Source of the DNA: a virus
DNA: 60,628 nucleotides
Strand: one strand, 5' to 3'
Virus record (IMG/VR): IMGVR_UViG_3300020811_000088
Coordinates: 1-60,628 of that record
The translations under genes and the position numbers were made by a program. This document shows positions 1 to 60,628 of the stretch, in pieces. How positions within the stretch are numbered: the stretch's first letter is position 1; each line of letters begins with the position of its first letter. The notes below the pieces were generated by a model, which saw only the letters and a list, made by a program, of their open reading frames with translations, did not search any database and had not been told where the DNA came from.

Positions 1-114
1 CAAAACAGCATGGACGGCGACTTTGACACAGGTAACGTTCGTTACAAAGCCCGTGAGCGTTACAGCTTCGGCGTGTCTGATCCTCTGGGCATCTTCGGTT
101 CGCCCGGCGCTTAA
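1..114 (+). CDS. 3' end of the major capsid protein gene (redundant copy of 60509..60622 created by the terminal overlap)
   Basis: Same frame and TAA stop (112..114) as ORF 59714..60622. Confidence 0.9.
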   Translation, partial: QNSMDGDFDTGNVRYKARERYSFGVSDPLGIFGSPGA

Positions 115-120
115 TATTTC
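1..120. repeat. Terminal direct repeat: 1..120 is identical to 60509..60628 (overlap of a circularly closed assembly)
   Basis: Compared base by base; both copies run caaaacagcatggacggcgac ... cgcccggcgcttaatatttc. Confidence 0.95.
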
Positions 121-138
121 TTCGGGAATATGTAGAGA

Positions 139-160
139 GGGGGCTTCGGCCCCCTTTTTA
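139..160 (+). terminator. Rho-independent terminator after the capsid gene
   Basis: GGGGGC-TTCG-GCCCCC hairpin 139..154 followed by TTTTTA. Confidence 0.8.
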
Positions 161-280
161 TTTGTTGCAACAGTTTAAACAACATGCTATATTGACTCAT
201 CCGGGTCTTCCGGTGTGTCAAACTGTCCCGGCAGACATCATGCAAGATTGACGCACCTTTAACTGCATGAAGGAAACATC

Positions 281-751
281 ATGGGATTCGCAACTCACCT
301 CGGCCCTTGGCTGCTCGGCACTGTCAAAAACACAACCGGCACCACTGCTGGCACAGTCCAGAACACCGGCTGCACAATCGTCGCTCAAACTTTCAACCTG
401 ACTGCCGCACAAGTGGCTACAGGTAGCATCGCTGCTGGTTTTATCCCTGCAGGCGCTGCCATTACTTCGGTTCAACTGCTGACCACCACTTTGTTTGCTT
501 CGGCCACCACGCTGCAAGTTAGCATTGGCGGCACTGCCGTGGCTTCTGCCTCGACAATTACCGCTGCTGGCACGATCAACGTGTCGCCTGCTGCAACGTT
601 TACACCCACTCAAGCCAACGTTGGTTCGACCGACGCAGCCTTGACATTCACCACCACTGGCTCGTCCAGCACTGGTGCTGTGACTGTGATCGTCGCCTAC
701 ATCGTGCGCGACTCCAGCGGCGCAATGCAGCAAACTGCTCAACAGAACTAA
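281..751 (+). CDS. Hypothetical Thr/Ala/Ser/Gly-rich virion-module protein (possible capsid decoration or fibre)
   Basis: ORF with GAAGGA RBS; bracketed by two identical hairpins; sits directly after the capsid gene. Confidence 0.6.
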   Translation: MGFATHLGPWLLGTVKNTTGTTAGTVQNTGCTIVAQTFNLTAAQVATGSIAAGFIPAGAAITSVQLLTTTLFASATTLQVSIGGTAVASASTITAAGTINVSPAATFTPTQANVGSTDAALTFTTTGSSSTGAVTVIVAYIVRDSSGAMQQTAQQN

Positions 752-759
752 TTAACTCC

Positions 760-780
760 GGGGGCTTCGGCCCCCGCTTT
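760..780 (+). terminator. Hairpin identical to 139..154 (GGGGGCTTCGGCCCCC) with a weak U-tract
   Basis: Exact repeat of the capsid terminator stem-loop at 760..775. Confidence 0.5.
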
Positions 781-794
781 ACAGGAGATTAGTT

Positions 795-1313
795 ATGACG
801 ATGCAATATGACGTAAAACAAGCCCATACAAACCAATCCGGTTTTATGGTTTTGGACCGCGTTCGTGTCAAAGCCGTTGCTTTTGTTGGCACTGCCAGCG
901 CTGGTCAGTTTGTTCTTTTTGATACAACAACTGCACCGGTGTCTAGTGGTGTTACGTATGGCCGCTCAGGCACAACCATTACCGTATCAAAGACGGCGCA
1001 TGGGTTGGTGGCTGGACAGTCAATCGGTATTGACTTTGACTCTGGCACGGGTGGCTCGGCCACGCCCGGCAATTACACAATTGCCACTGCCACTGCGAAC
1101 AGCTTTACCATTACCGACATCAACTCGGGGGCCATCACGGGAACTCCTGCAGCCGTATATTCAACGGGCAAATGGTTGATGACTTTTGATGTGGCTGCTG
1201 GAGATACGTACAACAACGGATCTAGTACCCTGCCCGGCGAAGGCCTTTTGGCTCAAAACGGCGTGTACTCTTACATGGTCAACATGGCAGCTGTGAGCAT
1301 TTTCTATGGCTGA
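795..1313 (+). CDS. Hypothetical Thr/Gly/Ser-rich structural-module protein
   Basis: ORF, 172 aa; overlaps the start of the next gene. Confidence 0.6.
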   Translation: MTMQYDVKQAHTNQSGFMVLDRVRVKAVAFVGTASAGQFVLFDTTTAPVSSGVTYGRSGTTITVSKTAHGLVAGQSIGIDFDSGTGGSATPGNYTIATATANSFTITDINSGAITGTPAAVYSTGKWLMTFDVAAGDTYNNGSSTLPGEGLLAQNGVYSYMVNMAAVSIFYG

Positions 1314-2043
1314 AACCAAACAAGCAGTTCTGGCCGGTCGCAAGTTGTTTATTGCGATACCGGCCTACGACGGCAAGATCAATATCAAGACGGCTTACAA
1401 CTTGGCATCCTTCATGCCAAAAGCCCTTGCTCATGGTATTTCCGTCCGTATGGGCGATGTGTCCGGGTGCTCGATCATCACGTTGGCTCGAAACCAACTG
1501 GTACACGAGTTCCTCAAGACAGATTGCACAGAGCTGCTGTTTCTCGATTCCGATGTCATCGCTACGGCGGATGACATCATGCGTCTCATGGCACAGAGTG
1601 GTGGCAAAGACATCACTGCCGGCGCGTACCCGCGCAGGGCCCGAGACAAGAATTTCTTCGCTGACCTGTACTTTGACGAAAATAGCGATTTGGAGTTTGA
1701 TGGCTCGCTGATGCGCGTTGAGCGCGTGGGCACAGGCTTTATGTTGATCCAACGGCACGTCATTGAGCAGATGGTGTTTGCACACCCCGAGTGGCAGTAC
1801 GAGTACAAAGACGAGCAGCTCACAGCCTTGTTTGATTTCCAGATCAAAGCTGGCCAGTACCTGGGTGAAGACTATTTGTTCTGCGATCGGGCCCGCGACA
1901 TGGGCTTCAAGATTTACATCGACGTAGACATCAGTTTGCCGCACGTCGGCACCGAGACATTCGAGAGCAACTTCCGTGAAGAAGTTGTGATTCCATTGAT
2001 TGACATGGTCCGCAAGTCCAAGTTGCGCGTTGCAAATGGCTAA
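1306..2043 (+). CDS. GT-A fold (family 2-like) glycosyltransferase
   Basis: Motifs AIPAYDG, LFLDSDV (DxD) and GEDYLFCDRARDMGFKIYID. Confidence 0.6.
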   Translation: MAETKQAVLAGRKLFIAIPAYDGKINIKTAYNLASFMPKALAHGISVRMGDVSGCSIITLARNQLVHEFLKTDCTELLFLDSDVIATADDIMRLMAQSGGKDITAGAYPRRARDKNFFADLYFDENSDLEFDGSLMRVERVGTGFMLIQRHVIEQMVFAHPEWQYEYKDEQLTALFDFQIKAGQYLGEDYLFCDRARDMGFKIYIDVDISLPHVGTETFESNFREEVVIPLIDMVRKSKLRVANG

Positions 2044-2305
2044 AGCTGCACCAAAGAAAAAAACCCCGTCATTGGCCATTGGCCGTGGCGAGAAGCTGCC
2101 TGCATCTAAGGGCGCTGGCTTGACTGCCAAGGGGCGGGCCAAGTACAACGCTGCAACTGGCAGTAACTTAAAAGCGCCGCAGCCACAGGGTGGTCCGCGT
2201 AAAGATTCGTTTTGTGCCCGGATGTCAGGTATGCCTGGGCCAATGAAAGATGATAACGGCAAGCCTACCCGCAAGGCGGCTTCACTTGCAAGATGGAAGT
2301 GCTGA
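2036..2305 (+). CDS. Hypothetical Lys-rich small protein
   Basis: Start MAKAAPKKK overlaps the glycosyltransferase stop; contains an in-frame A7 run at 2057..2063. Confidence 0.55.
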   Translation: MAKAAPKKKTPSLAIGRGEKLPASKGAGLTAKGRAKYNAATGSNLKAPQPQGGPRKDSFCARMSGMPGPMKDDNGKPTRKAASLARWKC

Positions 2306-2306
2306 G

Positions 2307-2546
2307 ATGGACGTCAACACAATTTGGTCTGCGGGCCTATCACTTGTTATGGGAGCCGTGTGGTTCTTTGTCCGCGAGAAGTTCGAGGATGTAAAACGCA
2401 TCGAGCGCCTTTTAAACATCACACGCGAGGAGATTGCCCGTGATTACGTTACTCAAACAGAAGTGCAGCGCATTACTGACCACATTGACCAGCGCTTCAA
2501 CAAGCTTGAAGCAAAAATTGACCAGCTTATTCAAGTGGGGCGATGA
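2307..2546 (+). CDS. Hypothetical membrane-anchored coiled-coil protein
   Basis: MDVNTIWSAGLSLVMGAVWFFV TM segment followed by a charged helix. Confidence 0.55.
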   Translation: MDVNTIWSAGLSLVMGAVWFFVREKFEDVKRIERLLNITREEIARDYVTQTEVQRITDHIDQRFNKLEAKIDQLIQVGR

Positions 2547-2889
2547 TGCCAAGCACCAGTAAAAACAACACAAGTTCATGGAAGCGGTGGCCCACAATCC
2601 AGCGTTTGCCAAGAAGGCCGGAGTCCCACAATCGGTGGGCAAAGATTTTGCAAGTGCGGACAAGAACCGTAAATTTTCCAAAGGTGGCGATATGAAAGAC
2701 ACAGCGCAAGACAAAGCCATGATTAAAAAGGCTTTCAAGCAGCACGATGCTCAAGAACATAAAGGCGGCAAGGGCACTACCTTGAAGCTGGCCAAGGGCG
2801 GCGCATTCCGCTCTTCGGCAAACGGTATTGCCCAGCGCGGCAAGACAAAGGGAACAATGATCGCCATGTGTGGCGGCGGAAAAATGTAA
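2543..2889 (+). CDS. Small basic protein with C-terminal NGIAQRGKTKG motif; N-terminus restored by adding 1 nt in A5 run 2561..2565
   Basis: ATG 2543/2546 reads MMPSTSK, then shifts frame. With A6 it reads MMPSTSKKQHKFMEAVAHNPAFAKKAGVPQ... Length becomes a multiple of 3. Confidence 0.6.
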
Positions 2890-2899
2890 GGGGAATATT

Positions 2900-3193
2900 A
2901 TGGGCATGATGGATAAATTATTTGGTCGTTCGGAAGCTGGCGCAGGTCGCGGCAAAGTCAATCCAGCAACTGTTGCTGAGATGAAAGAGGCCAAGATGAG
3001 CCCGGCAGAACGCGAAGCTCGTCAAATGATGAAAGACCGCAAGGCTGAGAAGATGGCCGAAGGTGAATACGACAAGGCTATGCCTGAGCCGTATGCCAAG
3101 GGCGGCAAAGTGAAGAAGATGTCCGCTGGCGGCTACACGCGCGCTGCAGACGGTATTGCTCAGCGCGGCAAGACTCGCGGGAAAATGTGCTGA
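2900..3193 (+). CDS. Small basic protein with YAKGGKV and ADGIAQRGKTRGK motifs
   Basis: AAGGGG RBS; paralogous C-terminal motif shared with 2543..2889 and 4756..4944. Confidence 0.6.
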   Translation: MGMMDKLFGRSEAGAGRGKVNPATVAEMKEAKMSPAEREARQMMKDRKAEKMAEGEYDKAMPEPYAKGGKVKKMSAGGYTRAADGIAQRGKTRGKMC

Positions 3194-3194
3194 T

Positions 3195-3428
3195 ATGTTA
3201 GCCAGTCGCGGCATGGGCGCCATCGCCCCTTCCAAGATGCCCAAGGGTGTAAAAAAAGCCCGGCGGGACGATACTGACTTCACGCAATACGCTGAAGGCG
3301 GTAAAGTTGGCTTGTACGCAAACATCAACGCAAAACGCGCCAGAGGTGAGAAAATGCGTAAGCCCGGCCAGAAAGGTGCTCCCACCGCTCAGGCTTTTAT
3401 TGACTCTGCCAAGACTGCTAAATCATGA
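3195..3428 (+). CDS. Small basic protein (YAEGGKV; NINAKRARGEKMRKPGQKGAPT motif)
   Basis: ORF in frame from MLASRGMG. Confidence 0.5.
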   Translation: MLASRGMGAIAPSKMPKGVKKARRDDTDFTQYAEGGKVGLYANINAKRARGEKMRKPGQKGAPTAQAFIDSAKTAKS

Positions 3429-4357
3429 CCACTACCGGCTCCACTCTCTTCAATATGGACTTCACGGAAATTGCCGAGGAAGCATGGGAGCGTGCGGGCC
3501 GGGAGATGCGTTCGGGTTATGACCTGCGCACAGCGCGTCGGTCTATGAACCTGATGACGATCGAGTGGCAGTCCAAGGGCATCAACATGTGGACGATGGA
3601 GCAGGGCTTCATCAACCTGACGCCAGGCTTAGCCACTTATGCTTTGCCGACAGACACGATTGATCTGCTGGAGCAGGTGATTCGCACAGGGTCCAACACT
3701 GCTTCGACGCAAGCTGATTTGACGATCACGCGCATCAGCGTCTCCACCTATGCCACGATCCCAAACAAGCTTCAGCAAGCCCGGCCAATCCAAGTCTGGG
3801 TTCAGCGCTTGTCCGGCGAAGTCAATCCTACGAGCTCTGTGTTGGCATCGACAATCAACTCCACGGACACCACAATCACTCTCAACTCGGTGGTTGGGTT
3901 GGCTGGATCTGGGTTTATTCGCCTGGACTCGGAAGATATTTACTACACCTACATCTCAGGCAACGTCCTAAGCGGCGTGTTCCGTGGGCAAAACAACACC
4001 ACTGCCGCGTCGCATACCGCCGCAACTGCGGTGTATGTACCGCAACTGCCGGCCGTAACAGTCTGGCCAACACCTGACAACTCAACGCCATACCAGTTCG
4101 TGTACTGGAGACTGCGGCGCGTTCAAGATGCTGGTGCTGGCGCCGAGACGGCAGACATGAATTTCCGCTTCCTGCCCGCTTTGGCCGCAGGTTTGGCGTA
4201 CCACATTGCCGTCAAAACGCCTGAGCTAATGAACCGCGTGCAAATGCTCAAGCAAATGTACGATGAGACTTTTGAGATTGCTGCCGGCGAAGATCGCGAA
4301 AAAGCAGCAGTACGATTTGTTCCTCGCCAGATGTTTATTGGCGGTGGAGGTTACTGA
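3425..4357 (+). CDS. Putative tail tubular A / adaptor-like structural protein
   Basis: 310 aa. The N-terminal pattern ...RRSMNLMTIEWQSKGINMWT resembles the T7 gp11-type N-terminus; position fits the structural module. Confidence 0.35.
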   Translation: MTTTGSTLFNMDFTEIAEEAWERAGREMRSGYDLRTARRSMNLMTIEWQSKGINMWTMEQGFINLTPGLATYALPTDTIDLLEQVIRTGSNTASTQADLTITRISVSTYATIPNKLQQARPIQVWVQRLSGEVNPTSSVLASTINSTDTTITLNSVVGLAGSGFIRLDSEDIYYTYISGNVLSGVFRGQNNTTAASHTAATAVYVPQLPAVTVWPTPDNSTPYQFVYWRLRRVQDAGAGAETADMNFRFLPALAAGLAYHIAVKTPELMNRVQMLKQMYDETFEIAAGEDREKAAVRFVPRQMFIGGGGY

Positions 4358-4746
4358 TGGGTAATCGTTTCGCATCCGGCAAGATTGCGATTGCGGAATG
4401 TGATCGTTGCGGCCAACAGTACAAACTCAAGAATCTCAAGACCGAGATCATCAAGCAGCGCAAGTACGAGTTGCTGGTGTGCCCAGAATGCTGGGACCCA
4501 GATCAGCCGCAGTTGATGCTTGGCACGTTCCCGGTTGATGATCCGCAGGCGTTGCGCAACCCCCGCAGAGACACAACATACGTGACTTCTGGGGTCAACG
4601 CGGCGGGCAACCTGTCCGGTGGCTCGCGGGATATTCAGTGGGGCTGGTACCCGGTTGGTGGGTCCAGTGGATTTGATGCGTCGCTTACACCAAATTACTT
4701 GGTGGGAACGACATTTGTTGGTACAGTTACGGTATCCGTTTCATAG
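4357..4746 (+). CDS. Zinc-ribbon (4-Cys) structural-module protein
   Basis: CDRCG...CPECW motif; start overlaps the previous stop. Confidence 0.5.
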   Translation: MGNRFASGKIAIAECDRCGQQYKLKNLKTEIIKQRKYELLVCPECWDPDQPQLMLGTFPVDDPQALRNPRRDTTYVTSGVNAAGNLSGGSRDIQWGWYPVGGSSGFDASLTPNYLVGTTFVGTVTVSVS

Positions 4747-4755
4747 GAGTTAATC

Positions 4756-4944
4756 ATGGCATTCACACGAGCAGCAGACGGCATTGCGTCTAAAGGCAAA
4801 ACCAAAGGCAAAAACCTTGGCGATAGCGGCCCAACCGTCGGCATGACGGATGGCGGCAAGGGCAAGGGCGGCGGCAAATCTAATGCCAACATGAAGACCA
4901 TGGGTCGCAATATGGCCAAGATCGCAGCACAGAAACGAGGCTAA
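4756..4944 (+). CDS. Small Lys/Gly-rich protein starting MAFTRAADGIASKGKTKGK
   Basis: AGGAG RBS; shares the ADGIAxxGKTxGK motif. Confidence 0.6.
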   Translation: MAFTRAADGIASKGKTKGKNLGDSGPTVGMTDGGKGKGGGKSNANMKTMGRNMAKIAAQKRG

Positions 4945-4946
4945 TC

Positions 4947-5212
4947 ATGGCTACATTTAGCAAAAATTGATGGGCAAAGAAGTTGGCCAAGCCAGCACTT
5001 ATGCCAAGCCCCACACCATGACTGGCAAATCTGTGAGTATGGAAGCCAATCCTGGCAAGGGCCCAAACAAGAGCAAGCTCGACGAGTACGACGTGAGTAT
5101 TGGCGGCATCAGCAAGTCTGCCGGCGACGAAAAAGTCAAGACCAGCGGCATCAAAATCCGTGGTACTGGCGCAGCTACTAAGGGCGTGATGGCCCGAGGC
5201 CCAATGGCATGA
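4947..5212 (+). CDS. Small Lys/Gly-rich protein; N-terminus restored by adding 1 nt in A5 run 4962..4966
   Basis: ATG 4947 with GAGG RBS reads MATFSKN*. With A6 it reads MATFSKKLMGKEVGQASTYAKP... and ends RGTGAATKGVMARGPMA. Confidence 0.55.
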
Positions 5213-5862
5213 CATACACCGAACTCGTTACGTTGGTCAGTGATTACTGTGAGAACACGTTTCCCACAGATGACATGAACACGTTCATTAAGCAAGCTGA
5301 GCAGCGTATCTATAACACTGTTCAGCTGGCTAATTTGCGCAAGAACGTGACGGGCACGATTACCGCTGGCAACAAGTATCTGTCTTGCCCAGACGATTTT
5401 CTTTCTGTGTATTCACTGGCAATTTTCCCGGTCGGTGGCGGCGAGTATCTGTACTTGCTGAACAAGGATGTCAACTTCATGCGTGAGGCATATCCAAACC
5501 CCGCAACCACTGGCAAGCCCAAGCATTACGCTATCTTTGGGCCGCAGAGTTCGAACGTGGATGAGTTGTCGTTTATCGTCGGGCCAACTCCTGCCACAAC
5601 GTACAGTGCAGAGCTGCACTATTACTACTACCCTGAGTCAATCGTGACTGCGGGGCAGACTTGGTTGGGTGATAACTTTGATTCCGCCCTGCTGTACGGA
5701 ACGATGTGCGAAGCAGTCACCTACATGAAGGGTGAGGCTGATATGGTCAAGTTGTACCAAGATCGTTATGTGCAAGCGATTGCGCTTCTCAAGAACTTGG
5801 GTGACGGCAAGCAGCGTGCTGACGCCTACCGCGACGGGCAAGTTAGGGTTCAGGTCTCATGA
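5209..5862 (+). CDS. Putative head-tail connector/adaptor protein
   Basis: 217 aa; N-terminus MTYTELVTLVSDYCENTFPTDDMNTFIKQAEQRIYN is typical of neck/adaptor families (weak). Confidence 0.35.
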   Translation: MTYTELVTLVSDYCENTFPTDDMNTFIKQAEQRIYNTVQLANLRKNVTGTITAGNKYLSCPDDFLSVYSLAIFPVGGGEYLYLLNKDVNFMREAYPNPATTGKPKHYAIFGPQSSNVDELSFIVGPTPATTYSAELHYYYYPESIVTAGQTWLGDNFDSALLYGTMCEAVTYMKGEADMVKLYQDRYVQAIALLKNLGDGKQRADAYRDGQVRVQVS

Positions 5863-6278
5863 GCTCGATTGTCCAAACCCAAACAACCAGCTTCAAAAAA
5901 GAGCTGTATCAGGGCATTCACGACTTGTCTACCGACACGATCAAGATTGCCCTGTATACCGCTGCCGCAGATTTAAACGCAGCCACCACGGTGTATTCCA
6001 GCACCAATGAAGTTGTGGCATCAGGCTATACCGCAGGCGGGCAAGTCATGACCGGCGTGCAAATCAGCGCAGACGGGTACACGGCATACGTGAACTGGGA
6101 TAATGTGAGCTGGACTACCGCTGTGACGGCCCGATGTGCGTTGATGTACAACGTGACCAAGGGCAATAAGTCTGTTGCCGTGCTGGATTTTGGTTCGGAT
6201 AAAACTTCGACCACCACCTTCCTCATCACCATGCCAGCAAATACCTCGACGGCAGCACTCATCAGGAGCTCAAATTGA
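5859..6278 (+). CDS. Hypothetical structural protein, paralog of 6479..6955
   Basis: Shared pattern ...TTSF..EL......T..IK.ALY...A.LNAATT.YSST.EV...GYTAGG... Confidence 0.6.
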   Translation: MSSIVQTQTTSFKKELYQGIHDLSTDTIKIALYTAAADLNAATTVYSSTNEVVASGYTAGGQVMTGVQISADGYTAYVNWDNVSWTTAVTARCALMYNVTKGNKSVAVLDFGSDKTSTTTFLITMPANTSTAALIRSSN

Positions 6279-6469
6279 TTGTTACCACAACCTACGGCGA
6301 AATGGATGACTCTTTGTTGGAGCGCAAAGACGGCTCCTTTGAAGATGACAACGAGCTGACCACTTGGGTAGAATACTGGAAAGACGCCGAGCTGGTGCAT
6401 CGCTCCGTGCATGTGACCCTGAAAAAACCCCTCACCTACGTTGCTGCTGAAGCAGCGCAAATCGCATAA
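6275..6469 (+). CDS. Hypothetical acidic small protein
   Basis: ORF overlapping the upstream stop. Confidence 0.45.
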   Translation: MIVTTTYGEMDDSLLERKDGSFEDDNELTTWVEYWKDAELVHRSVHVTLKKPLTYVAAEAAQIA

Positions 6470-6478
6470 GGAGCCACC

Positions 6479-6955
6479 ATGGCGAACACACAAAGCATGA
6501 CCACTTCGTTTATGGGCGAGCTGATGACGGCTACCCACAACTTTGGCACTGCACCAATCCGTGCGGCAACCACTGCCGACACTTTCAAAGCTGCTTTGTA
6601 CCTGACCAGCGCAACGATCAACGCAGCGACCACAGCGTACTCGTCCACGGGCGAAGTGACGGGCACGAACTACACCGCTGGCGGTGTGACGGTGACCAAC
6701 GCAACAGCTCCAATTGCGACCAACAGTTCGGCTACTGCCGGTGTGGCGTACTGGACTCCCTCCGCTTCGATCACGTACACGACTGTGACCTTGAGCACAG
6801 CGTTTGATTGCGTCTTGATCTACAACAGCACTCAGTCCAACAAGGCTGTGTCGGTTCACACGTTTGGCTCGCAGACCATTACTGCTGGCACATTCACATT
6901 GACGATGCCATCGAACACTACTACAACCGCATTGCTGCGCTTGTCTACCACTTAA
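6479..6955 (+). CDS. Hypothetical structural protein, paralog of 5859..6278
   Basis: AAGGAG RBS; paralogy seen by eye. Confidence 0.6.
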   Translation: MANTQSMTTSFMGELMTATHNFGTAPIRAATTADTFKAALYLTSATINAATTAYSSTGEVTGTNYTAGGVTVTNATAPIATNSSATAGVAYWTPSASITYTTVTLSTAFDCVLIYNSTQSNKAVSVHTFGSQTITAGTFTLTMPSNTTTTALLRLSTT

Positions 6956-6965
6956 AGGGTAGGTC

Positions 6966-7973
6966 ATGGCCGGATGGGGCGTCGGCGCTTGGGGCTTAGG
7001 CACTTGGGGCAATGGCCAGACCATCCTTACAGGTGACGCGGCCTCGGGCGCAGTAGGTTCAGCAGGCGTTTCCGTATCCATTGCCTTAACGGGCGTAGCG
7101 GCGTCTGGCGCAGTCGGCACAGTTGTTAATTCTCAGGCTACCGCCCTCACGGGCGTAGCCGCTTCGGGTGGTGTTGGCTCTGTTGTATCTACGGCGACTC
7201 GGGCGCTTACCGGGGTCTTTGCCTCTGGTTCTGTAGGCACCGTTGTTGCCACGGAGATTATTCCCACCACAGGGGACGGCGCAACGGGTACGGTCGGCGC
7301 AGTCGGTATTTCAGCCTCAGTAGCGCTTACTGGCGTTGCGGCATCTGGCTTGGTAGGCACGATTGCCCCAAGTAAAACAGTTGGTATTTCAGGCGTTGCC
7401 GCATCTGGCAGCGTGGGCTCAGTTACGGGCGCCTCAACGGTTGGGTTGTCTGGCGTGCTGGCAGCGGGCCTGGTGGGCACGGTCAGCGCAGACAAGAGTG
7501 CGGCAATCTCAGGTGTGTTGGCATCGGGCAATGTGGGATTGGTAGTTCCGTCGGCGGCCATCGGTTTGTCTGGTGTAAACGCACAGGGCGTAGCGGGAAG
7601 TGTGATTGTTCCGTTGCCGTCCAATCAGGCAAACGGCGCAGTTGGTTCTGTTACAGCCGATCGTAATATTGCTTTGACGGGTGTAGGGCTGACGGGCCGC
7701 GTTGGCACAATGACGATTGCCGAGCGCATCAAAGCTTTGACGGGTGTGGCCGCTCAGGGCTCAGTGGGCAATGTAATTGCGGTATATTGGAAGCTCGTAC
7801 CCGATGACCAAAACCCAGACTGGCAAAACATTTCAGATACCCAGTCACCAAACTGGGCGTTAATAGGTGACACGCAGTCCCCGAGCTGGCAAAATGTGGG
7901 TAATTCACAAACGCCTGCTTGGGGCGGTGTTGAAACAGTACAGACACCCGAATGGGAAGACGTCGTAACTTGA
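6966..7973 (+). CDS. Repeat-rich tail fibre-like protein
   Basis: N-terminal GWGVGAWGLGTWG; about 12 tandem 20-aa units (LTGVAASGxVGxV...); five C-terminal 11-aa (D/N)xQ(S/T)PxW units. Confidence 0.6.
   Translation: MAGWGVGAWGLGTWGNGQTILTGDAASGAVGSAGVSVSIALTGVAASGAVGTVVNSQATALTGVAASGGVGSVVSTATRALTGVFASGSVGTVVATEIIPTTGDGATGTVGAVGISASVALTGVAASGLVGTIAPSKTVGISGVAASGSVGSVTGASTVGLSGVLAAGLVGTVSADKSAAISGVLASGNVGLVVPSAAIGLSGVNAQGVAGSVIVPLPSNQANGAVGSVTADRNIALTGVGLTGRVGTMTIAERIKALTGVAAQGSVGNVIAVYWKLVPDDQNPDWQNISDTQSPNWALIGDTQSPSWQNVGNSQTPAWGGVETVQTPEWEDVVT
7026..7790 (+). repeat. About 12 tandem 60-nt (20-aa) coding repeats inside the fibre gene
   Basis: Units LTGDAASGAVGSAGVSVSIA / LTGVAASGAVGTVVNSQATA / LTGVAASGGVGSVVSTATRA ... 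read in register. Confidence 0.8.
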
Positions 7974-7983
7974 GGTTTTAAAC

Positions 7984-9843
7984 ATGACTACAGCATACAC
8001 ATCACTCTTGGGCTTGGCACTGCCGGTCACAGGGGAACTCAGTGGTACGTGGGGCGATACGGTTAATAACTCCATCACTTCGTTGCTGGACAGCGCCGTT
8101 GCAGGCACGACCACCCTGAGCACTGATTTGGATGTGACGCTGACCACCACGACTGGTGCAGCCAACACGGCGCGTGAGGCAATTCTCTTGTGCTCTGGCG
8201 CTCGCACAGCGCAGCGTACCATTACAGCTCCCGCCCAGTCCAAGATTTACACGATCATTAACGCCACGACTGGTGGCTTTGCGGTCAAGCTGGTCGGCGC
8301 GGGTCCCACCACCGGTATCACAATTGCCGCAGGCGAATCGGCTGTGGTCGCCTGGAACGGCTCGGACTTCATCAAGATCAGCAACACTGCTGGCGCAGGT
8401 GTTTTCAGTTCCATCACCAATACAGGCTTGACATCGGGCCGTGTGGTCTATAGCACCACAGGCGGTTTGGAAACAGACTCTGCCAATCTGACGTTTGACG
8501 GAACAACGCTTACAGCTAACGCTTTAACGGTCACAAACAACGTCACCCTCTCCGGTGGCACAGCCAACGGAGTGACCTACCTGAACGGCTCTAAGGTTGT
8601 TACTACGGGTAGTGCGCTGACGTTTGATGGGAGCAACCTTACAGTTTCTGCCGGGTTTCTGAAATCAGCTAACGCCGCAGGTTCATCGCTTGCTCGGCTT
8701 GTGCAGACTGGCACATCTAATGGCTTGTACATCACCACCGATGCAAGCTACAACACCATTTACAACGCATCTGGTGCAAGCGGCTATGCGCATATTTGGC
8801 AATCCGGTGATGCCGAACAAATGCGCCTGACCAGCACTGGTCTGGGCATCGGGACGAGTTCGCCTGCTTATAAGTTGGATGTTAGCGGAACAACAGCCCG
8901 ACTTGGCGGTGGCGGTTCCTATCCGCTGTACTTGATCGCGGACTCAGGCGGTTTGCAACTTTTCAACGCTTCTGGCGGCGCTACAGGCGATGGCGTGTAT
9001 TTGAATGGCGCATCGCATTATCTTGGGTTCTATACGAATAGTGCAGAAAAGATGCGCCTTGACATCTACGGCAACCTCGGCCTTGGTGTTACGCCGAGTG
9101 CGTGGGCTTCGACATACAAAGCAGTTCAAGTTGCATACGGAAGCCTATGGACGGCAACCAGTGCCCCTACTTTTGTTTCGGTCAGTGCAAACTCATATTA
9201 TTCGGCTGGTGGGTATACGTATTCCACAACCGGAGTTGCATCGGATTATTATCAGAACGCAGGCGCTCACGTTTGGCGCACAGCTGCCTCCGGCACAGCA
9301 GGAACAGCCATTACTTTCACCCAAGCAATGACGCTGGATGCAAGTGGGAATTTGCTGGTTGGGGCTACATCCCAGTTTGGTGGAGCAGATTGCAAACTGC
9401 AAGGCAAAAACGGGTCTAGTGCTCAATCAGTGTCGTTCCTTTGGAATGCCACGACTACTGGAGATGCTGCTTTTGTTGCGTTTGGAACAGAAACATCAAT
9501 TATTCAGCGTGGTTCAATCACATACAACCGCGCGGGTGGTTTGACCGTTTACAACACAACATCGGATTATCGGGCCAAAGACATTTACGGCCCTATTGCT
9601 GACAGTGGCGCATTGATTGACTCTGTGCCTGTTTACATGGGCAAAATGAAGGGTGCTACACAAGAGCGCCCAATGTTCATTGCTCACGAAACACCATCGT
9701 ATGCTCACACTGGCGAGAAAGACGCAGTTGATGCTGATGGCAACCCTGTGTATCAACAGATGGACGCAAGCGCACTTATCCCTGTGATGTGGGCAGAAAT
9801 CCAATCCCTCCGTAAACGCCTTGCAGACGCAGGCATCGCTTAA
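7984..9843 (+). CDS. Tail fibre/tailspike with C-terminal intramolecular chaperone (peptidase S74-type) domain
   Basis: N-terminus YTSLLGLALPVTGELSGTWGDTVNN; C-terminus TSDYRAKDIYGPI...ALIPVMWAEIQSLRKRL matches the S-D-x-R-x-K autoproteolytic chaperone signature. Confidence 0.75.
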   Translation: MTTAYTSLLGLALPVTGELSGTWGDTVNNSITSLLDSAVAGTTTLSTDLDVTLTTTTGAANTAREAILLCSGARTAQRTITAPAQSKIYTIINATTGGFAVKLVGAGPTTGITIAAGESAVVAWNGSDFIKISNTAGAGVFSSITNTGLTSGRVVYSTTGGLETDSANLTFDGTTLTANALTVTNNVTLSGGTANGVTYLNGSKVVTTGSALTFDGSNLTVSAGFLKSANAAGSSLARLVQTGTSNGLYITTDASYNTIYNASGASGYAHIWQSGDAEQMRLTSTGLGIGTSSPAYKLDVSGTTARLGGGGSYPLYLIADSGGLQLFNASGGATGDGVYLNGASHYLGFYTNSAEKMRLDIYGNLGLGVTPSAWASTYKAVQVAYGSLWTATSAPTFVSVSANSYYSAGGYTYSTTGVASDYYQNAGAHVWRTAASGTAGTAITFTQAMTLDASGNLLVGATSQFGGADCKLQGKNGSSAQSVSFLWNATTTGDAAFVAFGTETSIIQRGSITYNRAGGLTVYNTTSDYRAKDIYGPIADSGALIDSVPVYMGKMKGATQERPMFIAHETPSYAHTGEKDAVDADGNPVYQQMDASALIPVMWAEIQSLRKRLADAGIA

Positions 9844-9853
9844 AAGGAAAAAC

Positions 9854-10207
9854 ATGACCGATACCCTCACCTCCGTCACAACAATTTGGGAAGTCCAGTG
9901 GATGCAATGTTATCCACAAGCCGATGGACAGGTTGATGTGGTTTTCCAAGTTGGTTGGCAATGCTCAGGCAGTCAAACCAGCGGTGGCAACACTTACAAC
10001 GGCTCTGTTTACAGCACCTGTTCACTTCCAGCACCTACGGGTTCTGACTTTGTTCCCTACTCAAGCCTGACTGAACAAATGGTGCTTGGCTGGATTTGGG
10101 CAAATGGCGTGGACAAAACCGCTACTGAAGCTGCTGTGGCAACACAAATCGCCAACCAGATCAACCCGCCCGTGGTGACTCCACCGTTGCCTTGGGTTTC
10201 TGCCTGA
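9854..10207 (+). CDS. Hypothetical protein downstream of the tail fibre
   Basis: ATG 9854 preceded by AAAGGAAA; in frame with ORF 9821..10207. Confidence 0.5.
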   Translation: MTDTLTSVTTIWEVQWMQCYPQADGQVDVVFQVGWQCSGSQTSGGNTYNGSVYSTCSLPAPTGSDFVPYSSLTEQMVLGWIWANGVDKTATEAAVATQIANQINPPVVTPPLPWVSA

Positions 10208-10273
10208 TTCGCTGCATAATCCGTTCAAGGGGTTTCACGGCTACCCCATCTTAGCCGCTGCTGGAGTTTAAAA

Positions 10274-10465
10274 ATGAACGAAGAACTGAACACGCCTATC
10301 GCTTTGACGCTGCCCCTGGGTGCAGTCAACATGGTACTGGCTGCATTGGCAAAAGCCCCCTACGAACAGGTGGCTGATCTGGTGCAATCAATCCGCGAGC
10401 AGGCGATTCCGCAAGTCCCTATGCCTGAAATAAAGGATGCTCCGGCTCCTGAATCAGTGCAGTAA
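10274..10465 (+). CDS. Hypothetical small protein
   Basis: ORF followed by a terminator. Confidence 0.45.
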   Translation: MNEELNTPIALTLPLGAVNMVLAALAKAPYEQVADLVQSIREQAIPQVPMPEIKDAPAPESVQ

Positions 10466-10470
10466 ACCAG

Positions 10471-10488
10471 CGGCCTTCGGGCCGTTTT
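10471..10488 (+). terminator. Rho-independent terminator
   Basis: CGGCC-TTCG-GGCCG hairpin followed by TTTT. Confidence 0.65.
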
Positions 10489-10505
10489 CTCTATAGGCTC
10501 TGGCA

Positions 10506-10997
10506 ATGCTTGACCCAATCAGTATCAGTGCGGCATTTGCCATAGCCAAGAGCACCATCGCGGGTGTGCAAGAAGCCATCCAGATGGGCAAAGATTTGCA
10601 GGAGTGCTCCGGCGACCTGATTAAATTCTTCGAGATGCGAGACACCGTGGCCAAAGCGGCGGTGCAAGACAAGGGCAAGAAGCCGCGATCGGACATGGGC
10701 CAAGCCCTCGACACGGTGATGCAGGCCAAGGCGCTCAGAGACGCCGAAAAGAAGCTCAAAGAACAATTGATCTACTCTGGGCAAGGCGATGTGTGGGAAG
10801 CGATTCAGGCCGAATACAACCTGATCCAGTCCAACCGCAGGCGTGAAGAACGCGAGGCCGAAGAAGCCAAGAAACACCAGCGCGAAAAAATGGCGGAGGC
10901 CGTCGAGGTCCTGTTTATTGGGCTGGCCTCGTGCATGGCAGCGGGCTTCATTGGCTGGGCCACATTTGAATTTATCATTTACAAAATGAAAGGCTGA
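10506..10997 (+). CDS. Tail-anchored coiled-coil membrane protein (lysis-associated?)
   Basis: Charged helical body and C-terminal TM segment VLFIGLASCMAAGFIGWATFEFII; lies upstream of holin and endolysin. Confidence 0.4.
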   Translation: MLDPISISAAFAIAKSTIAGVQEAIQMGKDLQECSGDLIKFFEMRDTVAKAAVQDKGKKPRSDMGQALDTVMQAKALRDAEKKLKEQLIYSGQGDVWEAIQAEYNLIQSNRRREEREAEEAKKHQREKMAEAVEVLFIGLASCMAAGFIGWATFEFIIYKMKG

Positions 10998-10998
10998 T

Positions 10999-11514
10999 AT
11001 GGATGAACTTCTTTCTCTCCTCAAGGGCGTTGCGCCTGCTCTCGCTACCGCCGTTGCTGGCCCTTTGGGCGGCGCTGCTGTCAGTGCTATTGCCAGTAAA
11101 TTTGGCGTATCTGATTCTGTCGAAGCCGTGGCCAAAGCCATTGCTGGAGACCCTCAAGCGGCGCAGAAGCTGGCTGAGATAGACCTCAAGCAGTTTGAGT
11201 TGCACAACGCCAATACGGCAAATGCTCGGGCTATGCAGGTCGTGGCTCTCCAGCAAGATGACGTATTTTCTAAACGGTTCCTGATGTACTTTGCAATTGG
11301 CTGGAGTATTTGCGCTGTGGCCTACATTGGCTGCATCACATTTGCTGCAATCCCCCCTGCCAACATTCGGTTTGCAGATACGATTTTGGGCTTTGTGCTT
11401 GGTACGATTGTCAGCACGCTATTAAACTTTTTCTTCGGGTCAGCTCACGGCTCGACCGATAAACAGGAAACAATCAAAGAAGTTTTGCACAACAAAATGG
11501 AGCATGACAAGTGA
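10999..11514 (+). CDS. Putative holin (3-TM, GTA-holin-like)
   Basis: Ala/Gly-rich N-terminus, amphipathic helix, then TM segments FLMYFAIGWSICAVAYIGCITFAAI and ILGFVLGTIVSTLLNFFF; lies immediately upstream of the endolysin. Confidence 0.55.
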   Translation: MDELLSLLKGVAPALATAVAGPLGGAAVSAIASKFGVSDSVEAVAKAIAGDPQAAQKLAEIDLKQFELHNANTANARAMQVVALQQDDVFSKRFLMYFAIGWSICAVAYIGCITFAAIPPANIRFADTILGFVLGTIVSTLLNFFFGSAHGSTDKQETIKEVLHNKMEHDK

Positions 11515-12023
11515 AAGACAATTTCCCCAAAGCCCTCGCCGCAGTCCTCGTTCATGAGGGCGGCTTCGTCAACAACCCCAAAGACCCCGGCGGCATGACC
11601 AATCTAGGTTGCACCAAAGCGGTCTGGGAAGAGCACTGCGGCCACCCGGTGGACGAGAAGGCTATGCGGGCGCTGACACCCAATGATGTGGGCCCGCTGT
11701 ACAAGCGCAAATACTGGGACAAAGTTATGGGCGATGAACTGCCAGCGGGCGTGGACTACTGCGTGTTTGACGCGGCGATCAACAGCGGCCCGGGCCGCGC
11801 TGCCAAACTCCTGCAAGCCTGCGTTGGCGTGGAGCCTGATGGCGGCATTGGCCCCAAAACCTTGGCCGCAGTCCGCGCTGCCGACCCCAAGCAGCTCGTG
11901 CAGGACTATGCGAAACGGCGCTTATCATTTATGATGGACATACCTGCTTGGGCGACTTTTGGCAAGGGCTGGACTCGCCGGGTAAACGAAGTCGAGGCGG
12001 CAAGCCTCAAAATGATCCCATGA
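11511..12023 (+). CDS. Endolysin: GH108 N-acetylmuramidase with PG_binding_3 domain
   Basis: LVHEGGFVNNPKDPGGMTNLG, YWDKV, GVDYCVFDAAINSGPGRA, DGGIGPKTLAAV. Confidence 0.85.
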   Translation: MKDNFPKALAAVLVHEGGFVNNPKDPGGMTNLGCTKAVWEEHCGHPVDEKAMRALTPNDVGPLYKRKYWDKVMGDELPAGVDYCVFDAAINSGPGRAAKLLQACVGVEPDGGIGPKTLAAVRAADPKQLVQDYAKRRLSFMMDIPAWATFGKGWTRRVNEVEAASLKMIP

Positions 12024-12031
12024 GGTAAACC

Positions 12032-14130
12032 GTGCCATTAAAAAAGCTTGTCCAAAAAGCCGGTGTCAACCGCGAAAACACCCGCTACACCAATGAGAAC
12101 GGCTACTACGAGTCGGAGAAGGTGAGGTTTCGTCAGGGTACACCAGAAAAAGTGGGCGGCTGGCAGCGTATTTCTGCAGCTACGTTTCAAGGCATCTGCC
12201 GTTCTTTGTGGAACTGGGTTACTTTGGGCGGGCAAAACCTGCTTGGCGTTGGAACCAACCTCAAGTTTTATATTGAAAACGGCGGCGCTTACAACGATGT
12301 CACGCCCATTCGAACCACGGTAACATTAGGCGCTAGTCCGTTTGCCACAACCAATGCGTCCACCACGGTGGTTGTTACAGATTCCACTGGAGGCTGGGTC
12401 ACTGGTGACTTTGTCACCTTCAGCGGAGCAACCGCTGTTGCTGGCTTGGATTTAAACGGCGAATATCAAATCACCACGATCGGCACAAGCGCAACCACGT
12501 ACTCCATCCAAGCCGCCAGCGCGGCTAATGCAACCACCACCGGCGGTGGATCAGCCGTAGTCGCAGCCTACCAAGTAAACGTAGGCACGGCTTATGAAAT
12601 CCCATTGGTTGGCTGGGGTGCTGGGTCTTGGGGTTCTGGGTCTTGGGGTGTTGGTACATCTAGTTCGACGCAAATGCGTATTTGGAACCAAGCAAACTAT
12701 GGCGAGAACTTGCTGTTTGCTCCGTCTGGCGGGGCTATTTATATTTGGCAGGCAGCAAATGGATTGTCCACGCGCGGCGTCTTACTATCCAGCCTTGGCG
12801 GAACCGTGACATTTACCAGCGCCAGCCCCACAGTGGTCACTGCCACAACCGCTTTCACGCCCGGCACAGGACTGCAGTTTGCAGCCGCATCGGGTGGATC
12901 GTTGCCAATTGGTATCGCGGCGGGCGTCACATACTATGTGGATTCTTCCGTGTCAGGGTTAACGTTTAACTTAACCAACAGTGCTGGAGCTCAGATTAAC
13001 ACTTCGTCCACCGGCTCTGGCGTATATATCTCCAGCGTGGTTGATGTGCCGTCGGTTCAAACTCTGATCTTTGTATCCGATGTATCTCGGTTTGTTTTTG
13101 CATTTGGCTGCAATGATTACGGCGAAACCACGCAAGACTTGATGTTGATCCGCTGGTCAGACCAGCAGGATTATTTGAACTGGACCCCAGACGCAACCAG
13201 TCAAGCCGGCTATTTGCGCTTGTCGCATGGCTCGAAGATTGTGACCGCCTTGCAATCTCGGCAGGAAATTTTGGTGTGGACCGACTCCACGCTGTACTCT
13301 TTGCAATACTCTGGGCCCCCTGCTGTGTGGGGTTCTCAGTTGATGGGCGACAACATTTCGATTGCAAGCCAGAACTCATTGGCTATTGCCTCCGGGCTTG
13401 TGTATTGGATGGGCGTGGACAAGTTTTACAAATACGATGGCCGCGTGCAGACGTTGCGCTGTGACTTGCGCCAGTACATTTACAACGACATCAACTTGTC
13501 TCAGTCTGCGCAGTTTTTGCCAGCACGAATGAGGGCTTTAACGAGGTCTGGTTCTTCTATTGCTCGTCAAATTCGATTGCAATTGACCGGTATGTCACGT
13601 ACAACTACGCCGAAGATGTGTGGGCGTATGGCACTATGGGTCGGACGGCTTGGCTGGATTCTGGTCTGCGCAATTACCCGCTGGCTGCCACCTACAGCTA
13701 CAACGTGGTCAACCATGAGTACGGCGTGGACGATGCGGAAACAGCCACGACCCTGCCAATCTACGCCAAGATTTCTACGTCTGAGTTTGACATTGACGAC
13801 GGTGATCGGTTTGGTTTTGTGCGCCGCATCTTGCCCGACTTGACCTTCACAGGTTCGACTGCCACGAGCCCACAGGTTACTTTGACATTGACGCCAATGC
13901 AGAACTCGGGCTCTGGGTTTAACAGCCCACAATCTGTTGGCGGCACGAGCAACGCTTTGATTACCCGCTCAGCCACGGTTCCCATTGAAGCCTTTACTGG
14001 GCAGGTGTTTATCCGTGTGCGAGGCCGTCAGATGATCCTTACAATGGAGTCAAACCAGCTTGGCTGCACATGGCAGATGGGCTCGCATCGTTTGGACATT
14101 CGACCAGATGGTGGCCGGGGCAACACATGA
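12032..14130 (+). CDS. Tail tubular protein B-like (T7 gp12-like) tail protein, split by a 1-nt deficit in T5 run 13514..13518
   Basis: Frame 2 is protein-like up to ...NLSQSAQF. Frame 1 then continues ...ASTNEGFNEVWFFYCSSNSIAIDRYVTYNYAEDVWAYGTMGRTAWLD... The ORF track shows it as 12032..13843 and 13618..14130. Confidence 0.5.
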
Positions 14131-14384
14131 CCATCCCAAAAGTTAATATACCGCCTCCCAGTCTGCCGATTGCGCCGGAGCAGTATGACCGTTTTTGGCA
14201 AGAGTCTCTGCTCAAGGTGTTGCGCCTTTACTTTATTCGCAACAGCGCTCAACAAGACTTTTCGGTGCGAACTTTGAACATTGACACTGCCAGTCTGCCA
14301 ACAGAAGCCAGCCTTGCCACTTTGCGACCCGGTGATGTGTACCGGGATTCGACGGCGGGCAACGTGTTAAAAGTCAAAGTATGA
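14127..14384 (+). CDS. Hypothetical structural-module protein
   Basis: ATGA overlap with the upstream stop; MTIPKVNIPPPSLPIAPEQYDRFW... Confidence 0.5.
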   Translation: MTIPKVNIPPPSLPIAPEQYDRFWQESLLKVLRLYFIRNSAQQDFSVRTLNIDTASLPTEASLATLRPGDVYRDSTAGNVLKVKV

Positions 14385-15013
14385 CCATCATGAATTACTT
14401 TCCATTGCCGCCAGAAGCCGCATCAATTCCGCTGGATGATTACACGGGAGTGTTGGCTTTTTCTGGTGGCGTGGAATCGACGGCGCTGATGGTGCATTTG
14501 AAACAAACAGGTGAAAAGTTTGTGGCGTTTAATTTAGCCATCTCAATGCCAAATCCGCCATATGGTCCGATTGAAACATGGATGGCAAAGCAACGAATTA
14601 CGGCCAGACAAATTGCAGAAAAGCTGAATGTTCCTTTGCTTGAGTTGGACATGCAAATGACCAATTTAAACACGTTGCGCAAAGAGCCCCCGGCATTTAA
14701 TCGTGGAACAATACAGCGTTGGTATATCCGTTGGTATTTGGCTTTGTTGAGTGTATATAACCCAGAGATTAAAAATTTGTATTATGGGTTTAATAGTACA
14801 GATCACGGCGCAGATGCTGGCGTTGAGCACATGCTGGGTTTAATGGCGGGCGATTCCCAATTCCAATCCCCATTAGCTGAAACATCCAAGCATGCGCAGT
14901 GGGACATGATTCCAGATGACGTCAAGCCACTAGTTTTGACTTGCCATAATAATGTTTGCGGCAAGTGTTTTAAATGCCAAGAGCGCATTGATGCGGGGAT
15001 ACCACTCAAATGA
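14381..15013 (+). CDS. PP-loop ATPase, QueC/ExsB-like
   Basis: SGGVES PP-loop (14462..14479); C-terminal LTCHNNVCGKCFKCQER Cys cluster laid out as in QueC; visibly AT-richer than its flanks. Confidence 0.6.
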   Translation: MTIMNYFPLPPEAASIPLDDYTGVLAFSGGVESTALMVHLKQTGEKFVAFNLAISMPNPPYGPIETWMAKQRITARQIAEKLNVPLLELDMQMTNLNTLRKEPPAFNRGTIQRWYIRWYLALLSVYNPEIKNLYYGFNSTDHGADAGVEHMLGLMAGDSQFQSPLAETSKHAQWDMIPDDVKPLVLTCHNNVCGKCFKCQERIDAGIPLK

Positions 15014-16958
15014 GCAAAGATATTGTTTCAAGATTGTTAGAGGCGGGATTAACCCCATCCGAAGGCATTGACTGGCCTAAAGTTCATTTTGATGGCGGTG
15101 GCGCTGCGTCCTCCGGAGAAGGTGGTAATGGTTCTGCCGCTGCAGGAGATGGCGGGGACGGCGGAACTGGCGCGGCTTCTTCTGCCGCAGCGGGCACCGC
15201 TGGCGAAGGAACTGGCGAAGGAACTGGCGAAGGTGAGGGCGAATCTGGCGTTGCTGGTGTTGGAGGGGATTCTGGTAGCGGCGGCCCATCCAAAAACCAC
15301 GGCCTGCTGATGCAGTACGAATTGCCATACCTACGCCAAAAGAGCCTCGGTATACAGGCAAGAACTTAATTGAACAAGTTCAGAACGCCAACCCCGGATT
15401 AAAGCCGGCAGAAGCAAATGCAGTCGCAGCAAAACTGTACCACTCAGGCGTCACCGATTTAAATACCACCCAGGCTTACGGGTACGCTGATGCCAAAGTT
15501 GTGGATAAGCCTGCGGAGATTGATCCTTCGACTGGAGAGGTAATAAAAGAAGCGACGTACCGCGCACCTACGGCTGCCGACATTGATCCCGAGTACGACA
15601 TTGACATGACGACGGCCAAGGGCGACCCTGTGCCAACGTCGTTTGATTTGGGCAATCGGTTTACTGCTGATCTGTCTTTCCGCCCAGACGGCATGATTGC
15701 CTCTTCCGTAAATTACCATGAACCAGATCGCGGGTTCTTTGGCAACTTGCTTAGCAATCCAGTTTTTGGTTTGGCTGTTGCCGTCTTTGCTCCTGAGTTG
15801 CTGCCATCTCTGGGGGCATTTGCTGCGCCTGCGGTGATGGCCGCCACAGGCTTGGCTGCCGGCGAGGATCTTGATAAAGTTTTGACCAAGGCCGGTTTGG
15901 CGTATGCGGGGGCATCCGTAGCGGGCAACGTCACATCTGGGTTGTCCGATGTGGTGGGGTCTACAGCAGCCAAGACTATTGGAAACGTTGCCGGTCAAGA
16001 GGTGGCTTCTGGCGGGAAACTAGACCCTGTACAAGCATTGATTTCTGGCGGTTTAAGCGCGGGCACGGGCGCAGTGCTGGGCGAGATACCTGGGTTTGGA
16101 GACCTGAGTAAATCCGCACAAGCTGCCGTAACTTCTGCTGTTTCAAGAACCCTGCAAAACGGCGAGGTTGATCCAGCTTCCGCAGTTCGCGCTGCAATTG
16201 CTGCAGGAATCTCAACCGCGCAAGATACCGGCCCAAAGTCATCCGACATGATTACGGATTATTTTGCTCCGGGCGGAGAGGGGTATGTTGATACATCCGG
16301 CGACATCGGCACCAATTTTGCCAATGATTTTGCTGCCGATACACGGGGCGACTGGAATGAGATTACCGGCGAGTTTGTTCCAAACGAGAATGGAGGAACA
16401 ACCTTTGGCCAAATTAACCCAGAAACTTCTGGCAACGTAGACAACATGAGGGACTGGGCGTTTGACCCGGTCACCAGTAAGTGGGCTTGGACCGATCCCG
16501 CCACCGGCACAACCACCAATTACGACTACGCCACCCCAATTAAGGGCGGGCCACTGCAAACTGGAAAAGATATTGAGGTTAAGGCTGGGGCTGAAACCGG
16601 GGCATCAACCACTCCGGGCGGAAAGAGTACGGCTGCGGTTACCACTCCTGCCGTAACAAAGCCAGCCACTAAGCCCAGCACTCCATCTTCGGTTGCTGAT
16701 CCCCTGGCGGCTTTGCTATCTGGGTTGGCGGCAAATAAAGCAACGGCCGGATATATGCCTGGCGTTGGCGACGTAGCTCATATAAAATCCGATGACAGTC
16801 TGTACGGCTCTTTGCCGTGGGATGACACGCCTGCTACCTCGGCCAAAGATGAACAACCAAAAGACGCTGTTGACGCACTAGAACAGAGTCAATACGCAAT
16901 CGGTGGACACGTTGACGACTTTGACGCGGACACCTTGTTAAACATTTTGAGGAGCTGA
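15010..16958 (+). CDS. Internal virion protein candidate with Gly-rich N-terminal region, split by a 1-nt deficit (best site A5 run 15292..15296)
   Basis: The frame of ORF 15501..16958 stays open back to 15237 and reads ...KPRPADAVRIAIPTPKEPRYTGKNLIEQVQNANPGLKPAEANAV... Joining it to ORF 15010..15369 at GGPSK|K gives a length that is a multiple of 3. Confidence 0.5.
15202..15240 (+). repeat. 12-nt tandem repeat (ggcgaaggaact x2.5) encoding (GEGT)n
   Basis: Read directly at 15202..15237. Confidence 0.7.
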
Positions 16959-16960
16959 AT

Positions 16961-19185
16961 ATGGCATGGAATTGGGATGATGATGCGGGCGAGTACCTGT
17001 GGACCGACGAAGTTTATACCGGCAGCGGCGGCATTGATGACGGCGGCTTTAACCCAGCAGATTTGCCAGAGGCCAAAAAATCACTCTGGGTTCGGATATT
17101 TATTACCGGAACGCAGATGGTTCATATACCGGCACAAACACAGAGACTGGCGAATCTTTTGGTGTAACAGCCGGGCAAATGTCCAGCCTCATTACTCCGG
17201 AGAAACTCGGCAACGCCTCCATGGCCGACTTAAAAGGCGAGGCATACAAAGCCAAGCTGGAAGATCCGAATTGGGTAAACAGCATCAACAAGATGTTTGG
17301 TTCCAATTTAACCAAAAGTGATTTGCTAAAAATTGCAGCAGTGACCGGCGGTGGCATTGCCGGCCTAACCAGTTTGAACCAACCCAACATTAAGAAGGTT
17401 GGCTATCAAGGCACCATTCCAAAGATGACTGCTGTTCGTAATATGCAGACCGCTCCCGATCCAATGACTGGACGCCCAGGAGCTGGCGGCACGTTGTATG
17501 GCGGTGACGTGCAGTATTACGAAAAAGGCAAAGAGCCTGAACAAAGGTCTACGGGTCTTGATGATTCTAAGGTTGACCCTTTGGTGCAGGCTTACAAAAA
17601 AGAGGGGCCTGTAGCGCCTCCAACGCCCAAGGCGGCATTTGGTGGTAGCGGCTCTGGTCTTGGGTACAAAACCATTTCAGAAGCGGCGTTTGGCAAGAAG
17701 CCTGAAGCTGCCAAGCAAGCACAAACTCCTACTTTGCCTCCCGGCATGGGCGATACTCCAGTTCCAAATTGGACTGTACCTGCAGCAAAAACACCATGGG
17801 AAATTGCAATGGAAACAGGCCCACAGCAGCCACAAACTGCGCCGGCCGTGATGCCAAAAATCCCAGGCTCTAACCCCAAAGACTTTTTTGATTCACAAGG
17901 TAATCCTATGCAAGTTATGTATGCGCAAGGCGGGATTGCAGGCTTGGCCCATGGCGGTCGCTACCTGCAGGGCCCAACAGATGGCATGGCTGACAAGCTG
18001 CACACGTCTATCGACGGCAAGCAACCTGCGGCCCTGAGCCATGGTGAGTTTGTTATCCCTGCCGATGTCGTCTCTCACCTGGGCAATGGCAACTCTGATG
18101 CCGGCGCACAAAAGCTGTACAGCATGATGGACAAGATCCGCATGGCGCGCACCGGCACCAAGAAGCAAGGCAAGCACATCAACCCCGACAAGTTCATGCC
18201 CGGCGGCTTGGCTGCCGCGTATGCCGAGGGCGGTAGTGTGATGGGTTTTGCTGGCGAGTCCGGTAGCTACGTTCCTGCTGGCACCACTGGTGTTGACCAG
18301 ACCTTGGCTGGCTGGACCGGCGATTACATCCCCAACATGCTGGCCAAGACTGAGGCGCTGACAAATGCCCCGTATCAGCAGTACACCGGTCCATTGACCG
18401 CAGGTGAGTCTAGCTTGCAAACAAAGGCATTTGATACCGCCGGCAATTTGCAAACGCCTTCCAGCATTGGCACTGCCGCAGAAACTGCAGGCAACATTGC
18501 CAACCGTGCAAGTGAGTTGGGCTATACGCCACAAACAGCAGACTTCGGCACCGCAGATGCTCAGCGTTACATGAGCCCGTACCTGCAGGCTTCCTTGAAT
18601 CCTCAGTTGGAAGAGGCGCGTCGTCAGTCGCAAATCACTCAGCAGTTGAACAATGCTCAAATGACCAAGGCTGGCGCTTTTGGCGGCAGTGCAAGCGGCA
18701 TCATGAATCGCGAGACTCAGCGCAGCTTGGGTAGTAACCTGGCCAACATTACAGGTCAAGGCTATAACACGGCCTACAACAACGCGATGGCTCAGTTCAA
18801 CGCTGACCAGAACCGCAAGATGCAAGAGAACCAGTTCGGCGCCAACTACGCCAACACCGCTCTCAATACAGGCCTGGCTGCAGCAAATGCTCAAGGCAAT
18901 CTGGGCGTGGCCGAGAATCAAGTTGGCATCAACAACCTCAATGCTCAAGCCAATCTGGGCGCTCAGCAGCGCGGCATTACCAGTGAAGGTATCGCGGCTG
19001 ACAAGAAGCAGTTTGAAGAGGCTCGTGATAATCCATACAACCAACTCAAGTTCCAGCAATCCATGCTGAACGGGTTGCCAATCCAAGCCACCAACTACGA
19101 AACTGCGCAGCCTAGCACGCTCAGTCAAATTGCCAGCGGCGCTACAACTGTGGATAAAGCGCTCAGTACACTCGGCGTTAAATAA
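16961..19185 (+). CDS. Internal virion/ejection protein candidate, split by a 1-nt deficit in A6 run 17075..17080
   Basis: ...LPEAKK then frame -1 continues ITLGSDIYYRNADGSYTGTNTETGESFGVTAGQMSSLITPEK... (ORFs 16961..17167 and 17179..19185). Motifs YAQGGIAGLAHGG, SHGEFVIPADVVSHLGNGNSDAGAQKL. Confidence 0.55.
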
Positions 19186-19194
19186 GGATAAGTC

Positions 19195-20673
19195 ATGGAA
19201 AATATGGGCATTAACCAATTGGCGCAAATGTTTCTGGGTAATCCCCAGCCATTGCAGCAAAAGGTAGATAAGGCGCAGCAGCAAGCCAAGCCGGGTCAGA
19301 TTCCTCCTGACCTGGAAGAGGCAATGGCATTGCAAAAGATTCAAGAGATGCGCAACGCTGCTCAGAATCAGCAGGCCATGCAGGCTGGCGGCCCACAGCC
19401 CACGGTCGTTCAACAACTCAAGCAAGCTGTTGCCCCGCAACCTCAAGCAGCCCCACAAGGTATGCCACAAGGCATGCCGCAAGGTGGCCCGCAAGCTCAG
19501 CAGCCCATGCCTCAGCAGGCTCGCCCTGGTTTGCCACAACTGCCTTCAGAGCTTGGCCAACATTTGGCTGGCGGCGGCATCATTGCATTTGCCGGAGAAG
19601 AAGGTAGCTATGTTGATGAGCGGGACATCTTGCGCCGCATGGAGGCTGGCTACGATCCGGCCGTTACGGAACAATTAAATTCCGCCAATACTCGGCGCTC
19701 TGCCATGCCCGCAGAAGCATTGGCGGCCGCACGAGACCGCCTGTCTCAAGCTGTCCTAACCACCCCTGAGCAGCAGGAAAGAGAACGCTTGGCTCGATAT
19801 GAGCGCATGATTCCTGAGAGAGATACATCGGTCTACGACCGCGCAGCAGAAGAGTTGGAGCGCCGCAAGAAACAATTTGACGCGCCACAAACTGGCATGC
19901 CGGCATTGATGGAATGGCTGCAGCAAGTGGCCGTTGCCCCCAAGGGTGTGGGCAGCCTGACTGCTGGCGCCATGGGTGCTCAGAAAGCCAATGAGATGCA
20001 GAAAGAGCGCGAGCAGCAACAGTTTGAGTTGACCAAGCAAATCCTTGAGCAACAGCAGAAGAAGCTTGACGTGATTCGCGGTGACGCAGAGAAGAAGTTT
20101 GGTGTTGGTGACGCGGCCTATAACGCTATGTTCAAGCACAACTTTGAAGCCGCCAAGCAAATTACTCAGAATGACTTTGAGGCTGAGAAGCTGGCCAAGC
20201 AAATGACTGATAGGCAGTTGGATCGCGAGAACAACATTGCCTTGGAGAAGATGCGAGATGCTCGCCATGGTGCGCCTACGTTTGCAGATTCGCAGCAAGA
20301 GGCCATGATTAAAGATTACATGAAAAAGAATCCAGAAGCTTCGCGCTTGGATGCCATGACTGAAATCTATACGGCCAAGCAAGGCGCCACTCCAGAATTG
20401 AAGCGTGCTGCTTTAGTGGAAAGGCTGTCTGAGGCATGGGGCAAAAAATCCATGATTGATAAACAGGCTTTGGCTAATAAAGGTATTGGCGAAAAAGAAT
20501 GGATGGAACAGCAAATGAAGTTGATTGGCATTGACAAAGGCGGCGCTGATAATTCCGCCTCCTCTGGCAATACAATGACGATGGCTGATGTTCAAGCTAC
20601 TGCGGCAAGCAGCGGCAAAACGGTTGCAGAAGTAATGGCGGCGGCCAAAGCAAAAGGCATCGCTGTCAAATAA
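19195..20673 (+). CDS. Gln-rich coiled-coil internal virion protein candidate
   Basis: 492 aa; PQGMPQGMPQGGPQ repeats; LAGGGIIAFAGEEGSYV motif; position between other internal proteins. Confidence 0.45.
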   Translation: MENMGINQLAQMFLGNPQPLQQKVDKAQQQAKPGQIPPDLEEAMALQKIQEMRNAAQNQQAMQAGGPQPTVVQQLKQAVAPQPQAAPQGMPQGMPQGGPQAQQPMPQQARPGLPQLPSELGQHLAGGGIIAFAGEEGSYVDERDILRRMEAGYDPAVTEQLNSANTRRSAMPAEALAAARDRLSQAVLTTPEQQERERLARYERMIPERDTSVYDRAAEELERRKKQFDAPQTGMPALMEWLQQVAVAPKGVGSLTAGAMGAQKANEMQKEREQQQFELTKQILEQQQKKLDVIRGDAEKKFGVGDAAYNAMFKHNFEAAKQITQNDFEAEKLAKQMTDRQLDRENNIALEKMRDARHGAPTFADSQQEAMIKDYMKKNPEASRLDAMTEIYTAKQGATPELKRAALVERLSEAWGKKSMIDKQALANKGIGEKEWMEQQMKLIGIDKGGADNSASSGNTMTMADVQATAASSGKTVAEVMAAAKAKGIAVK

Positions 20674-20682
20674 GGAGCTAAT

Positions 20683-23600
20683 ATGGCTGGTCGCGATTTC
20701 AGTGCAGAGCTTTTTGGCTCTGAAGACAAACCTGCACAGGGGCGCGACTTCAGCGCACAGTTATTTGGCAAGCAAGAAGAGCCCGGTTTCTTTGGGCGTC
20801 TTGGTCCTGCAGTGTCGCGGGGTGTCAGTGAGCTTGGCGAAAGCGCGTCGGGCATTGGCCTTGGTTTAAAGTCTGCCTTTGGCGCCAATGAATCGGCCGG
20901 CAAGCAGGCAGAAGAAATTCGCAAAGAGCGAGCAATCCCCAGCAAAGAAGCCCCGGCAATTACATGGGATGAGCTGGAGAAAACATACGGCAAAGAAGGC
21001 GCAATCGAAGCACTGAAGAAGCTGCCGTCATACGTTGCTGAACAAGTCTTGCAAAGCGCTCCGAGCATGGCGGTTCCTTTGGCTGCAAGCGCGGCCGCTG
21101 GCGCCGTCTCTGGCCCGCTTGCCCCCATTGCTGCGCCATTGGCTGGTATTGGCACATACGGCTTACAACAGTTTGGCCAGTTCATGCAACGCCAAGCGCA
21201 AGAAGGCGCTACCGGAGAAACTCTGGCGCCCGGCAAAGCTGCTGCAACGGCTGCTTTGACTGCGCCTATCGGGTACTTTGCCGACAAATTGATGTTGGGC
21301 ATGGGCAAGATCCCAGAAAAAGTTCTGGGTGAGCAGATCGCTAAAGAATTAGCTAAGCGTACTGGCGCCACTATGGCTGGCCGTGTTGCAACCGGTGCGA
21401 CCATTGGCGTGATTGCCGAAGCTCCTACTGAAGTATTGGAACAAGCTGGTGAGCGCTGGCAAGCCGGCCTTCCATTGATGGATGAGGCCGCCAAGAAAGA
21501 ATACAAGGAAGCATTCTTTGGCGCCGCTGCTGTTGGCGGTTTGGGTGGAGGCGCATCTCGTGCCATGGCCAAGCCTCAGGCGGCTGCCCCTGCGCCTACT
21601 GCAGACCAAACTACTGCCGCTCCTGTTGAGCCTACCGAGACTCCAATACAGAAGCAAATCGCAGAAAAAACTGGCATTACTGAAGCTCCGTCTGCTACTC
21701 CATCTATGCTGACTTCCGAAGAAGCGGCGGGCCAACGCATCCCAATGCTGCAGGCCAAGATTGAAGAAGACATGGCAGCTCAAGAAGAGCGCGCTCGTCG
21801 GGAAGGGCCTCGTCCTGTCGTGCCTGAAGTTGCACCAACAGAGACCAGCCGCTTTGACACCGAGCAGCCTGCAGTTACTTCGCGTGAAGATCTGTTGGCA
21901 AAACAAGCAGAGATTGATCGCATGCGTTTGGAGGCCGGCCTGCCCACAGGTGAGTCCTCTGCGACACCCGGCGTTCAGCCTGAAGCAAAAGCTCCAGAAG
22001 AAGTGCTGGCTCCCAAGATTGTGGACAACCGCCCACTGGAAGCAGGGGCTGCAAAGAACCGTTTGATGGTCATGCAGAACATGCTGAAGAACCAAGGCGG
22101 CGACCCAGCCAGCTTGGCCATTGTTCCTCACCCTACGGCCGAAGGGCGTTTTGCCATCCAGTCACTGGATGTGCCAGCTCGCTTTACGCCTGAGATGCAG
22201 GGCAACAAAAATGAGACCGGCCGCGTGCGCGAGACTACAGTCACTCGCATGGATGAGACAGGCAAGCCATTCACCGAGACAACTGAGACGCCTGCCGGTC
22301 CCGGCATTGAGATTGATCCGATCAAAACGTACATCGACATTGCTCGCCGTACCAACACGCCCGCTTCGATGCGCCTTGTCCGCGACTTTGAGTCTGGGCT
22401 GGTTACTCGTGATGATGTGCAGGCAGCCATTGATGCTGAGCAAAAGGCCGGCCGCCCACTGCCATTGAACTACACCGTTGCCGGTGAGCCTTGGTTCTTG
22501 GCGCCTGATATGGGCAAGCCACGCGGTGAGCGAGAGTTACCACCTTCTTCGCGATTGACTCGGGAAATTCCTCAAGGTCCACGTCGCCCCGGAGAGGAAC
22601 CCCCTCCAGAAACTCCGCCGCCAGAAACCCCTCCTCCAGAGGGAGAGCCGCCACAGCCTACTGGAACTACGCCTCAAACATTGGATGAGTTCAAGCAGCG
22701 GTTCCCGATTGATGCGGATCAGCCACAAATTCGTGAGGCCCACAATGCGGGCAACTTCAGATTGTTGGCTGACCAAATGGCGGCCAGTAAGAATCCTGCT
22801 GTCAAGCGCATTGGTGAATTGTCTCGTGCGATTGCAGGCAAGGTGAAGCTGTTGCCTCCGGGTAAACAAAGCCCCGGTGTGCTGGGTCGGTATCGTTATA
22901 TCGACGACTCAATTCAAATGGCGCCCAAAGCTGCGGGCAGTGAGTGGGTCAGCGCGCACGAGTCCGTGCATGCATTGATTGCATTGGCTCAGCGCACTCC
23001 GACCAAGCGGCAAGAGCCTATTGTTGAGGACATCAGCAGGCTGTTTGCGCACGTTAAACGAGAGCTGAACCGTCAAGGCAAGGGCTGGGGCAAGAAGTAT
23101 TCTCAGCAAGTGTATGGTTTGGCCAACGAGCTGGAGTTCACAGCGGAAGCAATGAGCAACCCTGAGTTTCAGTACATGCTCATGCAAATCCCATACTCAG
23201 GCAAGCGTAGCGCATGGACCGAGTTCACGCGCTTGGTGGCCGATCTGCTGGGCATCAAGAACACCAACGCATTGACCGAGGTGATGAACCTGACTGACAA
23301 GCTGGCTCAGACTCCACGTCCAAAGTACGTGTTCAGCCGCAACCTGACATCAGAGACGGCAACAGCGGAAGGCGTAACGCCTCAAGAGCGCGACACCAAC
23401 TTCAAACGCTGGTTTGGAAACAGCAAAATTGTTGATGAGCAAGGCAAACCATTGCGGGTTTACCACGGCACCAAGCGTGACTTCAAAGAGTTCAAGACCA
23501 GCTACGGAGATGGTTTATTTTTCTTTTCCACCAATCCAGAATTTGCCAGTAAATGGCCATCTGGAACTGGCGGGTTACGTCAAATTTCAGAAGACAACGC

Positions 23601-23868
23601 CAAGGAATATGAAAAAATCCGTGCGCTTGAAAAAGAGCTTGGCGCCAAATACATGAACAAAGACTATGACTTTGATTCAGAACAAGGTGTTGCTGAGTAC
23701 GATGCGGATCGCCAAGCAGTCAGAGATGAGTTGAAAAACAAACTGGTTACGCCAACTCTACAGACTATGAAAATAAAGCCGGCATTCGCGTCATGCCTGT
23801 GTACTTGTCAATTCAAAAGCCATTTGACCCGCGCACTGACTACAAAAAATCGAGCCTTTGTTGCGTGA
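20683..23868 (+). CDS. N-terminal part of a polyvalent giant virion protein of about 2,079 aa (HExxH metallopeptidase-like and ART-like domains)
   Basis: AHESVHAL (22957..22971) with ELEFTAEAMSNPEFQYML; FKRWFGNSKIVDEQGKPLRVYHGTKRDFKEF (YHGT at 23461..23472); last ~40 codons are out of frame. Confidence 0.6.
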   Translation: MAGRDFSAELFGSEDKPAQGRDFSAQLFGKQEEPGFFGRLGPAVSRGVSELGESASGIGLGLKSAFGANESAGKQAEEIRKERAIPSKEAPAITWDELEKTYGKEGAIEALKKLPSYVAEQVLQSAPSMAVPLAASAAAGAVSGPLAPIAAPLAGIGTYGLQQFGQFMQRQAQEGATGETLAPGKAAATAALTAPIGYFADKLMLGMGKIPEKVLGEQIAKELAKRTGATMAGRVATGATIGVIAEAPTEVLEQAGERWQAGLPLMDEAAKKEYKEAFFGAAAVGGLGGGASRAMAKPQAAAPAPTADQTTAAPVEPTETPIQKQIAEKTGITEAPSATPSMLTSEEAAGQRIPMLQAKIEEDMAAQEERARREGPRPVVPEVAPTETSRFDTEQPAVTSREDLLAKQAEIDRMRLEAGLPTGESSATPGVQPEAKAPEEVLAPKIVDNRPLEAGAAKNRLMVMQNMLKNQGGDPASLAIVPHPTAEGRFAIQSLDVPARFTPEMQGNKNETGRVRETTVTRMDETGKPFTETTETPAGPGIEIDPIKTYIDIARRTNTPASMRLVRDFESGLVTRDDVQAAIDAEQKAGRPLPLNYTVAGEPWFLAPDMGKPRGERELPPSSRLTREIPQGPRRPGEEPPPETPPPETPPPEGEPPQPTGTTPQTLDEFKQRFPIDADQPQIREAHNAGNFRLLADQMAASKNPAVKRIGELSRAIAGKVKLLPPGKQSPGVLGRYRYIDDSIQMAPKAAGSEWVSAHESVHALIALAQRTPTKRQEPIVEDISRLFAHVKRELNRQGKGWGKKYSQQVYGLANELEFTAEAMSNPEFQYMLMQIPYSGKRSAWTEFTRLVADLLGIKNTNALTEVMNLTDKLAQTPRPKYVFSRNLTSETATAEGVTPQERDTNFKRWFGNSKIVDEQGKPLRVYHGTKRDFKEFKTSYGDGLFFFSTNPEFASKWPSGTGGLRQISEDNAKEYEKIRALEKELGAKYMNKDYDFDSEQGVAEYDADRQAVRDELKNKLVTPTLQTMKIKPAFASCLCTCQFKSHLTRALTTKNRAFVA

Positions 23869-26800
23869 ACAAGGCAAGCAAAACTTGATTGATGGCGATT
23901 ATCATAAGTCTGGCAATTGGTTGGTGTATGAAAACAAAGATGTCATTGCCGAGCTGAAGCGGCTGGGATATGACGGCATTTGGCTGGCTGAAAATATCGG
24001 CGGCCCACACGAAACCATTGCTCCTTTTTCCAACACGCAAATTAAATCTGCAACCGGAAACCGTGGCACATATAGCCCTGACGTCCCTGACGTTGAAGAG
24101 TTGTCCATGCCATCGTTTGGCAAGAAGCCAACGCCTCCTACGCCCACCAACATTGGCAAGCAAGCCATGGACATCGTGGGTGAAACAGGCATGGCCGCAG
24201 CGCCGCCTCCATTGACTCGTGCGCAAGTGGCACAACAAGTCATCGCCAAAGTCAAAGAAGACCCAGCCCTTACCGCTCAGACGGCCAAGGCCGCACTGAC
24301 TCGGGCGCTGGATAAGTTTGAGACGTCTATGTTCTCGGGTGATGCAGCGTTCAACAATGAGATCCGCCGCAACCTCATGAAAGACTTTCAGGACAATCCT
24401 GAAGTTATGGGCATGCTGTTGGAAGCCAGCCAATCACAGACCGTTCACTCGGATGCTTTGGCCACGCAGTTCATTGTGGATGGCGGCATTGCCTTCGACA
24501 AAGAAACCAACAAGTGGGTGTCGGTCAAGAAGGAAGATAACTTCATCAAGTTGGCCAAAGGCATTGAGGATTTGCAGGCAAAGTACAACCTGAGCAAAGA
24601 AGACGCTGAACGCATCGCGCATACGTACTTCGTGGCCAAGCGGTTCAAATCGCTGGAGCAAAAGCAAACAATGCGCGACGCTGAAATTTCTCAGCTTGAG
24701 GACCGCATCAAGAAGGAGCAGAACAACTCCAAGCTGACGCCTTCTCAGCGCGAGTCGATCGTCAAAGGCTTGCGCTCTGACATTAAAAAGCTGGAAGCGG
24801 CCGAGGTCTACATCTCTGACGAGCAGCGCGCCATGATTAAGCCCGGCATGAGCTTGGGCTCATTGATGCCTGAGCTGGAGAAGATCAGCGACACATGGCA
24901 GGGCATCCGCACCAACGCGGTCAAAGCCATGGTGGATGGCGGCCTGTGGAACATGGAGACGGCCGAAGCAATGCTCAACAACATCGACTACGTTCCCTTC
25001 TACCGCGAAGATCAACTTGCCGAAGGCCAAGGCCCGCAGGAGTTCATTAAGGGCTTGGAGGTCAAGGCCAAAGAGTACAAGCTCAAGGGCTCCAACTCTG
25101 CCGTCAACGATGTGTTTGACAACATGGTGCGCTGGACACAGTACGCCATCAACCGCTCCGTGCGTAACCACAAGGCGATGCAAATGGTTGACCTTGCCAC
25201 CGAGATCAATGTCGGCGACGAGAAGATGGCCAAGAAGGTTGAAGAGATGGACAAGGACAAGAACATTGTTCGCGTCTTCCGTGATGGCGTGCAAGAGTTG
25301 TACGAAGTGGCCGACCCGTTGTACATGGATGCGTTCACCGCCATCAGCAACGTTGCCATGCCCAACATCAAGTTCTTCTCGTTCATGGCTGACTTGTTGC
25401 GCAAGACTGTGGTGTTGAACCCATTGTTCTCGTTGGCTCAGGTTCCGTCTGACGCCTACTCTGCGATGTTCACGTCCGGCTTGAAAGCGCCTTACGCCCT
25501 GAGCATTCCCGTGCGCGCCGTCAAAGAGTTCGTGATGACAATGAACAAGACAAGCGCCACTCACAACTTGTTGAGGCAGTACGGCGCCACTGGTGTGCGT
25601 GACTTCAATGCAACGATTGCTCGCCAAGACGTTGAGATTGCTGCCGGCCTGAAGGCGCCAAAGGATCTGAAGGGCAAGGTCATGGAAGGCTTGAGCCACA
25701 TCGCCATGGCTGCTGATAACGCAGTGCGTCAGGCTGTGTACGAAGCCTCTATGGCTCAAGGCTTGTCCAAGTCCGAGGCAATCGAGAAGGCGTTTGAGAT
25801 CATCAACTTCCGTCGTCGCGGCACGAACAAGACTGTCAACGTGCTTGGCCAGACTGTGCCGTTCTTCTACGCCTACATGAGCGTACAGCGTGTGGCCATG
25901 AAGACCTTGAGTGGCACAGGCATCTCTCCGCAAGCACGTGGCGAGGCGCTGAAAACACTGGCTTACACATCGACCGCAGTGATGGCCTTGTCCATGCTGT
26001 ACTCAATGGCCAACGGTGGTGATGACGAGTACGAGAAGACGCCTGTCGCTGTGCGTGACCGCACTCTGCATGTGCCCGGCACCGTTCTTCGCATTCCTTT
26101 GCGCCCTGATTTCTTCTTGTTCCCAAAGATTGTGGCTGAGCATTTGTATCACCTGATTACCGACAAGGGTTTGTCTGATGGCGCAAAGTTCCGCAAGTCA
26201 ATGGGCGAGAACTTGGCCAACTCAGTGCTCAGTCCTCAGCCAATTCCACAAGCGATCAAGCCTCTTGTCGAAGTCACAATCAATCACGACTTCTTCCAAG
26301 GCCGTCCAATCATTGGGCCGTTCGAGCAGAAGAAGGAAGCAGAGCGCCAGTTCAACGACAACACTTCGGAGTTGTCCAAAACTATTGGCGGCGGACTTGG
26401 CATTTCACCAATCATGATGGATCACGTTATCCGTGGGATGTTTGGATCTTTAGGTGGCCTGACGATGTACGCCTCCAACTTCATGCTGCACAGCGATCCA
26501 AACGTGGAGCGCCCAAGCTTGTCGTTCCGTGATGCCATGGCTGGCTTGCCGGGCACCAGTGGATTCGTTACGCGCGCCAACGAGTCTCGTTTGAAGAATG
26601 ACTTCTACGAGCTGCGTGACGTGGTCGAGAAGGCAAACGCTACCTTCAAGGACATTGAGAAGCGCAGCCCTGAAGGCGTTGCAGACTTCCTCAAAGACGA
26701 GAAGAACATGATGCGTTTGGGCTTGGTGAAAGACGTGGACAGCATTACTCGTGAACTGTCCAGCATTCGCAATACCATCGCGCAGATCAGCAATGCACCC

Positions 26801-26917
26801 AAGGGCGTCTTCACAGGCAACCAAAAGGAAGATGCAATCAAAGATTTGCGCAAAATGGAAGGCGACATGATGAAGTCGATTCCGATCTCAGAGATGCGCA
26901 AACTTGCAAAAATGTAA
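23858..26917 (+). CDS. C-terminal part of the same giant virion protein
   Basis: Continues the split domain: ...LGYDGIWLAENIGGPHETIAPFSNTQIKSATGNRGTY. Joined to 20683.. through frame 0 (23730..23850) by two 1-nt corrections. Confidence 0.6.
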   Translation: MLREQGKQNLIDGDYHKSGNWLVYENKDVIAELKRLGYDGIWLAENIGGPHETIAPFSNTQIKSATGNRGTYSPDVPDVEELSMPSFGKKPTPPTPTNIGKQAMDIVGETGMAAAPPPLTRAQVAQQVIAKVKEDPALTAQTAKAALTRALDKFETSMFSGDAAFNNEIRRNLMKDFQDNPEVMGMLLEASQSQTVHSDALATQFIVDGGIAFDKETNKWVSVKKEDNFIKLAKGIEDLQAKYNLSKEDAERIAHTYFVAKRFKSLEQKQTMRDAEISQLEDRIKKEQNNSKLTPSQRESIVKGLRSDIKKLEAAEVYISDEQRAMIKPGMSLGSLMPELEKISDTWQGIRTNAVKAMVDGGLWNMETAEAMLNNIDYVPFYREDQLAEGQGPQEFIKGLEVKAKEYKLKGSNSAVNDVFDNMVRWTQYAINRSVRNHKAMQMVDLATEINVGDEKMAKKVEEMDKDKNIVRVFRDGVQELYEVADPLYMDAFTAISNVAMPNIKFFSFMADLLRKTVVLNPLFSLAQVPSDAYSAMFTSGLKAPYALSIPVRAVKEFVMTMNKTSATHNLLRQYGATGVRDFNATIARQDVEIAAGLKAPKDLKGKVMEGLSHIAMAADNAVRQAVYEASMAQGLSKSEAIEKAFEIINFRRRGTNKTVNVLGQTVPFFYAYMSVQRVAMKTLSGTGISPQARGEALKTLAYTSTAVMALSMLYSMANGGDDEYEKTPVAVRDRTLHVPGTVLRIPLRPDFFLFPKIVAEHLYHLITDKGLSDGAKFRKSMGENLANSVLSPQPIPQAIKPLVEVTINHDFFQGRPIIGPFEQKKEAERQFNDNTSELSKTIGGGLGISPIMMDHVIRGMFGSLGGLTMYASNFMLHSDPNVERPSLSFRDAMAGLPGTSGFVTRANESRLKNDFYELRDVVEKANATFKDIEKRSPEGVADFLKDEKNMMRLGLVKDVDSITRELSSIRNTIAQISNAPKGVFTGNQKEDAIKDLRKMEGDMMKSIPISEMRKLAKM

Positions 26918-26929
26918 ACTAAAGGAAGC

Positions 26930-26955
26930 CGGCGACTTATTTGTGTAAGTCGCCG
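26930..26955. promoter_or_regulatory. Copy 1 of a conserved palindromic hairpin (GCGACTTA-TTTGTG-TAAGTCGC) between convergent operons
   Basis: 10-bp stem CGGCGACTTA/TAAGTCGCCG. The same 22-nt core occurs at 43265..43286 and, reverse-complemented, at 52018..52039. Confidence 0.7.
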
Positions 26956-26960
26956 TGTCC

Positions 26961-27245
26961 CTAAAGTATGCAATTTTCATTGAGCAGGATTTCAATGGTC
27001 CTGTTTAAGGCTGCCAGTTCATCCATCTTTTTGACGGACCACATGCGCTTTTGCCCGTGGATTCCGTTGAGGCTGCCACGATGGCAATCAGGGCACAGTG
27101 GCATTGAGGTGAACCACTGGCCTTGATTGATCTCATGGCACTCGCTGGGCCCGGAGGCTTCGCACACCACACAGTCCATTGCTTTGATCCGTGCGATGTG
27201 CAAACGCTCTGACGACGTTGGAGCTTTTTTGTTTTTACTCTGCAT
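26961..27245 (-). CDS. HNH-type nuclease, Ref/DUF968-like
   Basis: CVVCEASGPSECHEINQG...SMPLCPDCHRGSLNGIHG. Confidence 0.5.
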   Translation of the reverse strand: MQSKNKKAPTSSERLHIARIKAMDCVVCEASGPSECHEINQGQWFTSMPLCPDCHRGSLNGIHGQKRMWSVKKMDELAALNRTIEILLNENCIL

Positions 27246-27246
27246 A

Positions 27247-27450
27247 TCAAATGCGGTGAGCCCGCTCCGCCATCATTAGCTCGGCCCGGTCAAAGGCCAT
27301 ACTGACTGCCGCCGTGTTGGATGCTTCGTTGCCAATGCCCATGAGGGCAAAGGCTGCGTACCAGTCCAGCATCGTGATCTCTTGGATTGATGGCTGCTTG
27401 TCTTTCGCCACCAGCTCCTCAATCCCTTCAGGCTTTTTTGGTCTTGCCAT
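27247..27450 (-). CDS. Hypothetical small protein
   Basis: ORF; overlaps the 3' end of the RHH gene. Confidence 0.45.
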   Translation of the reverse strand: MARPKKPEGIEELVAKDKQPSIQEITMLDWYAAFALMGIGNEASNTAAVSMAFDRAELMMAERAHRI

Positions 27451-27750
27451 TGGATTTCCCCTTCACATTCTGAGGAACAAGCATTGGGCGCAGTTGGCCT
27501 TCCAAATAGTTTGCCAAGCTCTGGCCGCCAACTCCGATAACGGTACACCACTGGTCATCATTAAGCGTGCCGATGATGTCTCGCACGGCCTTGTTGTAGC
27601 CGCCGTTGAACTCATCGTCACCTTCGATGATGATGGTGATGGCGTCACGCACCAGGCTGATGCCTTGCGCTCGCCGGCCGCAGCTTTGAGCTTCTTGTAA
27701 ATCTCCTCCGGCAAATGCACCGAGTAAGGGATTAAGCGTTTGCTTTCCAT
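27428..27750 (-). CDS. Ribbon-helix-helix (CopG/Arc-like) DNA-binding protein, split by a 1-nt deficit near 27663..27664
   Basis: MESKRLIPYSVHLPEEIYKKLKAAAGERK (ORF 27463..27750) continues in the other frame as GISLVRDAITIIIEGDDEF... (ORF 27428..27772). The remainder of each ORF is not protein-like. Confidence 0.55.
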
Positions 27751-28157
27751 GATCTGTATTCCTGTTGTACAAACTGCAGTTTCTTGACAGCCTGTTGGTT
27801 TTCTTTAAGCTCAGCGCGCGACTGGATGTCCAGCTCTTCCTTGAGCCACGCGATGACAGCGGATTCAGTCAGTTCAAAGATCTGCCCGAGGTCGAGCAGG
27901 TATTGAGCAAACTGAGGATCTCGACAAAGGATTCCTGCTGCGCGCACTGCGTCGCGGGAATACTCTGCGTCTCTGTTAATGGGTCTTTCTTCGCCGTTCA
28001 ATCTCACCATAACCACCTGATACCTTGCCCCAACAAAGTCACGAAGCAGCGCCTCGGGCACTTCGTCGGGGTGTACGTTAAGAGTCAGAATATAGCCAGT
28101 CTTGTCCTGCTTCATGGCTATCTTCACACCCTCAAACTGTAGCGTGGGAATGGTCAT
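27732..28157 (-). CDS. Hypothetical protein in the recombination module
   Basis: 141-aa ORF adjacent to ssb/erf. Confidence 0.5.
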   Translation of the reverse strand: MTIPTLQFEGVKIAMKQDKTGYILTLNVHPDEVPEALLRDFVGARYQVVMVRLNGEERPINRDAEYSRDAVRAAGILCRDPQFAQYLLDLGQIFELTESAVIAWLKEELDIQSRAELKENQQAVKKLQFVQQEYRSWKANA

Positions 28158-28159
28158 TT

Positions 28160-28543
28160 TCAGAAGGGTATATCTGAATCGTCAAAAGCATCTTGCTGCG
28201 GCTTGGGGCTGCGGCGCTCAAACTGAGGCTCAGAAGATTCCCGACGTCCGCCTTGCAGTGCGATGTCGTTCACGCGCACATCCATGGACTTGCGCTTGTT
28301 GCCTTCTTTGTCGGTCCACTCGCGCTCAGACACGGAGCCAGATACGGTAACAGCCTGGCCTTTGGTCAGGTACTGCGACAGAGATTCAGCGCGCTTGCCG
28401 TACAGCGAGCAGTTCCACCAGATAGTTCCCTTGTCCTTGCCCATGGAATCGGCAATTGAAAAGTTGGCAATGGTGTCGCCGTTGTTAAGCTGCTTCAGCT
28501 CGCAATCTTTGCCGAGCGAACCGGCTACTGTGATGTTGTTCAT
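28160..28543 (-). CDS. ssb: Single-stranded DNA-binding protein
   Basis: OB-fold pattern (NNITVAGSLGKDCEL...WWNCSLYGKRAE...VTVSG) and acidic tail DAFDDSDIPF. Confidence 0.85.
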   Translation of the reverse strand: MNNITVAGSLGKDCELKQLNNGDTIANFSIADSMGKDKGTIWWNCSLYGKRAESLSQYLTKGQAVTVSGSVSEREWTDKEGNKRKSMDVRVNDIALQGGRRESSEPQFERRSPKPQQDAFDDSDIPF

Positions 28544-29238
28544 TCTTCGTCCTTCTTGAATTTGTTTTTGGCCTTGGTAAACAGAGCCAGAATCTCCTCG
28601 TAAGCCGAGGCGCTTTCCTTGACCTTGTCAAAGATGTTCTTGTTGTTGCGGAAGATGGCCATCACATCTGCTTCGCTGCCGACGTTCTCAAGCGCAAGCT
28701 GTGTAACGTCTTGCACCAACGCAGTCCAGTCCTCAAAGCTACCTTCTGGTGTCATTGAAACCGTGAGCGACCATGGGCCTTCTTTGCCTTCAATGACCCT
28801 GGGTGCGGCCGGCGCCTTGGCGGGGGCGGCAGGCTTCGCTGCAGGCTTTGCAGGCTCAGCGCGGGGCTTGGATGCCGCTTGGCCATCATCGTCTTCAGGA
28901 GCGATACCGCAGGCTGCCTGGAGGCTATAGCGGCGCGCATAGGTCAATGCGCTGCCGTAGCCCTGGGCATCGTGCTTGGAGGCTGGAACGTGCAGCTTGC
29001 CGCCACTGATCTGCTCGCCGGATTCGTGGATGAAGATGGTCTCCACGATCACGCCGTCTTCGCAGGGATGGGTATGCTGCATGAGCATGATGCCGTTTGT
29101 ATTGAGGGCGTCAATGACTGCCTCGATACACGCATCCAGTGCCGCATACCGGTTACGGAAGTGCGGGTTGGTTGACGTCTTGAGCGCTGGGCCGAACTCT
29201 CTTTGAGCACGGACCAGAGCTGCGGATATTTCTTTCAT
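28540..29238 (-). CDS. erf: ERF-family single-strand annealing recombinase
   Basis: NPHFRNRYAALDACIEAV..., HESGEQ, QGYGSALTYARRYSLQAACGIAPEDDDG. Confidence 0.8.
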   Translation of the reverse strand: MKEISAALVRAQREFGPALKTSTNPHFRNRYAALDACIEAVIDALNTNGIMLMQHTHPCEDGVIVETIFIHESGEQISGGKLHVPASKHDAQGYGSALTYARRYSLQAACGIAPEDDDGQAASKPRAEPAKPAAKPAAPAKAPAAPRVIEGKEGPWSLTVSMTPEGSFEDWTALVQDVTQLALENVGSEADVMAIFRNNKNIFDKVKESASAYEEILALFTKAKNKFKKDEE

Positions 29239-29432
29239 TGGAGACCTTTGCGTTGAGCTTTGTTATCGGGATGAAGAAGCCACTTGTCACCCAAATATTC
29301 AATGGATGCGCGCAGCTTTTCCTCGTTGCGTCGTTGAAGGAAGTCGATCAACTCCGGCGTGATTGGACCATGCAATGGGTCCGCACTGATGGGGTTGATT
29401 TCAAAATCCATGAAGTGTTCTTTGAGTCTCAT
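29235..29432 (-). CDS. Hypothetical small protein (start choice uncertain; ORF extends to 29507)
   Basis: MRLKEHFMDFEINPISADPL...; the upstream part of the ORF is occupied by the TM-protein gene in another frame. Confidence 0.4.
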   Translation of the reverse strand: MRLKEHFMDFEINPISADPLHGPITPELIDFLQRRNEEKLRASIEYLGDKWLLHPDNKAQRKGLQ

Positions 29433-29442
29433 AAGTAGCCTT

Positions 29443-29622
29443 TTAAAATGCGCCAAACCAAACGCCTGTGCCATGGATGCACCCCACTGGAAATACAAAT
29501 GCGCCAACCAGCAACAGCATGTACTTGGCCTGCTGAATGCAGACCACGATGTGCGTGAGCCATGACAGGGCCACCCACGCGATGAGCGCTATGGCAATCA
29601 AGCCGGATGAGTCATCTTTCAT
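29443..29622 (-). CDS. Small 2-TM membrane protein (59 aa, below the ORF-track cutoff)
   Basis: Hand translation: MKDDSSGLIAIALIAWVALSWLTHIVVCIQQAKYMLLLVGAFVFPVGCIHGTGVWFGAF*; ATGA overlap with the upstream stop at 29619. Confidence 0.5.
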   Translation of the reverse strand: MKDDSSGLIAIALIAWVALSWLTHIVVCIQQAKYMLLLVGAFVFPVGCIHGTGVWFGAF

Positions 29623-29831
29623 ACGAGCTCCATTTGGTTTGCTGCGGTGATTGAAGAATTCTCAATCTTGACGCCTGCATTTAAGCCGTCCACCAGCTCG
29701 TCTTGAGTTGCGACGTGCGCCTCAAAATCCTGCTTGGCTGCGTGAGCAATAGCCTGGGAGACGACGGCCGCCTTGATTAGACGGGATGCGCCGGTAGTTT
29801 TGTTTGTGACGAGGTAGATACGTTGAGCCAT
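29619..29831 (-). CDS. Hypothetical small protein
   Basis: AAGGA RBS; 70 aa. Confidence 0.5.
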   Translation of the reverse strand: MAQRIYLVTNKTTGASRLIKAAVVSQAIAHAAKQDFEAHVATQDELVDGLNAGVKIENSSITAANQMELV

Positions 29832-29840
29832 GGTTGTTCC

Positions 29841-30107
29841 TTAGTTGGCGGTTTGAGTGATTGCTGCTGCAGCTTGTGCTGCTCTTTTCTTGTCGTAGTA
29901 CTTCTTCGCATAGGCGCGGCGCTTGGCGCGTTGCTGCTCCGTGGTGTACTTCTTCCGTGGCTTGCGTAGCTTCAGTCCTGCTGGATCAGACGCCATGGTA
30001 TTGGCGTCATGCAGCGCATTCAGGCTGCGGACCAGTTGCTCAACGCGGCCCTCCAGAACAGTTACGCGAAGGGTGAGGCTGAGTTTTTCTTTGCTTGAGA
30101 TGAACAT
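29841..30107 (-). CDS. Hypothetical basic coiled-coil protein
   Basis: AGGAG RBS; 88 aa. Confidence 0.5.
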   Translation of the reverse strand: MFISSKEKLSLTLRVTVLEGRVEQLVRSLNALHDANTMASDPAGLKLRKPRKKYTTEQQRAKRRAYAKKYYDKKRAAQAAAAITQTAN

Positions 30108-30117
30108 GATTTGCTCC

Positions 30118-30920
30118 TTATTTCAAATGGATAAATGGGGTGGCATTGCCTGACATGGTGGTTGGCAAATGGCCATCCCACTTCTCGACTGCCTTGAGGT
30201 CGATGTACTGCTGGCCGCCTTGTGCTGACACGGCAGAGGCTTTAATGCGAACGGCATCGGCGACACCCTGCGCTTCAACTCGCATGCGATCTGCTTCAGC
30301 CTTTGCAAGTTCGACTTCTTTTTGCTTGGCGTTGATTTGGAATTGTCGGTTGGCGGCTTCCATGATTGCCTTCTCAAGTGCGGGGTCTGTGACCAAGTTA
30401 CGCACGTTGGCAGAGCGCACGAAAAACCAGCCTTTGCCTGCCGAATCATCAAGATCTTTTTGCAAGTTTTTCACGATGTCTGCGGCGATCGAAGTGCGCT
30501 CAGTGTGAACCGTGGCAGAGCCGTACTTGGTGACCGTGTTGTAGATGTTCTCACGGGCCTGACGGGTGACGTAGTTCATGCCGATGCGGTTGCCATCTTC
30601 TCCGCTCACGTGCATCACATCGCCAGGCCAGCGAGTCATGATGTCAGCAGCCTTGCTTGGGTCGATCTGGATGTAGATGTCCACGTCCATGTCGGCCAGT
30701 GTGATCTTGTCGCTGGTCTGGGGCTTCATGTCGTCAAACGACAGGCGAAGCTCTTTCGCAGACACTTCGGTCACGCGCTTGAACATGGTGAAGTACACAC
30801 CGGGCGGCATGGTCTCGTGCTTGACTTGGCCAAGGGTTGATTCCACGCCGATGTTGCCTGTGTCGATCTGCGAACAAGCGGTCAGCCACATAGCGGCCAT
30901 GATGGTAAAAAGTTTTTCAT
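30118..30920 (-). CDS. SPFH/Band-7 (stomatin/HflC-like) lipoprotein. The natural start at 30920 is out of frame by 1 nt (T5 run 30913..30917 on the + strand)
   Basis: AGGA-N7-ATG at 30920. With A6 it reads MKKLFTIMAAMWLTAC|SQ (lipobox LTAC). The body has an SPFH core plus a coiled coil (QINAKQKEVELAKAEADRMRVEAQG). The ORF track shows it as 30118..30981. Confidence 0.65.
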
Positions 30921-30929
30921 GATGATTCC

Positions 30930-31121
30930 TTAAAAGATTTTTCCTGAGCCAAAGGTAGCCTGGGTCATGAAGATGATCCAAACCAAAACGATCAGCGCAA
31001 GAACTTTGAATAGGTGAGTGCCTCGGAACTTGCGAGCTGAAACCTTGGCCTCTTCTGGCAAGTAGAACCAGCCAAAGTAGCCGACAAATACCAGCAGCGT
31101 GAGAAGGGCAAGGTGTTTCAC
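30930..31121 (-). CDS. Small 2-TM membrane protein upstream of the SPFH gene
   Basis: MKHLALLTLLVFVGYFGWFYL ... LFKVLALIVLVWIIFM. Confidence 0.55.
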   Translation of the reverse strand: MKHLALLTLLVFVGYFGWFYLPEEAKVSARKFRGTHLFKVLALIVLVWIIFMTQATFGSGKIF

Positions 31122-31123
31122 GC

Positions 31124-31429
31124 TTACTCCTTGACGAATACGCCGTTGGTTAAAAGAGTGCCTTTGCGATCTTGGATTTCGCGGTAGGCTGATTCCATGC
31201 AGCTCACAAGATTGATGTCTTGTAAGGCGCAGTAGTTGATGAGGCAGACCATTACGTCGCCAACACCATCCTTGATGTTCTCCAGGTCATCTTTGATGGT
31301 GGCGTCTGCCAATTCACCCAGCTCGCTCATGGCTTTGAGAAGTTGAGTTGATGGCGTGCTGTTGGGAATAATCTTGCGAGCTTCCGCCCATTGGATTATT
31401 TTCATTTCTATGTCTGAATAACCGCTCAT
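31124..31429 (-). CDS. mazG: MazG-like nucleoside triphosphate pyrophosphohydrolase
   Basis: LLKAMSELGELADA, DGVGDVMVCLINYCA, AYREIQDRKGTLLTNGVFVKE. Confidence 0.8.
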   Translation of the reverse strand: MSGYSDIEMKIIQWAEARKIIPNSTPSTQLLKAMSELGELADATIKDDLENIKDGVGDVMVCLINYCALQDINLVSCMESAYREIQDRKGTLLTNGVFVKE

Positions 31430-32301
31430 GGTGTTTCCTTAGTTGAAAGGTATTTTTGGTATTGGTCACAGTTCTGGTTGACCTGACAAAAGCCAGAGCA
31501 ACGAGTCCTGTCACCCTCTCGCACTTCGATGAAGTACCCGGTTGAAGGCAGTGCCACTTCGGCCTCTGCCTTGTTGGTGTGAACGCTCTTGGCTCGCTTG
31601 CCGCCTTCCTTCATCACCGCATACATCGTGGGCTTTTCCCACATCTCTTCTGCTGAGCACTCTGGCATTCCCTGGCCTGTGTGAGAGGCAAAGAATGCGT
31701 CGTTGTGCAAAGTCAAACGCTTGGCCACATAGATGTCACGATCGGCGTATGACCACAGCGGTATATCAATCACTGTTACTGGAGCCTTGGGGTAACCATC
31801 GCGTGTGGCTGCATCACGGCGGGACCAATCGCGGATGATGGCCACGATCTGCAGGGCTTTGACCTTTTGCTTCTTGACGCGCTCGATAAGCCAGCCGTAC
31901 ATGTTGAGCTGGTAGTGCCAATCCGACTTCTCGTTCATCACAGCCCAGGCACTCGTGACCTTGTAGTCGCTGATGACGATGCCGTCTTCATAGACTTCCT
32001 GCAAGTCAATCGCGCCACTGATCTTCCAGCCCATGTACTCGGTATGGATGCGCTCCTCCACGATGTGGTGGTCATCCTTGCCGTGCTGCAATACTTCGTG
32101 AACGGCCGATCCAAAGAGGGACCAGACCATGTCTGCTGCGTCTTCTTCCAGCTCGTCCCAGTGCTTGCGCTTGAGCTGCACGATGCGTGGGCTGTTTAGT
32201 ATCTCTGTCGCGCTGATCTGTGCGTCACCCTTGGTGTAGGTGGGACGCGAGATCGCGTTGACAAAGGTGTCGGGTAGTCCAAGGTTGTTGGTCAGTTTCA
32301 T
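31426..32301 (-). CDS. PD-(D/E)XK exonuclease, Cas4/AddB-like with C-terminal Cys cluster
   Basis: GAIDLQ...ISDYKVT (D...DxK), QLNMYGWL (QxxxY), PEC...CSGFCQVNQNC. Confidence 0.65.
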   Translation of the reverse strand: MKLTNNLGLPDTFVNAISRPTYTKGDAQISATEILNSPRIVQLKRKHWDELEEDAADMVWSLFGSAVHEVLQHGKDDHHIVEERIHTEYMGWKISGAIDLQEVYEDGIVISDYKVTSAWAVMNEKSDWHYQLNMYGWLIERVKKQKVKALQIVAIIRDWSRRDAATRDGYPKAPVTVIDIPLWSYADRDIYVAKRLTLHNDAFFASHTGQGMPECSAEEMWEKPTMYAVMKEGGKRAKSVHTNKAEAEVALPSTGYFIEVREGDRTRCSGFCQVNQNCDQYQKYLSTKETP

Positions 32302-32567
32302 TGGATTGGCCCCGATACTTCAAAGAATTCATCCGCCAACTCGTAGCATCCAGACATAAGGCCAACTGCATCTTTGAAATCAATTTTATGCAGGGCGCAC
32401 ATGGCTGAAAACACAATGCCGGCGGCAATAATCTTTTGCTGGGCGCTTTCCTCTTGTGCATACAACAATTCAGCCACCTGCGCAGCCAAGATCCTGGCTC
32501 TCGTGATGTCGTGCTTGGCTGTTTTCACTTCTTCTTTCGTGAATTTCTCATCTGCTTGTGTTTCCAT
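32298..32567 (-). CDS. Hypothetical protein
   Basis: AGGA RBS before METQADEKF; the upstream part of ORF 32298..32714 overlaps rtcB and is Arg-rich junk. Confidence 0.5.
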   Translation of the reverse strand: METQADEKFTKEEVKTAKHDITRARILAAQVAELLYAQEESAQQKIIAAGIVFSAMCALHKIDFKDAVGLMSGCYELADEFFEVSGPIQ

Positions 32568-32578
32568 GGTGGTTCCTT

Positions 32579-33769
32579 TTAATTGCCTTTGATGCAAAGG
32601 ACTTGTTTGAGGGTGTGCATCACTTCTACGAGATCTGTTTGGTTGGCCATCACTTGGTCGATGTCTTTGTAGGACGCTGGGATTTCGTCGATGACGCCTT
32701 CGTCTTTGCGGCACTCTACGCCTTCGGTTTGGGCGATAAGGTCGGTGAGAGTAAAACGACGTTTAGCTTCGGCACGCGACATAACACGTCCAGCTCCATG
32801 GGAGCACGAACAGTAGGATTGAAGGTCACCTTTTCCCCGAACAATGTAACTGCGTTGACCCATACTTCCTGGGATGATTCCGAGGTCACCTTCACGCGCA
32901 CGGATCGCACCCTTTCGAGTAACCCACATGTTTCGTCCAAAGTGATGTTCTTTTTCAACATAGTTGTGGTGGCAGTTGATTGCTTCCTGTGTGATGGTGA
33001 ACTCGATTGGCACTTCTTTGCGCATGGCCTCGATGACTTGGATCATCATGCGGCGGCGGTTCTCAAGCGCATAGTTCTGCGCCCAGCCCACTGCTGCCAT
33101 GTAGTCGTCGAAGTCTTCGGCGTCCTCTGGAAAGTACGCGAGGTTGTCGTCAGGCAGCGTGATGAAGAACTGCTCCATCTGGCGCTTGGCCTTGGCGATG
33201 TAGTGCGTCCCAATCATGTTGCCGATACCGCGTGAGCCCGAGTGCAGCATGATCCATACGTCCTGGTTCTCGTCAATGCAGATCTCAATGAAGTGATTGC
33301 CAGACCCGAGCGATCCCATCTGGCTTGCGGCCTTCGCATGAAACTTGTCGTAGTCGCCGTTGTACAGCGGGTGAATAACTGTCTTGTACAGCAAGCCGTT
33401 CACCTCACCAATGTCGGTGCTGTCATCATGCGCGCCACCAACACCCAGGGGCACGCGCTTCTCGATCTCGTCGCGCAGAGGCTTTAGGTTGTCTGGCAGG
33501 TCGGACGCCTTGAGTGACAGGCGCACAGCGTTCATGCCGCAGCCAATGTCCACCCCTACCGCGGCAGGGATGACGGCCTTCTCGGTGGCAATGACGGTGC
33601 CCACGGTCGATCCGATGCCAGCGTGTACATCAGGCATGCAGGCCACGCCATTGCTGTTGATGAAAGGTAGGCGTGAAAGGTTCTTTAGCTGGGTCAGTGC
33701 GGATGCTTCCACTTCGTCTGTCCAGATCTTGATTGGACGTGCACCCTCTTCTTGGATGACTTGTTTCAT
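32579..33769 (-). CDS. rtcB: RtcB 3'-phosphate/5'-hydroxyl RNA ligase
   Basis: MPDVHAGIGSTVG, DIGCGMNA, GSGNHFIEI, HSGSRGIGN, CHHNY, TRKGAIRA, IPGSMG, SCSHGAGR; 396 aa. Confidence 0.9.
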   Translation of the reverse strand: MKQVIQEEGARPIKIWTDEVEASALTQLKNLSRLPFINSNGVACMPDVHAGIGSTVGTVIATEKAVIPAAVGVDIGCGMNAVRLSLKASDLPDNLKPLRDEIEKRVPLGVGGAHDDSTDIGEVNGLLYKTVIHPLYNGDYDKFHAKAASQMGSLGSGNHFIEICIDENQDVWIMLHSGSRGIGNMIGTHYIAKAKRQMEQFFITLPDDNLAYFPEDAEDFDDYMAAVGWAQNYALENRRRMMIQVIEAMRKEVPIEFTITQEAINCHHNYVEKEHHFGRNMWVTRKGAIRAREGDLGIIPGSMGQRSYIVRGKGDLQSYCSCSHGAGRVMSRAEAKRRFTLTDLIAQTEGVECRKDEGVIDEIPASYKDIDQVMANQTDLVEVMHTLKQVLCIKGN

Positions 33770-33874
33770 GGTTACTCCTATGTGTTAGGTGAGGCTCGAT
33801 TCTACCTGATATGTCAGCTTCGTCAACACCCGATAGAATATGTTTTGCAAATTATTTTCTAAGGACAAACCCTT

Positions 33875-34159
33875 ATGCGAGTTGCAGCACGACGAGACGC
33901 GAATGAGGATCAGGTAATGAGTGCGCTGCGTGCGTGCGGCGCCTTTGTCAAGCAGATCAATGACGGCGGTACGTTCGATTTATTGGTGTGGTACAGAGGG
34001 CACACGCTGCTGCTGGAGGTGAAGGATGGCCGTAAGCCTCCGTCAGCGCGCGAGCTGTCGCCGGCGGAGCAGAAGTTCCATGATGCGTGGCCTGGAACCA
34101 ACTTGCATATCGTGCTCAGTCCGGAAGATGCGCTTGAGCTGCTGAAAAGATATGGCTAG
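33875..34159 (+). CDS. VRR-NUC-like PD-(D/E)XK nuclease
   Basis: GTFDLLVWYRGHTLLLEVKDGRKPPSARELSPAEQKFHDAW...HIVLSPEDALELL. Confidence 0.55.
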   Translation: MRVAARRDANEDQVMSALRACGAFVKQINDGGTFDLLVWYRGHTLLLEVKDGRKPPSARELSPAEQKFHDAWPGTNLHIVLSPEDALELLKRYG

Positions 34160-34201
34160 AATGGGGCCGTGTTTCATGGTTGGTTCTCCGAGGGAACTTT
34201 A

Positions 34202-34229
34202 GTGGCTCCGTAACTGGGGCCACTTTTTT
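34202..34229 (+). terminator. Rho-independent terminator
   Basis: GTGGCTCC-gtaact-GGGGCCAC (one G-U pair) followed by TTTTTT. Confidence 0.75.
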
Positions 34230-34395
34230 CACCAAGACGCATGGGGATTGGTGGCATGGTCGTACAGAGCCAAAAACGATTTAATGCGAATCGTGCCAGT
34301 CCTCAGCCGTGTTGGTGGTGTTACGGGTTAGCGCCGTAGCAGAATTCTGAATGAAAAGAACACTGCTTTATGTGGGCCACCAACAGCCTGTTAAG

Positions 34396-34424
34396 TTTAC
34401 AACCCTGATTTTTGGGTTTACAAT
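34396..34424 (+). promoter_or_regulatory. Sigma70-type promoter for the tRNA genes
   Basis: TTTACA (34396..34401), 17-nt spacer, TACAAT (34419..34424); shares the downstream TCCGC with the promoter at 34787. Confidence 0.55.
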
Positions 34425-34469
34425 CCGCGCATCATGAAATCCCAAGCCCTTAACCCCCGACCGACTAAG

Positions 34470-34545
34470 CAGTGTGTAGCTCAGTTGGTAGAGCGCGTGC
34501 TTTGGGAGCATGAGGTCGCAGGTTCGATCCCTGTCACACTGACCA
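34470..34545 (+). tRNA. tRNA-Pro (anticodon TGG), CCA encoded
   Basis: Cloverleaf built by hand: acceptor CAGTGTG/CACACTG, D arm GCTC-AGTTGGTA-GAGC, anticodon arm CGTGC-TTTGGGA-GCATG, T arm GCAGG-TTCGATC-CCTGT, A73, CCA. Confidence 0.85.
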
Positions 34546-34664
34546 ATTCCCGATATTGATCCCCTCGCACAAGGGGGCAGTATTTTGCTAAGGACGCAAA
34601 GCGGTCTGTAAAACCGATGCCGATGCGCTGGCCAGGATCGTTACCTGGATGTCCCACCAAACAT

Positions 34665-34740
34665 TCCCTGATAGCTCAGTCGGTAGAGCGCCGGACTGTT
34701 AATCCGTAGGTCCCTGGTTCGAGCCCAGGTCGGGGAGCCA
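34665..34740 (+). tRNA. tRNA-Asn (anticodon GTT), CCA encoded
   Basis: Acceptor TCCCTGA/TCGGGGA (one G-U pair), D arm GCTC-AGTCGGTA-GAGC, anticodon loop CTGTTAA, T arm CCTGG-TTCGAGC-CCAGG, G73, CCA. Confidence 0.85.
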
Positions 34741-34741
34741 A

Positions 34742-34762
34742 AAGCGACATCATGTCGTTTTT
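34742..34762 (+). terminator. Weak hairpin plus T5 after tRNA-Asn
   Basis: AAGCGACA-tca-TGTCGTTT followed by a T run. Confidence 0.4.
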
Positions 34763-34786
34763 CAAATTGATACGTGTTGAAATGTG

Positions 34787-34817
34787 TTGACACGACCCGG
34801 AAATTTGTGGTTATAAT
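34787..34817 (+). promoter_or_regulatory. Near-consensus sigma70 promoter firing into the non-coding locus
   Basis: TTGACA (34787..34792), 19-nt spacer (long), TATAAT (34812..34817); preceded by GTGTTGA direct repeats 10 bp apart (34774, 34784). Confidence 0.5.
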
Positions 34818-34823
34818 CCGCCC

Positions 34824-34944
34824 AGCTAGGTGTGAGAGCCAATGCGAATGAGCCGTTAAGCCTGATCCCGACCCCGTATGGGGTAGTCAAAGTCACAAAC
34901 TTTGATTCTCTCACCGGGGTCAGACTTAACGGCTTTTTTGTTTT
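34824..34944 (+). ncRNA. Candidate ~120-nt structured RNA (three-way junction closed by a 19-bp stem, with intrinsic terminator)
   Basis: 34852..34870 pairs with 34915..33 (one G-U pair, one C-A mismatch). Inner hairpins ACCCC-gtat-GGGGT (34871..84) and CAAAGT-cacaa-ACTTTG (34888..904). Followed by TTTTTTGTTTT. Confidence 0.45.
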
Positions 34945-34945
34945 C

Positions 34946-35084
34946 AAAATACTTGATGATGGTGCGGCGTGGAAGGACACGCAAACCCCAAAAGTCTTGC
35001 CCGAATGTGCCTACGGGTCGAATCACGGACGGAACCGTGGCCGGACAGCCGGAATCAATCCCGGTCACCATCATCAAGTATTTT
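34946..35084 (+). ncRNA. Candidate ~140-nt structured RNA (or MITE-like element) closed by a perfect 19-bp stem
   Basis: 34946..34964 (AAAATACTTGATGATGGTG) is the exact reverse complement of 35066..35084. The interior has GCGTG-gaagga-CACGC (34967..82), GCCCG...CGGGT and CACGG-acggaa-CCGTG hairpins. Confidence 0.45.
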
Positions 35085-35372
35085 TCTCTCACCATCCCAG
35101 CCGTTCTCCTCACGTTAGCACTGGGCCTGCATGGGCCGCGAGGAAGAAAACACCGGCCCTGGTACACCCCCAGATTAAAAGCCGTCCAGCCTGTCAGCGA
35201 GGGACTGGGGAAGATAGAGCGGCAAGCGGTGAAGACAAACGCCCTATCGACGAATCGCTGCCTTATGGGTTTGCTAGGAGAGCACTGTGTGTGCCCTCTG
35301 GGCAGGGAGTGAACAGCCGTGGCTATCACCCTTGGGGGCCGCTGCGCCAAAAATTTTTGCTGAAACGGAAAT
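35085..35372 (+). ncRNA. Remaining ~290 nt of the non-coding locus (structured, function unknown)
   Basis: No SD-led ORF; hairpins include GGGCCG-15 nt-CGGCCC (35133..59) and TGCCC-tct-GGGCA (35292..304). Confidence 0.3.
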
Positions 35373-35404
35373 AAAAAACCCGCCTCAGTGGACGGGTCTG
35401 TTTT
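35373..35404. terminator. Bidirectional terminator (A-tract / hairpin / T-tract) between the non-coding locus and the GIY-YIG gene
   Basis: AAAAAACCCGCC-tcagtg-GACGGGT-ctgTTTT. Confidence 0.7.
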
Positions 35405-35744
35405 AAGAATTAACCGCAAGCTTCAATATCTTTTCTAGGTTTAGCGGTGCGCAGTTGTTCTTCTCGTGCCCGTTAAGGGGTGGATTAAACATGTGGATGT
35501 AAAGCGATTCCAGTACGTCGAGGTGCTCCTTTGGGCATGGCAGTACGGTAAAGCTGTCAAAGTTCTTGTGTGTGTGGGAGCTTATTCTGGAGTAGATGTT
35601 TACTGATTGCCCGACGTAAATAATTTTGTTGTTTGATATGAGGAAGTAAACGCCAGTAAATTTTTGCCACGGCTTAGCGGCGTTTAAGATTGACTCTTCT
35701 GAAACGAGCGACTTGCTGGTTATTTTGTTCGACAACTCACTCAT
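35403..35744 (-). CDS. GIY-YIG nuclease domain protein (homing-endonuclease-like), AT-rich
   Basis: GVYFLISNNKIIYVGQSVNIYSRISSH matches GIY-(10)-YIG...R..H. Confidence 0.6.
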   Translation of the reverse strand: MSELSNKITSKSLVSEESILNAAKPWQKFTGVYFLISNNKIIYVGQSVNIYSRISSHTHKNFDSFTVLPCPKEHLDVLESLYIHMFNPPLNGHEKNNCAPLNLEKILKLAVNS

Positions 35745-35766
35745 GGATTCAATTTCTTGAACGGCT

Positions 35767-35928
35767 TTAAGCTTTTTTCCAGCGCTTCAATCTGGTTTTT
35801 AGCAAGTAATGGCGCTCGTATGCGTCTCGAATGGCCGCCTCGTGTGCTGCTTTGTTTGCTTTGCGTGTGGCAACGCTTTTTGCCGAGCGCCTTGCTTGCT
35901 CTTCTGGTGATGGCTTAACGTAAATCAT
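35767..35928 (-). CDS. 53-aa ORF; probably the N-terminal extension of the GIY-YIG protein
   Basis: GAGGA RBS; MIYVKPSPEEQARRSAKSVATRKANKAAHEAAIRDAYERHYLL... Adding 1 nt in each of T5 (35796..800) and T6 (35773..778) reads through ...LKNQIEALEKKLKAVQEIESMSELSNK. Confidence 0.4.
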   Translation of the reverse strand: MIYVKPSPEEQARRSAKSVATRKANKAAHEAAIRDAYERHYLLKTRLKRWKKA

Positions 35929-35932
35929 GATT

Positions 35933-36124
35933 TCAGTCCTCCAGGTTAAGCATATTCACCCCTTCACGAACTGCTTCCAGTGTCTCTTTCAAGTTCTCTT
36001 TACTCAGTATCAGGCTGCACGCGAGGGTCATCACGCAGCAGTTTGCGTCTTGCGTCTGAAGCGTGAACAACACGGTATCGTCCTCGTCCACTGCTTCGAC
36101 TTTGGTTGCGTAAACTTTAATCAT
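35933..36124 (-). CDS. Hypothetical small protein
   Basis: AGGAG RBS before MIKVYATKVEAV. Confidence 0.5.
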   Translation of the reverse strand: MIKVYATKVEAVDEDDTVLFTLQTQDANCCVMTLACSLILSKENLKETLEAVREGVNMLNLED

Positions 36125-36441
36125 GGCTTGCTCCTTGATTTCGTTGGTTGATTGGTCATCCACAGGGCGTAGGTCTTGGTGCGGGCGTGTTTCATTTGCC
36201 GGATGGAGCACTTATCTTTGATGCCACGGTAGACCAAGAAGCGGCCCAGGGCCTTGCGCACGGCCTGGAACTGATCTTCTGGTATCTCCATGGCTTGCTT
36301 AAAGTCAAGCAGCTTCTCAAAGTGTTCGTCGTAGATTGTTTTTCCCTTGGTTTTGAATCCGATGTTTGGGATTGGAACGATCTTGATACTGGACTCCCCG
36401 GTGAAGGGGTTGTAGTTTGTTGCGAATTTAGTTGCTGTCAT
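36121..36441 (-). CDS. Hypothetical protein
   Basis: ATGA coupling at both ends; MTATKFATNYNPFTGE... Confidence 0.5.
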   Translation of the reverse strand: MTATKFATNYNPFTGESSIKIVPIPNIGFKTKGKTIYDEHFEKLLDFKQAMEIPEDQFQAVRKALGRFLVYRGIKDKCSIRQMKHARTKTYALWMTNQPTKSRSKP

Positions 36442-36683
36442 TTGTTGCTCGTTGGTCGTGGTGTGTTCTCTGGTACTGGTACGCACATGTATACGGCTGC
36501 GTACTGGCCTCTCTGGCCCTTTGGCTTTACCCAGCGGTCGATGTAAACACCCCACACGTTGCGCAAAGTTAAGTTGGTTGATGTGACGTTGCTGTTCAGT
36601 TTTTCGGCCAGTTGCTTGGTGGTCAGTCCGTCTTCTGCGGCAAGGAGTAGGTCTCTTATGGCTTGATGCCTGCTGTTTCTCAC
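36438..36683 (-). CDS. Small winged-helix/HTH-like DNA-binding protein
   Basis: IRDLLLAAEDGLTTKQLAEKLNSNVTSTNLTLRNV; GTG start overlaps the upstream stop. Confidence 0.4.
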   Translation of the reverse strand: MRNSRHQAIRDLLLAAEDGLTTKQLAEKLNSNVTSTNLTLRNVWGVYIDRWVKPKGQRGQYAAVYMCVPVPENTPRPTSNK

Positions 36684-36928
36684 GCAGCCTCCTCCGCGTT
36701 CAATTGGTCTGCCACCTTGTGGGCCAGCTCAACCAACCCGTCCCAGATCATCTTCTTTTGAATTCGGTAGTTGCATGGGCCGCCGTCACAGCCGATGTGG
36801 ATTTTGTCTTTACCAATCCACCCGTATGACGCTTTGCCGTGCGTGTTGTCATCACGAATAACGCAGACCTCATAAGAGCTGGTGGTGTATCCGCCCTTGG
36901 TGTGGACAACCCATTTGGCTTTTTTCAT
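36680..36928 (-). CDS. Hypothetical small protein
   Basis: Translationally coupled ORF. Confidence 0.5.
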   Translation of the reverse strand: MKKAKWVVHTKGGYTTSSYEVCVIRDDNTHGKASYGWIGKDKIHIGCDGGPCNYRIQKKMIWDGLVELAHKVADQLNAEEAA

Positions 36929-37128
36929 TCTTGTTCCTTGTTAAGTGCCGCCCATTCTTCGTCTGTGATTAGTGGGATGGGGCTGGTATATACACCTTCG
37001 TACAAACCAAGCCGTACATTTTCATCATGCAGCCTTTGCAGCGCCCGTTGCCTTGCATATGTCACAGCCATCATCCGGGCCTTGGCTTCGCGCTCGATGC
37101 GGTTGAACTCGTCGTCTTCGGTGTTCAT
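36925..37128 (-). CDS. Hypothetical small protein (starts MNTEDDEF)
   Basis: Translationally coupled ORF. Confidence 0.5.
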   Translation of the reverse strand: MNTEDDEFNRIEREAKARMMAVTYARQRALQRLHDENVRLGLYEGVYTSPIPLITDEEWAALNKEQE

Positions 37129-37790
37129 GGTTTCTCCTTGAGTTGATAGTCTTTAAAAACAGCGCCCTTGCTTGCGTCGCCCTTCCAACATTCTTTCACC
37201 CAGCCACGCTTGCCTGATTTGTATGTGCGCCAATGGCCACGAACTTGGTGTCTGCGTGGTGTTGCATGTGTGCCACCTTGCGGATCGTTCTTTTGCTTCG
37301 GAGGCTCTACCACTACAGTGTGCCAATCAAACGTCAGGGCTGATTTGCCTTTTAATTGCCTTTTTTGATTGATGAATGTGCGCTTTGGCGTGGGCCTGTA
37401 GCCTTCGGCTTGTATAGCCAGCTTGGTCACTACAGCAAGCACCATGCGATGCACTGGCTTGATGTCTTCCAAGGTGATCTCTTCACCCTTGCGGTAAATC
37501 TTGAAACCGTCACCGTCAAGCATGTATGCGAATGGTGGAAAGTATTTCCCGCCGTGCCACATTGAACACCCGCCAACAGTGACTGATCCATCGCCCTGCA
37601 AAAGCCACATTGCAAAGTCTTTGCCGCCGGTGTCGAGGCCAGCAATGCCGGTGCGCTTTGATGGCAAGTGCATTAAGAACTCGGCAGGCACCTTTGTGGC
37701 TTGCGTGGCCTCCATCTGACCAACATCAAACCACAGCGCGGTTTCTGGCTCGGGCGCAAACTTAACAGCCTTGCAAACCAAAGGGGTCAT
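37125..37790 (-). CDS. Hypothetical protein with basic C-terminus (PRRHQVRGHWRTYKSGKRGWV)
   Basis: 221-aa ORF with ATGA coupling. Confidence 0.55.
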   Translation of the reverse strand: MTPLVCKAVKFAPEPETALWFDVGQMEATQATKVPAEFLMHLPSKRTGIAGLDTGGKDFAMWLLQGDGSVTVGGCSMWHGGKYFPPFAYMLDGDGFKIYRKGEEITLEDIKPVHRMVLAVVTKLAIQAEGYRPTPKRTFINQKRQLKGKSALTFDWHTVVVEPPKQKNDPQGGTHATPRRHQVRGHWRTYKSGKRGWVKECWKGDASKGAVFKDYQLKEKP

Positions 37791-37992
37791 GGTTTCTCCT
37801 TATTAAAGCCACCAAAATGTGCGCCAACATTTGCAAGCGCCATTTGCTTAACAAACTCTTGCTCCAGTTCGGTCAGCTCGTTAAAGCCTTCGATCTTTTT
37901 GCAGGTGTCTTCCATTGTTTTTTCATTGATTCGTTCAACGCTTTGGCATATCGAGCACCCAAAGCAGCGTAAGCCTCGTCTTCGGTGTTCAT
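37787..37992 (-). CDS. Hypothetical small protein, split by a 1-nt deficit in T6 run 37908..37913 (+ strand)
   Basis: ATG 37992 overlaps the upstream TGA. MNTEDEAYAALGARYAKALNESMKK then shifts frame to TMEDTCKKIEGFNELTELEQEFVKQMALANVGAHFGGFNKEKP. Confidence 0.5.
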
Positions 37993-38234
37993 GCTTGCCC
38001 CCTTGCGCGGATGGCGTCAGCAAACATCTTTCCGTAAAACGGCTCGGTTTCAAGGCACAACTTTGCACACGCCTCGCGCTCATCCAGTTCGGCCAACCAA
38101 ACCAGCCAATATAGAAAGTCCATGTTGTCTACGATCGTTTTTTCGTGTTGCTCAAAACTGCCCAATCTTCCGTCTTCGGCGCACAGCCGAATGGCTCTGC
38201 TTGCCAGACTTCTTACTTTATTTTCTGCGCTCAT
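37989..38234 (-). CDS. Hypothetical small protein ending ...EREACAKLC...AIRARGQA
   Basis: Coupled ORF; C-terminal module shared with 38506..38751. Confidence 0.55.
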   Translation of the reverse strand: MSAENKVRSLASRAIRLCAEDGRLGSFEQHEKTIVDNMDFLYWLVWLAELDEREACAKLCLETEPFYGKMFADAIRARGQA

Positions 38235-38509
38235 GGTTTGTTCCTTGGTTTCAGAGTATTGGGTTTTGCTTGAAGCGATATAGTGTCATGCAATGCCCGA
38301 AGGGCTTCGCAATGCCGTTTATTTGCAATCTCGATTCCAGCCGCATAGCCCTCTTGGTATGACATGAAACTACTCGGGTCGATGTTCGCCATTGTGTGGT
38401 TAGCAACCAGTTTGGCAAACGCCACTACCACAGGGTCATACCAGTTGGTGTCGTGGTTTGGGTCATTGGTGGCAACCTTCCACATATATTCAATATCACT
38501 TGTGTTCAT
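38231..38509 (-). CDS. Hypothetical small protein (starts MNTSDIEY)
   Basis: ATGA coupling at 38506..38509. Confidence 0.5.
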   Translation of the reverse strand: MNTSDIEYMWKVATNDPNHDTNWYDPVVVAFAKLVANHTMANIDPSSFMSYQEGYAAGIEIANKRHCEALRALHDTISLQAKPNTLKPRNKP

Positions 38510-38751
38510 GCTTGTCCCCTTGATCTGATGGCGGCGGCTCCTTTGCGCTTTGCCGCACCTGCTTGCGGCCATGCTTCCCAAGTTTCTGCCTCAGCTTCAA
38601 AAGCCTTCGCACACGCCTCGCGCTCTGCGGCTTGGGCCAGTTGAATCAACTTCTCGGCGTACTCAAGTCCAATGATGGGCATCCAGTTCACGTCTGTCGC
38701 CAGATGCAGACCCGCTTGCTGAACAATCCGGGTAACGTCACTTGTGTTCAT
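38506..38751 (-). CDS. Hypothetical small protein ending ...EREACAKAF...AIRSRGQA
   Basis: Coupled ORF. Confidence 0.55.
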   Translation of the reverse strand: MNTSDVTRIVQQAGLHLATDVNWMPIIGLEYAEKLIQLAQAAEREACAKAFEAEAETWEAWPQAGAAKRKGAAAIRSRGQA

Positions 38752-38939
38752 GCAAATCTCCTTTGTAAATCATCCCAATGCTCGCCATACAAATCTGCGG
38801 ACATGGCGTAGTACAGCAGCGCCAGCCACATTGACCTGTCGTTTCCCAGCTTATGTTGAACACGTGCGCTGTGCAGGTATCCGTCTTTCATGCGCTGGAC
38901 GTAGCTTTCTCTGGTGTCGTCGTTGTACGGCATGCTCAT
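38748..38939 (-). CDS. Hypothetical small protein
   Basis: Coupled ORF. Confidence 0.5.
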   Translation of the reverse strand: MSMPYNDDTRESYVQRMKDGYLHSARVQHKLGNDRSMWLALLYYAMSADLYGEHWDDLQRRFA

Positions 38940-39103
38940 GTGTTCTCCTTTAGTGGTTGCATTGCCGCTTGCAAGTGTTCGTCTTGGTGCTTCTTTGCCT
39001 CTTTCATTTCGGCAAGCAGGGCTTCAAGTTCTGCAATTGAGTACATACCTTCGGGTACATGAAACCGCGCCGTGTCATATGTTCTGTATGTGTATTCACT
39101 CAT
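38936..39103 (-). CDS. 55-aa ORF (below the track cutoff) ending ...LKENT
   Basis: Hand translation: MSEYTYRTYDTARFHVPEGMYSIAELEALLAEMKEAKKHQDEHLQAAMQPLKENT*; ATGA overlaps at both ends. Confidence 0.5.
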   Translation of the reverse strand: MSEYTYRTYDTARFHVPEGMYSIAELEALLAEMKEAKKHQDEHLQAAMQPLKENT

Positions 39104-39513
39104 GTGTTCTTCTCCTTGAGTTTGGCTTCTGCTATACGCACAGCATCCATTGGCAATTCCAACGCAATTTCTTGTATCTCCTCATCAGTCAGCCCAACCC
39201 AAGCGGCTGGCTGGGGGCGGGTTATGCTGTCCTGCCCAGAAATGTACGCAACCCGCAATGCTTGCGAGAAGCCAATTTCTTCTGGGTCGCCATGTTGGTT
39301 TGCAAGCCACTGCTCAAACGCCACCGGCTCATCGGCTGGCACATCTGAGCAGTTGTCGCCGATAACTTTTGCGGTTGCCTTCAGCTCCTCCAGCCGATCC
39401 ATCGCGTGCGCCCAGTCCACGGCGAACAGCTTGAAATCAAAGGTTCCCTCTTGGGTCTGAAACTCCACAAGAAACTCTTGCCACTCAACCCCATCAACAA
39501 TTACTTTTGACAT
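39100..39513 (-). CDS. Member of the PQPAAWVGLT...KEKNT paralog family
   Basis: GGAGGG RBS before MSKVIVDGVEW; C-terminus RPQPAAWVGLTDEEIQEI...AEAKLKEKNT. Confidence 0.6.
   Translation of the reverse strand: MSKVIVDGVEWQEFLVEFQTQEGTFDFKLFAVDWAHAMDRLEELKATAKVIGDNCSDVPADEPVAFEQWLANQHGDPEEIGFSQALRVAYISGQDSITRPQPAAWVGLTDEEIQEIALELPMDAVRIAEAKLKEKNT
39187..39222. repeat. 36-bp repeat (agtcagcccaacccaagcggctggctgggggcgggt), copy 1
   Basis: Identical to 39623..39658; 33/36 identical to 40706..40740. Confidence 0.85.
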
Positions 39514-39514
39514 C

Positions 39515-39958
39515 TCAATTCCCTCCGTTCTTCTCGCGCAGCTTGGCTTCGATGGCGTAAGCGAACTCGTTAAAACCACCGCCCTCTTGCGTGTCATCAA
39601 AAGCGATGTCGATGTCTTGCTGAGTCAGCCCAACCCAAGCGGCTGGCTGGGGGCGGGTGTAGAGGGGAAGTGTCTGCACATTAGCTTCGCTACCAAAACC
39701 ACGTTCAAGCTCGCACTCGATTTCATCCGCAACATCGGCTCGGACAACGATCTTTTGAACTGCGCCAAAGGCTTTCACCATGTACGCCACAGGCTCCCCG
39801 GCTGGCTGCTGCTCAAGGGCTTGGCGTAGGGCGGCGATGGCTTCTTTCGTGCCTTCAAGCCAATGCCATTGACCTTCAATGATATGAGCATCATCCACAA
39901 ATCTTTCATAGGATTCCAACGCCTCCAGCGCCAGCTTCAATGCTTCGTCTTTAGTCAT
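39515..39958 (-). CDS. Member of the PQPAAWVGLT paralog family
   Basis: ...RPQPAAWVGLTQQDIDIAFDD...AIEAKLREKNGGN. Confidence 0.6.
   Translation of the reverse strand: MTKDEALKLALEALESYERFVDDAHIIEGQWHWLEGTKEAIAALRQALEQQPAGEPVAYMVKAFGAVQKIVVRADVADEIECELERGFGSEANVQTLPLYTRPQPAAWVGLTQQDIDIAFDDTQEGGGFNEFAYAIEAKLREKNGGN
39623..39658. repeat. 36-bp repeat, copy 2
   Basis: Exact match to 39187..39222. Confidence 0.85.
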
Positions 39959-40185
39959 GCTTGTCCCCTATAAAACTCACCATGTGCCCACTGCCTATCA
40001 ATTTCATCAGCGGCAAGGTCTGCTTGTTTGTCCATCGACTGGGCAATTAACTCACGCTCGGACCGGATAGCTTTCTCAAGCAGCTCCTCAATATCCCAAG
40101 GAAGTGGGACGCCAGCGTTTTCGTAGGCCGTGTTGCGCCACATGGAGGCACTGATCTTGTAGCGTTCGCAGTCAGGGCAGGTCAT
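39955..40185 (-). CDS. Hypothetical small protein ending ...YRGQA
   Basis: Coupled ORF. Confidence 0.5.
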   Translation of the reverse strand: MTCPDCERYKISASMWRNTAYENAGVPLPWDIEELLEKAIRSERELIAQSMDKQADLAADEIDRQWAHGEFYRGQA

Positions 40186-40388
40186 GATGGCTTCCTTCCC
40201 CCGCGCTCAAACGCTTCACGTTGGTCTGCGCTGTTGTGGACGGCAATAAACTCCGCCTCGTCAATGGCCGGCTTACACCAACAGGTTGGCATCAACTCAT
40301 GCTCGTACAGGTCATCGGTGGGAATGATATGTTGCACAAGATTCCCGGCTTCTGAAACAAATCCCTCAAGTTTCCATGGTGTGTTCAT
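40182..40388 (-). CDS. Hypothetical small Cys/His protein (H...CWCKP...HNSADQRE)
   Basis: Coupled ORF. Confidence 0.5.
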   Translation of the reverse strand: MNTPWKLEGFVSEAGNLVQHIIPTDDLYEHELMPTCWCKPAIDEAEFIAVHNSADQREAFERGGRKPS

Positions 40389-40588
40389 TTTGTTACCTTC
40401 CGAATTGCAGTCTCAATCAAGCCCGAAAGCTCAATCCATTCCGCTGCTGTAAACAGGCTCATATGAAAGTCGTTAATCTGCGCTTCGTCTGGTGCAGCTT
40501 CTTTTGTATCTGGCGCTGACACAGTTGTTATATGTAATCCGTCCATCTCAATCGTAACCTCGCTGACTCGTGCGTGAAAGTTGCTCAT
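40385..40588 (-). CDS. Hypothetical small protein
   Basis: Starts at the conserved GAGAAGAACACATGAG junction. Confidence 0.5.
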   Translation of the reverse strand: MSNFHARVSEVTIEMDGLHITTVSAPDTKEAAPDEAQINDFHMSLFTAAEWIELSGLIETAIRKVTK

Positions 40589-41160
40589 GTGTTCTTCTCC
40601 CTCAACGCTTGCTCGATGGCGCGTCCAATACTGCGGCGCGTCACAGCCATGCTGTAAGGCTCCTGCCTGGCAATACGATCGTAAATTGCGTGAATTTCAT
40701 CCTCGGTCAAGCCAACCCAAGCGGCTGGCTGGGGGCTGGTGTGTTTTTGCACCAATGCAATTAGGCGTTTTGCTTCACCTTCGTACTTCATCCAACGATC
40801 ACCCCAAGGCTCTGGAATTGGCCCGCCTTCCCAAACGAGTTCTGTGCAGGCTTCCTCGCCACATTCATCTGCACACAATTCCCAAGCCAACGATTCCCAC
40901 GCCACAGGCTCATCAGGCATCTTCATCAGACGCTCGTCAGACACGCCTGACCATCCACGCTGTTTTGCGGCTTCGTAGGCTTCCATAGCCCGTTCTCCAA
41001 TGCCTACATTTGTTTGTGTCAGGGCTACGGTATCTGTTTGCTCAAGGGCTTGGCGCAGGGCGTTTCTAACCTCTTTGCCTTCTTGTGCCCACTTGTCAAA
41101 GTCGGGCCATGAATTTCTATCCAACCACTCCAGCGCCTGTTTCATTGCTTCTCTGCTCAT
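40585..41160 (-). CDS. Member of the PQPAAWVGLT paralog family
   Basis: Start MSREAMKQ at a conserved junction; ...SPQPAAWVGLTEDEIHAIYDRIA...IEQALREKNT. Confidence 0.6.
   Translation of the reverse strand: MSREAMKQALEWLDRNSWPDFDKWAQEGKEVRNALRQALEQTDTVALTQTNVGIGERAMEAYEAAKQRGWSGVSDERLMKMPDEPVAWESLAWELCADECGEEACTELVWEGGPIPEPWGDRWMKYEGEAKRLIALVQKHTSPQPAAWVGLTEDEIHAIYDRIARQEPYSMAVTRRSIGRAIEQALREKNT
40706..40740. repeat. Diverged copy 3 of the 36-bp repeat
   Basis: gtcaagccaacccaagcggctggctgggggctggt. Confidence 0.75.
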
Positions 41161-41753
41161 GTGTTCTTCTCCTTCAGCAATTCGGCGCATAGTTTTCGTG
41201 CCGCTTCATTTCCGCCTTTGACCGTGATGACTACGGTGTCGCCATCAACACGAACACCGCGCATCAGCCCAACCCATTCACGCTGTGGTTGTGGGGTGGT
41301 GTAAAGACATTCCTCTGCATCACAGCAGGCTTGTCGGTTTGGACATTCATCATCACCATCCCAGCAAACTGGCCTTTTCTTCTGCACAGGTGCTGGCTGT
41401 GCTGCGGGTGGGGTGGTGATGTCTTGCCAGTCCTGCACTCGCGCATCATCAAGCGACAAGCCGCGCATCTTGGCAAATTCCTTTATCGCATCCACTGCTG
41501 GTGATGCCTCATCAGCAGACGACAACATGATGCGCTTTGGTCGTGATGTAAGCCAACCCATAAAGTCAAACAATGCGCCAGCAATTACGCCGTGGATCAC
41601 ATTTTGTCCCTTGTAAAGCTCGTCGTATTTTGCATACAGCTTGGCAAACTGCTCCAGCGCCGCAACAAACTTGTCGTGGTCTTTGCCAAGGCCGTACACA
41701 TCCATATGCGACTCTCGCGCCATTTCCATGATGGTTCGTTTACGCCATGTCAT
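41157..41753 (-). CDS. Distant member of the same family (TPQPQREWVGLMRG...LCAELLKEKNT)
   Basis: GAGGAG RBS; 198 aa. Confidence 0.55.
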   Translation of the reverse strand: MTWRKRTIMEMARESHMDVYGLGKDHDKFVAALEQFAKLYAKYDELYKGQNVIHGVIAGALFDFMGWLTSRPKRIMLSSADEASPAVDAIKEFAKMRGLSLDDARVQDWQDITTPPAAQPAPVQKKRPVCWDGDDECPNRQACCDAEECLYTTPQPQREWVGLMRGVRVDGDTVVITVKGGNEAARKLCAELLKEKNT

Positions 41754-41822
41754 GCTTGCTCCTCAACGGATAGGGCGGGAAAGGGCCAGTTGTTTTGGGG
41801 CCACTTGCGTTCAGTCATTTGG

Positions 41823-42008
41823 TCATCTCCATTTTGTATTTCTCCCAAGATTGCAACGTATCTGCAATTTGATGGGTTTTTCATACTTGTCACGCACAAA
41901 TTCTTCAATCAGTTTTCTGATGCCAAGCAATTTTTCGTGCGCTTCAGCTGCTTTCTTTTCTTGAAAAAAAGTCCCGTCATCAGTTAAATAACCAGACACA
42001 TTTTTCAT
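41823..42008 (-). CDS. Hypothetical small protein (C-terminus may be frameshifted at T5 run 41877..41881)
   Basis: MKNVSGYLTDDGTFFQEKKAAEAHEKL...; the alternative tail ...YEKTHQIADTLQSWEKYKMEMTK* would end at 41815. Confidence 0.45.
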   Translation of the reverse strand: MKNVSGYLTDDGTFFQEKKAAEAHEKLLGIRKLIEEFVRDKYEKPIKLQIRCNLGRNTKWR

Positions 42009-42166
42009 TCCTTCTTCTCCTGCAACAAACACAAAGAGCCAACCCACACCATGCCGCCAAGGATAGAGATCGGCCAGCTCAACCAACCGGGCAAGAACTC
42101 GATGGATGCCGACACCACAAACGGTATGACAAAGATGCACAGCAGGGTCACGATTTTGTCTTTCAT
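42005..42166 (-). CDS. 53-aa 2-TM membrane protein (below the track cutoff)
   Basis: AGGAG RBS; MKDKIVTLLCIFVIPFVVSASIEFLPGWLSWPISILGGMVWVGSLCLLQEKKE*; ATGA overlap with the next gene. Confidence 0.5.
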   Translation of the reverse strand: MKDKIVTLLCIFVIPFVVSASIEFLPGWLSWPISILGGMVWVGSLCLLQEKKE

Positions 42167-42169
42167 TTC

Positions 42170-42355
42170 TTACTCCTTTGGTGGAAACGTATCAATGCAA
42201 GGGCAACCGCGCTCCATGCAAGCGGGGTCAAGATCGGGAATGTGCCTGTCAATGGCTTCAGCAATCTTCTGGCGCAACAAGCTCGGGCTTGCATGAAACA
42301 GAACGGCAAGGCTCATCAACTCTTCGACAAGCGGTTTGGATTGTTCGTATCTCAT
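42170..42355 (-). CDS. Hypothetical small protein
   Basis: Start MRYEQSKPL coupled to the upstream stop. Confidence 0.5.
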   Translation of the reverse strand: MRYEQSKPLVEELMSLAVLFHASPSLLRQKIAEAIDRHIPDLDPACMERGCPCIDTFPPKE

Positions 42356-42555
42356 TTGCGCACCTCTTTCCATTTGTACAACGGGATGTTGGTGCCACTT
42401 TCGATGGGTTCAAAAGACAAGAACGGGTGCCCCGGATCAGCATAGAACTCACACAAGTACGCGGCGGGCTTTTCCCCCACCAACGTCAATATCTTGTCTA
42501 TGGCGTTGACCGCAATCATTGCCACGTCCTTCACGGCTTGCTCGTTTTGTTTCAT
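42352..42555 (-). CDS. Hypothetical small protein
   Basis: GAGGAG RBS before MKQNEQAV. Confidence 0.5.
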   Translation of the reverse strand: MKQNEQAVKDVAMIAVNAIDKILTLVGEKPAAYLCEFYADPGHPFLSFEPIESGTNIPLYKWKEVRK

Positions 42556-42742
42556 TTCTTGCTCCTCGCCTCGCGGCACAGTTGTTTAATCTCGGTGCTG
42601 ATGTCCGGGCTGAACTCGGCCAAGCACAGTCCATCTTCTTTGCCTCATGCAGGGGTGGGTACATCCAAGCGCACAGGAACACTGCGGCCAGGAACATTGC
42701 ACCCATGCAGATCAAGGCAAGATGCTCAAGCAAATCGTCCAT
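42552..42742 (-). CDS. Small TM protein, split by a 1-nt deficit near 42639..42641
   Basis: AGGAG RBS; MDDLLEHLALICMGAMFLAAVFLCAWMYPPLHEAK then frame -1 reads EDGLCLAEFSPDISTEIKQLCREARSKK*, restoring the ATGA overlap with the next gene. Confidence 0.45.
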
Positions 42743-42753
42743 CACTTTGCTCC

Positions 42754-43209
42754 TTAAAAAGGTGTTTCGGTTTCTGGTGGCTTGGGTGCGTCAGGCTGGC
42801 TAGCGTCTTCGCCACACTTGATTTCGTACTTTGGCACGGTCTCGTATGCGACGATCACGCGGCGGCATTCAGGGCCGTCGGCTGTAAGTTCTGCATCGAC
42901 GCGAATCCACGGAGCCTTCTTGCATTTGAACTCACGCCATGAGTACTCAGCTTGGTCATGCGTGTTGTCGAACTCGATGCCAAGCGATGCCTCCAAACTT
43001 TCGATCAGAGGCTCAACGTCTTTGATGCGCTCGACCTTTACCCGGATCAGGATTTGGTTGGACATCACCATCAGCGTAGGCTTAATGAATGGCTCCAATG
43101 GAGTCAAGGCGGCGTCGATGCGTGCCATGTGCTGGTACATGCCCTGAGTGTTCTCAATGTATCGTTTGTATGCCTCAATCTGATCGTCGATCAATTTAAA
43201 GTTGTTCAT
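42754..43209 (-). CDS. Hypothetical protein, first gene of the leftward early operon
   Basis: 151-aa ORF. Confidence 0.55.
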   Translation of the reverse strand: MNNFKLIDDQIEAYKRYIENTQGMYQHMARIDAALTPLEPFIKPTLMVMSNQILIRVKVERIKDVEPLIESLEASLGIEFDNTHDQAEYSWREFKCKKAPWIRVDAELTADGPECRRVIVAYETVPKYEIKCGEDASQPDAPKPPETETPF

Positions 43210-43264
43210 GGTTTGCCTTTGGAAATAAAAGTTTTTTGCTGAGCGCCGGTCTGTTTTTCAGGCC

Positions 43265-43286
43265 GCGACTTATTTGTGTAAGTCGC
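43265..43286. promoter_or_regulatory. Copy 2 of the conserved hairpin, in the 5' leader of the leftward operon
   Basis: GCGACTTA-TTTGTG-TAAGTCGC. Confidence 0.7.
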
Positions 43287-43340
43287 CGGAGGGCATTGTT
43301 TCATCTCTTCTACCTGCCAACAAGATAGTGCATCTACCTG

Positions 43341-43368
43341 TTGACATGGCTGTAGTTTACTGTAGAAT
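43341..43368 (+). promoter_or_regulatory. Sigma70-type rightward early promoter
   Basis: TTGACA (43341..46), 16-nt spacer, TAGAAT (43363..68); CTACCTG direct repeats at 43310 and 43334. Confidence 0.55.
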
Positions 43369-43403
43369 GCTGGACATCGTCAACATCTTTTTGGAGATTT
43401 TTT

Positions 43404-43580
43404 ATGAGCGATGGTGGAAAGGGTTCTGGTCGTCGGCCCAAGGCGATCAGTGACCAGCAGTACGAGCAACGATGGGATTTAATTTTTGGAAAGGACCAAG
43501 ATGACACAAGCACCCCAGCCCAAAGTGGACAACAACCCGTTCACAAATTGGAAGACGGGCCCCAGCCTGTTGGCCAATGA
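43404..43580 (+). CDS. Small protein MSDGGKGSGRRPKAISDQQYEQRWDLIFGK... (3' end uncertain)
   Basis: GGAG RBS. As assembled it overlaps the next gene by 80 nt. One added base near 43484..43495 would end it at the TGA overlapping ATG 43501. Confidence 0.4.
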   Translation: MSDGGKGSGRRPKAISDQQYEQRWDLIFGKDQDDTSTPAQSGQQPVHKLEDGPQPVGQ

Positions 43581-43671
43581 CAAGTCTCTTGCGCGTTCGC
43601 GAGTGGCGTCACGCAACAAGAACAAGTTCACGCCGGCACCGCTGAACGTCAGCTTCAAACGAAAGGATTGA
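43501..43671 (+). CDS. Hypothetical small basic protein
   Basis: AAAGGA RBS before MTQAPQPKVDNNPF. Confidence 0.45.
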   Translation: MTQAPQPKVDNNPFTNWKTGPSLLANDKSLARSRVASRNKNKFTPAPLNVSFKRKD

Positions 43672-43672
43672 C

Positions 43673-43825
43673 ATGGAAGAAGCGCGGCAAAAATTCGAGG
43701 CTTTGATCGAAGCCAAAGGGCGCGGAGCTCCTGAATGGAGTGGCACACGCTACACCAACGACAACATTCAAACTTACTGGCGCTGGTTTTACCTGGGCTG
43801 GACAATGACCAAAGGAAACACATGA
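43673..43825 (+). CDS. 50-aa ORF (below the track cutoff), Trp-rich C-terminus
   Basis: AAGGA RBS; MEEARQKFEALIEAKGRGAPEWSGTRYTNDNIQTYWRWFYLGWTMTKGNT*; ATGA overlap with the ParB-like gene. Confidence 0.45.
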   Translation: MEEARQKFEALIEAKGRGAPEWSGTRYTNDNIQTYWRWFYLGWTMTKGNT

Positions 43826-44652
43826 AAGTAATGAACATCGCAGCCCTGGTGCTGGACGAGGCAATGCAGTCTCGCGTTGAGATCAACGAAGACACTGTCA
43901 CTGAATACGCGCACGACATTGAGGCAGGGGACGTCTTCCCGCCGGTTACTGTGTTCTTCACGGGCACGCATTACTTCTTGGCTGATGGCTACCACCGTTA
44001 CTTTGGCCACAAGCGCGCGGGCAAGGTCAGCATTCAGTGCAACGTCATCAACGGCACAAAGCGTGATGCGATCTTCTTCTCGACCGCAGCCAATGCCAAG
44101 CACGGCATGCGCAGGTCATACGCCGATCGTCGCAAAGCAGTGATGACATTGCTTGACGATTTTGAGTGGGGTCAAAAGAGCAACACCGAGATTGCAAAAC
44201 ACTGCGGCGTGTCGGTTTCGTTCGTATCCAACTTGCGTAACTCAAGCGGCAAGATGCCCGACAAGATCGAGTACAAGACGCCAAGCGGCGAGACAAAGAC
44301 CAAGGTTAAAGCCAGCGGCCGCCCCGTCAAGGCCAAGGACCCCGAGCCAGAGCCAGAGCCAGAAGCAGAGCAGCCTGAAGCAGCCTTTGATCCGCGTGAC
44401 GAGCTCATCGAAGCCCTGACCAAAGAAAATGCAGAGTTAACACAGCGACTCGCAGTTTCTGCTATGGAAGGCACTGACGAAGAGAAGCAGTCGGCCAACG
44501 AGTTAATCACCGATCTGACTGAGAAGCTGCGCATTGCTGAGATCGAGATCGTCTCGCTCAAAGGCAGTCGTGATCGCTTCCAGAACGAGTGCGCGCAGCT
44601 CAAGAAACAAGTGGCCGCACAGCAACGTCAACTCAAGAAGTACGAATCATGA
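43822..44652 (+). CDS. ParB/Srx-fold N-terminal domain protein with HTH and acidic coiled-coil C-terminus
   Basis: FPPVTVFFTGTHYFLADGYHRYFGHKRAG (DGxHR motif); NTEIAKHCGVSVSFVSNLR. Confidence 0.65.
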   Translation: MKVMNIAALVLDEAMQSRVEINEDTVTEYAHDIEAGDVFPPVTVFFTGTHYFLADGYHRYFGHKRAGKVSIQCNVINGTKRDAIFFSTAANAKHGMRRSYADRRKAVMTLLDDFEWGQKSNTEIAKHCGVSVSFVSNLRNSSGKMPDKIEYKTPSGETKTKVKASGRPVKAKDPEPEPEPEAEQPEAAFDPRDELIEALTKENAELTQRLAVSAMEGTDEEKQSANELITDLTEKLRIAEIEIVSLKGSRDRFQNECAQLKKQVAAQQRQLKKYES

Positions 44653-44885
44653 GCCGCACAGTAAGCGTGAACACTTGGGTTGAGGTCGATATTGATCTTG
44701 ATGAGGTTGACGACGATGACTTGATTGAAGAGTTAAAGTCGCGCAGCCTTGGCAACCAAGTAAACCTTGCAAATACTGACGAGGATATTGCCGAAATGTT
44801 CTACGCATTCAAGCTGGGACAAACAAACCGAGCTGTAGAGTTGGCCAAGAAGATCGCTCAAGATCACATGGGCCGCATACTGTAA
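44649..44885 (+). CDS. Highly acidic small protein
   Basis: VEVDIDLDEVDDDDLIEEL patch; ATGA coupling. Confidence 0.45.
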   Translation: MSRTVSVNTWVEVDIDLDEVDDDDLIEELKSRSLGNQVNLANTDEDIAEMFYAFKLGQTNRAVELAKKIAQDHMGRIL

Positions 44886-44929
44886 CCATTGCCCAAGCCG
44901 GCGGGCATGTGTGCCGGCAGGAGAAAACT

Positions 44930-46402
44930 ATGTCACTGAAATTACGCGAGTATCAGGAGAAAACTCTTGATGCTCTTCGCCAAGGCTTTGCCGATGGGCA
45001 CCGGGCTCAAATACTTTACAGCCCCACTGGAGGCGGCAAGACAGAGATGGCCATCGCTCTGCTTGAAGCCACCATGAAGAAGGGCAACCGGTCTGCAATG
45101 ATTCTTGACCGGATCATTCTCACCGATCAAACCAGCCAGCGTCTTGAGAAGTACAAGATCGAGCACGGCGTCTTGATGGCCGGCCACTGGCGGTATCGGC
45201 CATACGAGCACATCCAGATCTGCTCAGCACAGACCATCGAAAAGCGCGGCAGCTTTCCCGGCTTGTCGCTCATGATCGTGGATGAGTGTCATGCCAAGCG
45301 CGCGCAGACCATTGAGTTCATCAAGAACAACCCAGAGATCAAAGTGATCGGTCTCTCGGCTACGCCATTCACCAAGGGGCTTGGCGATACGTACAAGAAC
45401 GTGGTCAGCACGGTCACCACCAAGGAGCTTGTCGATCAGAAGGTGCTGGCACCCTTGCGTGTGTTCATTGCCAAAGAGATCGACATGACCGGCGCCAAGA
45501 AGGTGGCCGGCGAATGGTCTGCCAAGGAGACTGAGAAGCGCGGGATGCAGATCACCGGCGACATTGTGTCCGAGTGGATCAAGAAGACGCACGAGATCTT
45601 TGGCAAGCCAGTCAAGACCATTGTGTTTTGCGCTGGCGTGGCTCATGGCGCCGAGCTGTCCAAGAAGTTTGCCGAAGAGGGCTACAACTTTGTCAGCATC
45701 AGTTACAAGGATGACGGCACGTTCAAGCAAGACGTGATCGAAGACTTTGCCCGGCCGGACACGGAGATCCACGGCCTGATCGCCACCGACATCTTGACCA
45801 AAGGCTTCGACGTTCCTGACGTGAAGATCGGTGTATCGGCACGGCCATTCAGCAAGTCATTATCTTCACACATCCAGCAAATGGGTCGTGTAATGCGCAG
45901 CCACCCAGACAAAGAGTACGGCGTCTGGCTGTGCCACAGTGGCAACTACCTGCGCTTCCAGGAGGACTGGGAAGAGGTCTACAACAACGGCGTTCACGAA
46001 CTCGACGACACTCGCGAGAAGCCCAAGAAGGAAAAGACCGACAAGGAGAAGGAGGCAGCCAAGTGCCCGATGTGCGGCCACCTTTGGCCAAGCCAGTCAG
46101 ACACTTGCCTCAACTGCGGCCACGTCCGCGAGCGCAAGAACAAAGTGCAAGAAGTCGCAGGGGAAATGGAGGAGCTGGCACCCAGCGCAAGTCGGGACAC
46201 CAAGCAAGAGTGGTATGGAATGTGCCAGTACATGGTCAAGTACCGAGGCTGGAGCACAGGCCGCGCAGCCCACACCTACAAAGACAAGTTTGGCGTCTGG
46301 CCAAGAGGACTTGCTGATACGCCTGTCCTACCCTCGAAAGAGTTTGACAAGGCGGTCAAGGCGGCGTTGATTCGTTACCTCAAAGGAAAGAAGGCGGCCT
46401 GA
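44930..46402 (+). CDS. SF2 (DEAH/ResIII-type) DNA helicase with C-terminal zinc ribbon
   Basis: SPTGGGKTEMA (Walker A), MIVDECH (DExH), LSATPF, QQMGRVMR, CPMCG...CLNCGH; AGGAG RBS. Confidence 0.8.
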   Translation: MSLKLREYQEKTLDALRQGFADGHRAQILYSPTGGGKTEMAIALLEATMKKGNRSAMILDRIILTDQTSQRLEKYKIEHGVLMAGHWRYRPYEHIQICSAQTIEKRGSFPGLSLMIVDECHAKRAQTIEFIKNNPEIKVIGLSATPFTKGLGDTYKNVVSTVTTKELVDQKVLAPLRVFIAKEIDMTGAKKVAGEWSAKETEKRGMQITGDIVSEWIKKTHEIFGKPVKTIVFCAGVAHGAELSKKFAEEGYNFVSISYKDDGTFKQDVIEDFARPDTEIHGLIATDILTKGFDVPDVKIGVSARPFSKSLSSHIQQMGRVMRSHPDKEYGVWLCHSGNYLRFQEDWEEVYNNGVHELDDTREKPKKEKTDKEKEAAKCPMCGHLWPSQSDTCLNCGHVRERKNKVQEVAGEMEELAPSASRDTKQEWYGMCQYMVKYRGWSTGRAAHTYKDKFGVWPRGLADTPVLPSKEFDKAVKAALIRYLKGKKAA

Positions 46403-47225
46403 TGGACTTCATCTCATTCGCAAGGCTGCATGGCATCATCATCGATCACGAGCCGCGCATCGGCCTGTGGCGTCGCTATGCCACAGAGGACAAGCCATCC
46501 CATAAAAATGGGGCGGTTAAGTTCATGGGCGATCATGCCTTCATTCAAAACCATGCCACCATGACCGAGATTGTGGTCTGGAAGGCCGATGCCGATGCCA
46601 AGATTGACCTGGAAAAGATCAAGCGCATCGCGCAGCAGGCAGACCAGGACATCAAGCGCAAGCAGATCGAAGCAGCCAAGACTGCAGCATGGATGCTCAA
46701 GGAAAGCCAGATCGCTACGCACCCATACCTCGCAGCCAAAGGATTCGCGGACGAGCAGGGCAACATCTACGTGAAAGATGATGTGCTGCTCATGCTTATC
46801 CCTATGCGGGTTGGCGCACACTTGGTGGGCGTGCAGATCATTGAGCCAGAGGGCAAGAAGAAGTTTTTGTTCGGCCAGCGCACCAGCAATGCTGAGTTTG
46901 TCTGGGACAACAAAGGCCCACACATTCTGTGCGAAGGCTATGCCACTGGCCTGTCAATTCGGGCGGCAATGAAAGCGCTGAAGCGGCGGTACACATTGCA
47001 CGTATGCTTTTCCGCAGGCAACATGGAAAAAATCGCAGCATCTTTGCCGGGGGGATTTGTGGTGGCCGACAACGATCTGAGTCAGACCGGTTTGAACACG
47101 GCCAAAAAATAGGGTGGCCGTATTTCATGCCACCCACTGCGGGTCAAGACTTTAATGATTTTGCGGCCAGCGTAGGCTTGTTCAAGTCCAGCCAAGCCTT
47201 GGCCAAGTCACTGCCACTGCGTTGA
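46402..47225 (+). CDS. TOPRIM-domain DNA primase, split by a 1-nt deficit in A6 run 47104..47109
   Basis: ILCEGYATGLSI and FVVADNDLSQTG (toprim E and DxD). ...LNTAKK* continues in frame -1 as IGWPYFMPPTAGQDFNDFAASVGLFKS... (ORF 46929..47225). Confidence 0.7.
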
Positions 47226-47408
47226 GTATTCAAGTGGCTGCACGGCCAGCCGCTCCGGCCAGTTCTGTGCAGCCACCTTGAGGTTAGCCATCACCTCGAT
47301 GCCAATTTCGTATGCGTTGACGCCATCGCCAGCGGCCTCGCATACGACCTTGACCAGTCCTGTTTCATCTTCAAACAGGTGAATCGAGAACAGCGTCTGG
47401 GGCTTCAT
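47208..47408 (-). CDS. Hypothetical small protein
   Basis: MKPQTLFSIHLFEDETGLVKVVCEAAGDG... Confidence 0.45.
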   Translation of the reverse strand: MKPQTLFSIHLFEDETGLVKVVCEAAGDGVNAYEIGIEVMANLKVAAQNWPERLAVQPLEYSTQWQ

Positions 47409-47642
47409 GGATTGACACAATCGTGGTGGTGGTTGTGTCATCATCATAGATGAAAGCCAGCTTGTGGATTAATTTAATTAACGCGGACCGGGATGCGGAT
47501 TCGATAAACAGCTCGACCTCCGCACTACGTCGCAGTTTTACCCGGTAGATCACGGGCGCCACCACAGCACGTCGCAAGCCACGACCATCAGGCAAAGCAG
47601 AAAAACGACGCGCTCGAAGCGCTCCCACGGTGTTGATTTCAT
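47371..47642 (-). CDS. Small TM protein, split by a 1-nt deficit near GGG 47554..47556 (+ strand)
   Basis: GAGGGG RBS; MKSTPWERFERVVFLLCLMVVACDVLWWRP* continues in frame -1 as VIYRVKLRRSAEVELFIES... Confidence 0.4.
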
Positions 47643-47651
47643 GTCGGCCCC

Positions 47652-47867
47652 TCAGCGGTTGGCCAAAGCTTCAAGGCACTCATTTGCGCACTCTTTCCAA
47701 GCGGCCTGAGCAATGAAGGTTTCACGCTCCCACGGGGCAGCGGCGCGCGTCTTCTCCGCATAATCGCGGATCGCCTCCAGCACGAAGGCTTGGATCAGCG
47801 CTCCTTGGCCTGAGTGGGTCATCAGTTCGTGAATGAATGCGGTGTTAGATTTGGTGAGTAATTTCAT
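47652..47867 (-). CDS. Hypothetical small protein
   Basis: 71-aa ORF. Confidence 0.5.
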   Translation of the reverse strand: MKLLTKSNTAFIHELMTHSGQGALIQAFVLEAIRDYAEKTRAAAPWERETFIAQAAWKECANECLEALANR

Positions 47868-48045
47868 GGTTTCGCTCCAGTAGTATTTCGGCAGCCAGTT
47901 TGCAAGCGGCCTTCAGTTGATCGGTTGATTGTTTTTCAAGGGCGGCAGTTAACCCCAAAGCCTCCCGCATTTGGTTGTGAGTTCTCGCGCGTGCCCCAAT
48001 TAAGTAGGCGCAAGTGAGCGGGTTGTCGGCTTCGGGGAAGTTCAT
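47845..48045 (-). CDS. Hypothetical small protein (C-terminal frame questionable)
   Basis: MNFPEADNPLTCAYLIGARARTHNQ... A -1 frame near the end would give ...TTGAKP* with the ATGA coupling typical of this operon. Confidence 0.45.
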   Translation of the reverse strand: MNFPEADNPLTCAYLIGARARTHNQMREALGLTAALEKQSTDQLKAACKLAAEILLERNHEITHQI

Positions 48046-48227
48046 TTTGTCTGTCTGGCTTCTTGTCGGCCAGTCTCCACAAGTTGGCGCGCGTCGGTGC
48101 GGTCGTCGATTGTCTCGGCCTCCAGCATCACGCGAATGGCCTGCGATGCGGCCGCGCACTGGTTCGGCGTGTTGGCCCGCTCGTATTTAAAACCGGCATT
48201 TATGTAAGCGGCTTCGGGGTGTTTCAT
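48042..48227 (-). CDS. Hypothetical small protein
   Basis: AGGAG RBS in the conserved junction CAGGAGCAGACAGCATGAAA. Confidence 0.5.
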   Translation of the reverse strand: MKHPEAAYINAGFKYERANTPNQCAAASQAIRVMLEAETIDDRTDARQLVETGRQEARQTK

Positions 48228-48493
48228 GCTGTCTGCTCCTTGTTGGTGTTCATGCTTTCCAATAATTCGGCGGTGGCTCGGCCGCGTTGGTAATGCGTAT
48301 CCCATTGGTTCCGGTCTGGGTGGTCGTAGGATCGGGGAGGCGCATTGTCAAAACCTCGCTGCCAGTCGGCTCGGGCTCCCGGTGTGCAATATGGGTTTAA
48401 ATCGTGGTCGTGTTCTTGGTGGCGCTTTATGTTTCCAGCGGCGGCTGTGCGCGCCCATTTTTTCACCTCGTCGGGCGTATTGAATCGGCTCAT
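48224..48493 (-). CDS. Hypothetical small protein ending ...NKEQTA
   Basis: AGGAG RBS before MSRFNTPDEVKKW. Confidence 0.5.
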   Translation of the reverse strand: MSRFNTPDEVKKWARTAAAGNIKRHQEHDHDLNPYCTPGARADWQRGFDNAPPRSYDHPDRNQWDTHYQRGRATAELLESMNTNKEQTA

Positions 48494-48563
48494 GTTGTTG
48501 GCTCCTGTTGTCGGGACAATTCCCGCGCAAACCCTCGGGCAAGGGCTTGCACTGGCGCTGTCA
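48491..48563. repeat. Intergenic cassette copy A (stop-CAGCGCCAG / variable hairpin / GCGGGAATTGTCCCGA-AACAGGAG-start, read on the - strand)
   Basis: Aligns with 50016..50088: shared CTCCTGTT(G)TCGGGACAATTCCCGC and CTGGCGCTGTCA blocks on the + strand. Confidence 0.7.
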
Positions 48564-48707
48564 TGCTTCGGGGCAGTCCGGGTTGTGGCACTCGTCGTGC
48601 TCGTCCAAGTCATGCCCACAATAAACGCATGGCTCGGGCTCGGCGTCCTCTGGCTCGTTCAAATAGTCGGCCAGCATTTTGTCGAAGTGATAATCCAGCC
48701 CTTTCAT
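48561..48707 (-). CDS. 48-aa Cys/His small protein (CVYCGHDLDEHDECHNPDC)
   Basis: Start at the conserved junction; in frame with ORF 48561..48869. Confidence 0.45.
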   Translation of the reverse strand: MKGLDYHFDKMLADYLNEPEDAEPEPCVYCGHDLDEHDECHNPDCPEA

Positions 48708-49390
48708 GCTGTCTGCTCCTGAACAATCGGGATCAATCGGCGGGCTTTCCGGTCGGTTTCTTTTGCCTTCGTGCCATGGGCTCGGAAGCCAATGATCTGA
48801 CGGCGGTCGGCCTTCTGGCACAGTCCGCAAACTGCGCACGTCATGTAATTGACGGTCTGAGCGGGGCAAACCAGCACCGGGCGGCCTTGAGGCGTGGTCG
48901 TGTGCTTCGGGGTATCAATCGGCACAATGGCCACGACGGGTAAGCCATGGGCGGCCAGCTCGTCGGCCTCTCCAACGTCGTCGGCGCTCAGATTGATTGT
49001 GAAGCCCCATTCAGTCGCATGGCGCGCCCATTTGATCGCGTCGGCGCTTTTCTTGTGGGTGTACGTGAAGCCCTTGCGGCCACGGTTAGCGGCCACGATC
49101 TGGCCAAGTTCCACGGCGTCCACGGCCTCGCCCTCTCCGCTAATGTCTCCGGCGACGTTATGCCTCCAGATCTGGCCCTCGGGCATGGCCTCAATGAAGC
49201 GCACCAGCGCGGCCAGCTCGACGCCACGGGTCGGCACTTTGTCCCAAGTCATGCGAGTATGAAAGCCCTCTGCATAACAGTCGTCAAGGTAATGCGGGCA
49301 GCTCGGCGGGCACGTCTCGCGCTGAGAATACGTGACGGGAATCGGCCCGGTTTTCATGTTGCTTGATTGTTTAACGGCTTGGAATTTCAT
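48704..49390 (-). CDS. Hypothetical Cys-rich protein (TCPPSCPHYLDDCYAEG ... CAVCGLC)
   Basis: 228-aa ORF from MKFQAVKQ, coupled by ATGA at both ends; family not recognised with confidence. Confidence 0.5.
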   Translation of the reverse strand: MKFQAVKQSSNMKTGPIPVTYSQRETCPPSCPHYLDDCYAEGFHTRMTWDKVPTRGVELAALVRFIEAMPEGQIWRHNVAGDISGEGEAVDAVELGQIVAANRGRKGFTYTHKKSADAIKWARHATEWGFTINLSADDVGEADELAAHGLPVVAIVPIDTPKHTTTPQGRPVLVCPAQTVNYMTCAVCGLCQKADRRQIIGFRAHGTKAKETDRKARRLIPIVQEQTA

Positions 49391-49653
49391 GCTTGTGCTC
49401 CGATGTTTTTGACGATTAAGCGGCCAGCGGGTACGCCAGCGCGCTCGGCGATGGCCAGCTCTGCAGCCAGATCCTGCCCCCCATTTCGGCCGATCCAGCC
49501 GTGACCAGTCCAGCCCCACTGTGTTTTCTGCACTAGGATTCGATTCTCTCCCCATTGCAGCGAGATCCAAGTCTTCCCGGCTTTGGCGGCTTTACGGATA
49601 GCAGCGCGCAGCGTGACAACGCTCGGCTTGTTGGTGTATTCAATTTCGATCAT
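49387..49653 (-). CDS. Hypothetical small protein
   Basis: 88-aa ORF. Confidence 0.5.
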   Translation of the reverse strand: MIEIEYTNKPSVVTLRAAIRKAAKAGKTWISLQWGENRILVQKTQWGWTGHGWIGRNGGQDLAAELAIAERAGVPAGRLIVKNIGAQA

Positions 49654-49664
49654 GATTTTGGCTT

Positions 49665-50018
49665 TCAGTGGTTAACGGTGCGGGCGGTCACGTTCATGCG
49701 CGTGCTCTCTTTGCTGACGGTCGTATGGGCTTGGATCAACTGGCGCGAAGGGTTAAGACGCTGAGCGATCCCAGCCCAGTCGATCACGGCGCGGCCGGCG
49801 CATTGTGCGAAGCTCACGCGGTACAGTTTGCCCTCGATGCGTGGAAGTCCGGCGGCCTCCAGCTCGGTGCGTAGCTTGTCGGCATCATCCTGAAGGGCAG
49901 CGATCTGCGCGCGTAGCAGTCCGAGACGGTCGGCTTTTTCGCTAATGGTCTCGCCGACGTGAAGGCTTGGATTAATGAAAATCGATTGCGTGAAGGCGTG
50001 GAAGTCTTGAGGCGTCAT
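49665..50018 (-). CDS. Hypothetical coiled-coil protein
   Basis: Start MTPQDFHAF after the AGGAG of cassette copy B. Confidence 0.5.
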   Translation of the reverse strand: MTPQDFHAFTQSIFINPSLHVGETISEKADRLGLLRAQIAALQDDADKLRTELEAAGLPRIEGKLYRVSFAQCAGRAVIDWAGIAQRLNPSRQLIQAHTTVSKESTRMNVTARTVNH

Positions 50019-50088
50019 GGTTGTTTCTCCTGTTTCGGGACAATTCCCGCTACTGCCCCAGCTCGTGAGGCAGTCGCTGGCGCTGTCA
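50016..50088. repeat. Intergenic cassette copy B
   Basis: See 48491..48563; the variable hairpin here is CTGCC-ccagctcgtga-GGCAG. Confidence 0.7.
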
Positions 50089-50295
50089 GATCGTGCGGTA
50101 AGCGCTGGCCAAAATATCGCGGGCGGCTTGCTGGCTGAGATCCAGATCCAGTAATTGCAGCTCTCCGGTATATCGCTCGATAATCGCGCGGCCGGTGGCT
50201 TTGTTCTCTGGCGAAGCCGGGCGGCCCTTGAGGGGTTTAATCTCCGCAATAAAGGCGGCCAGTAATTTGGGCCTAAGGTCTTTTGATAATTTCAT
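50086..50295 (-). CDS. Hypothetical small protein
   Basis: 69-aa ORF. Confidence 0.5.
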   Translation of the reverse strand: MKLSKDLRPKLLAAFIAEIKPLKGRPASPENKATGRAIIERYTGELQLLDLDLSQQAARDILASAYRTI

Positions 50296-50313
50296 GGTGG
50301 TTCTCCGGTTGGT

Positions 50314-50646
50314 TTAGAAGGGAATATCGTCGGCGCCCATATCGACGGGCGCGGGCTTGGCGCGTGGCAGCGCGGGGTAGACAAAGAAGTCGCACTCGAC
50401 TGGCTCGTCGGGATACTGGTCGGCAGCGAAGCGGTCGGCCTCGGCCCGAGTCTCGAAAGTGGCCAGAAGCTCGCGGTAAGGGTTCCGCAATAAGGCGTCA
50501 GTTCTCCGGCAGTAGCTCGGGGCCTCGTACACGACGGCGAAGCGGCCCGAGTCAACGACGGCCTTGATCGCCCGAGAGGCGTCGGCCCCCTCGTGGAAGG
50601 CCTCCAGCGTGCTGACCTCATAGGCCATTTGGTGGGCGTGGCTCAT
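50314..50646 (-). CDS. Hypothetical protein carrying an SSB-like C-terminal tip (…DMGADDIPF)
   Basis: GGGAG RBS before MSHAHQMAYEV; the last residues DDIPF match the tail of the phage SSB (DDSDIPF). Confidence 0.55.
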   Translation of the reverse strand: MSHAHQMAYEVSTLEAFHEGADASRAIKAVVDSGRFAVVYEAPSYCRRTDALLRNPYRELLATFETRAEADRFAADQYPDEPVECDFFVYPALPRAKPAPVDMGADDIPF

Positions 50647-50810
50647 GCTGTCGCTCCCTTCTTTGCTTGGTTCCTGCGAATGCGGTCCCAATGCTTGACG
50701 ACTGCGCGGGCCCGTGCCAGTTGGTCGGCGGTCCAGCCAGCGCCCAGTCTGGCCAGCATATCGCGGGCGGTGGCCAGCGTCATGCCTGCGGTGTGATTGG
50801 TGTATGTCAT
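50643..50810 (-). CDS. Hypothetical small protein
   Basis: CCGGAGCAAC-N4-ATG start context shared with 50991. Confidence 0.45.
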   Translation of the reverse strand: MTYTNHTAGMTLATARDMLARLGAGWTADQLARARAVVKHWDRIRRNQAKKGATA

Positions 50811-50829
50811 GGCAGTTGCTCCGGTGGGT

Positions 50830-50991
50830 TTAGTTTGCTTCGAGGTCGTAACGGTTTTCCAGATCCGCCTGCAGCACAGCGAAGCGCTTGGCCACGATGT
50901 AAGCCTGATCTGGAAACTCTCCGCCATCACGTAAGGCGACGACGAGGGCGGTGACGGCTTGGCTGAGTCTGACTGCGTAGCGTGGTGACAT
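50830..50991 (-). CDS. Hypothetical small protein, first gene of the second leftward operon
   Basis: Start MSPRYAVRLSQ with a GGAG RBS. Confidence 0.45.
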   Translation of the reverse strand: MSPRYAVRLSQAVTALVVALRDGGEFPDQAYIVAKRFAVLQADLENRYDLEAN

Positions 50992-51048
50992 GGTGTTGCT
51001 CCGGTTAGTTGCTGTCTGGTAGGTCAACGGCTGACCTGCCTGCGATAA

Positions 51049-51077
51049 ATTCTACAGTCTGGCGCGCGGCTGTCCAA
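51049..51077 (-). promoter_or_regulatory. Sigma70-type leftward promoter
   Basis: On the - strand: TTGGAC (51077..72), 17-nt spacer, TAGAAT (51054..49), with the same ACTGTAGAAT as at 43359..68. The palindrome AGGTCA-N5-TGACCT (51021..37) lies just downstream. Confidence 0.5.
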
Positions 51078-51183
51078 TGAATTGTTTTTATGCAGATCGC
51101 GGGGTTGATAGGCCAAACCTATTTTGCGGGGAAGTTAAAGGCGAAGCCTTGCAGCTCTGATGCTGTTCCCCTACACTATTCCC

Positions 51184-51921
51184 ATGAACACCAGTACCAA
51201 AACCCCCAAGAGGCTGACACGTAAGCAGATCACGGAAGGGCTCGACACTATGCCCATTTCCTCACTGCTATCCGGCAGCCGAAAAGAATTAACGGCAAAA
51301 CAAGCCGGGTTCGCACGCGAGGTAGCAATGGGCTCGACAAAAGCCGACGCCTACCGCAAGCACTACAAGACGAACAACAAGGCAACACTGACGCATGCGC
51401 CTTATGTCCTTGCGCGAGACGATAGGATAAAGCTGGAGATCGAGGCGATTAAGAGGGCTCAAGAGGCTGAACACATAAAAAACCCTGCGGCTTTGCGTGC
51501 TTTAGTGATCCAAACCCTTGTCGAAGTGGCCACAAACCCCGACGCAAAAGACGCGGCTCGACTCCAAGCCGTCAAGATCCTTGGCACGGTGACCGAGATC
51601 GCGGCCTTCACCGAGCGCAAAGAGACGAAGGTCATTACCTCAAGCGAAGACGCTCGCGCTGAGATCATGGCCGAGCTTCGCGCGCTGTCGAACGCCCAAG
51701 CTATCGACGTGGAGACCGAGGCAGCCAGCCTGCTGGACGAACTCAAACCCGCCCCAGCCGAGACCCACCCATACCCGACCCCCACAACAGGGGAAAGCGA
51801 CCCCCTAATCCCTATGCATACTATCCCACACGAACAGCCCCCTACAATTTCCGATTCCTCTCCGCTAAGGCCCACCCCCAGCAATAGCGAAGACCCCCCG
51901 TCATCATTTCTGGCAAAATAG
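51184..51921 (+). CDS. terS: Terminase small subunit (Terminase_2-like)
   Basis: LTAKQAGFAREVAMGSTKADAYRKHY..., RDDRIKLEIEAI, ARLQAVKILGTVTEIAAFTER; no SD before ATG 51184. Confidence 0.7.
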   Translation: MNTSTKTPKRLTRKQITEGLDTMPISSLLSGSRKELTAKQAGFAREVAMGSTKADAYRKHYKTNNKATLTHAPYVLARDDRIKLEIEAIKRAQEAEHIKNPAALRALVIQTLVEVATNPDAKDAARLQAVKILGTVTEIAAFTERKETKVITSSEDARAEIMAELRALSNAQAIDVETEAASLLDELKPAPAETHPYPTPTTGESDPLIPMHTIPHEQPPTISDSSPLRPTPSNSEDPPSSFLAK

Positions 51922-52017
51922 GGTGGGGGTGCTACTTTTTTAAACACAAAATTTAGGATTTTTTATGAGTACCGCAGCACTACAGTTGCATAGTGATATG
52001 AATACGGATGCCAGACC

Positions 52018-52039
52018 GCGACTTACACAAATAAGTCGC
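52018..52039. promoter_or_regulatory. Copy 3 of the conserved hairpin (loop CACAAA on the + strand), between terS and the wHTH gene
   Basis: GCGACTTA-CACAAA-TAAGTCGC. Confidence 0.7.
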
Positions 52040-52114
52040 CGACCAAAAGTTATCCACAGGGCAATCAGGCAGAAGAGGTCTGACCTAACAGAGATAAAGT
52101 GCATGGAGATGGAA

Positions 52115-52339
52115 ATGAGCCCGGCCCAAAAAGAGGTGTTTTTAGTGATTGATGAGTGGTGGAAGAAGTATGGGTACAGTCCCACGCTTCGGGATATTGC
52201 GTATGTGCGTGGGAAGATGGGGATTGGAAACACGAAGAAGATTGTGGATCGGTTGGTATTGCTTGGCGTGATTAAGAAGATTGATGGGTTGGGTCGAACG
52301 ATTCGGCCGGTGTACATTAACTTTAGGAACCTGGAATGA
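52115..52339 (+). CDS. LexA N-terminal-like winged-helix DNA-binding protein
   Basis: MSPAQKEVFLVIDEWWKKYGYSPTLRDIAYVRGKMGIGNTKKIVDRLVLLGVIKK fits the LexA_DNA_bind pattern; GGAG RBS. Confidence 0.55.
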   Translation: MSPAQKEVFLVIDEWWKKYGYSPTLRDIAYVRGKMGIGNTKKIVDRLVLLGVIKKIDGLGRTIRPVYINFRNLE

Positions 52340-53840
52340 TCGAAGAAAGCATATTGGACAAGTTGCCGGCGCACGAGTTGGAGAAGCTCAAGCGTCAGGT
52401 GGGCGAGTACAAGATTGCCTTGGAGAGGGAAAAGTGCCAAGAGTCGTTCATGGCCTACGTCAAAAAATGTGGCCGGGCTTTATTCATGGGAGACACCACG
52501 CGGTTCTGGCCAAGAAGTTTGAGGACATTGCCAGCGGAAAAATAAAACGCCTGGCCATTTCTTTGCCGCCTCGTCATACAAAAAGCGAATTTGGATCGTT
52601 CTTGTTTCCGAGCTGGTTCTTGGGGAAGTATCCTGGCAAGAAGGTTATGCAGGCTTCCAACACCGGGGAACTGGCTGTGGGCTTTGGCCGGAAGGTTCGT
52701 AACTTGGTGATGGGTGAGCAATACGCGGAAGTGTTTCCGGATGTGACCTTGAGGCAAGATAGTAAAGCAGCCGGCCGGTGGAGCACGAATAAAGACGGGG
52801 AATACTTTGCGATCGGTGTGGGCGGTACGATGACCGGCCGAGGTGCGGACCTGGTAATCATTGACGACCCGCACACGGAACAAGAAGCGGCGCTGGCGGC
52901 TCATGACCCGAGCGTGTATGACAAGTCGTATGAGTGGTACACGTCTGGTCCTCGTCAGCGACTTCAGCCTGGCGGCGCGATCATCATCATTGCGACTCGC
53001 TGGTCTGAGCGGGATTTGATTGGCCGGGTGATCCAGGATTCTATTGAGCGCGGAAAGCCGGACGAGTGGGACGTTGTGGAATTGCCGGCCATCATGCCGA
53101 GCGGGAATTCTTTATGGCCTGAGTTTTGGCCACTGGACCAGTTACTTGCTCTGAAGGAAGAACTGGCGCCGGCAAAATGGAACGCCCAGTACCAACAGCA
53201 GCCCACCGGTGAAGAAGGTGCGATCGTAAAACGCGAGTGGTGGAGAGTTTGGGAGCGTGAAGATCCGCCGCGCTGCGAATTTATTATCCAGTCTTGGGAT
53301 ACGGCTTTTACCAAGAACGAGCGCTCCGACTTTTCGGCTTGCACGACTTGGGGTATTTTTTTCCTGAACGAAGACCCGAACGATGCAAACATTATTTTGC
53401 TTGATTCTTTCCAAAAGCGAATGGAGTTCCCTGAGCTCAAGGAAAAAGCCAAAGCCCACTATATGGATTGGCAGCCGGACGCATGTATTATTGAAGCCAA
53501 GGCAGCAGGTGCCCCGCTTGTTTTTGAAATGCGAGCGGCCGGAATACCAGTTAGCGAATACACTCCGACCAGGGGAACGCGCCAGCAATCAAACGACAAA
53601 ATCGCCCGTTTGAATTCGGTCTCCGACATGTTTAACTCGGGGAAAGTTTGGGCGCCAGATACCAGGTGGGCGCGCGAGGTGATTGACCAAATGGCTGCGT
53701 TTCCAAATGCGGCCCACGACGACTTGGTTGACACGACCGTGCAGGCGTTATTGAGGTTTAGACAAGGCGGCTTCCTCAGATTAGAATCCGATGAACGCGA
53801 CGAGGTTAAGTCCTTCCGCCGTAAAACCGTTTACTATTAA
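52336..53840 (+). CDS. terL: Terminase large subunit, split by a 1-nt deficit in A6 run 52462..52467
   Basis: MIEESILDKLPAHELEKLKRQVGEYKIALEREKCQESFMAYVKK then frame -1 reads MWPGFIHGRHHAVLAKKFEDIASGKIKRLAISLPPRHTKSE... ADLVIIDDPH (Walker B), IIIATRWSERD, DLVDT. Confidence 0.85.
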
Positions 53841-53848
53841 GGCACACT

Positions 53849-56314
53849 ATGAGCATCGAGCAATCTATCAGTCAGGCACCTTTGGGTTTGGATAGTCTTT
53901 TGCCGGATGATGGTCCGGGCATGGAAATCCAAATTGAAAATCCAGAAGGTGTGCAGTTGAATCTGGATGGCATTGAGATTGATTTGATGCCCGAAGCTGA
54001 CGAGATGGATTTTGATGCCAACTTGGCCGAAGAGATGACGTCGGGCGAGCTGCAAAAGTTGGCCAGCGATATTGTCGAAATGGTGGACGCCGACATCAAC
54101 AGTCGCAAGGACTGGGTTGAGATGTACGTCAAAGGCCTGGAAGTGCTGGGCATGAAGTACGAAGAGCGCACCGAGCCATGGAACGGCGCCTGCGGTGTGT
54201 ACTCCACAATTTTGACTGAAGCGGCCATCCGATTCCAGAGCGAAACCATCCTTGAGACGTTCCCGGCTGCGGGCCCCGTCAAGACTGAGATCATTGGCGC
54301 GATCGACCAGCTCAAAGAAGACGCGGCCGAGCGAGTTCGTGATGACATGAACTTCCAATTGACCGAGGCCATGCCTGAATACCGGCCAGAACATGAGCGA
54401 CTGCTCTATTCACTTGGTTTATCCGGCGCCGCCTTCAAGAAAATCTACTTTGATCCCGGCATGGATCGTCAAATGGCCACGTTTATCCCGGCCGAAGACA
54501 TCATCATCCCTTACGGCGCGTCCAGCCTGTTCAACTCCGAGCGTATTACCCACGTAATGCGCAAAACCACCAACGATATTCGCAAATTGCAGGTTGCCGG
54601 CTTCTACCGCGACGTGGAGTTGGGTGATCCGGTCACGATTCACACGGATGTGGAGAAAAAGAAGGCCGAAGACCAGGGTTACAGCCTGACCGACGACGAT
54701 CGTTACCAGATTTTGGAAGTCCACCTGGACTATGACCTGCCTGGCTACGAAGATGAAGACGGAATCGCCCTGCCATACGTGATTACGATTGATCGCGGCA
54801 CAAATGAAGTGCTGGCCGTGCGCAGAAACTGGGAAGAGTCAGACAAACGCAAGGTAAAACGCGAGCATTTCGTGCAATACACCTACATTCCAGGGTTTGG
54901 CGCCTATGGATTGGGCTTGATTCACCTAATTGGTGGCTATGCGCGCGCTGGAACCAGCATTATTCGCCAATTGGTGGACGCCGGCACGCTGTCCAACCTG
55001 CCTGGCGGCCTGAAATCACGCGGTTTGCGCATCAAAGGCGACGATACACCTATCTCTCCAGGCGAATTTAGGGACGTAGATGTGCCCTCGGGAACAGTCC
55101 GAGACAACATTATGACCCTCCCATACAAGGAGCCAAGCCAGGTTTTGATGGGTCTGCTCAACCAAATTACGGAAGAAGGCCGTCGTTTGGGCTCCATTGC
55201 TGACATGAACATCAGCGACATGGGCGCCAATGCTCCAGTTGGAACTACGCTTGCGTTGCTTGAGCGCCAGTTGAAGAATATGTCGGCCGTGCAGGCACGA
55301 GTTCACTTCTCAATGAAGCAAGAATTCAAATTGCTGCGCGACATTATTCGTGACAACACCCCTGGCGAGTATGAGTACAACCCGGCCGAAGGTTCACGCA
55401 AGGCCAAGCGCCAAGACTACGACATGGTGGATGTTATCCCTGTGTCGGACCCCAACAGCTCGACCATGGCCCAGCGGATCATGCAGTACCAGGCGGTCAT
55501 TCAGTTGGCCCAGGGCGCGCCGCAGATCTACAACCTGCCCCAGTTGCACCGCCAGATGATCGAGGTGCTTGGCATCAAGAATGCCGACAAGCTGGTGCCC
55601 ACTGAAGACTATCAATTGCCCAAAGATCCCGTCAGCGAGAACATGGGCTTTTTGACCGGCAAGCCACAGAAGGCTTTCATCTACCAAGATCACGACGCTC
55701 ACATTGCTGTTCACACTTCAATGTTGCAAGACCCCAAGGTCATGTCGCAAATTGGCCAGAACCCAATGGCGCAGCAGATCAATGCAGCCATCATGGCGCA
55801 CGTTGCTGAGCACGTTGCATTCCAGTATCGCAACGGCATCCAAGAGCGCCTCGGCGCCACGCTGCCTGAGCCAGATGTGGAAATGTCCAAAGAGACTGAA
55901 GTGCAATTGTCCAAGCTGGTTGCCCAGGCTTCACAGCAATTGTTGCAGCAGCACAAAGGTGAGGCCGCACAACAGCAAGCCCAGCAGCAAGCGCAAGATC
56001 CAATCATCCAGATGCAGCAGCAAGAGCTACAGATCAAGCAACAAGAGACTCAGATCAAGGCGCAAAAAGTGCAAGGTGAATTGCAACTGAAGGCGCAAGA
56101 GCTGCAAATGAAGCAGCAAGAGATGATGATGAAAAATGGCGAGTCACCAGAAATGATTGCTGCTCGCCACAATCAAGAAATGCAGCAACAGGTGCAACGT
56201 CATCAGATGGAGTTGATGCAAGCGCAGCAAGCTCACCAGCAAAAGCTGAGCCACTCTGAGCAAGCTGCTGCAGCCAAGGCCCGCCAAATGGCAAATACCC
56301 AACGGGGTGAATAA
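53849..56314 (+). CDS. Portal protein with Gln-rich coiled-coil C-terminus
   Basis: 821 aa, directly after terL; ...ERTEPWNGACGVYSTILTEAAIRFQSE... Confidence 0.7.
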   Translation: MSIEQSISQAPLGLDSLLPDDGPGMEIQIENPEGVQLNLDGIEIDLMPEADEMDFDANLAEEMTSGELQKLASDIVEMVDADINSRKDWVEMYVKGLEVLGMKYEERTEPWNGACGVYSTILTEAAIRFQSETILETFPAAGPVKTEIIGAIDQLKEDAAERVRDDMNFQLTEAMPEYRPEHERLLYSLGLSGAAFKKIYFDPGMDRQMATFIPAEDIIIPYGASSLFNSERITHVMRKTTNDIRKLQVAGFYRDVELGDPVTIHTDVEKKKAEDQGYSLTDDDRYQILEVHLDYDLPGYEDEDGIALPYVITIDRGTNEVLAVRRNWEESDKRKVKREHFVQYTYIPGFGAYGLGLIHLIGGYARAGTSIIRQLVDAGTLSNLPGGLKSRGLRIKGDDTPISPGEFRDVDVPSGTVRDNIMTLPYKEPSQVLMGLLNQITEEGRRLGSIADMNISDMGANAPVGTTLALLERQLKNMSAVQARVHFSMKQEFKLLRDIIRDNTPGEYEYNPAEGSRKAKRQDYDMVDVIPVSDPNSSTMAQRIMQYQAVIQLAQGAPQIYNLPQLHRQMIEVLGIKNADKLVPTEDYQLPKDPVSENMGFLTGKPQKAFIYQDHDAHIAVHTSMLQDPKVMSQIGQNPMAQQINAAIMAHVAEHVAFQYRNGIQERLGATLPEPDVEMSKETEVQLSKLVAQASQQLLQQHKGEAAQQQAQQQAQDPIIQMQQQELQIKQQETQIKAQKVQGELQLKAQELQMKQQEMMMKNGESPEMIAARHNQEMQQQVQRHQMELMQAQQAHQQKLSHSEQAAAAKARQMANTQRGE

Positions 56315-56511
56315 TGGAAACAAAAATCTTTGAAATCCTCAACAACAAGTTTGAGGAGGAGATCAAAAGCATAGTACAAGTTTTGTGTGATGGTGGAGCT
56401 AAATCCTACGATCACTACAAAGAGTTGAGCGGAACCATCCGAGGTCTCCGAACCGCTCAACGCGAACTCGGCGACCTCGTGCGTAAACTGAAAGAAATAG
56501 ACGATGAATAA
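56314..56511 (+). CDS. Hypothetical small protein
   Basis: ATGA coupling to the portal gene. Confidence 0.5.
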   Translation: METKIFEILNNKFEEEIKSIVQVLCDGGAKSYDHYKELSGTIRGLRTAQRELGDLVRKLKEIDDE

Positions 56512-56902
56512 ATTTGATGTTCAGGCAGTTGATTTGTCTGGCCTACTCAACAAACCAGTTGAGGACAAAGCCAAACAAATTCCAGACCCGGTAACCTATC
56601 ACCTTCTGTGCATGCTACCAGAAGCCAAAGAGGAATACGAAGGCGGAATTTTAAAATCAGCCCAGGCCATGATGCACGAAGAGCTGCTGTCTCCCGTGTT
56701 GTTTGTGGCCAAGATTGGACCCGATGCTTTCAAAGACCCAGAGCGTTTTCCGTCTGGACCGTCGTGCGCTGTAGGCGACTTTATTTTGGTTCGGCCAAAC
56801 ACCGGCACCCGAATGAAAATCCATGGCACTGAATGGCGACTCATCAATGATGATTCTGTCCAAGCAGTTGTGCAGGATCCCAGAGGTGTGCAGCGGCCAT
56901 GA
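56504..56902 (+). CDS. GroES/Cpn10-like protein
   Basis: YHLLCMLPEAKEEYEGGILKSAQAM...VLFVAKIGPDA...AVGDFILVRPNTGTRMKIHGTEWRLINDDSVQAVV parallels the GroES layout. Confidence 0.4.
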   Translation: MNKFDVQAVDLSGLLNKPVEDKAKQIPDPVTYHLLCMLPEAKEEYEGGILKSAQAMMHEELLSPVLFVAKIGPDAFKDPERFPSGPSCAVGDFILVRPNTGTRMKIHGTEWRLINDDSVQAVVQDPRGVQRP

Positions 56903-57417
56903 GCAATGCTGAGCAAAAAGCCAAAGCCGCAGAACGATGGAAAGCATACTATGCAATCCATAAAGAGCGATTGGTTCTTGAAGCTAGGCAGCGTCGGATG
57001 AATAATCCTGACGCTACATTGGCGGCCAAACGCAAATATTACGCATCTGAAAAAGGTAAAGCGCAAAAACGCAAAGAAGCTAAAGCCTACGTCTTATCCG
57101 GCGGAAGAGCTGAAGCTGAAAAACGTCGCGCAGCCAAACCAATTTCAGAGGCGCGAAAGATGGCGCGATTGAAATACCAATTAATGCGTAGTTCAAGCGA
57201 AAAACAACTTGGCGAGTTTGATGCGTTTGTCTTGGGAGAGGCTGTGCGTTTATGCAAATTACGCACACAGCACACTGGGCGAGCTTGGCATGTAGATCAC
57301 ATTGTTCCCGTCAGTAAAGGCGGAACAAGCGTAGCAAACAACTTACAAGTTGTACCGGCACTTTGGAACCGTAAAAAATCCAACAAACACTCTGAGCGAT
57401 TTTTCGCTCATGCTTAG
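56899..57417 (+). CDS. HNH endonuclease
   Basis: WHVDHIVPVSKGGTSVANNLQVVPALWNRKKSNK. Confidence 0.8.
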   Translation: MSNAEQKAKAAERWKAYYAIHKERLVLEARQRRMNNPDATLAAKRKYYASEKGKAQKRKEAKAYVLSGGRAEAEKRRAAKPISEARKMARLKYQLMRSSSEKQLGEFDAFVLGEAVRLCKLRTQHTGRAWHVDHIVPVSKGGTSVANNLQVVPALWNRKKSNKHSERFFAHA

Positions 57418-57425
57418 GAGTAAAC

Positions 57426-57656
57426 ATGGAAACTCGTGAAATGACTTTTGGCGAAAAAGCCTGTGGTGTTAGTTTTAATCCCGGAGGCCGTGAAGACGTT
57501 GACAAAATCAAACGTGCATTTGCGGATCTGGTTGATTTGCTAAATGAGCATCGTATTGATGCAAAGCCTGAAGTGGCGCGTATGCTTAGCATTGCTGTTA
57601 CTGAAGCTCAGACTGCCCAAATGTGGGCCGTTAAAGCTGTGACGTGGGGGTACTAA
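57426..57656 (+). CDS. Hypothetical small protein
   Basis: AGGAG RBS; 76 aa. Confidence 0.5.
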   Translation: METREMTFGEKACGVSFNPGGREDVDKIKRAFADLVDLLNEHRIDAKPEVARMLSIAVTEAQTAQMWAVKAVTWGY

Positions 57657-57658
57657 TC

Positions 57659-58617
57659 ATGGCTGATATTGAAAAAACGGAATTTGAATTTCCTGACATG
57701 GCTGAAGAAAAAACCCACGCGAAGGCGGCCGGGTTGTTGAGCCAGAAGCCGAGGAAAAACCAGAAATTGAAGTGGTTGACGATACTCCACCAGAGGATCG
57801 CAATCGCAAACCAATGATGGAGCCGCCAAAGGAATTTGCTGAAGACGAGCTGACTAAATACGACGAGAGCGTACAAAAGCGAATCAAGCATTTCACCAAG
57901 GGCTACCACGAAGAACGCCGCGCAAAAGAAACTGCGCAGCGCGAAAAAGATGAAGCTTTGCGATTGGCCCAGGCTGTAATTGCAGAGAATAATCAACTCA
58001 AGGGTTCGGTCAATCAAAATCAAACTGCATTATTGGAACAAGCCAAAAAGGTAGTGAGCAATGAGATTGAAGAAGCCAAGAGAAACTACAAGGCGGCTTA
58101 TGAATCGGGTGATTCCGATCGTTTGGTTGAAGCCCAAGAGGCATTAACTAACGCCAAAATTAGAGCCGACAAGGTAAATAATTTTAAACCCACCCCTTTA
58201 CAGCCACGCGAAACTGAGGTACAAATCGAACCACAGCAAGCCAAACAGGCTCCTGTTGACGATAAACTACTTGCATGGAAAGATAATAATCAGTGGTTTG
58301 GGTCCAACAAGAGAATGACTGCATACGCACTCGGTGTGCATGAAGATTTGGTTGGCGAAGGAATTCCTGCTGGCAGCGAAGAATACTACCGACGTATCGA
58401 CGCTGACATTAGGTCAAGATTCTCGGAGCAGTTTGGAGCCGAAGAGTCCGTTGATGCGAAACCTCAACGCACTAAATCCAACAACGTTGCACCTGCAACC
58501 CGTAGCACAGCGCCCAAAAAGATCGTGCTGACGCAGACCCAGGTGAATATCGCCAAGCGGCTTGGTGTTCCATTGGAACTCTATGCTCGTAAGGTTGCTG
58601 AAGAAATGAGGAAATGA
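57659..58617 (+). CDS. Scaffolding protein candidate, split by a 1-nt deficit in A6 run 57708..57713
   Basis: MADIEKTEFEFPDMAEEK then frame -1 reads NPREGGRVVEPEAEEKPEIEVVDDTPPEDRNRKPMMEPPKEF...; charged coiled coil between portal and capsid. Confidence 0.5.
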
Positions 58618-59072
58618 AAATGGAAAAAGCTGCACGTCCAAGTCGCGATTTGAATACACGAGAAACTGCGGAGCGCCCAAAACATTGGATGCCACCACAG
58701 TTGTTGCCTGACCCAACTCCTGAAGAGGGTTACGCATACCGCTGGATTCGGATCAGTACCTTGAATAAGGCTGACGCCACGAACCTTTCCTCGAAATTAC
58801 GCGAAGGCTGGGAACCCGTTAAGGCTTCTGACCATCCCGAAATTCGCCTGTTTGGATCGGCCAACGGCCAATTCCCTGACAGCGTGGAAGTCGGCGGTTT
58901 GTTGCTTTGCAAAACCCCGGTGGAGTTTACTGAGCAGCGGAATGCGTATTACAGCAAACAAGCTGACGCGCAGATGCAATCAGTCGATAACACCTTCATG
59001 CGCGATAATGATCCTCGGATGCCAATGTTCAAAGAACGCAGCTCCAAGGTGACTTTCGGTAAAGGTATTTAA
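58614..59072 (+). CDS. Hypothetical head-module protein
   Basis: ATGA coupling; ...GYAYRWIRISTLNKADATNLSSKLREGWEPV... Confidence 0.5.
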   Translation: MKMEKAARPSRDLNTRETAERPKHWMPPQLLPDPTPEEGYAYRWIRISTLNKADATNLSSKLREGWEPVKASDHPEIRLFGSANGQFPDSVEVGGLLLCKTPVEFTEQRNAYYSKQADAQMQSVDNTFMRDNDPRMPMFKERSSKVTFGKGI

Positions 59073-59088
59073 TCTTTTGGAGTCTTAA

Positions 59089-59703
59089 ATGGCATATCCT
59101 ACTGTCAGCAAGACGTATGGTTTGAAGCCAGTCAACCGACTGGACGGCTTACCTTACGCCGGAGCGATCCGTCAAATCCCTATCTCGGCCGGCTTTGCCA
59201 CCGCGATCCTCAACGGTGATACCGTGGCTGTTGATACCAACGGTTACTTGATCGCTAAAACCGCTACTAACACTGGTGACAGCGTTGGCGTGTTGGTTGG
59301 TTGCTCGTATGTGAACTCGTCTGGTCAGCCAGTGCAAGGTCAGTACTACCCAGCTTCCCAATCCACTTCCACCGCCTTGGCCTTTGGTTATGTTGTGGAT
59401 GATCCAAATGCAGTGTTCCGTGTTGCCGCTTCGAATGGTCAAACCACCGTTCCTACAGCATACAGCCGTGCATTGGTTGGCTCTAACGTCGCTTTGTCTG
59501 TAACTGCTGGTTCCACCAACACTGGTGACTCGTACTACGGCATCGACGGCGCTTCTGCCGGCACAACCGCAACCCTTCCCATTCGTGTGATCGACGTAGT
59601 GCCAGACACTGCTACTGGCCCAGCTAACGCTTCTGCCACGACTTACTACGAATTCTTGGTCAAGTTCAACTTGCACCAGTACACTGATACCACTGGTATC
59701 TAA
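59089..59703 (+). CDS. Putative capsid decoration/cement protein
   Basis: 204-aa ORF immediately upstream of the capsid gene (a position analogous to cement proteins in some podoviruses); no motif-level proof. Confidence 0.3.
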   Translation: MAYPTVSKTYGLKPVNRLDGLPYAGAIRQIPISAGFATAILNGDTVAVDTNGYLIAKTATNTGDSVGVLVGCSYVNSSGQPVQGQYYPASQSTSTALAFGYVVDDPNAVFRVAASNGQTTVPTAYSRALVGSNVALSVTAGSTNTGDSYYGIDGASAGTTATLPIRVIDVVPDTATGPANASATTYYEFLVKFNLHQYTDTTGI

Positions 59704-59713
59704 GGAGTAAACA

Positions 59714-60622
59714 ATGGCTATTTCACGCGCACAACTGCTCAAAGAATTGCTCCCTGGCCTGAACGCTTTGTTCGGCCTGGAGTACGCTAAGTACGGCGAA
59801 GAGCACAAAGAGATCTACGAAACCGAATCTTCGGAGCGTAGTTTTGAAGAAGAGACCAAGCTGTCTGGTTTCTCTGCTGCACCAGTCAAGAACGAAGGCT
59901 CTGCCATCGCTTATGACAACGCACAGGAAGCATGGACTGCTCGTTACACTCACGAAACCATTGCAATGGGCTTCTCCATCACGGAAGAAGCTGTGGAAGA
60001 CAACCTGTATGACAGCTTGTCCAGCCGCTACACCAAGGCTTTGGCTCGCGGTATGGCTTACACCAAGCAAGTTAAAGGCGCTTATGTGCTGAACAACGCG
60101 TTTGCTGGTGGCCCTACCTACGGTGACGGTCAAGTTCTATGTTCGACAGCTCACCCTCTGGTGTCTGGCGGCACTAACAGCAACACCCCATCTACCGCTG
60201 CCGACTTGAACGAAACATCGTTGGAAAACGCTGTTATTCAGATCGCTGGTTGGACTGATGAACGCGGTCTGTTGATCGCTGCTAAGCCCAAGAAATTGGT
60301 CGTTCCTCCAAGCCTGATGTTCGTGGCTACCCGCTTGCTCGAAACCGAGTTGCGCGTTGGTACAACCGACAACGACATCAACGCCTTGAAGAACAACGGC
60401 TCGATTCCTGAAGGCTACACCGTTAACCACTTCTTGACAGACACCAACGCTTGGTTCCTGTTGACTGACGTGCCAAACGGCTTGAAGCACTTCGTTCGTA
60501 CCCCGCTGCAAAACAGCATGGACGGCGACTTTGACACAGGTAACGTTCGTTACAAAGCCCGTGAGCGTTACAGCTTCGGCGTGTCTGATCCTCTGGGCAT
60601 CTTCGGTTCGCCCGGCGCTTAA
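59714..60622 (+). CDS. Major capsid protein (HK97-fold type)
   Basis: 302 aa; AAGGAG RBS; strong terminator downstream; sequence pattern typical of phage major capsid proteins; lies in the head module after the scaffold. Confidence 0.8.
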   Translation: MAISRAQLLKELLPGLNALFGLEYAKYGEEHKEIYETESSERSFEEETKLSGFSAAPVKNEGSAIAYDNAQEAWTARYTHETIAMGFSITEEAVEDNLYDSLSSRYTKALARGMAYTKQVKGAYVLNNAFAGGPTYGDGQVLCSTAHPLVSGGTNSNTPSTAADLNETSLENAVIQIAGWTDERGLLIAAKPKKLVVPPSLMFVATRLLETELRVGTTDNDINALKNNGSIPEGYTVNHFLTDTNAWFLLTDVPNGLKHFVRTPLQNSMDGDFDTGNVRYKARERYSFGVSDPLGIFGSPGA

Positions 60623-60628
60623 TATTTC
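60509..60628. repeat. Second copy of the 120-bp terminal overlap
   Basis: Identical to 1..120. Confidence 0.95.

Follow-up and report, generated by a model that had tools for sequence, protein, structure and literature searches.

The window analysed here is a whole stretch of viral DNA of 60,628 nt (IMG/VR record IMGVR_UViG_3300020811_000088). On its plus strand, the interval 34787-35404 forms a promoter-to-terminator locus without a conserved ORF, which directly follows a phage tRNA island and faces a convergent gene. The features of the locus and its surroundings are the following:

34306-34392, plus strand: module X, an additional structured module belonging to this RNA system, upstream of tRNA-Pro and outside 34787-35404
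34470-34545, plus strand: tRNA-Pro(UGG), in the phage tRNA island directly upstream (ARAGORN and Rfam tRNA model)
34665-34740, plus strand: tRNA-Asn(GUU), in the same island (ARAGORN and Rfam tRNA model)
34787-34817, plus strand: sigma-70-type promoter with -35 TTGACA (34787-92), a 19-nt spacer and -10 TATAAT (34812-17), read from the sequence
34825-34939, plus strand: D1, the 5' domain, a pseudoknotted three-way junction followed by a long stem and a U-tract
34946-35084, plus strand: D2, a tRNA-like module (TLM) inserted between D1 and D3
35085-35102, plus strand: linker with a second CUCUCACC motif (35087-35094) and a conserved CCCAGCC lead-in to D3, from alignments
35103-35338, plus strand: D3, the conserved 3' core of about 240 nt, with seven covarying helices and two pseudoknots
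35339-35375, plus strand: 3' tail (GGCCGCUGCGCCAAAAAUUUUUGCUGAAACGGAAAUAAAAAA), a conserved feature of the sub-clade in which the RNA abuts a convergent gene; it is common to the relatives L116, L173, L026 and L601
35376-35404, both strands: bidirectional intrinsic terminator shared by the RNA locus and the convergent GIY-YIG gene (terminator scan and sequence)
35403-35744, minus strand: convergent ORF with a GIY-YIG domain (Pfam, E = 1e-6)

The promoter and the closing bidirectional terminator named in the original prediction were both confirmed, as were its bounds at the end of tRNA-Asn (34740) and the end of the GIY-YIG gene (35403). The promoter had been missed by the automatic scan because this permits only spacers of 16-18 nt; a promoter of the same type lies upstream in 34 of 41 D1 homologues, and transcription would start at about 34823-34825. 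The terminator hairpin (35376-35399) was detected by the scan on the minus strand and is followed on the plus strand by UCUGUUUU. Folding of the whole 585 nt gave z = -4.36. The locus constitutes a gene of its own, the product of which is a non-coding RNA of about 520-580 nt with a modular and highly structured build, and this RNA is almost certainly a member of a structured RNA family. The earlier view of a non-coding locus for a large structured RNA rather than a gene is thus borne out by many relatives, covarying helices and unconserved ORFs. The three helical domains that had been noticed by eye turned out to be three real modules, in each of which the comparison with related phage contigs revealed helices with compensatory changes.

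The first of these modules, D1, consists of the following elements on the plus strand:

34825-30 with 34839-45: hairpin P0, with the loop GUGAGAG
34832-38 with CUCUCAC at 34908-14: pseudoknot
34852-69 with 34916-33: long helix P1, which closes the three-way junction with P2 and P3
34872-75 with 34880-83: helix P2
34887-93 with 34899-905: helix P3
34934-39: U6 tract, internal in the locus

All features that define the D1 family are present in the window, namely a promoter-proximal loop GUGAGAR pairing with YUCUCAC, the three-way junction, the long closing stem and the U-tract, the latter being retained in all D1 copies. The fold of D1 is very stable (z = -6.99). In an alignment of 31 homologues, 92.8% of the cells are paired and 22 of 39 pairs show compensatory changes, with 12 of 17 pairs covarying in P1; the covariation score was reached by none of 500 shuffles, and all slid controls scored far lower. 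A profile built without the window found a single match in it, on the plus strand, with E = 4e-36. In the relatives L025, L240 and L243, D1 is combined with a different 3' domain.

The middle module, D2 (fold z = -4.73), is built from three elements, again on the plus strand:

34946-64 with 35066-84: perfect closing stem of 19 bp, the inner 7 bp of which (34958-64 with 35066-72) take the acceptor-stem position
34967-82: D-arm-like hairpin GCGU-GGAAGGAC-ACGC, preceded by C8-G9
35048-65: T-arm-like hairpin GCCGG-AAUCAAUC-CCGGU, preceded by the variable middle and stacked on the 3' strand

Along the strand, the 5' strand of the acceptor is followed by the D-arm, the variable region, the T-arm and the acceptor 3' strand, and the geometry is that of a tRNA, in that a 7-bp acceptor-like stem and a 5-bp T-stem are coaxial and the D-loop contains GG. 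At least 120 IMG/VR contigs contain the D-arm 17-mer in exact form, and the T-arm is present in 99 of these copies. Compensatory changes were found at 18 of 22 pairs; none of 500 shuffles reached the covariation score, and slid controls were far lower. Pairing amounts to 98.1% in the 7-bp stem (compensatory changes at 7/7 pairs) and to 99.7% in the 5-bp T-stem (5/5 covarying), and drops to only 61.7% beyond the 7 bp. The closing-stem sequence differs in the homologue L026, and the close relative L601 has no TLM. Sister modules in L099, L104 and L136 were called as tRNAs by ARAGORN when relaxed to allow introns; the window's own D2 received no tRNA call from ARAGORN, standard or relaxed, or from the Rfam tRNA model. 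A mobile inverted-repeat element was also considered for D2 and rejected: there is no second copy in the window, homologues keep the structure with other closing-stem sequences, and the D-arm and T-arm hairpins are conserved in the 99 copies.

The pairings of D3 on the plus strand are:

35107-11 with 35140-44: helix Pa
35124-27 with 35134-37: helix Pb
35154-57 with 35181-84: helix Pc
35159-62 with 35170-73: helix Pd
35186-91 with 35202-08: helix Pe
35213-21 with 35240-48: helix Pf
35261-63 with 35267-69: helix Pg
35274-302: variable hairpin Ph
35195-200 with 35255-60: pseudoknot PK1
35223-32 with 35326-34: pseudoknot PK2

Across 35 homologues, 90.5% of the cells in the D3 alignment are paired and 33 of 50 pairs show compensatory changes, including pairs in long-range pseudoknots; 0 of 500 shuffles scored as high, and slid controls were paired to 32-45%. 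A profile built without the window gave a single plus-strand match at 35093-35338 (E = 4e-59). The window contains the whole defining core, i.e. CC-GUACUCCGCACGAWAG, a hairpin, GCGCGGAAG, helices Pc-Pg, PK1 and PK2, with CCUC/GAGG as a compensatory version of CCGC/GCGG. Thermodynamically, D3 alone is ordinary (z = +0.73) and its minimum-free-energy fold disagrees with the covariation structure; single-sequence folding is uninformative here, and it is covariation alone that reveals the D3 structure. Two hairpins proposed earlier have to be reassigned accordingly. The bases of the one at 35133-35159 belong to helices Pb, Pa and Pc, and covariation does not support their pairing as a hairpin; the pairing at 35292-35304 does exist, as the tip of the variable hairpin Ph and not as a separate hairpin. 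In relatives, the stretch from the U-tract to the D3 core recurrently contains a YCAC motif. At some loci, e.g. L163, D3 occurs without D1.

Module X, upstream of the tRNA genes, comprises a closing stem (GUUGGUGG/CCACCAAC), a hairpin UACGG-GUUAGCG-CCGUA and a 3' element (CACUGCUUUAUGUG). Its approximately 30 relatives lie directly upstream of the D1 promoter or between D1 and D3, and compensatory changes in their stems were seen by eye, uncounted.

The RNA belongs to a large family of uncultured phages that has no entry in Rfam 15. Pattern scans of IMG/VR detected D1 in 50 contigs and the D3 core, the subtype-A motif and the TLM D-arm in at least 120 contigs each. Between relatives, modules are swapped, inserted and lost. 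Almost all relatives come from environmental viral contigs. Among GenBank phage records, the only matches were two metagenome-assembled genomes (Manatee Spring), and no cultured phage carrying the RNA was found in the cultured-phage records searched. A 16-mer scan of genome contigs gave mostly chance matches and three true ones, on short MAG contigs (Legionella, Burkholderiales and one other); a metagenome scan with a window-specific 17-mer gave 17 chance matches and one true close relative (L601). No description of the window RNA or of the tRNA-like module was found in the literature searched. The terminase gene of the window points only to uncultured aquatic siphophages.

In terms of genomic context, all tRNA genes detected on scanning 76 D3 loci adjoin the RNA on the same strand. 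The original prediction had further tied the locus to RtcB, nucleases and RNA repair. This part is unsupported: modules of the RNA occur at only about 6 of 80 RtcB loci, where nothing but RtcB is conserved, and the recurrent neighbours of the RNA do not include RtcB. RtcB was therefore rejected as a functional partner, and its vicinity to the window RNA is incidental.

Taken as a whole, the best explanation, which we consider somewhat probable, is a single modular RNA composed of D1, D2 and D3 that acts in trans and carries a tRNA-mimic insert. That all three modules are joined on one read-through transcript has, taken by itself, an even chance. A possible alternative, to which we give clearly less credit, is that the locus yields two or three separate small RNAs, these being a D1 sRNA of about 115 nt with its own terminator, a tRNA-like RNA of about 140 nt excised by RNase P, RNase Z or RNase III, and a D3 RNA of about 250-300 nt. 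The canonical stem with U6 in D1, together with the retention of this U-tract in all copies, speaks for such products, and because D1 ends in an apparently efficient intrinsic terminator, D1 and D3 may never share one molecule. The modules also occur independently and in varied combinations; as D3 is found without D1 (L163) and D1 with another 3' domain (L025, L240, L243), they may have separate functions. Moreover, the 7-bp plus 5-bp geometry of the TLM is the ruler of tRNA-processing enzymes, and perfect closing stems of 13-19 bp would resemble RNase III substrates. However, there is neither room nor a conserved promoter between the U-tract and D3, so that D3 must arise by read-through: the U-tract lies directly upstream of the D3 core, within 45 nt, in 73 of 87 loci, with a gap of 10-25 nt in most relatives. 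A promoter is located 60-330 nt upstream of the D3 core in 56 of 81 loci. In addition, the acceptor-like stem of the window continues as a perfect duplex, a situation known to disfavour cleavage by RNase P.

A cis-acting leader, in which D1 and D3 modify RNA polymerase or act as a riboswitch or attenuator for downstream early, replication genes, is improbable. Processive antitermination by an RNA is exemplified by the put RNA of phage HK022, and D1 does always start some 10 nt after a strong promoter, with a terminator behind it that transcription has to pass. Many relatives also have early genes downstream of D3 on the same strand, for a 2OG-Fe(II) oxygenase (22 loci), a helicase, a replication protein or ParB, an arrangement compatible with action in cis. 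Yet no gene family is consistently downstream, no neighbouring protein family is found in more than 23 of 91 loci, and no Rfam riboswitch model matched in the window. D3 also exceeds known antitermination RNAs in size and intricacy. In the window and in four relatives (L116, L173, L026 and L601), a bidirectional terminator closes the RNA against a convergent operon, which leaves nothing downstream to regulate.

It is very unlikely that the RNA is a diverged GOLLD, ROOL or YrlA-type Y RNA missed by the covariance models. The resemblance in context and layout, comprising a phage location, tRNA islands, a variable 5' part, a conserved 3' part and a tRNA or tRNA-like linker (for GOLLD, see PMC12286853), and the tRNA mimicry as in YrlA (PMC4201824) would be in line with such a descent. 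Against it, the Rfam scan that had been suggested for these families, tmRNA, RNase P RNA and introns gave no family match. Searches of Rfam 15 at the gathering threshold and at permissive E-values, covering the window and 49 related loci, returned only tRNAs and unrelated chance matches; the permissive search used E <= 10 on 34550-35500 and E <= 1 to 10 on 17 canonical relatives, and the gathering threshold was also applied to 15 further loci, which were likewise negative. The covariance models of GOLLD (RF01998) and ROOL (RF03087) matched neither the window (E <= 10) nor 32 related loci. In the window, the YrlA and Y_RNA models gave no match at the gathering threshold or at E <= 10, nor did the models for group I/II introns, RNase P RNA, tmRNA or riboswitches match, and tmRNA was negative by ARAGORN as well. 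A weak EGFOA match at 35164-35247 (15.6 bits, E = 4.2) was taken as chance because it does not recur in canonical D3 copies. Furthermore, the published alignments of GOLLD and ROOL do not contain the D3 core motif, and by eye the sequences of GOLLD env-38 and ROOL env-120 look unrelated. The topology and Ro60 adjacency of YrlA differ from those of the TLM, too: no TROVE/Ro60 protein was found in the immediate neighbours or in the ten window ORFs scanned, which include all of 485-821 aa.

Still less credible is a DNA-level element made of hairpins, such as a replication origin, a single-strand initiation site or a packaging signal. In many relatives the element does sit within the replication/recombination module, between primase and helicase or ParB. 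Conserved promoters upstream and terminators downstream, compensatory changes in long-range pseudoknots, a tRNA-like module with adjoining tRNA genes and strand-specific wobble pairs (G.U versus A.C 83:24 in D3 on the plus strand, and also 72:13) all argue for RNA instead, and no iterons or AT-rich unwinding region were noticed on reading the sequence. Finally, a protein-coding gene can be dismissed with near certainty: the three long ORFs pointed out before (34832-35374 and 34902-35312 on the plus strand, 34856-35419 on the minus strand) do exist, stay open for 136-187 codons and overlap a region for which the homologous part of GenBank MW202545 is annotated with "hypothetical proteins", but, in agreement with the earlier reading that these are not genes, they have no match in Pfam or PHROG, every frame is interrupted in many homologues including the closest (L413, L091; longest open stretch 38-60 of about 86 codons), the window and L091 differ by frame-shifting indels of 1 and 2 nt, substitutions lack codon periodicity and third-position bias, and in the D1 and D3 alignments sequence change tracks base-pairing and not codons.

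For the single modular RNA, we tentatively propose a trans-acting architectural or scaffold function, or a function as a decoy, making use of tRNA mimicry. Action in trans, without a dedicated protein partner encoded beside the RNA, is suggested because the RNA ends at a terminator facing a convergent gene in the window and the four relatives named above and because no protein family recurs widely next to it. D3 would be the functional core and D1 a promoter-proximal module, the terminator-like hairpin of which would need read-through or be conditional; transcription would thus be likely to yield both the full-length RNA and a short one of about 115 nt. D2 would present a tRNA elbow on a rigid, perfectly paired arm of 19 bp and could in this way engage host factors recognising the shape of tRNAs, such as RNase P, tRNA enzymes, the ribosome or tRNA-targeting defence nucleases. 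Alternatively, D2 may be an architectural arm or a processing site for RNase III.

Large and intricately folded RNAs are rare in bacteria and phages, and to our knowledge each one so far (RNase P, group I and II introns, tmRNA, OLE, GOLLD, ROOL and raiA) is biochemically unusual. The present family adds hundreds of representatives in environmental phage contigs; it combines long invariant stretches with at least three pseudoknots and a tRNA mimic of its own, and neither Rfam 15 nor any of the cultured-phage records searched contains it. It is conceivable, though speculative, that it forms a third, previously uncatalogued class of large "ornate" phage RNA, on a par with GOLLD and ROOL and equipped with exchangeable modules, that the TLM and module X are new and very widespread tRNA-shaped elements of phage tRNA islands, and that the RNA works without a dedicated protein, by assembling into a higher-order RNA particle or by presenting tRNA elbows that trap or redirect host tRNA-recognising machinery. 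If so, this machinery could include tRNA-targeting anti-phage nucleases, and tRNA mimicry by large RNAs would be a general phage strategy of counter-defence or translation takeover. A third, independent example of the GOLLD/ROOL type beside tRNA genes would open the shared logic of these RNAs to comparison in place of study case by case, and the TLM, found separately in at least 120 phage contigs and often in tRNA arrays, provides a handle on tRNA-shaped phage decoys. The RNA measures about 520 nt (380 nt once the insert is removed), a length at which cryo-EM and chemical probing can be applied directly. There is also a consequence for annotation, in that at least one GenBank phage record (MW202545) carries "hypothetical proteins" over the homologous RNA.

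Compared with tRNAs and tRNA-like elements (the tRNA-like domain of tmRNA, viral 3' tRNA-like structures and mascRNA), the TLM shares the 7-bp acceptor-like stem on a 5-bp T-stem, and it resembles tRNA in the two-nucleotide connector followed by a 4-bp D-stem with GG in the loop and in its location inside phage tRNA arrays. It differs in that a variable region of 39-190 nt replaces the anticodon arm, the T-loop has 8 nt in place of 7, position 8 is C and not U, and the G3:U70 pair is lacking. It has no free CCA end, because the acceptor helix often extends past 7 bp (19 bp in the window), and tRNA finders do not call it at normal thresholds. With respect to its setting, the locus recalls phage T4, the tRNA gene cluster of which contains the non-tRNA stable RNAs "species 1 and 2" (rnaC, rnaD), whose function is not known, and also the GIY-YIG homing endonuclease gene segB. 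The T4 RNAs are small (about 120-140 nt), and the likeness concerns the setting, with no homology claimed.

YrlA is a tRNA-mimicking bacterial Y RNA, the partner of Ro60/Rsr in rsr-yrlBA-rtcBA operons; it is found in both bacteria and phages, and RtcB is encoded nearby in Salmonella (PMC4201824). Its mimicry relies on D-arm-like and T-arm-like hairpins, with an acceptor-like hairpin between the T and D arms, and its 5'/3' closing stem takes the anticodon-stem position and bears the Ro60 site (PMC4201824). The TLM has the same two kinds of hairpins but another topology, in which the closing stem is the acceptor stem as in an ordinary tRNA, and RtcB is not a consistent neighbour of the window RNA.

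ROOL is an RNA of phages and prophages located near tRNA genes, about 580-660 nt in length, with multiple junctions and pseudoknots and no known protein partner (PMC5737381, PMC12286853). In size class, phage setting, proximity to tRNAs, junctions and pseudoknots, the window RNA is alike. In contrast to ROOL with its few strongly conserved nucleotides, D3 has long invariant stretches, e.g. GUACUCCGCACGAWAG and CCUGUCAGCGAGGGAC, and the modular insert-and-swap behaviour of the window family is undescribed for ROOL. [quoted passage not shown] The window RNA is laid out similarly, in that D1 is variable, a tRNA-like insert follows and the pseudoknotted D3 is conserved, and it shares the phage location near tRNAs, a resemblance in kind that is not evidence of homology. 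GOLLD is longer (>800 nt versus about 400-750 nt in the window family). A characteristic of GOLLD and ROOL is assembly into homo-oligomeric nanocages. The window RNA represents a family distinct from GOLLD and ROOL. The comparison with ROOL, GOLLD and YrlA made in the original prediction holds as an analogy, in the GOLLD/ROOL-like context and layout and in the tRNA-mimicking middle module as in YrlA, and fails as an assignment of membership in the covariance-model tests. The closest functional parallel would be the GOLLD/ROOL kind of phage RNA.

The locus at 34787-35404 almost certainly encodes, on the plus strand, a structured non-coding RNA that belongs to a large modular family. Its RNA consists of a 5' domain (D1), a tRNA-like insert (D2) and a 3' core (D3). 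The tRNAs, GIY-YIG ORF, promoter boxes, terminator hairpin and three long ORFs were all recovered at the coordinates of the original prediction.

Features of the RNA locus and its surroundings
32579-33769, minus strand: RtcB gene
34306-34392, plus strand: module X, a further structured element upstream of tRNA-Pro, closing stem GUUGGUGG/CCACCAAC
34470-34545: tRNA-Pro (ARAGORN and Rfam)
34665-34740: tRNA-Asn (ARAGORN and Rfam)
34787-34792 and 34812-34817: promoter read from the sequence, -35 TTGACA and -10 TATAAT, spacer 19 nt
34825-34939: D1
34946-35084: D2
35103-35338: D3
35376-35399: terminator hairpin bordered by A and T runs
35403-35744, minus strand: ORF with a GIY-YIG domain (domain match)

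The non-coding character proposed for this stretch is upheld. Translations of all three long ORFs gave no match in Pfam and PHROGs, and in many of the 53 homologues of the 3' domain all frames are interrupted, leaving at most 38-60 of about 86 codons uninterrupted; L413 and L091, the closest relatives, are among these. Indels separate the window from L091 (in D3 of 1, 1, 1 and 3 nt, in D1 of 2 and 2 nt), and substitutions between the two show no codon periodicity (p = 0.16-0.82). In MW202545.1 (L081, 5652-6109), the homologous RNA is immediately preceded by six tRNA genes and followed by a gene for a 2OG-Fe(II) oxygenase. Two ‘hypothetical protein’ CDS (UOF78434.1, UOF78433.1) are annotated over it and are probably mis-annotations.

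Related loci were fetched from IMG/VR by DNA patterns drawn from conserved stretches. The D1-junction pattern was found in 50 contigs, and the D3-core pattern GTACTCCGCACGAWAG, the subtype-A motif GCCTGTYRRCGAGGGAC and the D2 D-arm pattern GGCGTGGANGGACACGC in at least 120 each; an extended-motif filter left 90 unique copies of the D3 core. Three RtcB-anchored loci have D1 in common with the window. Profile HMMs built without the window gave a single match in it each, both on the plus strand: 34814-34947 for D1 (E = 4e-36) and 35093-35338 for D3 (E = 4e-59). The full-locus alignment reveals one modular design, in which a promoter is followed by a 5' domain closing with a long stem and U-tract, an optional long-stemmed insert and a conserved 3' domain. 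A sigma-70-type promoter precedes 34 of 41 D1 copies; a promoter lies 60-330 nt upstream of the D3 core in 56 of 81 cases, and a U-tract is located at most 45 nt upstream of this core in 73 of 87. In L025/L090, L240, L243 and L229, D1 is followed instead by another conserved 3' domain, starting AGUCUAUCGGGUUYUGG...GGCAUGRGGG, so that D1 serves generically as a promoter-proximal module, combined with two or more types of RNA downstream.

The fold of the whole 585 nt beats every shuffle (z = -4.36) because of the first two domains, D1 (z = -6.99 when folded singly) and D2 (z = -4.73); the last 257 nt alone are thermodynamically ordinary (z = +0.73). D1 combines a hairpin with the loop GUGAGAG and a three-way junction (helices P2 and P3) closed by the 18-bp helix P1, which abuts a U6 tract. 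Across 31 homologues, 92.8% of alignment cells are paired and 22 of 39 pairs are compensatory, with covariation at 12 of 17 pairs in P1; none of 500 shuffles attained the observed covariation score, and slid controls were 35-52% paired. The loop forms seven pairs with the junction sequence CUCUCAC, of which six are invariant and the seventh is A-U in 15 and G-C in 14 homologues and paired in all 31. Distant D1 types retain this pairing as GUGGAAUG/CAUUCCAC (L130) or GUGGAAG/CUUCCAC (L129, L165). CUCUCAC(C) is present twice, in the junction (34908-34914) and directly after D2 (35087-35094), and either copy could pair with the loop. The whole-locus single-sequence fold takes the downstream copy, at whose position a YCAC motif recurs in relatives, and a switch between alternative pairings of the D1 loop is possible.

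D3 is defined by seven nested helices and two pseudoknots, with 90.5% paired cells in 35 homologues and compensatory changes at 33 of 50 pairs, a level found in none of 500 shuffles; slid controls were 32-45% paired. In the first pseudoknot, the loop CAGCGA of helix Pe pairs with UCGCUG 55 nt downstream and covaries to AACGA/UCGUU and AGAGA/UCUCU. The second brings the Pf loop CAAG-N-GGUGA together with UCACCCUUG at the 3' end, and its terminal pair is G-C in 20 and A-U in 15 homologues and thus formed in all 35. In the window the core reads CCUC...GAGG, which seems diverged and is in fact the usual CCGC...GCGG with compensatory change. G.U exceeds A.C in both domains (83 versus 24 in D3, 72 versus 13 in D1), which identifies the plus strand as the folding strand. 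The hairpin originally drawn at 35133-35159, which the single-sequence fold also proposes, is not the pairing conserved among homologues. D3 subtypes B and C (L083, L088, L099, L100, L115) contain a second tRNA-like piece, a 7-bp stem AUCAUCA/UGAUGAU around a near-canonical T-arm (ACGG-UUCAAAU-CCGU), which makes an acceptor/T minihelix; subtype C differs from subtype B by a tRNA-like module of the D2 type inserted in the hairpin GGUAUGC-CGCAAG-GCUAGG.

The layout of this tRNA-like module is constant over 99 copies. After a 7-bp stem and the dinucleotide CG comes a 4-bp stem, whose 8-nt loop is GGAWGGAC, and then a variable region of 39-190 nt; the last element, a 5-bp stem capped by the 8-nt loop UAUCAAGC, directly adjoins the 3' strand of the first stem. 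Pairing reaches 98.1% in the 7-bp stem, where all seven pairs show four pair types, and 99.7% in the 5-bp stem, and drops to 61.7% past 7 bp. This is the geometry of a tRNA, with a 7-bp acceptor stem, a 5-bp T-stem and GG in the D-arm loop, in which the anticodon arm is replaced. With introns allowed and a relaxed threshold, ARAGORN called sister modules in L099, L104, L136 and L159 tRNAs and left D2 of the window uncalled. The perfect 19-bp closing stem of D2 had suggested a mobile inverted-repeat element, an idea rejected on account of the 18-bp stem of different sequence in L026 and of family members holding the module inside a D3 hairpin loop. D2 is missing from L601, whose D3 is closely related to that of the window, and was therefore inserted in the lineage of the window.

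As an independent phage element, the module (GGCGUGGAWGGACACGC ... GCCGGUAUCAAGCCCGGC) is very widespread, present in at least 120 IMG/VR contigs (L466-L554, e.g. L552 at 5281 and 5483, L520, L544, L548). Stand-alone copies often lie within phage tRNA arrays; some copies occur in tandem (L552) or nested in long CCAUCA.../...UGAUGG helices (L538, L490, L549). Some contig identifiers resemble those of isolate-genome prophages, judging by the names only. A module-carrying phage contig contains a Burkholderiales-2 RNA (L504, 1542-1615, minus strand; Rfam, 93.5 bits), a hint that some carriers infect Burkholderiales. A true D3 match occurs in a Burkholderiales MAG contig (L328), and L102 has an Rfam match to C4 antisense RNA (7978-8072, plus strand).

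In module X the inner hairpin is UACGG-GUUAGCG-CCGUA, and a second hairpin on the 3' side, CAC-UGCUUUAU-GUG, stacks on the closing stem. The element matches no Rfam family and displays by eye compensatory changes in its stems across about 30 relatives. It is found just upstream of the D1 promoter (L104, L155, L225, L238, L241, L601) or between D1 and D3 (L086, L091, L220, L225, L229, L231, L409, L465); in the window, two tRNA genes separate it from D1. The otherwise unexplained 119-nt spacer between these tRNA genes holds a terminator-like hairpin UCCCCUCGCACAAGGGGG followed by CAGUAUUUUG (34560-34577, plus strand). A conserved U/A-rich tail, UUUUUUGNGCUGACGGAAUUUUUGG...AAAAAAA (35345-35375), links D3 to the bidirectional terminator; it is confined to the sub-clade with a convergent gene next (the window, L116, L173, L026, L601) and could be a 3' extension of the RNA or part of the terminator region.

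About 11 of the 76 D3 loci scanned have tRNA genes nearby; every tRNA gene present in these loci is on the same strand as the RNA, at most 1.2 kb upstream or 1.5 kb downstream of it. Clustering of neighbours from 91 loci yielded genes of a replication/recombination module (ERF-like protein, PD-(D/E)XK exonuclease, primase, helicase, ParB, 2OG-Fe(II) oxygenase), no family occurring in more than 23 loci. The proposed tie to RtcB was not borne out: RtcB is not among these recurrent neighbours, any module occurs in only about 6 of 80 RtcB loci, and around RtcB only RtcB itself is conserved. In the window, the RNA and tRNA island is flanked by a weak endonuclease-like ORF (33875-34159, plus strand; phrog_93, E = 3e-4) and the GIY-YIG ORF. 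Both look like free-standing homing endonucleases parked beside conserved RNA genes, in the manner of segB in the tRNA cluster of T4; a functional partnership with the RNA is improbable. The terminase, whose best match is 56% identical and comes from a lake phage of Gammaproteobacteria, points to uncultured aquatic siphophages; among GenBank phage records, only two Manatee Spring metagenome-assembled genomes carry the RNA, one of them with ‘hypothetical protein’ CDS over it.

We infer that the RNA acts in trans, because it ends at a bidirectional terminator facing a convergent operon (the window, L116, L173, L026, L601) and no protein gene is consistently adjacent. In most relatives D3 starts 10-25 nt after the U-tract, with no space for its own promoter, and so the D1 hairpin and U-tract would be read through or conditional. 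Two products, one short (about 115 nt) and one full-length, would be expected; the chances that a single read-through transcript exists are roughly even. D2 would present a tRNA elbow on a rigid duplex and may engage factors recognising tRNA shape; alternatively, it might be an architectural arm or an RNase III site parting D1 from D3. A mechanism by tRNA mimicry, scaffold or decoy is put forward as a rather speculative option.

As the original prediction had advised, the region was scanned against Rfam 15; cmscan at gathering thresholds gave the two tRNAs only, a permissive search of 34550-35500 (E <= 10) nothing credible, and 49 related loci likewise no credible family match. No published description of this RNA was found in the literature searched, which may not be exhaustive. 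The suggested analogies to GOLLD, ROOL and YrlA hold as likeness in kind or as tRNA mimicry, but not as membership, since the GOLLD and ROOL covariance models are unmatched; the D3 core motif is absent from the published alignments of both, and the sequences of GOLLD env-38 and ROOL env-120 appear unrelated. With YrlA the RNA has tRNA mimicry in common, whereas YrlA is permuted (PMC4201824) and the window RNA keeps the ordinary tRNA order; unlike YrlA, it has no Ro60 neighbour, and the ten window ORFs scanned for TROVE/Ro60, which took in all those of 485-821 aa, gave no match. Like GOLLD and ROOL (PMC12286853; PMC5737381), it is phage-borne, lies beside tRNA islands without a protein partner, and joins a variable 5' part to a conserved 3' part with tRNA or tRNA-like elements in the linker.

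Follow-up and report, generated by a model that had tools for sequence, protein, structure and literature searches.

A promoter–pseudoknot–terminator cassette that may gate read-through into a large noncoding RNA of uncultured phages

Organization of the locus

The DNA analyzed here, referred to as the window, is the full 60,628 nt of the IMG/VR virus record IMGVR_UViG_3300020811_000088. It harbors a short element in which a promoter, a compact RNA fold, and a terminator signal follow one another, with further noncoding structures behind them on the same strand (Table 1). ARAGORN detects a tRNA-Pro and a tRNA-Asn upstream and nothing resembling a tRNA or a tmRNA on the element. The tRNA unit is closed by its own hairpin and T-run, so the element forms a separate transcription unit, as an earlier note on this DNA had supposed. 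An RtcB gene lies 1 kb off, and a GIY-YIG gene (35403-35744, minus strand) converges on the element. The hairpin shared with this gene is assigned to the minus strand by the scan; on the plus strand its stem contains a C·A mismatch and is followed by CUGUUUU.

The long stem, the two hairpins that it encloses, the TATAAT, and the T-run all lie where the earlier note had placed them, and the stem carries the flaws that it listed, one C·A mismatch (34861/34924) and one G·U pair (34866/34919). Its only ATG-led frame within the element is likewise present and reads ATG CGA ATG AGC CGT TAA. Two features go beyond that note, a fourth helix in the form of a pseudoknot and a conserved noncoding RNA after the T-run.

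Table 1. Features of the element and its surroundings in the window
Feature	Position	Strand	Remarks
Small hairpin and T-run closing the upstream tRNA-Pro/tRNA-Asn unit	34743..34762	+	Sequence, ARAGORN
-35 hexamer, TTGACA (perfect)	34787..34792	+	Sequence; exact in 73/94 family members at matching distance
-10 hexamer, TATAAT	34812..34817	+	Sequence; predicted transcription start ~34824
P1, 5′-terminal hairpin (GCUAGG / CCAAUGC, imperfect)	34825..34845	+	Loop bears X; helices 1-2 of the alignment
X, 5′ strand of the pseudoknot, GUGAGAG	34832..34838	+	In the P1 loop; perfect complement of 34908-14
Linker P1-P2, GAAUGA, purine-rich	34846..34851	+	Alignment columns
P2 5′ arm, GCCGTTAAGCCTGATCCCG	34852..34870	+	Long closing stem, which is the terminator stem; pairs with 34915-34933
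P3 hairpin, ACCCC-GUAU-GGGGU	34871..34884	+	Sequence and alignment
P4 hairpin, UCAAAGU-CACAA-ACUUUGA, variable and optional	34887..34905	+	Perfect core CAAAGT-CACAA-ACTTTG (34888-34904) plus one U-A pair
X'1, 3′ strand of the pseudoknot, CUCUCAC	34908..34914	+	Directly abuts the P2 3′ arm; complementarity and alignment
P2 3′ arm, CGGGGTCAGACTTAACGGC	34915..34933	+	Sequence, fold, alignment
U-tract, TTTTTTGTTTT	34934..34944	+	Forms an intrinsic-terminator signal with P2; short RNA predicted to end here
H domain, long hairpin, arms AAAUACUUGAUGAUGGUG / CACCAUCAUCAAGUAUUU	34947..35083	+	Between terminator and type C RNA
X'2, second CUCUCAC copy past the terminator	35086..35092	+	Sequence
Type C structured RNA domain, ~240 nt	35097..35338	+	Core GCCUGUCAGCGAGGGAC at 35189-35205; end ...CACCCUUGGGGG
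Hairpin and T-runs common to the converging GIY-YIG gene	35376..35404	.	Possible end of a read-through transcript

Structure and conservation of the element

The -35 and -10 hexamers are separated by a spacer of 19 nt (18 nt when the -10 is taken as TTATAA). The promoter is not peculiar to the window, since the pair recurs in 82 of 94 relatives, where it ends 13-20 nt (mostly 13-17) upstream of strand X and thereby puts the predicted start at the foot of P1. At the other end, the 19-bp stem is directly followed by TTTTTTGTTTT, the arrangement of an intrinsic terminator, and a T-run of 5-9 (mode 6) after the long stem is present in 94/94 copies examined. The earlier note's claims of an own promoter and of a terminator signal are both supported by this conservation.

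The predicted minimum free energy of the RNA is -55.8 kcal/mol, compared to -30.3 ± 3.4 kcal/mol in 200 dinucleotide shuffles, none of which folds as well (z = -7.6). The RNAfold structure reproduces exactly the three-way junction that had been proposed. The fold is more than a plain three-way junction, however, as the P1 loop also pairs with the junction strand 5′ of the P2 3′ arm. Across 96 aligned copies taken from viral contigs, 96.0% of the cells are paired (79.7% in shuffles), and 30 of the 45 modeled pairs show changes on both sides. When the 3′ partners are slid out of register, pairing amounts to only 35-49%. The members were gathered by exact sequence patterns, so that ascertainment accounts for part of the conservation seen in P3, X', and the 3′ arm of P2, an effect offset only in part by a second set of loci anchored on the type C RNA.

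The helices differ in how they vary. In P1 (register in the window placed by hand), all seven pairs change on both sides, with 82-87% of cells paired. The linker columns that follow are 5 nt long in 77/94 members and consist of 88% A+G, and the linker is also able to pair with the U-tract. The 18 modeled pairs of P2 are 99.2% paired, and 10 of them are changed on both sides, so that complementarity of the long stem is kept by compensatory changes, the outcome for which the earlier note had proposed aligning relatives. A mid-stem position is non-Watson–Crick in 80/94 members, and one G·U pair occupies either of two adjacent positions in 93/94. The P3 stem is nearly invariant, its closing A-U pair being replaced by G-C in four members, and its loop reads GUAU, GAAU, GCAU, GCAA, or UUU. 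All eight modeled pairs of P4 covary, its loop is mostly CAAAA, CACAA, or CACUA, and the whole hairpin is missing from two members (L093 and L097). Conserved nucleotides at the junction are CCG-ACCCC...GGGGU and CAC-CGGGGUC.

The X/X'1 duplex of the window has a predicted energy of -9.7 kcal/mol, and the helix is 98.8% paired in the family alignment, though it was left out of the covariance model. Its strands change together, with GTGGAAA/TTTCCAC in 29 members, GTGGAAC/GTTCCAC in 24, GTGGAAG/CTTCCAC in 17, GTGGAAT/ATTCCAC in 10, GTGGCAA/TTGCCAC in 5, and GTGAGAA/TTCTCAC in 3. The last pair of the pseudoknot takes all four Watson–Crick types (AU 36, GC 21, CG 16, UA 12). In minimum free energy folds of the nascent RNA, in which the P2 3′ arm has not yet been made, X and X'1 are already paired in most members, and no conserved antiterminator competing for either arm of P2 is found. 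The C-run and the G-run of P3 could, judged by their sequence, exchange partners with the top of P2. A terminator hairpin with a U-tail, as in Hfq-type small RNAs, is present; a conserved single-stranded segment that might serve as a seed is not, as all conserved segments, including X with its partner in cis, lie in helices.

Scored in bits, the sense strand reaches 98 against 36 for the antisense strand, with ranges over the matches of 68-139 and 27-43, respectively, and the G·U pairs are strand-specific. The element is thus confirmed as a real structured RNA.

The RNA behind the terminator

The earlier note saw no gene behind the terminator. This is correct for protein genes near the T-run and fails for RNA, since a conserved structured RNA without a recognizable promoter follows at every locus examined. 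Among 92 distinct loci that have at least 700 nt of downstream sequence, all 92 contain a conserved noncoding stretch of at least ~150 nt, usually more than 230 nt, and in all of them the first credible ORF begins more than ~140 nt, usually more than 230 nt, past the T-run. Earlier ORFs cross conserved RNA sequence and look spurious. No promoter hexamers were seen in the ~20-nt gap between the T-run and the conserved RNA or in the conserved stretch itself.

In the window this stretch comprises the H domain and the type C RNA. The stem and inner hairpin of the H domain also occur within the type A downstream RNAs of four loci (L003, L005, L015, and L030), and a related long hairpin with an identical inner hairpin lies upstream of type C in L183; compared to other type C loci the H domain aligns as an insertion. 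The 17-mer core of type C is found in at least 120 viral contigs. RNAalifold on 31 diverse copies yields 32 pairs, 23 of which are changed on both sides. Type C has no match in Rfam, and the ORFs that overlap it have no Pfam hit.

Between the H domain and type C lies X'2, the second copy of the X'1 sequence. Of the 82 GTGGAA members, 29 repeat their own X' core without change no more than 40 nt from the T-run; TCTCAC is found there in 2 of 9 GTGAGA members and in none of the 82 others. With a presence in only about a third of the members and only partial covariation, X'2 was rejected as a regular partner of X.

Cassette and downstream RNA are modular. The class I cassette, to which the element belongs, stands upstream of at least five types of downstream RNA. 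Conversely, in a set of 95 type C loci collected without reference to the cassette, 11 have its strict class I form, and another 46 have a module of divergent sequence with the same layout, in which a hairpin loop is the complement of the strand on the 5′ side of a ~19-bp stem and a T-run follows that stem. Type C also occurs behind other cassettes or without any. Since they are combined so freely, the two parts need no specific contacts between them.

Distribution and neighborhood

Hundreds of uncultured phages carry the element, which abounds among those of aquatic habitats, and type C is even more widespread. At least 120 matches were obtained in a scan of viral sequences and at least 120 in a scan of metagenomes, with one Tara Oceans scaffold among the matches listed. 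The family is found in phage sequence only and is known from uncultured contigs; the carriers are related to the abundant HTVC023P-type podoviruses. A strict-pattern scan of a reference set of 185,579 species genomes did not find the element, and each of the eight pattern matches in reference genomes is without the remainder of it, which speaks against a prophage or host origin. For cultured phages, blastn with the element and with type C returns one metagenome-assembled record or nothing, and the single homolog in the GenBank phage collection is metagenome-assembled.

Rfam 15 was searched on both strands of the window and 17 related loci, and the element matches no family. At the gathering threshold the full window yields only the two tRNAs and 12 related loci yield nothing; at E ≤ 10 the region 34300-35500 gives no match on the element, and at E ≤ 1 five loci give only weak chance matches such as mir-191 at 30 bits. 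The models left unmatched include C4 antisense RNA, Phage_pRNA, GOLLD, ROOL, YrlA, 6S, all riboswitches, and the pistol, hatchet, twister, and hammerhead ribozymes. No published description of the element was found by sequence string or by topic, a statement that leaves aside the 10,006 candidate structured RNAs of an IMG/VR survey (PMC10690425).

The surroundings offer no constant partner. The tRNAs stand beside the element only in the window and in MW202545 and at none of 12 other loci, and RtcB is present in none of 29 related loci, which, together with the unmatched YrlA model, removes a Y-RNA-type link. The next protein genes vary by locus and give no functional clue: by reading of the sequences and the annotation of L001, rather than by family search, they encode an epimerase, a glycosyltransferase, PAPS-reductase-like and 2OG-Fe oxygenase-like proteins, a terminase, or a primase-helicase, or else a converging gene follows. 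A sigma-70 region-4-like ORF was seen at two loci only, and no phage RNA polymerase was found among the large ORFs checked.

Comparison with known systems

A close parallel in layout is the constitutive PR'-tR' unit of lambdoid phages, whose short terminated transcript, known as lambda "6S" RNA or, in Stx phages, as StxS, is a small RNA in its own right (PMC7547250). PR'-tR' and attenuators share with the element, where these properties are predicted, a strong constitutive promoter, a stop ~100-200 nt on, a discrete short RNA, and access to the rest by read-through. The differences are that the element's short RNA takes on a covarying pseudoknotted fold with the terminator stem as its closing helix, that noncoding RNA instead of late genes lies behind it, and that neither a Q-like antiterminator nor a qut-like site was found. 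In tug-of-war transcriptional switches (bioRxiv 10.64898/2026.06.17.733018), a structure that is stable or has bound its ligand directly adjoins an intrinsic terminator and overlaps none of its sequence. With these the element shares, in a comparison of architecture alone, a stable pseudoknot-held hairpin that lies ~5 nt before the terminator stem and has no nucleotide in common with it. The published structures, however, lie wholly upstream of a simple hairpin, whereas the loop of the element's upstream hairpin is tied to a strand within the multibranched loop of the terminator.

Other phage RNAs resemble the element in single traits. The P4 CI RNA and the P1/P7 c4 RNA (RF01695) are small leader RNAs with a loop that complements another part of the transcript, as X does with X'1 and also with X'2 where this copy is present (about a third of the members). 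The RF01695 covariance model does not match, though, the complementarity of the element is intramolecular (the pseudoknot) with X'2 facultative, and an RNase P-type processing signal was not seen. Phi29 pRNA (RF00044) is likewise a phage RNA of ~120 nt that is transcribed from a promoter of its own, contains a three-way junction, and has a loop of covarying complementarity. Its model does not match either, the element occurs in another type of phage (relatives of the HTVC023P group) with a terminator and a downstream RNA attached, and its partner is a junction strand in cis instead of a second loop, such as pRNA molecules use to pair into a ring on the packaging motor, although the sequence by itself would fit pairing in cis or in trans. 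The HMP-PP/thiS riboswitch also places a structured domain inside a terminator hairpin; the element differs by having no consistent regulated gene, by its much longer stem, and by belonging to no Rfam riboswitch family. Phage T4 forms stable "species 1/2" RNAs (rnaC and rnaD) in its tRNA cluster, which are processed from the tRNA precursor. Compared by description only, these resemble the element as small stable structured RNAs beside phage tRNA genes, in contrast to which the element has its own promoter and terminator. The locus as a whole, with its large structured RNAs beside the tRNA genes of the window, recalls the large ornate RNAs GOLLD and ROOL, which phages often carry near tRNAs (PMC12286853); neither model matches, most loci have no tRNA nearby, and the 5′ cassette has no described counterpart in GOLLD or ROOL.

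Proposed mechanism and alternatives

The reading favored here, held with about even confidence, is that a cassette of a σ70-type promoter, a ~115-nt pseudoknotted RNA of four helices (P1-P4), and a terminator made of P2 and the U-tract acts as a gate or attenuator for the large noncoding RNA. It is drawn from the conserved structured RNA without a visible promoter behind the terminator, which would be reached by read-through. Host RNA polymerase would initiate at about 34824, and P1, P3, and P4 would fold while emerging. CUCUCAC would pair with the P1 loop as soon as it is made, after which the 3′ arm of P2 would close the 19-bp stem immediately before the U-tract. Transcripts that stop here would form a compact RNA of about 117-121 nt, and those that read through would include the H hairpin and type C and extend to about 35340-35400. 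Placed against the top of the terminator stem, the pseudoknot would tie the upstream hairpin to the stem and set the frequency at which the polymerase stops. That transcription both stops and reads through here, with the pseudoknot governing the ratio, is our inference; the pseudoknot could speed up closure of the stem, or it could hinder the terminator as a bulky neighbor ("tug-of-war"). Stable structures beside intrinsic terminators alter termination without sequence overlap (bioRxiv 10.64898/2026.06.17.733018).

Some observations weigh against a gate. A 19-bp stem with a U-run of 6-9 nt should terminate strongly, so that read-through could be negligible, in which case the downstream RNA might use a promoter of an unrecognized type. 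In addition, no alternative pairing that overlaps the terminator arms was found, unlike in classical attenuators and riboswitches. A further step, which is tentative and rather improbable, is that the cassette serves as a sensor of a small molecule, an ion, a host factor, or the state of the polymerase, flipping the terminator by contact without sequence overlap and switching on interchangeable large phage RNAs.

The earlier note had left the choice between an independent small RNA and a terminated leader. The first of these, in which the terminator is efficient, the ~120-nt pseudoknotted product is functional (for example as a decoy, a sponge, or a protein-binding RNA, early and abundant), and the RNA behind is separate, is doubtful but the most serious of the alternatives. 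The strong consensus promoter and canonical terminator fit it, as does a compact fold in which nearly all conserved nucleotides are paired, typical of RNAs that act by shape, and terminated short phage transcripts such as StxS from PR'-tR' can function (PMC7547250). The window also places the element among genes for stable RNA and RNA repair (two tRNAs, RtcB), which most loci lack, and the fold offers no conserved single-stranded seed for target pairing. Above all, a stand-alone RNA leaves unexplained the promoterless-looking conserved RNA within ~20 nt at 92/92 loci and the analogous cassettes on the same large RNA elsewhere; a small RNA alone is thus at best half the story, and a leader or gate before another RNA fits better. 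The opposite view, that the cassette merely supplies a 5′ domain to a single long RNA of ornate structure, in which the U-run pairs with the purine-rich linker and stops no polymerase, is unlikely. The linker (GAGA or GAAA) can indeed pair with the U-run and extend P2, downstream RNA is present at every locus, and in a long transcript the entire domain could be closed by X'2; yet a stem with at least five U, the defining terminator signal, is kept in 94/94 copies, the cassette precedes downstream RNAs of five or more unrelated types, and type C occurs with other cassettes or none.

A true riboswitch, with the pseudoknotted four-helix junction as a small-molecule or ion aptamer in or abutting the terminator that turns production of the downstream RNA on or off, is improbable to a similar degree. 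The conserved junction nucleotides, the obligatory G·U wobble, the conserved mid-stem mismatch, and the pseudoknot that adjoins the expression platform are what such a device might display, and the tug-of-war ZTP switches are a precedent, as are the terminator-embedded aptamers of the HMP-PP thiS class. A covarying conserved domain does lie upstream of an expression platform, which is insufficient by itself, and a coherent function of downstream genes from which a ligand might be guessed was looked for and not found. P2 is too stable for ligand control of its formation to be easily seen, divergent modules of the same layout carry different junction sequences, and none of the riboswitch families of Rfam 15 match. 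Very unlikely is a processing signal, either a self-cleaving ribozyme of a new class or an RNase III site that is formed by the ~20-25-bp P2 with its central mismatch and releases the downstream RNA. The compact pseudoknotted junction resembles small ribozymes, and in the pistol ribozyme a 5′ hairpin loop likewise takes part in a pseudoknot, but its strand is placed differently, no ribozyme family of Rfam matches, and the element has no invariant unpaired nucleotides for an active site. For RNase III, the long duplex with a conserved 1×1 internal loop recalls the sites of phage T7. That the region is no RNA at all, and instead encodes a short protein or acts as a DNA palindrome, for instance in replication or in binding a protein, is suggested only by ORFs of 136-187 aa that cross it on both strands. 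These have no Pfam family, indels are not multiples of three, variation in the stems is compensatory, and the G·U pairs and threefold strand difference in bit score point to selection on one RNA strand, so that this reading is effectively refuted.

Significance

The element represents a widespread phage RNA that is uncatalogued, with nothing in Rfam 15. Its design is unusual in that an upstream hairpin is tied by a pseudoknot to the interior of a terminator, and modules of very dissimilar sequence repeat it, which suggests that selection acts on the architecture as such. The element also flags phage "islands" of several stacked noncoding RNA genes, including the ~240-nt type C, and as a small modular cassette it might be of use as a tunable terminator part. 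If the cassette does act as a sensor, it would constitute a phage-specific riboswitch-like class devoted to the control of noncoding RNA and a natural, modular case of control by a pseudoknot against a terminator.

Architecture of the element

The element is real and conserved. The earlier note had drawn a three-way junction, and RNAfold returns the identical fold for the window copy, at -55.8 kcal/mol versus -30.3 ± 3.4 for shuffles (z = -7.6, 0 of 200 as good). The parts that the note named are correct: both 19-nt arms of the long closing stem P2 are present with one C·A mismatch (34861/34924) and one G·U pair (34866/34919), as are the perfect inner hairpins P3 (34871-84) and P4 (34888-904), TATAAT, the T-run after the stem and an ATG frame of five codons. 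The anatomy was incomplete, however, as it overlooked a pseudoknot and the RNA behind the element.

Features of the locus in window coordinates
Feature	Position	Strand	Remarks
tRNA unit, promoter-like site	34396-424		belongs to the tRNA unit itself
tRNA Pro-TGG	34470-545		upstream of element
tRNA Asn-GTT	34665-740		upstream of element
tRNA unit, terminator hairpin	34743-62		small
-35 hexamer TTGACA	34787-92	+	read in window sequence
-10 hexamer TATAAT	34812-17	+	read in window sequence
P1	34825-45	+	5'-terminal hairpin upstream of P2
X (P1 loop), GUGAGAG	34832-38	+	exact complement of CUCUCAC 34908-14
P2 arms, 19 nt each	34852-70 / 34915-33	+	read in sequence
X'1, CUCUCAC	34908-14	+	joins P4 to P2 3' arm without spacer
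T-run TTTTTTGTTTT	34934-44	+	read in sequence
H domain (long hairpin)	34947-35083		arms AAATACTTGATGATGGTG / CACCATCATCAAGTATTT, inner hairpin GCCGGAATCAATCCCGGT
Type C RNA	35097-35338		core GCCUGUCAGCGAGGGAC (17-mer)

The pseudoknot pairs the P1 loop X with X'1. The two strands vary in concert throughout the family (GTGGAAA/TTTCCAC 29, GTGGAAC/GTTCCAC 24, GTGGAAG/CTTCCAC 17; more rarely GTGGAAT/ATTCCAC 10, GTGGCAA/TTGCCAC 5, GTGAGAA/TTCTCAC 3, GTAGAAG/CTTCTAC and others), and the helix is 98.8% paired though it was left out of the covariance model. The last pair alone occurs as AU (36), GC (21), CG (16) and UA (12), and this covariation is about as clear as such evidence gets. A second CTCTCAC copy, X'2, lies past the terminator at 35086-35092, and about a third of family members carry an X'-type copy 2-10 nt beyond the T-run. 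In the window and in the related loci L065 and L193 (L-numbers denote loci on other contigs), X'2 tracks the GG-to-AG change of X, but it does not follow the variable last position of X.

Conservation of the fold

A covariance model built from nine well-aligned copies gives one match per locus in 96 loci (68-139 bits; window 34822-34939, 98.1 bits), while the antisense strand reaches 27-43 bits (35.6 in the window). The conservation figures call for caution because two scans fixed parts of the sequence and the alignment was fitted to the nested structure of the model: in the 96 copies, standard pairs fill 96.0% of cells versus 79.7% when shuffled, 30 of 45 pairs change on both sides, and sliding the partners by 1-3 columns lowers pairing to 35-49%. 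This bias is corrected in part by a locus set anchored on type C, the downstream RNA type of the window, and gathered independently of the cassette. Selection acts on the plus-strand RNA, given the G·U pairs and the strand asymmetry of scores.

Alignment of homologues, which the earlier note had proposed, shows pairing in 99.2% of P2 cells and changes on both sides at 10 of the P2 pairs. The middle (tenth) position of P2 is non-Watson-Crick in 80/94 members (U·U 47, C·A 26, together 73/94), and 93/94 have exactly one G·U wobble at either of two adjacent sites near the top of the stem. Both features may represent negative design against mispairing with the P3 C-run/G-run, or a recognition feature. 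Four members have G-C in place of the closing A-U of the otherwise near-invariant P3 stem ACCCC/GGGGU, and the P3 loop varies freely. In P4 all eight modelled pairs covary and the loop is mostly CAAAA, CACAA or CACUA; two members, L093 and L097, lack P4 wholly. The linker columns that separate P1 from P2 in the alignment contain 5 nt in 77/94 members and are 88% purine. In L101 (42-144) the P2 5' arm of one subtype (ACCGCTAAGAAAGATCCCG) faces the 3' arm of another (CGGGGTCAGACTTAACGGC), leaving two mismatches; either natural recombination between the subtypes or a chimeric assembly would explain this.

Immediately upstream, 82/94 members have a -35/-10 pair (TTGACA exact in 73), and a T-run of 5-9 directly follows P2 in all 94. 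These signals belong to the conserved design. The -10 box ends 13-20 nt (mostly 13-17) before X, which would place the transcript start at the foot of P1. As the tRNA genes upstream have signals of their own, the element is predicted to be a separate unit.

Distribution of the family

Relatives were reached by three independent routes: blastn, a P3-hairpin scan and a 3'-arm scan. Among GenBank phages, blastn yields one homologue, the metagenome-assembled siphovirus MW202545.1, in which the element comes after six tRNAs. In IMG/VR the exact-match P3 scan finds 37 true copies (31 distinct) and the 3' arm-anchored scan at least 120 matches; the 3' arm pattern also has at least 120 matches in JGI metagenomes, with one Tara Oceans scaffold among those listed. 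All eight pattern matches in 185,579 reference bacterial and archaeal genomes lack the remainder of the element, so the family looks confined to uncultured phage sequence. An Rfam search, likewise suggested in the earlier note, places the element in no family, including C4/CI RNA, pRNA, GOLLD, ROOL, YrlA and small ribozymes, and no account of it was found in the literature and databases searchable here.

The downstream RNA

The earlier note saw no gene behind the element. This holds for protein genes, which never come first, but every locus has a conserved non-coding region behind the T-run. Across 92 distinct loci, more than ~140 nt and usually over 230 nt separate the T-run from the start of the first credible ORF; the few ORFs that begin sooner overlap the conserved RNA and seem spurious. 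The downstream regions can be sorted into at least five sequence types. The type C core occurs at no fewer than 120 IMG/VR loci, and of the 32 pairs that RNAalifold predicts from 31 diverse copies, 23 have changed on both sides. Type C matches nothing in Rfam or, by blastn, in cultured phages; it is a genuine and widespread RNA, perhaps the principal functional one at the locus. Beyond type C, L181, L184, L186, L189, L194 and L198 have a new TTGACA-17-TATAAT promoter followed by a structured stretch (...GGCCCATGGACAACCGAAAGGCCCATG...), and their phages carry tandem arrays of several non-coding RNA genes.

In the window the H domain forms an insertion that separates type C from the T-run. Its stem and inner hairpin also occur within the type A RNAs (another downstream type) of L003, L005, L015 and L030, and in L183 type C is preceded by a related long hairpin that has this inner hairpin too. 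The H domain seems to be an RNA domain that is optional and movable.

Near-identical class I cassettes, the strict sequence form, stand before different downstream RNA types. In the reverse check, 95 distinct type C loci were gathered without regard to the cassette. The strict form is present at 11, and 46 have a module of the same layout but divergent sequence: a -10 box, a hairpin, a stem of ~17-23 bp and a T-run, with the hairpin loop complementary to the 7 nt immediately 5' of the stem's 3' arm (for example GTTGtCGTAGCAAgtGAC ... TTGCTAC|CGG...GCAGTTGTAAGCGGCTTTTTT). A terminator without a detected pseudoknot is found at seven, and at 31 type C directly follows an ORF with no module. Recurrence with different sequences and partners argues that the layout itself is under selection, independent of any particular partner RNA.

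Genomic setting

The window is a phage genome encoding terminase, portal, capsid-like, ERF, PD-(D/E)XK nuclease and primase proteins, and the terminase shares 50-56% identity with those of DSL-LC04, 023Pt_psg01 and the pelagiphages HTVC023P and HTVC027P. An RtcB RNA ligase gene (32579-33769, minus strand, Pfam E = 3e-127) adjoins the tRNA pair (34470-34740); together they resemble a module for RNA repair and tRNA replacement. None of the 29 related loci checked has RtcB. A 113-aa ORF with a GIY-YIG nuclease domain (35403-35744, minus strand) is convergent with the RNA locus and has a terminator hairpin in common with it; the ORF may encode a free-standing homing endonuclease.

A further conserved structured stretch lies at 34297-34390 (stem GTTGGTGG/CCACCAAC around ACGGGTTAGCGCCGT). 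Its homologues stand immediately upstream of the cassette in L150, L222, L111, L142 and L061; in the window the tRNA unit appears to have been inserted between this stretch and the cassette. Within 34134-34230 a promoter-like TTGAGC-17-TAGAAT overlaps the end of a 94-aa ORF and is followed by a T-run and, before it, a terminator hairpin (34201-24) whose 5' arm could alternatively pair with GGGGCC 34163-68; the hairpin may merely be that ORF's own terminator. L002 and L005 have, about 0.8-1.3 kb downstream of the cassette, an opposite-strand ORF of 178-206 aa with a sigma-70 region-4-like C-terminus (…SRERIRQIEAKAIRMLK…) that has no counterpart in the window.

Proposed mechanism and alternatives

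The cassette can be read as a gate that controls read-through into the downstream RNA, an interpretation given roughly even chances as a whole. Its established part comprises the fold, the strand, the conserved promoter and terminator signals and the ever-present downstream non-coding domain. The ~20 nt between the T-run and the conserved RNA contain no visible promoter hexamers; with neither space nor signal for a promoter there, read-through from the cassette promoter would be the simplest way to make this RNA. Host polymerase would initiate at ~34824. In predicted folds of the nascent chain up to 34914, X already pairs with X'1 in most members; P2 would then be closed by its 3' arm ahead of the U-run. 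Part of the transcripts would stop as a compact ~120-nt RNA and part would run on into the large RNA. The pseudoknot would be the obvious determinant of this ratio, as it is predicted to abut the top of the terminator stem and to tether the upstream hairpin ~5 nt from the stem foot. It could pre-organize the distant 5' arm, giving faster closure and more termination, or it could hinder hairpin completion and lower termination. Stable structures right beside terminators are reported to impede hairpin completion in the polymerase exit channel (bioRxiv 10.64898/2026.06.17.733018).

Promoter, terminator and compact fold would also fit a stand-alone functional small RNA, for which StxS is a precedent (PMC7547250), but the constant downstream RNA is then not accounted for and this explanation is rather unlikely. 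A ligand-sensing riboswitch, a special case of the gate, is distinctly improbable given the very stable P2 and no coherent gene association. One long RNA without termination at the U-run is just as doubtful, being hard to reconcile with the modularity of the cassette. That the element is a processing site or ribozyme seems very improbable, and strand scores, covariation and Pfam effectively exclude a coding or DNA-level role.

In function, the closest parallels to the gate would be an attenuator and a lambdoid PR'-tR' unit, and the element resembles a tug-of-war layout. The whole locus is reminiscent of GOLLD and ROOL, large RNAs that phages carry near tRNAs (PMC12286853), but most related loci have no nearby tRNA. 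The element is rated as a structured leader with an intrinsic terminator. It would be unusual in two respects: a pseudoknot links the upstream hairpin with the interior of the terminator, and the gated item is a large non-coding RNA.

Follow-up and report, generated by a model that had tools for sequence, protein, structure and literature searches.

What is the 139-nt element that begins and ends with two complementary arms, at positions 34946 to 35084 of a viral DNA stretch of 60,628 nt (hereafter the window, the whole stretch analysed), a structured RNA or a mobile piece of DNA? A sequence-only reading of this locus had offered both possibilities, the closing helix of a multi-helix RNA, as in the Y RNAs, and the terminal repeats of a miniature transposable element (MITE). 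The inverted repeat itself is real and far above chance. A repeat search confirmed the arms at 34946-34964 (AAAATACTTGATGATGGTG) and 35066-35084 as 19 nt long and 100% complementary with 101 nt between them, as had been claimed, and the arm sequence occurs at only two sites in the 60.6-kb window with up to three mismatches allowed (two matches were obtained in 0 of 100 shuffles). By our own arithmetic, about 4e-5 perfect 19-bp inverted repeats within 200 nt are expected by chance in 60.6 kb. Folding of the 139 nt gives z = -4.7 for both strands. The T-run described as following the element exists, but it consists largely of the four terminal bases of the 3' arm, to which a single T is added, and it pairs with the AAAA at the start of the 5' arm.

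The comparisons below identify the element as a member of a widespread family of tRNA-shaped phage RNA modules that appears to be undescribed; in this phage it is placed inside a larger structured RNA (hereafter the host RNA). The locus has the following features.

34470..34545, + strand: tRNA-Pro(UGG), upstream of the module (ARAGORN; Rfam tRNA 67.6 bits).
34665..34740, + strand: tRNA-Asn(GUU), upstream of the module (ARAGORN; Rfam tRNA 66.4 bits).
34787..34817, + strand: promoter-like site seen by eye, with TTGACA at 34787-34792, a 19-nt spacer and TATAAT at 34812-34817.
34824..34945, + strand: 5' domain of the host RNA, containing an inverted repeat; homologues in L024, L025 and MW202545.
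34851-34870 with 34915-34934, + strand: long stem of the 5' domain, enclosing two small hairpins.
34829-34838 (GGTGTGAGAG) with 34908-34915 (CTCTCACC), + strand: pseudoknot of the 5' domain.
34935-34945, + strand: U-run closing the 5' domain.
34946..34964, + strand: 5' strand of the closing stem (stalk), 19 nt, from the inverted-repeat search.
34965..34982, + strand: linker CG and D-arm-like hairpin (GCGTG 34967-34971, loop GAAGGA 34972-34977, CACGC 34978-34982).
34983..35046, + strand: variable domain of 64 nt, holding the GCCCG/CGGGT and CACGG/CCGTG hairpins.
35047..35065, + strand: conserved A (35047) and T-arm-like hairpin (GCCGG 35048-35052, loop AATCAATC 35053-35060, CCGGT 35061-65).
35066..35084, + strand: 3' strand of the closing stem, 19 nt, with zero spacer after the T-like stem.
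35085..35338, + strand: 3' domain of the host RNA, starting with TCTCTCACC (35085-35093) and ending with CACCCTTGGGG.
35187-35208, + strand: conserved 22-mer CAGCCTGTCAGCGAGGGACTGG in the 3' domain.
35376..35399, no single strand: GC-rich hairpin between an A-run and a T-run (- strand from the terminator scan, + strand T-run by eye).

Read as RNA, the module runs from the closing stem through a CG linker, the hairpin GCGUG-GAAGGA-CACGC, a 64-nt non-conserved domain and an invariant A to the hairpin GCCGG-AAUCAAUC-CCGGU, which abuts the closing stem. The first hairpin (34967-34982) had been recognized in the sequence-only reading and proved to be the most conserved part of the family. The hairpins GCCCG...CGGGT and CACGG-acggaa-CCGTG, reported together with it, are present but fall within the variable domain and are not conserved, while the second conserved hairpin (GCCGG-AATCAATC-CCGGT, 35048-35065) had been overlooked. 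A search with a structural descriptor yielded 202 modules from contigs of phages, prophages and bacteria: 167 came from viral loci, and the other 35 from three cultured phages together with 32 bacterial genomes. Shuffled sequence totalling 2.9 Mb yielded none. Hereafter, all-family statistics refer to 193 distinct modules, and counts out of 167 refer to the viral set. The family is defined by a closing stem of 6 bp or more (19 bp in the element), whose 5' strand runs straight into the linker and whose 3' strand follows the T-like stem without a gap, by a linker C-R with a 5-bp hairpin and the loop GAWGGA, present here in the commonest family form, and by an A followed by a 5-bp hairpin with the 8-nt loop U/A-R-U-C-R-A-N-Y, also present in the element. 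Its loop AATCAATC is unique among the 202 modules and consistent with the consensus.

Covariation, proposed earlier as a check on the RNA reading, is found in all three helices of the module. An exact scan with an 18-mer containing the first hairpin matched at least 120 viral loci, and in about 100 of the 123 first-hairpin matches (these loci, the window and L026) the preceding strand complements the bases directly 3' of the second conserved hairpin. When the scan was anchored on the second hairpin, the first stem was found to covary (GCGUG/CACGC, GCGCU/AGCGC, GCACG/CGUGC, GUGUG/CACAC and others); the T-like stem covaries as well. Alignment A1 shows double-sided changes in 16 of 17 pairs and a covariation score of 0.556, compared with 0.127 after shuffling. 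Since the sequences in A1 were picked by the pairing descriptor, the figure of 99.9% paired is circular, and the independent evidence of covariation is confined to the pair-type diversity and the anchor-only scans.

Several regularities were not imposed by the search: the conserved A precedes the T-like stem in 191 of 193 modules, the innermost closing pair of this stem is G-C in 187 of 193, and of the 167 viral modules 155 have the linker CG and 11 have CA. The D-like loop reads GAWGGA in 157 of 167, the remainder deviating by a C or G as third base or by one inserted nucleotide, and the T-like loop of the family has the consensus U-A-U-C-R-A-G-Y. The closing stems, by contrast, range from 6 to 21 bp and differ in sequence at nearly every locus. 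The variable domain including the conserved A spans 43-208 nt (median 83) in the 167 viral modules and 41-208 nt in all 193, and its folds are diverse, with no common sequence or fold across the family. Whole modules of the short L196/L088 type measure 93-98 nt. The covariance model R1 scores 71.5 bits on the window (E 1.6e-11), whose sequence is itself in the seed, and 54.8, 46.8 and 44.6 bits on L475, L458 and L026, non-seed relatives with a module at the same site. The family extends over Proteobacteria, Cyanobacteria, Planctomycetes and candidate-phyla bacteria with nearly invariant core hairpins. Cultured carriers, in which the module is unannotated, include the Caulobacter phage DMCA (host C. 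vibrioides CB15); Iodobacter phage PhiPLPE, Acidovorax phage AP1 and Pseudanabaena phage Pan3 are further cultured phages with the module.

The arrangement of the module corresponds to the plan of a tRNA (RF00005). The helix order is the same, with a 2-nt linker; the closing stem stands for the acceptor stem and the variable domain for the anticodon arm, and the D-like loop keeps GG. The sequence of the 8-nt T-like loop corresponds to the T-loop consensus, G53|U-(A)-U-C-R-A-N-Y|C61, once a single additional base is allowed for, and the T-like hairpin sits directly on the closing stem, on which it is predicted to stack. The module also adjoins real tRNA genes on the same strand. On the other hand, it has a non-conserved domain of 41-208 nt in place of the anticodon arm, a 6-nt D-like loop and a closing stem of 6-21 bp, and it departs from tRNA in having C for U8, a 5-bp D-like stem and an 8-nt T-like loop. 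CCA is encoded after the stem in only 6 of 193 modules and is absent in the element. Neither ARAGORN nor the Rfam tRNA model (E <= 10) scored the element, and ARAGORN calls only the two neighbouring tRNA genes. The resemblance to tRNA is architectural only.

In tRNA, G18 and G19 contact psi55 and C56 to form the elbow. The GG of the first module loop would probably meet the UC of the second in the same way, giving a tRNA-like elbow. In a variant at the same site, seen in L439 and L470, both loops are replaced by the complementary sequences GCUGA and UCAGC, and this kissing-loop variant argues that the two loops touch.

The module occupies the linker that joins the 5' domain to the 3' domain in a structured RNA of about 440 nt, downstream of tRNA-Pro and tRNA-Asn. 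The 22-mer CAGCCTGTCAGCGAGGGACTGG of the host RNA occurs in at least 56 related phage contigs (IMG/VR loci), and RNAalifold on 26 sequences predicts 30 pairs, 20 of them with compensatory changes. The 5' domain is variable and the 3' domain conserved among the relatives; the stem and the pseudoknot of the 5' domain both covary in L430, L433, L435, L437, L442, L450 and L463. The start of the 3' domain (TCTCTCACC, 35085-35093) is a second complement of 34829-34838. Most relatives are empty at the module site, and alignment with the empty sites shows a clean insertion of 139 nt with collinear flanks; compared with these relatives, the element has been added as a discrete unit that is optional. 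The stalks of the window, L458, L439, L026 and L475 differ through compensatory changes. Relatives also carry other, unrelated hairpin-closed inserts at the same site. The host RNA is a second apparently undescribed RNA, whose linker takes interchangeable hairpin-closed modules. The view that the 19-bp repeat closes a structured RNA of several helices is thus supported by the compensatory changes among relatives and by two conserved, covarying hairpins in the interior. We consider it very probable that the element is a member of a conserved, covarying RNA family and an optional arm of a larger RNA.

From the sequence, we infer that the host RNA is transcribed from its own promoter downstream of both tRNAs, the site at 34787..34817 being the candidate promoter of the large RNA. 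Its -35 region is 92.6% identical in L421-L424, in which the part of the window that holds both tRNAs (34380-34767) is represented by only about 47 nt, and promoter-like hexamers stand at the equivalent upstream position in L026, L425 and L421. A consensus promoter scan did not list this site, because of the 19-nt spacer. The hairpin at 35376..35399, which is terminator-like on both strands and has equivalents in L026, L425 and L421, is likely to end both the RNA unit and the convergent GIY-YIG gene. Immediately upstream of the module stands a terminator-like hairpin with a U-run, which could limit expression of the module.

The + strand reading of the module is favoured because the module lies on the tRNA strand in all 20 cases with a tRNA within 2 kb and because the closing G.U pair of the T-like stem (35048-35065) is compatible with the + strand only. 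We infer + strand transcription of the module, and likewise its RNA ends and its processing. The element appears non-coding, since the two overlapping ORFs of about 180 aa have no Pfam match and the presence/absence difference of 139 nt is no multiple of three.

The family loci lie mostly in unrelated contexts, and the location of the module varies widely between phages. All-against-all clustering of 3,266 flanking ORFs gave no consistent protein neighbour or partner and no recurrent neighbouring gene family that is transposase-like; the largest cluster is the large terminase, about 1.2 kb downstream in 11 family loci. Many of the flanking candidate ORFs look spurious, being of low complexity and rich in Arg and Pro. 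The DMCA copy lies beside an annotated transposase, the only one noticed, and also adjoins an integrase, which prompted a search for integrases; a link of the module to an integrase or attP was rejected, as an iterated profile search placed an integrase within 3 kb in only 2 of 198 loci. A gene for RtcB (Pfam 3e-127) is located 1.2 kb upstream of the element on the opposite strand. Of 80 phage RtcB loci searched with the model in 6-kb flanks, one (L026) carries the module, and only the window and L026 among the host-RNA loci have RtcB. Both in the window and in relatives, genes for GIY-YIG and HNH endonucleases lie next to the locus. The syntenic relatives were reached through homologues of the GIY-YIG product, for which an exact-sequence look-up returned no record.

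No Rfam 15 family matched the module or the host RNA at gathering score over the whole window, and none matched in 18 family loci, 17 host-RNA loci and three canonical stand-alone members; the only near-match at the locus with E <= 10 was EGFOA (35164-35247), at 15.6 bits against a cut-off of 37.7. In window 34300-35500 and in L433 10200-10900 the GOLLD and ROOL models had no match at E <= 10, and 17 host-RNA relatives gave none at gathering score. When the region was compared by BLAST with 50,697 phage records, the match was confined to 78 nt of the hairpin domain upstream of the module, and a related Enterobacterales family member (not the window sequence) had no match in 5,426 E. coli genomes. 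No description of the module was found in full-text literature searches that included literal motif strings, and a catalogue of 10,006 candidate viral RNAs may list it anonymously (PMC10690425).

Two of the alternatives place the function in the DNA. If the element were a MITE-like insertion, its 19-bp repeats would be transposase-binding termini and its RNA structure incidental. It shares with MITEs its small size, a perfect terminal inverted repeat and a presence/absence polymorphism at a fixed site, and comparison with collinear relatives shows an insertion that is exact and optional; the word TTTTC stands at both edges, and near-identical core hairpins in very different phages and bacterial phyla suggest horizontal spread. 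However, the window holds a single copy, and the BLASTn check for dispersed copies suggested earlier gave no near-identical one in the 50,697 phage records or in about 480 fetched loci, nor did the E. coli genomes match the Enterobacterales member. In MITEs the termini are the conserved part, whereas here no sequence is common to the termini, which measure 6-21 bp, and it is the internal hairpins that show conservation and covariation. The two TTTTC words overlap the 3' arm within a T-rich linker, the inserts of L458, L439 and L026 show no duplication, and we agree with the earlier observation that a clear target-site duplication is lacking. With an integrase-like gene within 3 kb in only 2 of 198 loci, no recurrent transposase-like neighbour, and unrelated hairpin-closed inserts at the same site that fit a variable RNA arm better than a transposon target, the MITE explanation is highly improbable. 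To the same degree, we doubt a DNA-level signal, such as an origin cruciform or hairpin, a packaging or recombination site or a homing-endonuclease target. The 19-bp stem is fully Watson-Crick and folds equally on both strands, GIY-YIG and HNH genes are close by, and the terminase follows at about 1.2 kb in 11 family loci; but the family has G.U pairs, for example six in the first pair of the T-like stem and several within closing stems, and in a DNA hairpin or on the opposite strand these would become C.A mismatches; the model matches on one strand only, which is that of the adjacent tRNA in 20 of 20 cases, and the conserved loops fit the T-loop consensus. The widely variable location and the absence of a constant protein neighbour also argue against such a site.

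The other two alternatives accept an RNA but assign it a different role. An attenuator or terminator, in which the big hairpin and its U-run would stop or modulate read-through into the 3' domain, is very unlikely. While UUUUU follows the stem and a terminator-like stem with a U-run precedes it, four of these five U residues are paired in the stem with the 5' AAAA, the structured interior of 101 nt has the wrong shape, and the terminator scan did not list the element. The segment 34829-34838 can pair with either of two CUCUCACC copies flanking the module, suggesting alternative folds, but most relatives lack the module and keep both complementary segments, so that the putative switch is independent of the module, and most family members lie in unrelated contexts. 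The least probable reading is that of a YrlA-like Y RNA whose paired ends bind Ro60/Rsr and which works with RtcB in RNA repair. YrlA RNAs are noncoding tRNA mimics that also occur in phages (PMC4201824), and the module shares with them the conserved D-like and T-like hairpins and the paired 5' and 3' ends; the RtcB gene upstream, on the other strand, is also in line with this reading. The YrlA order (stem, V, T, acceptor-like stem-loop, D, stem; PMC4201824) is, however, circularly permuted relative to the module, in which D comes before T and the internal acceptor hairpin is absent. YrlA carries the Ro-binding motif GNCGAAN0-1G near its 5' end and has a Ro60/TROVE gene within about 4 kb on the same strand (PMC4201824), whereas the motif is absent from 34946-34982, and its nearest match, GTCGAATC at 35018, lies in the variable domain and misses the final G. 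No TROVE/Ro60 domain was detected in the 39 window ORFs scanned, a set that covers the larger ORFs, with all those of at least 150 aa around the locus. The module occurs in only 1 of 80 phage RtcB loci within 6 kb, and RtcB among the host-RNA loci is limited to the window and L026. The Y-RNA analogy of the sequence-only reading is therefore not supported by helix order, Ro-binding motif or Ro60/TROVE gene, nor is its MITE alternative supported, given the single copy in the window and termini that vary while the internal hairpins are conserved.

We favour, as a probable explanation of the whole, a tRNA-shaped RNA module that forms an optional arm of a large phage RNA and whose elbow would give its variable domain tRNA-type processing, stability or docking. 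How it might work is a more tentative matter, and we put forward the following mechanism as a possibility with low confidence. The elbow and the stem platform may be read by machinery that recognizes the tRNA shape, for instance RNase P, tRNA-modifying enzymes, the CCA-adding enzyme or another universally conserved tRNA-binding surface, and such recognition would provide the module with tRNA-type processing, stability or docking. The variable domain would then be the payload, the part whose function differs between phages. The long stalk, consisting entirely of Watson-Crick pairs, would be a natural RNase III substrate, through which the module could be excised from the host RNA. Closing stems of 6-21 bp are a poor fit to the fixed 7-bp acceptor stem measured by RNase P.

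A broader and more speculative reading, which we regard as rather unlikely, is that of a horizontally spreading, self-contained tRNA-shaped handle that plugs diverse payload RNAs into a universally conserved part of the tRNA-handling machinery of the host. The near invariance of the hairpins across phyla would then reflect a shared host target; candidates are the ribosome, an elongation factor, RNase P and a modification enzyme. As to the payload, it might stand alone, follow tRNAs or a tmRNA, or be grafted on a large, ornate RNA, and a long perfect stalk would mark a module that is cut from its host RNA after transcription.

Noncoding-RNA mimicry of tRNA is known from a handful of cases, namely tmRNA, Y RNAs, mascRNA and the 3' ends of plant viruses. 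A widespread phage module family, with core hairpins near-invariant across bacterial phyla and a middle that is free to vary, would add a new class of tRNA mimic and would offer a handle on the role of the phage structured RNAs beside tRNA islands and on their host machine. Since the cultured carriers have tractable hosts (DMCA on C. vibrioides CB15), the question is directly testable.

GOLLD and ROOL are large structured RNAs of phages and prophages beside tRNA islands, and in GOLLD the 5' region varies, the 3' region is conserved, and the linker that joins them holds a tRNA in some cases (10.1101/2024.12.08.627333). The host RNA has the same variable 5' and conserved 3' parts with a tRNA-like module in the linker, and its acceptance of interchangeable modules parallels the tRNAs in the GOLLD linker. 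It differs in size (about 440 nt without the insert, compared with roughly 580 to over 800 nt for GOLLD and ROOL), and its embedded unit is a tRNA mimic, whereas that of GOLLD is a tRNA. At the 3' end of MALAT1, recognition of mascRNA by RNase P leads both to maturation of the RNA that carries it and to release of a stable small RNA (PMC8457004). Like mascRNA, the module is embedded in a long noncoding RNA, and mascRNA offers a working model for the way in which the module could be processed; mascRNA, however, is eukaryotic, forms a near-complete cloverleaf and has been shown experimentally to be processed. With tmRNA, the module shares an acceptor-type stem and a T arm that frame a large non-tRNA insert, but the element has no tag reading frame, encoded CCA or G3.U70 pair, and ARAGORN made no tmRNA call in the window. 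At one family locus (L177), the module directly follows a permuted phage tmRNA gene.

The 139-nt element (34946-35084, + strand) sits in an ORF-poor stretch of a roughly 60-kb tailed-phage genome, which encodes SU10-type adaptor proteins, large polyvalent proteins, terminase, an HNH endonuclease, and a capsid protein. The surrounding features are as follows.

32579-33769, - strand: RtcB ligase gene, full-length (Pfam 3e-127), upstream of the element
34470-34545: tRNA-Pro, upstream of the element
34665-34740: tRNA-Asn, upstream of the element
34787-34817: promoter-like site TTGACA/TATAAT
35376-35399, both strands: terminator-like hairpin, downstream of the element
35403-35744, - strand: GIY-YIG gene, convergent on the element from the downstream side

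The perfect inverted repeat described in the sequence-only reading was reproduced, with 19-nt arms (34946-34964 and 35066-35084) that are 100% complementary and separated by 101 nt. The arm sequence has no further occurrence in the window with up to 3 mismatches allowed, and none of 100 shuffles contained two matches. Compared with shuffled sequences, the 139 nt folds with z of about -4.7 on either strand, and 34820-35400 as a whole with z = -4.55. Searches of the window and locus with Rfam 15, at the gathering score and at E ≤ 10, recognized the two tRNAs alone. Hairpin 1, GCGTG-GAAGGA-CACGC (34967-34982), is present as first described; the two other hairpins reported with it exist but are not conserved in the family, and the important hairpin 2, GCCGG-AATCAATC-CCGGT (35048-35065), had been missed.

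In the related phage locus L026, a helix of another sequence occupies the same place and is followed by an identical hairpin 1. IMG/VR was therefore scanned for the 18-mer CGGCGTGGANGGACACGC, which was found in at least 120 loci. In about 100 of 123 matches (the listed loci, the window, and L026), a strand of 6-20 nt lies directly before the 18-mer, and its complement occurs 60-200 nt downstream, directly after the conserved hairpin 2 (AGCCGGTATCAAGCCCGGC). In the reciprocal scan with hairpin 2, the hairpin-1 stem varies by compensated substitutions and the loop GAWGGA is fixed among the matches listed. A structural descriptor made only of three helices and loose loop patterns matched 167 modules in viral loci and one in the window, and had no match in 2.9 Mb of shuffled sequence. 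In an alignment of 87 sequences, both-sided changes occur in 16 of 17 pairs, and the covariation score is 0.556, versus 0.127 after shuffling and about 0.05 when the partners are slid. Selection of these sequences required pairing, so their paired percentage is circular; covariation is supported independently by the anchor-only scans and by the diversity of pair types. Several near-invariant features lie outside the search criteria: the A before hairpin 2 (191/193), the G-C pair closing the end stem (187/193), and the CG linker (155/167). The module has a conserved secondary structure and a defined strand.

The module follows the order of a tRNA, namely end stem, two linker bases, hairpin 1, central domain, hairpin 2, and end stem, with zero bases between hairpin 2 and the end stem. 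The hairpin-2 loop U-A-U-C-R-A-G-Y, enclosed by an invariant G-C pair, corresponds to the T-loop consensus plus one extra base, and the GG of the D loop is likewise kept in the hairpin-1 loop. The central domain, including the conserved A, spans 41-208 nt (64 nt plus A in the window), and its comparison across the family revealed no shared sequence or fold. Unlike tRNA, the module has no anticodon arm or encoded CCA, its position 8 is C, its hairpin-1 stem is 5 bp, and its end stem ranges from 6 to 21 bp. The tRNA finders give no call on the element. Where a tRNA gene lies within 2 kb of the module, it is on the same strand (20/20). In one locus (L242), a complete tRNA (anticodon CCA) is nested inside the variable domain of the module, and in another (L177), the module (3765-3902) follows a phage permuted tmRNA gene (3432-3751, tag ANDEVYDNRLAA) at a distance of 14 nt.

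These data bear out the structured RNA proposed from sequence alone, and neither a Y RNA nor a MITE-like insertion was supported. In YrlA Y RNAs, the T arm precedes the D arm, a GNCGAAN0-1G motif is present, and a Ro60 gene is located nearby (PMC4201824); none of these traits applies to the element. A scan of 39 window ORFs revealed no TROVE domain. Among 181 confirmed relatives of the window RtcB in IMG/VR, 80 were kept (63-92% identity), and R1, the covariance model of the module family, matched in just 1 of these 80 phage loci; only the closest few (L008, L025, and L026) have any flanking sequence in common with the window. A MITE is expected to show many near-identical copies with conserved termini. 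Instead, the element is present in one copy with no close copy anywhere searched, and the termini differ in nearly every member around a conserved interior. E. coli genomes searched with a related Enterobacterales member also gave no match.

Syntenic relatives, reached via homologs of the GIY-YIG protein, explain the 19-bp repeat. In L425, the same promoter-like site and 5' hairpin domain ending in a U-run are directly followed by the homolog of window 35085-35400, and the module is absent. A 22-mer at 35187-35208 has matches in 56 IMG/VR loci. The RNA hosting the module (34824-35338, + strand, minus 34946-35084) is a predicted structured noncoding RNA of about 440 nt whose 5' domain is variable and whose 3' domain is conserved, and it occurs in at least 56 IMG/VR contigs. 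Its 3' domain contains CAGCCTGTCAGCGAGGGACTGG, GAATCGCTGCC, and CACCCTTGGGG, and RNAalifold predicted 30 pairs there, 20 of which show compensatory changes. This host RNA has no match in Rfam and is a second large phage RNA that is apparently undescribed. When present at the host RNA, tRNA genes are located just upstream on the same strand.

The distance from the U-run to the 22-mer is 98-123 nt in the 23 loci with a locatable U-run, and 256 nt in the window, equal to the typical length of about 117 nt plus 139 nt. In a local alignment, the insertion is cleanly delimited by GGCTTTTTTGTTTTC on one side and TCTCTCACC on the other. Members of the module family occupy the same site in L026, L475, and L458 (R1 44.6-54.8 bits), a variant whose D-like and T-like loops are mutually complementary over 5 nt (GCUGA and UCAGC) is found there in L439/L470, and other relatives carry unrelated hairpin-closed inserts at this site (34945/35085). 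The linker is a hot spot of interchangeable inserts, each with its own long closing stem, and at least four unrelated interiors occur among them (L448, L464/L479/L431, L447/L467, L459, L439/L470). Homologous stalks, diverged from one another by compensated substitutions, are present in the window, L458, L439, and L026: they read ...ACTTGATGATGGTG in the window and L458 (with two G.U pairs in L458), ...TCTTGAAGATGGTG in L439, and ...GTTTAAAGATGATG in L026, and the 3' strands match. The 19-bp repeat thus serves as the stalk of a side-arm that is optional and is located in the linker of this larger RNA. Since only 2 of 202 family members lie inside the host RNA, the module is an independent unit grafted here.

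Within the host RNA, GGTGTGAGAG (34829-34838) is complementary to two downstream copies of CTCTCACC. The first (34908-34915) is inside the terminator-like 5' hairpin, where pairing would form a pseudoknot, and the second (35086-35093) is just past the U-run and module. In relatives, both partners change along with this 5' segment (GTGGAAC/GTTCCAC/TTCCAC and so on), a pattern suggestive of alternative pairings or a switch.

The element belongs to a widespread, apparently undescribed family of tRNA-like modules. Canonical members match no Rfam family even at E ≤ 10, and a literature search that included the motif itself found no description. The module is present, unannotated, in cultured phages of Caulobacter, Pseudanabaena, Acidovorax, and Iodobacter; Komagataeibacter and Alcaligenes phages show a partial BLAST match, also unannotated, to one of the two conserved hairpins. 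By chance alone, 596 Gb of bacterial genomes should contain the bare 18-mer about 70 times. The full structure is found in 32 of the 120 bacterial matches listed. Its carriers include Acetobacter, Janthinobacterium, Bordetella, Pantoea, Comamonas, and Chromobacterium, as well as assemblies labelled Acidobacteria, Planctomycetes, Verrucomicrobia, Elusimicrobia, and candidate-phylum Peribacteria.

We consider that the conserved loops of hairpins 1 and 2 would form a tRNA-like elbow, as supported by the kissing-loop variant of L439/L470. This platform would be read by tRNA-handling machinery, providing processing, stability, or docking for the variable domain, and the long stalk, entirely Watson-Crick, would be a suitable RNase III substrate. 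The nearest models for such a mechanism are mascRNA in MALAT1 (PMC8457004) and the tRNAs in the GOLLD linker (10.1101/2024.12.08.627333). No protein partner emerged from the neighborhood analysis.

In a long-stem subfamily (L117, L162, L165, L175, L258, L259, L313, L318, L319, L391, and others), a small hairpin precedes a 15-18-bp stalk with CCATCA...TGATGG at its distal end, and GGTGA[AG] follows the stalk in about half of the listed members (L117, L162, L175, L177, L259, and L318 among them). The word CCATCATCAAG is common to the stalks of the window and the Bordetella locus L318 but lies on opposite helix strands. In L112, an abiF RNA motif (Rfam RF03085, 41.1 bits; 7856-7891, - strand) is located 13 nt downstream of the module (7904-8001, - strand).

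Elsewhere in the window, 34380-34767, which holds both tRNAs, corresponds to only about 47 nt in the syntenic relatives L421-L424, so the tRNA pair is either an insertion or was lost in those relatives. The GIY-YIG ORF encodes 113 aa, versus about 175 aa in most homologs, and a 53-aa ORF (35767-35928, - strand) is located immediately upstream in the same orientation; a stop or frameshift may split the gene, or there may be a sequencing error. Two very large polyvalent-protein ORFs (1061 and 1019 aa) with ART-PolyVal and LPD38 domains occupy 20683-26917 (+ strand). Words of 30-45 nt at 37083-37119, 37989-38023, 39100-39129, and 39915-39958 recur in diverged related phage loci (L001-L007, L015, and L022) at 86-100% identity, sometimes several per locus, and may be shared intergenic regulatory repeats.
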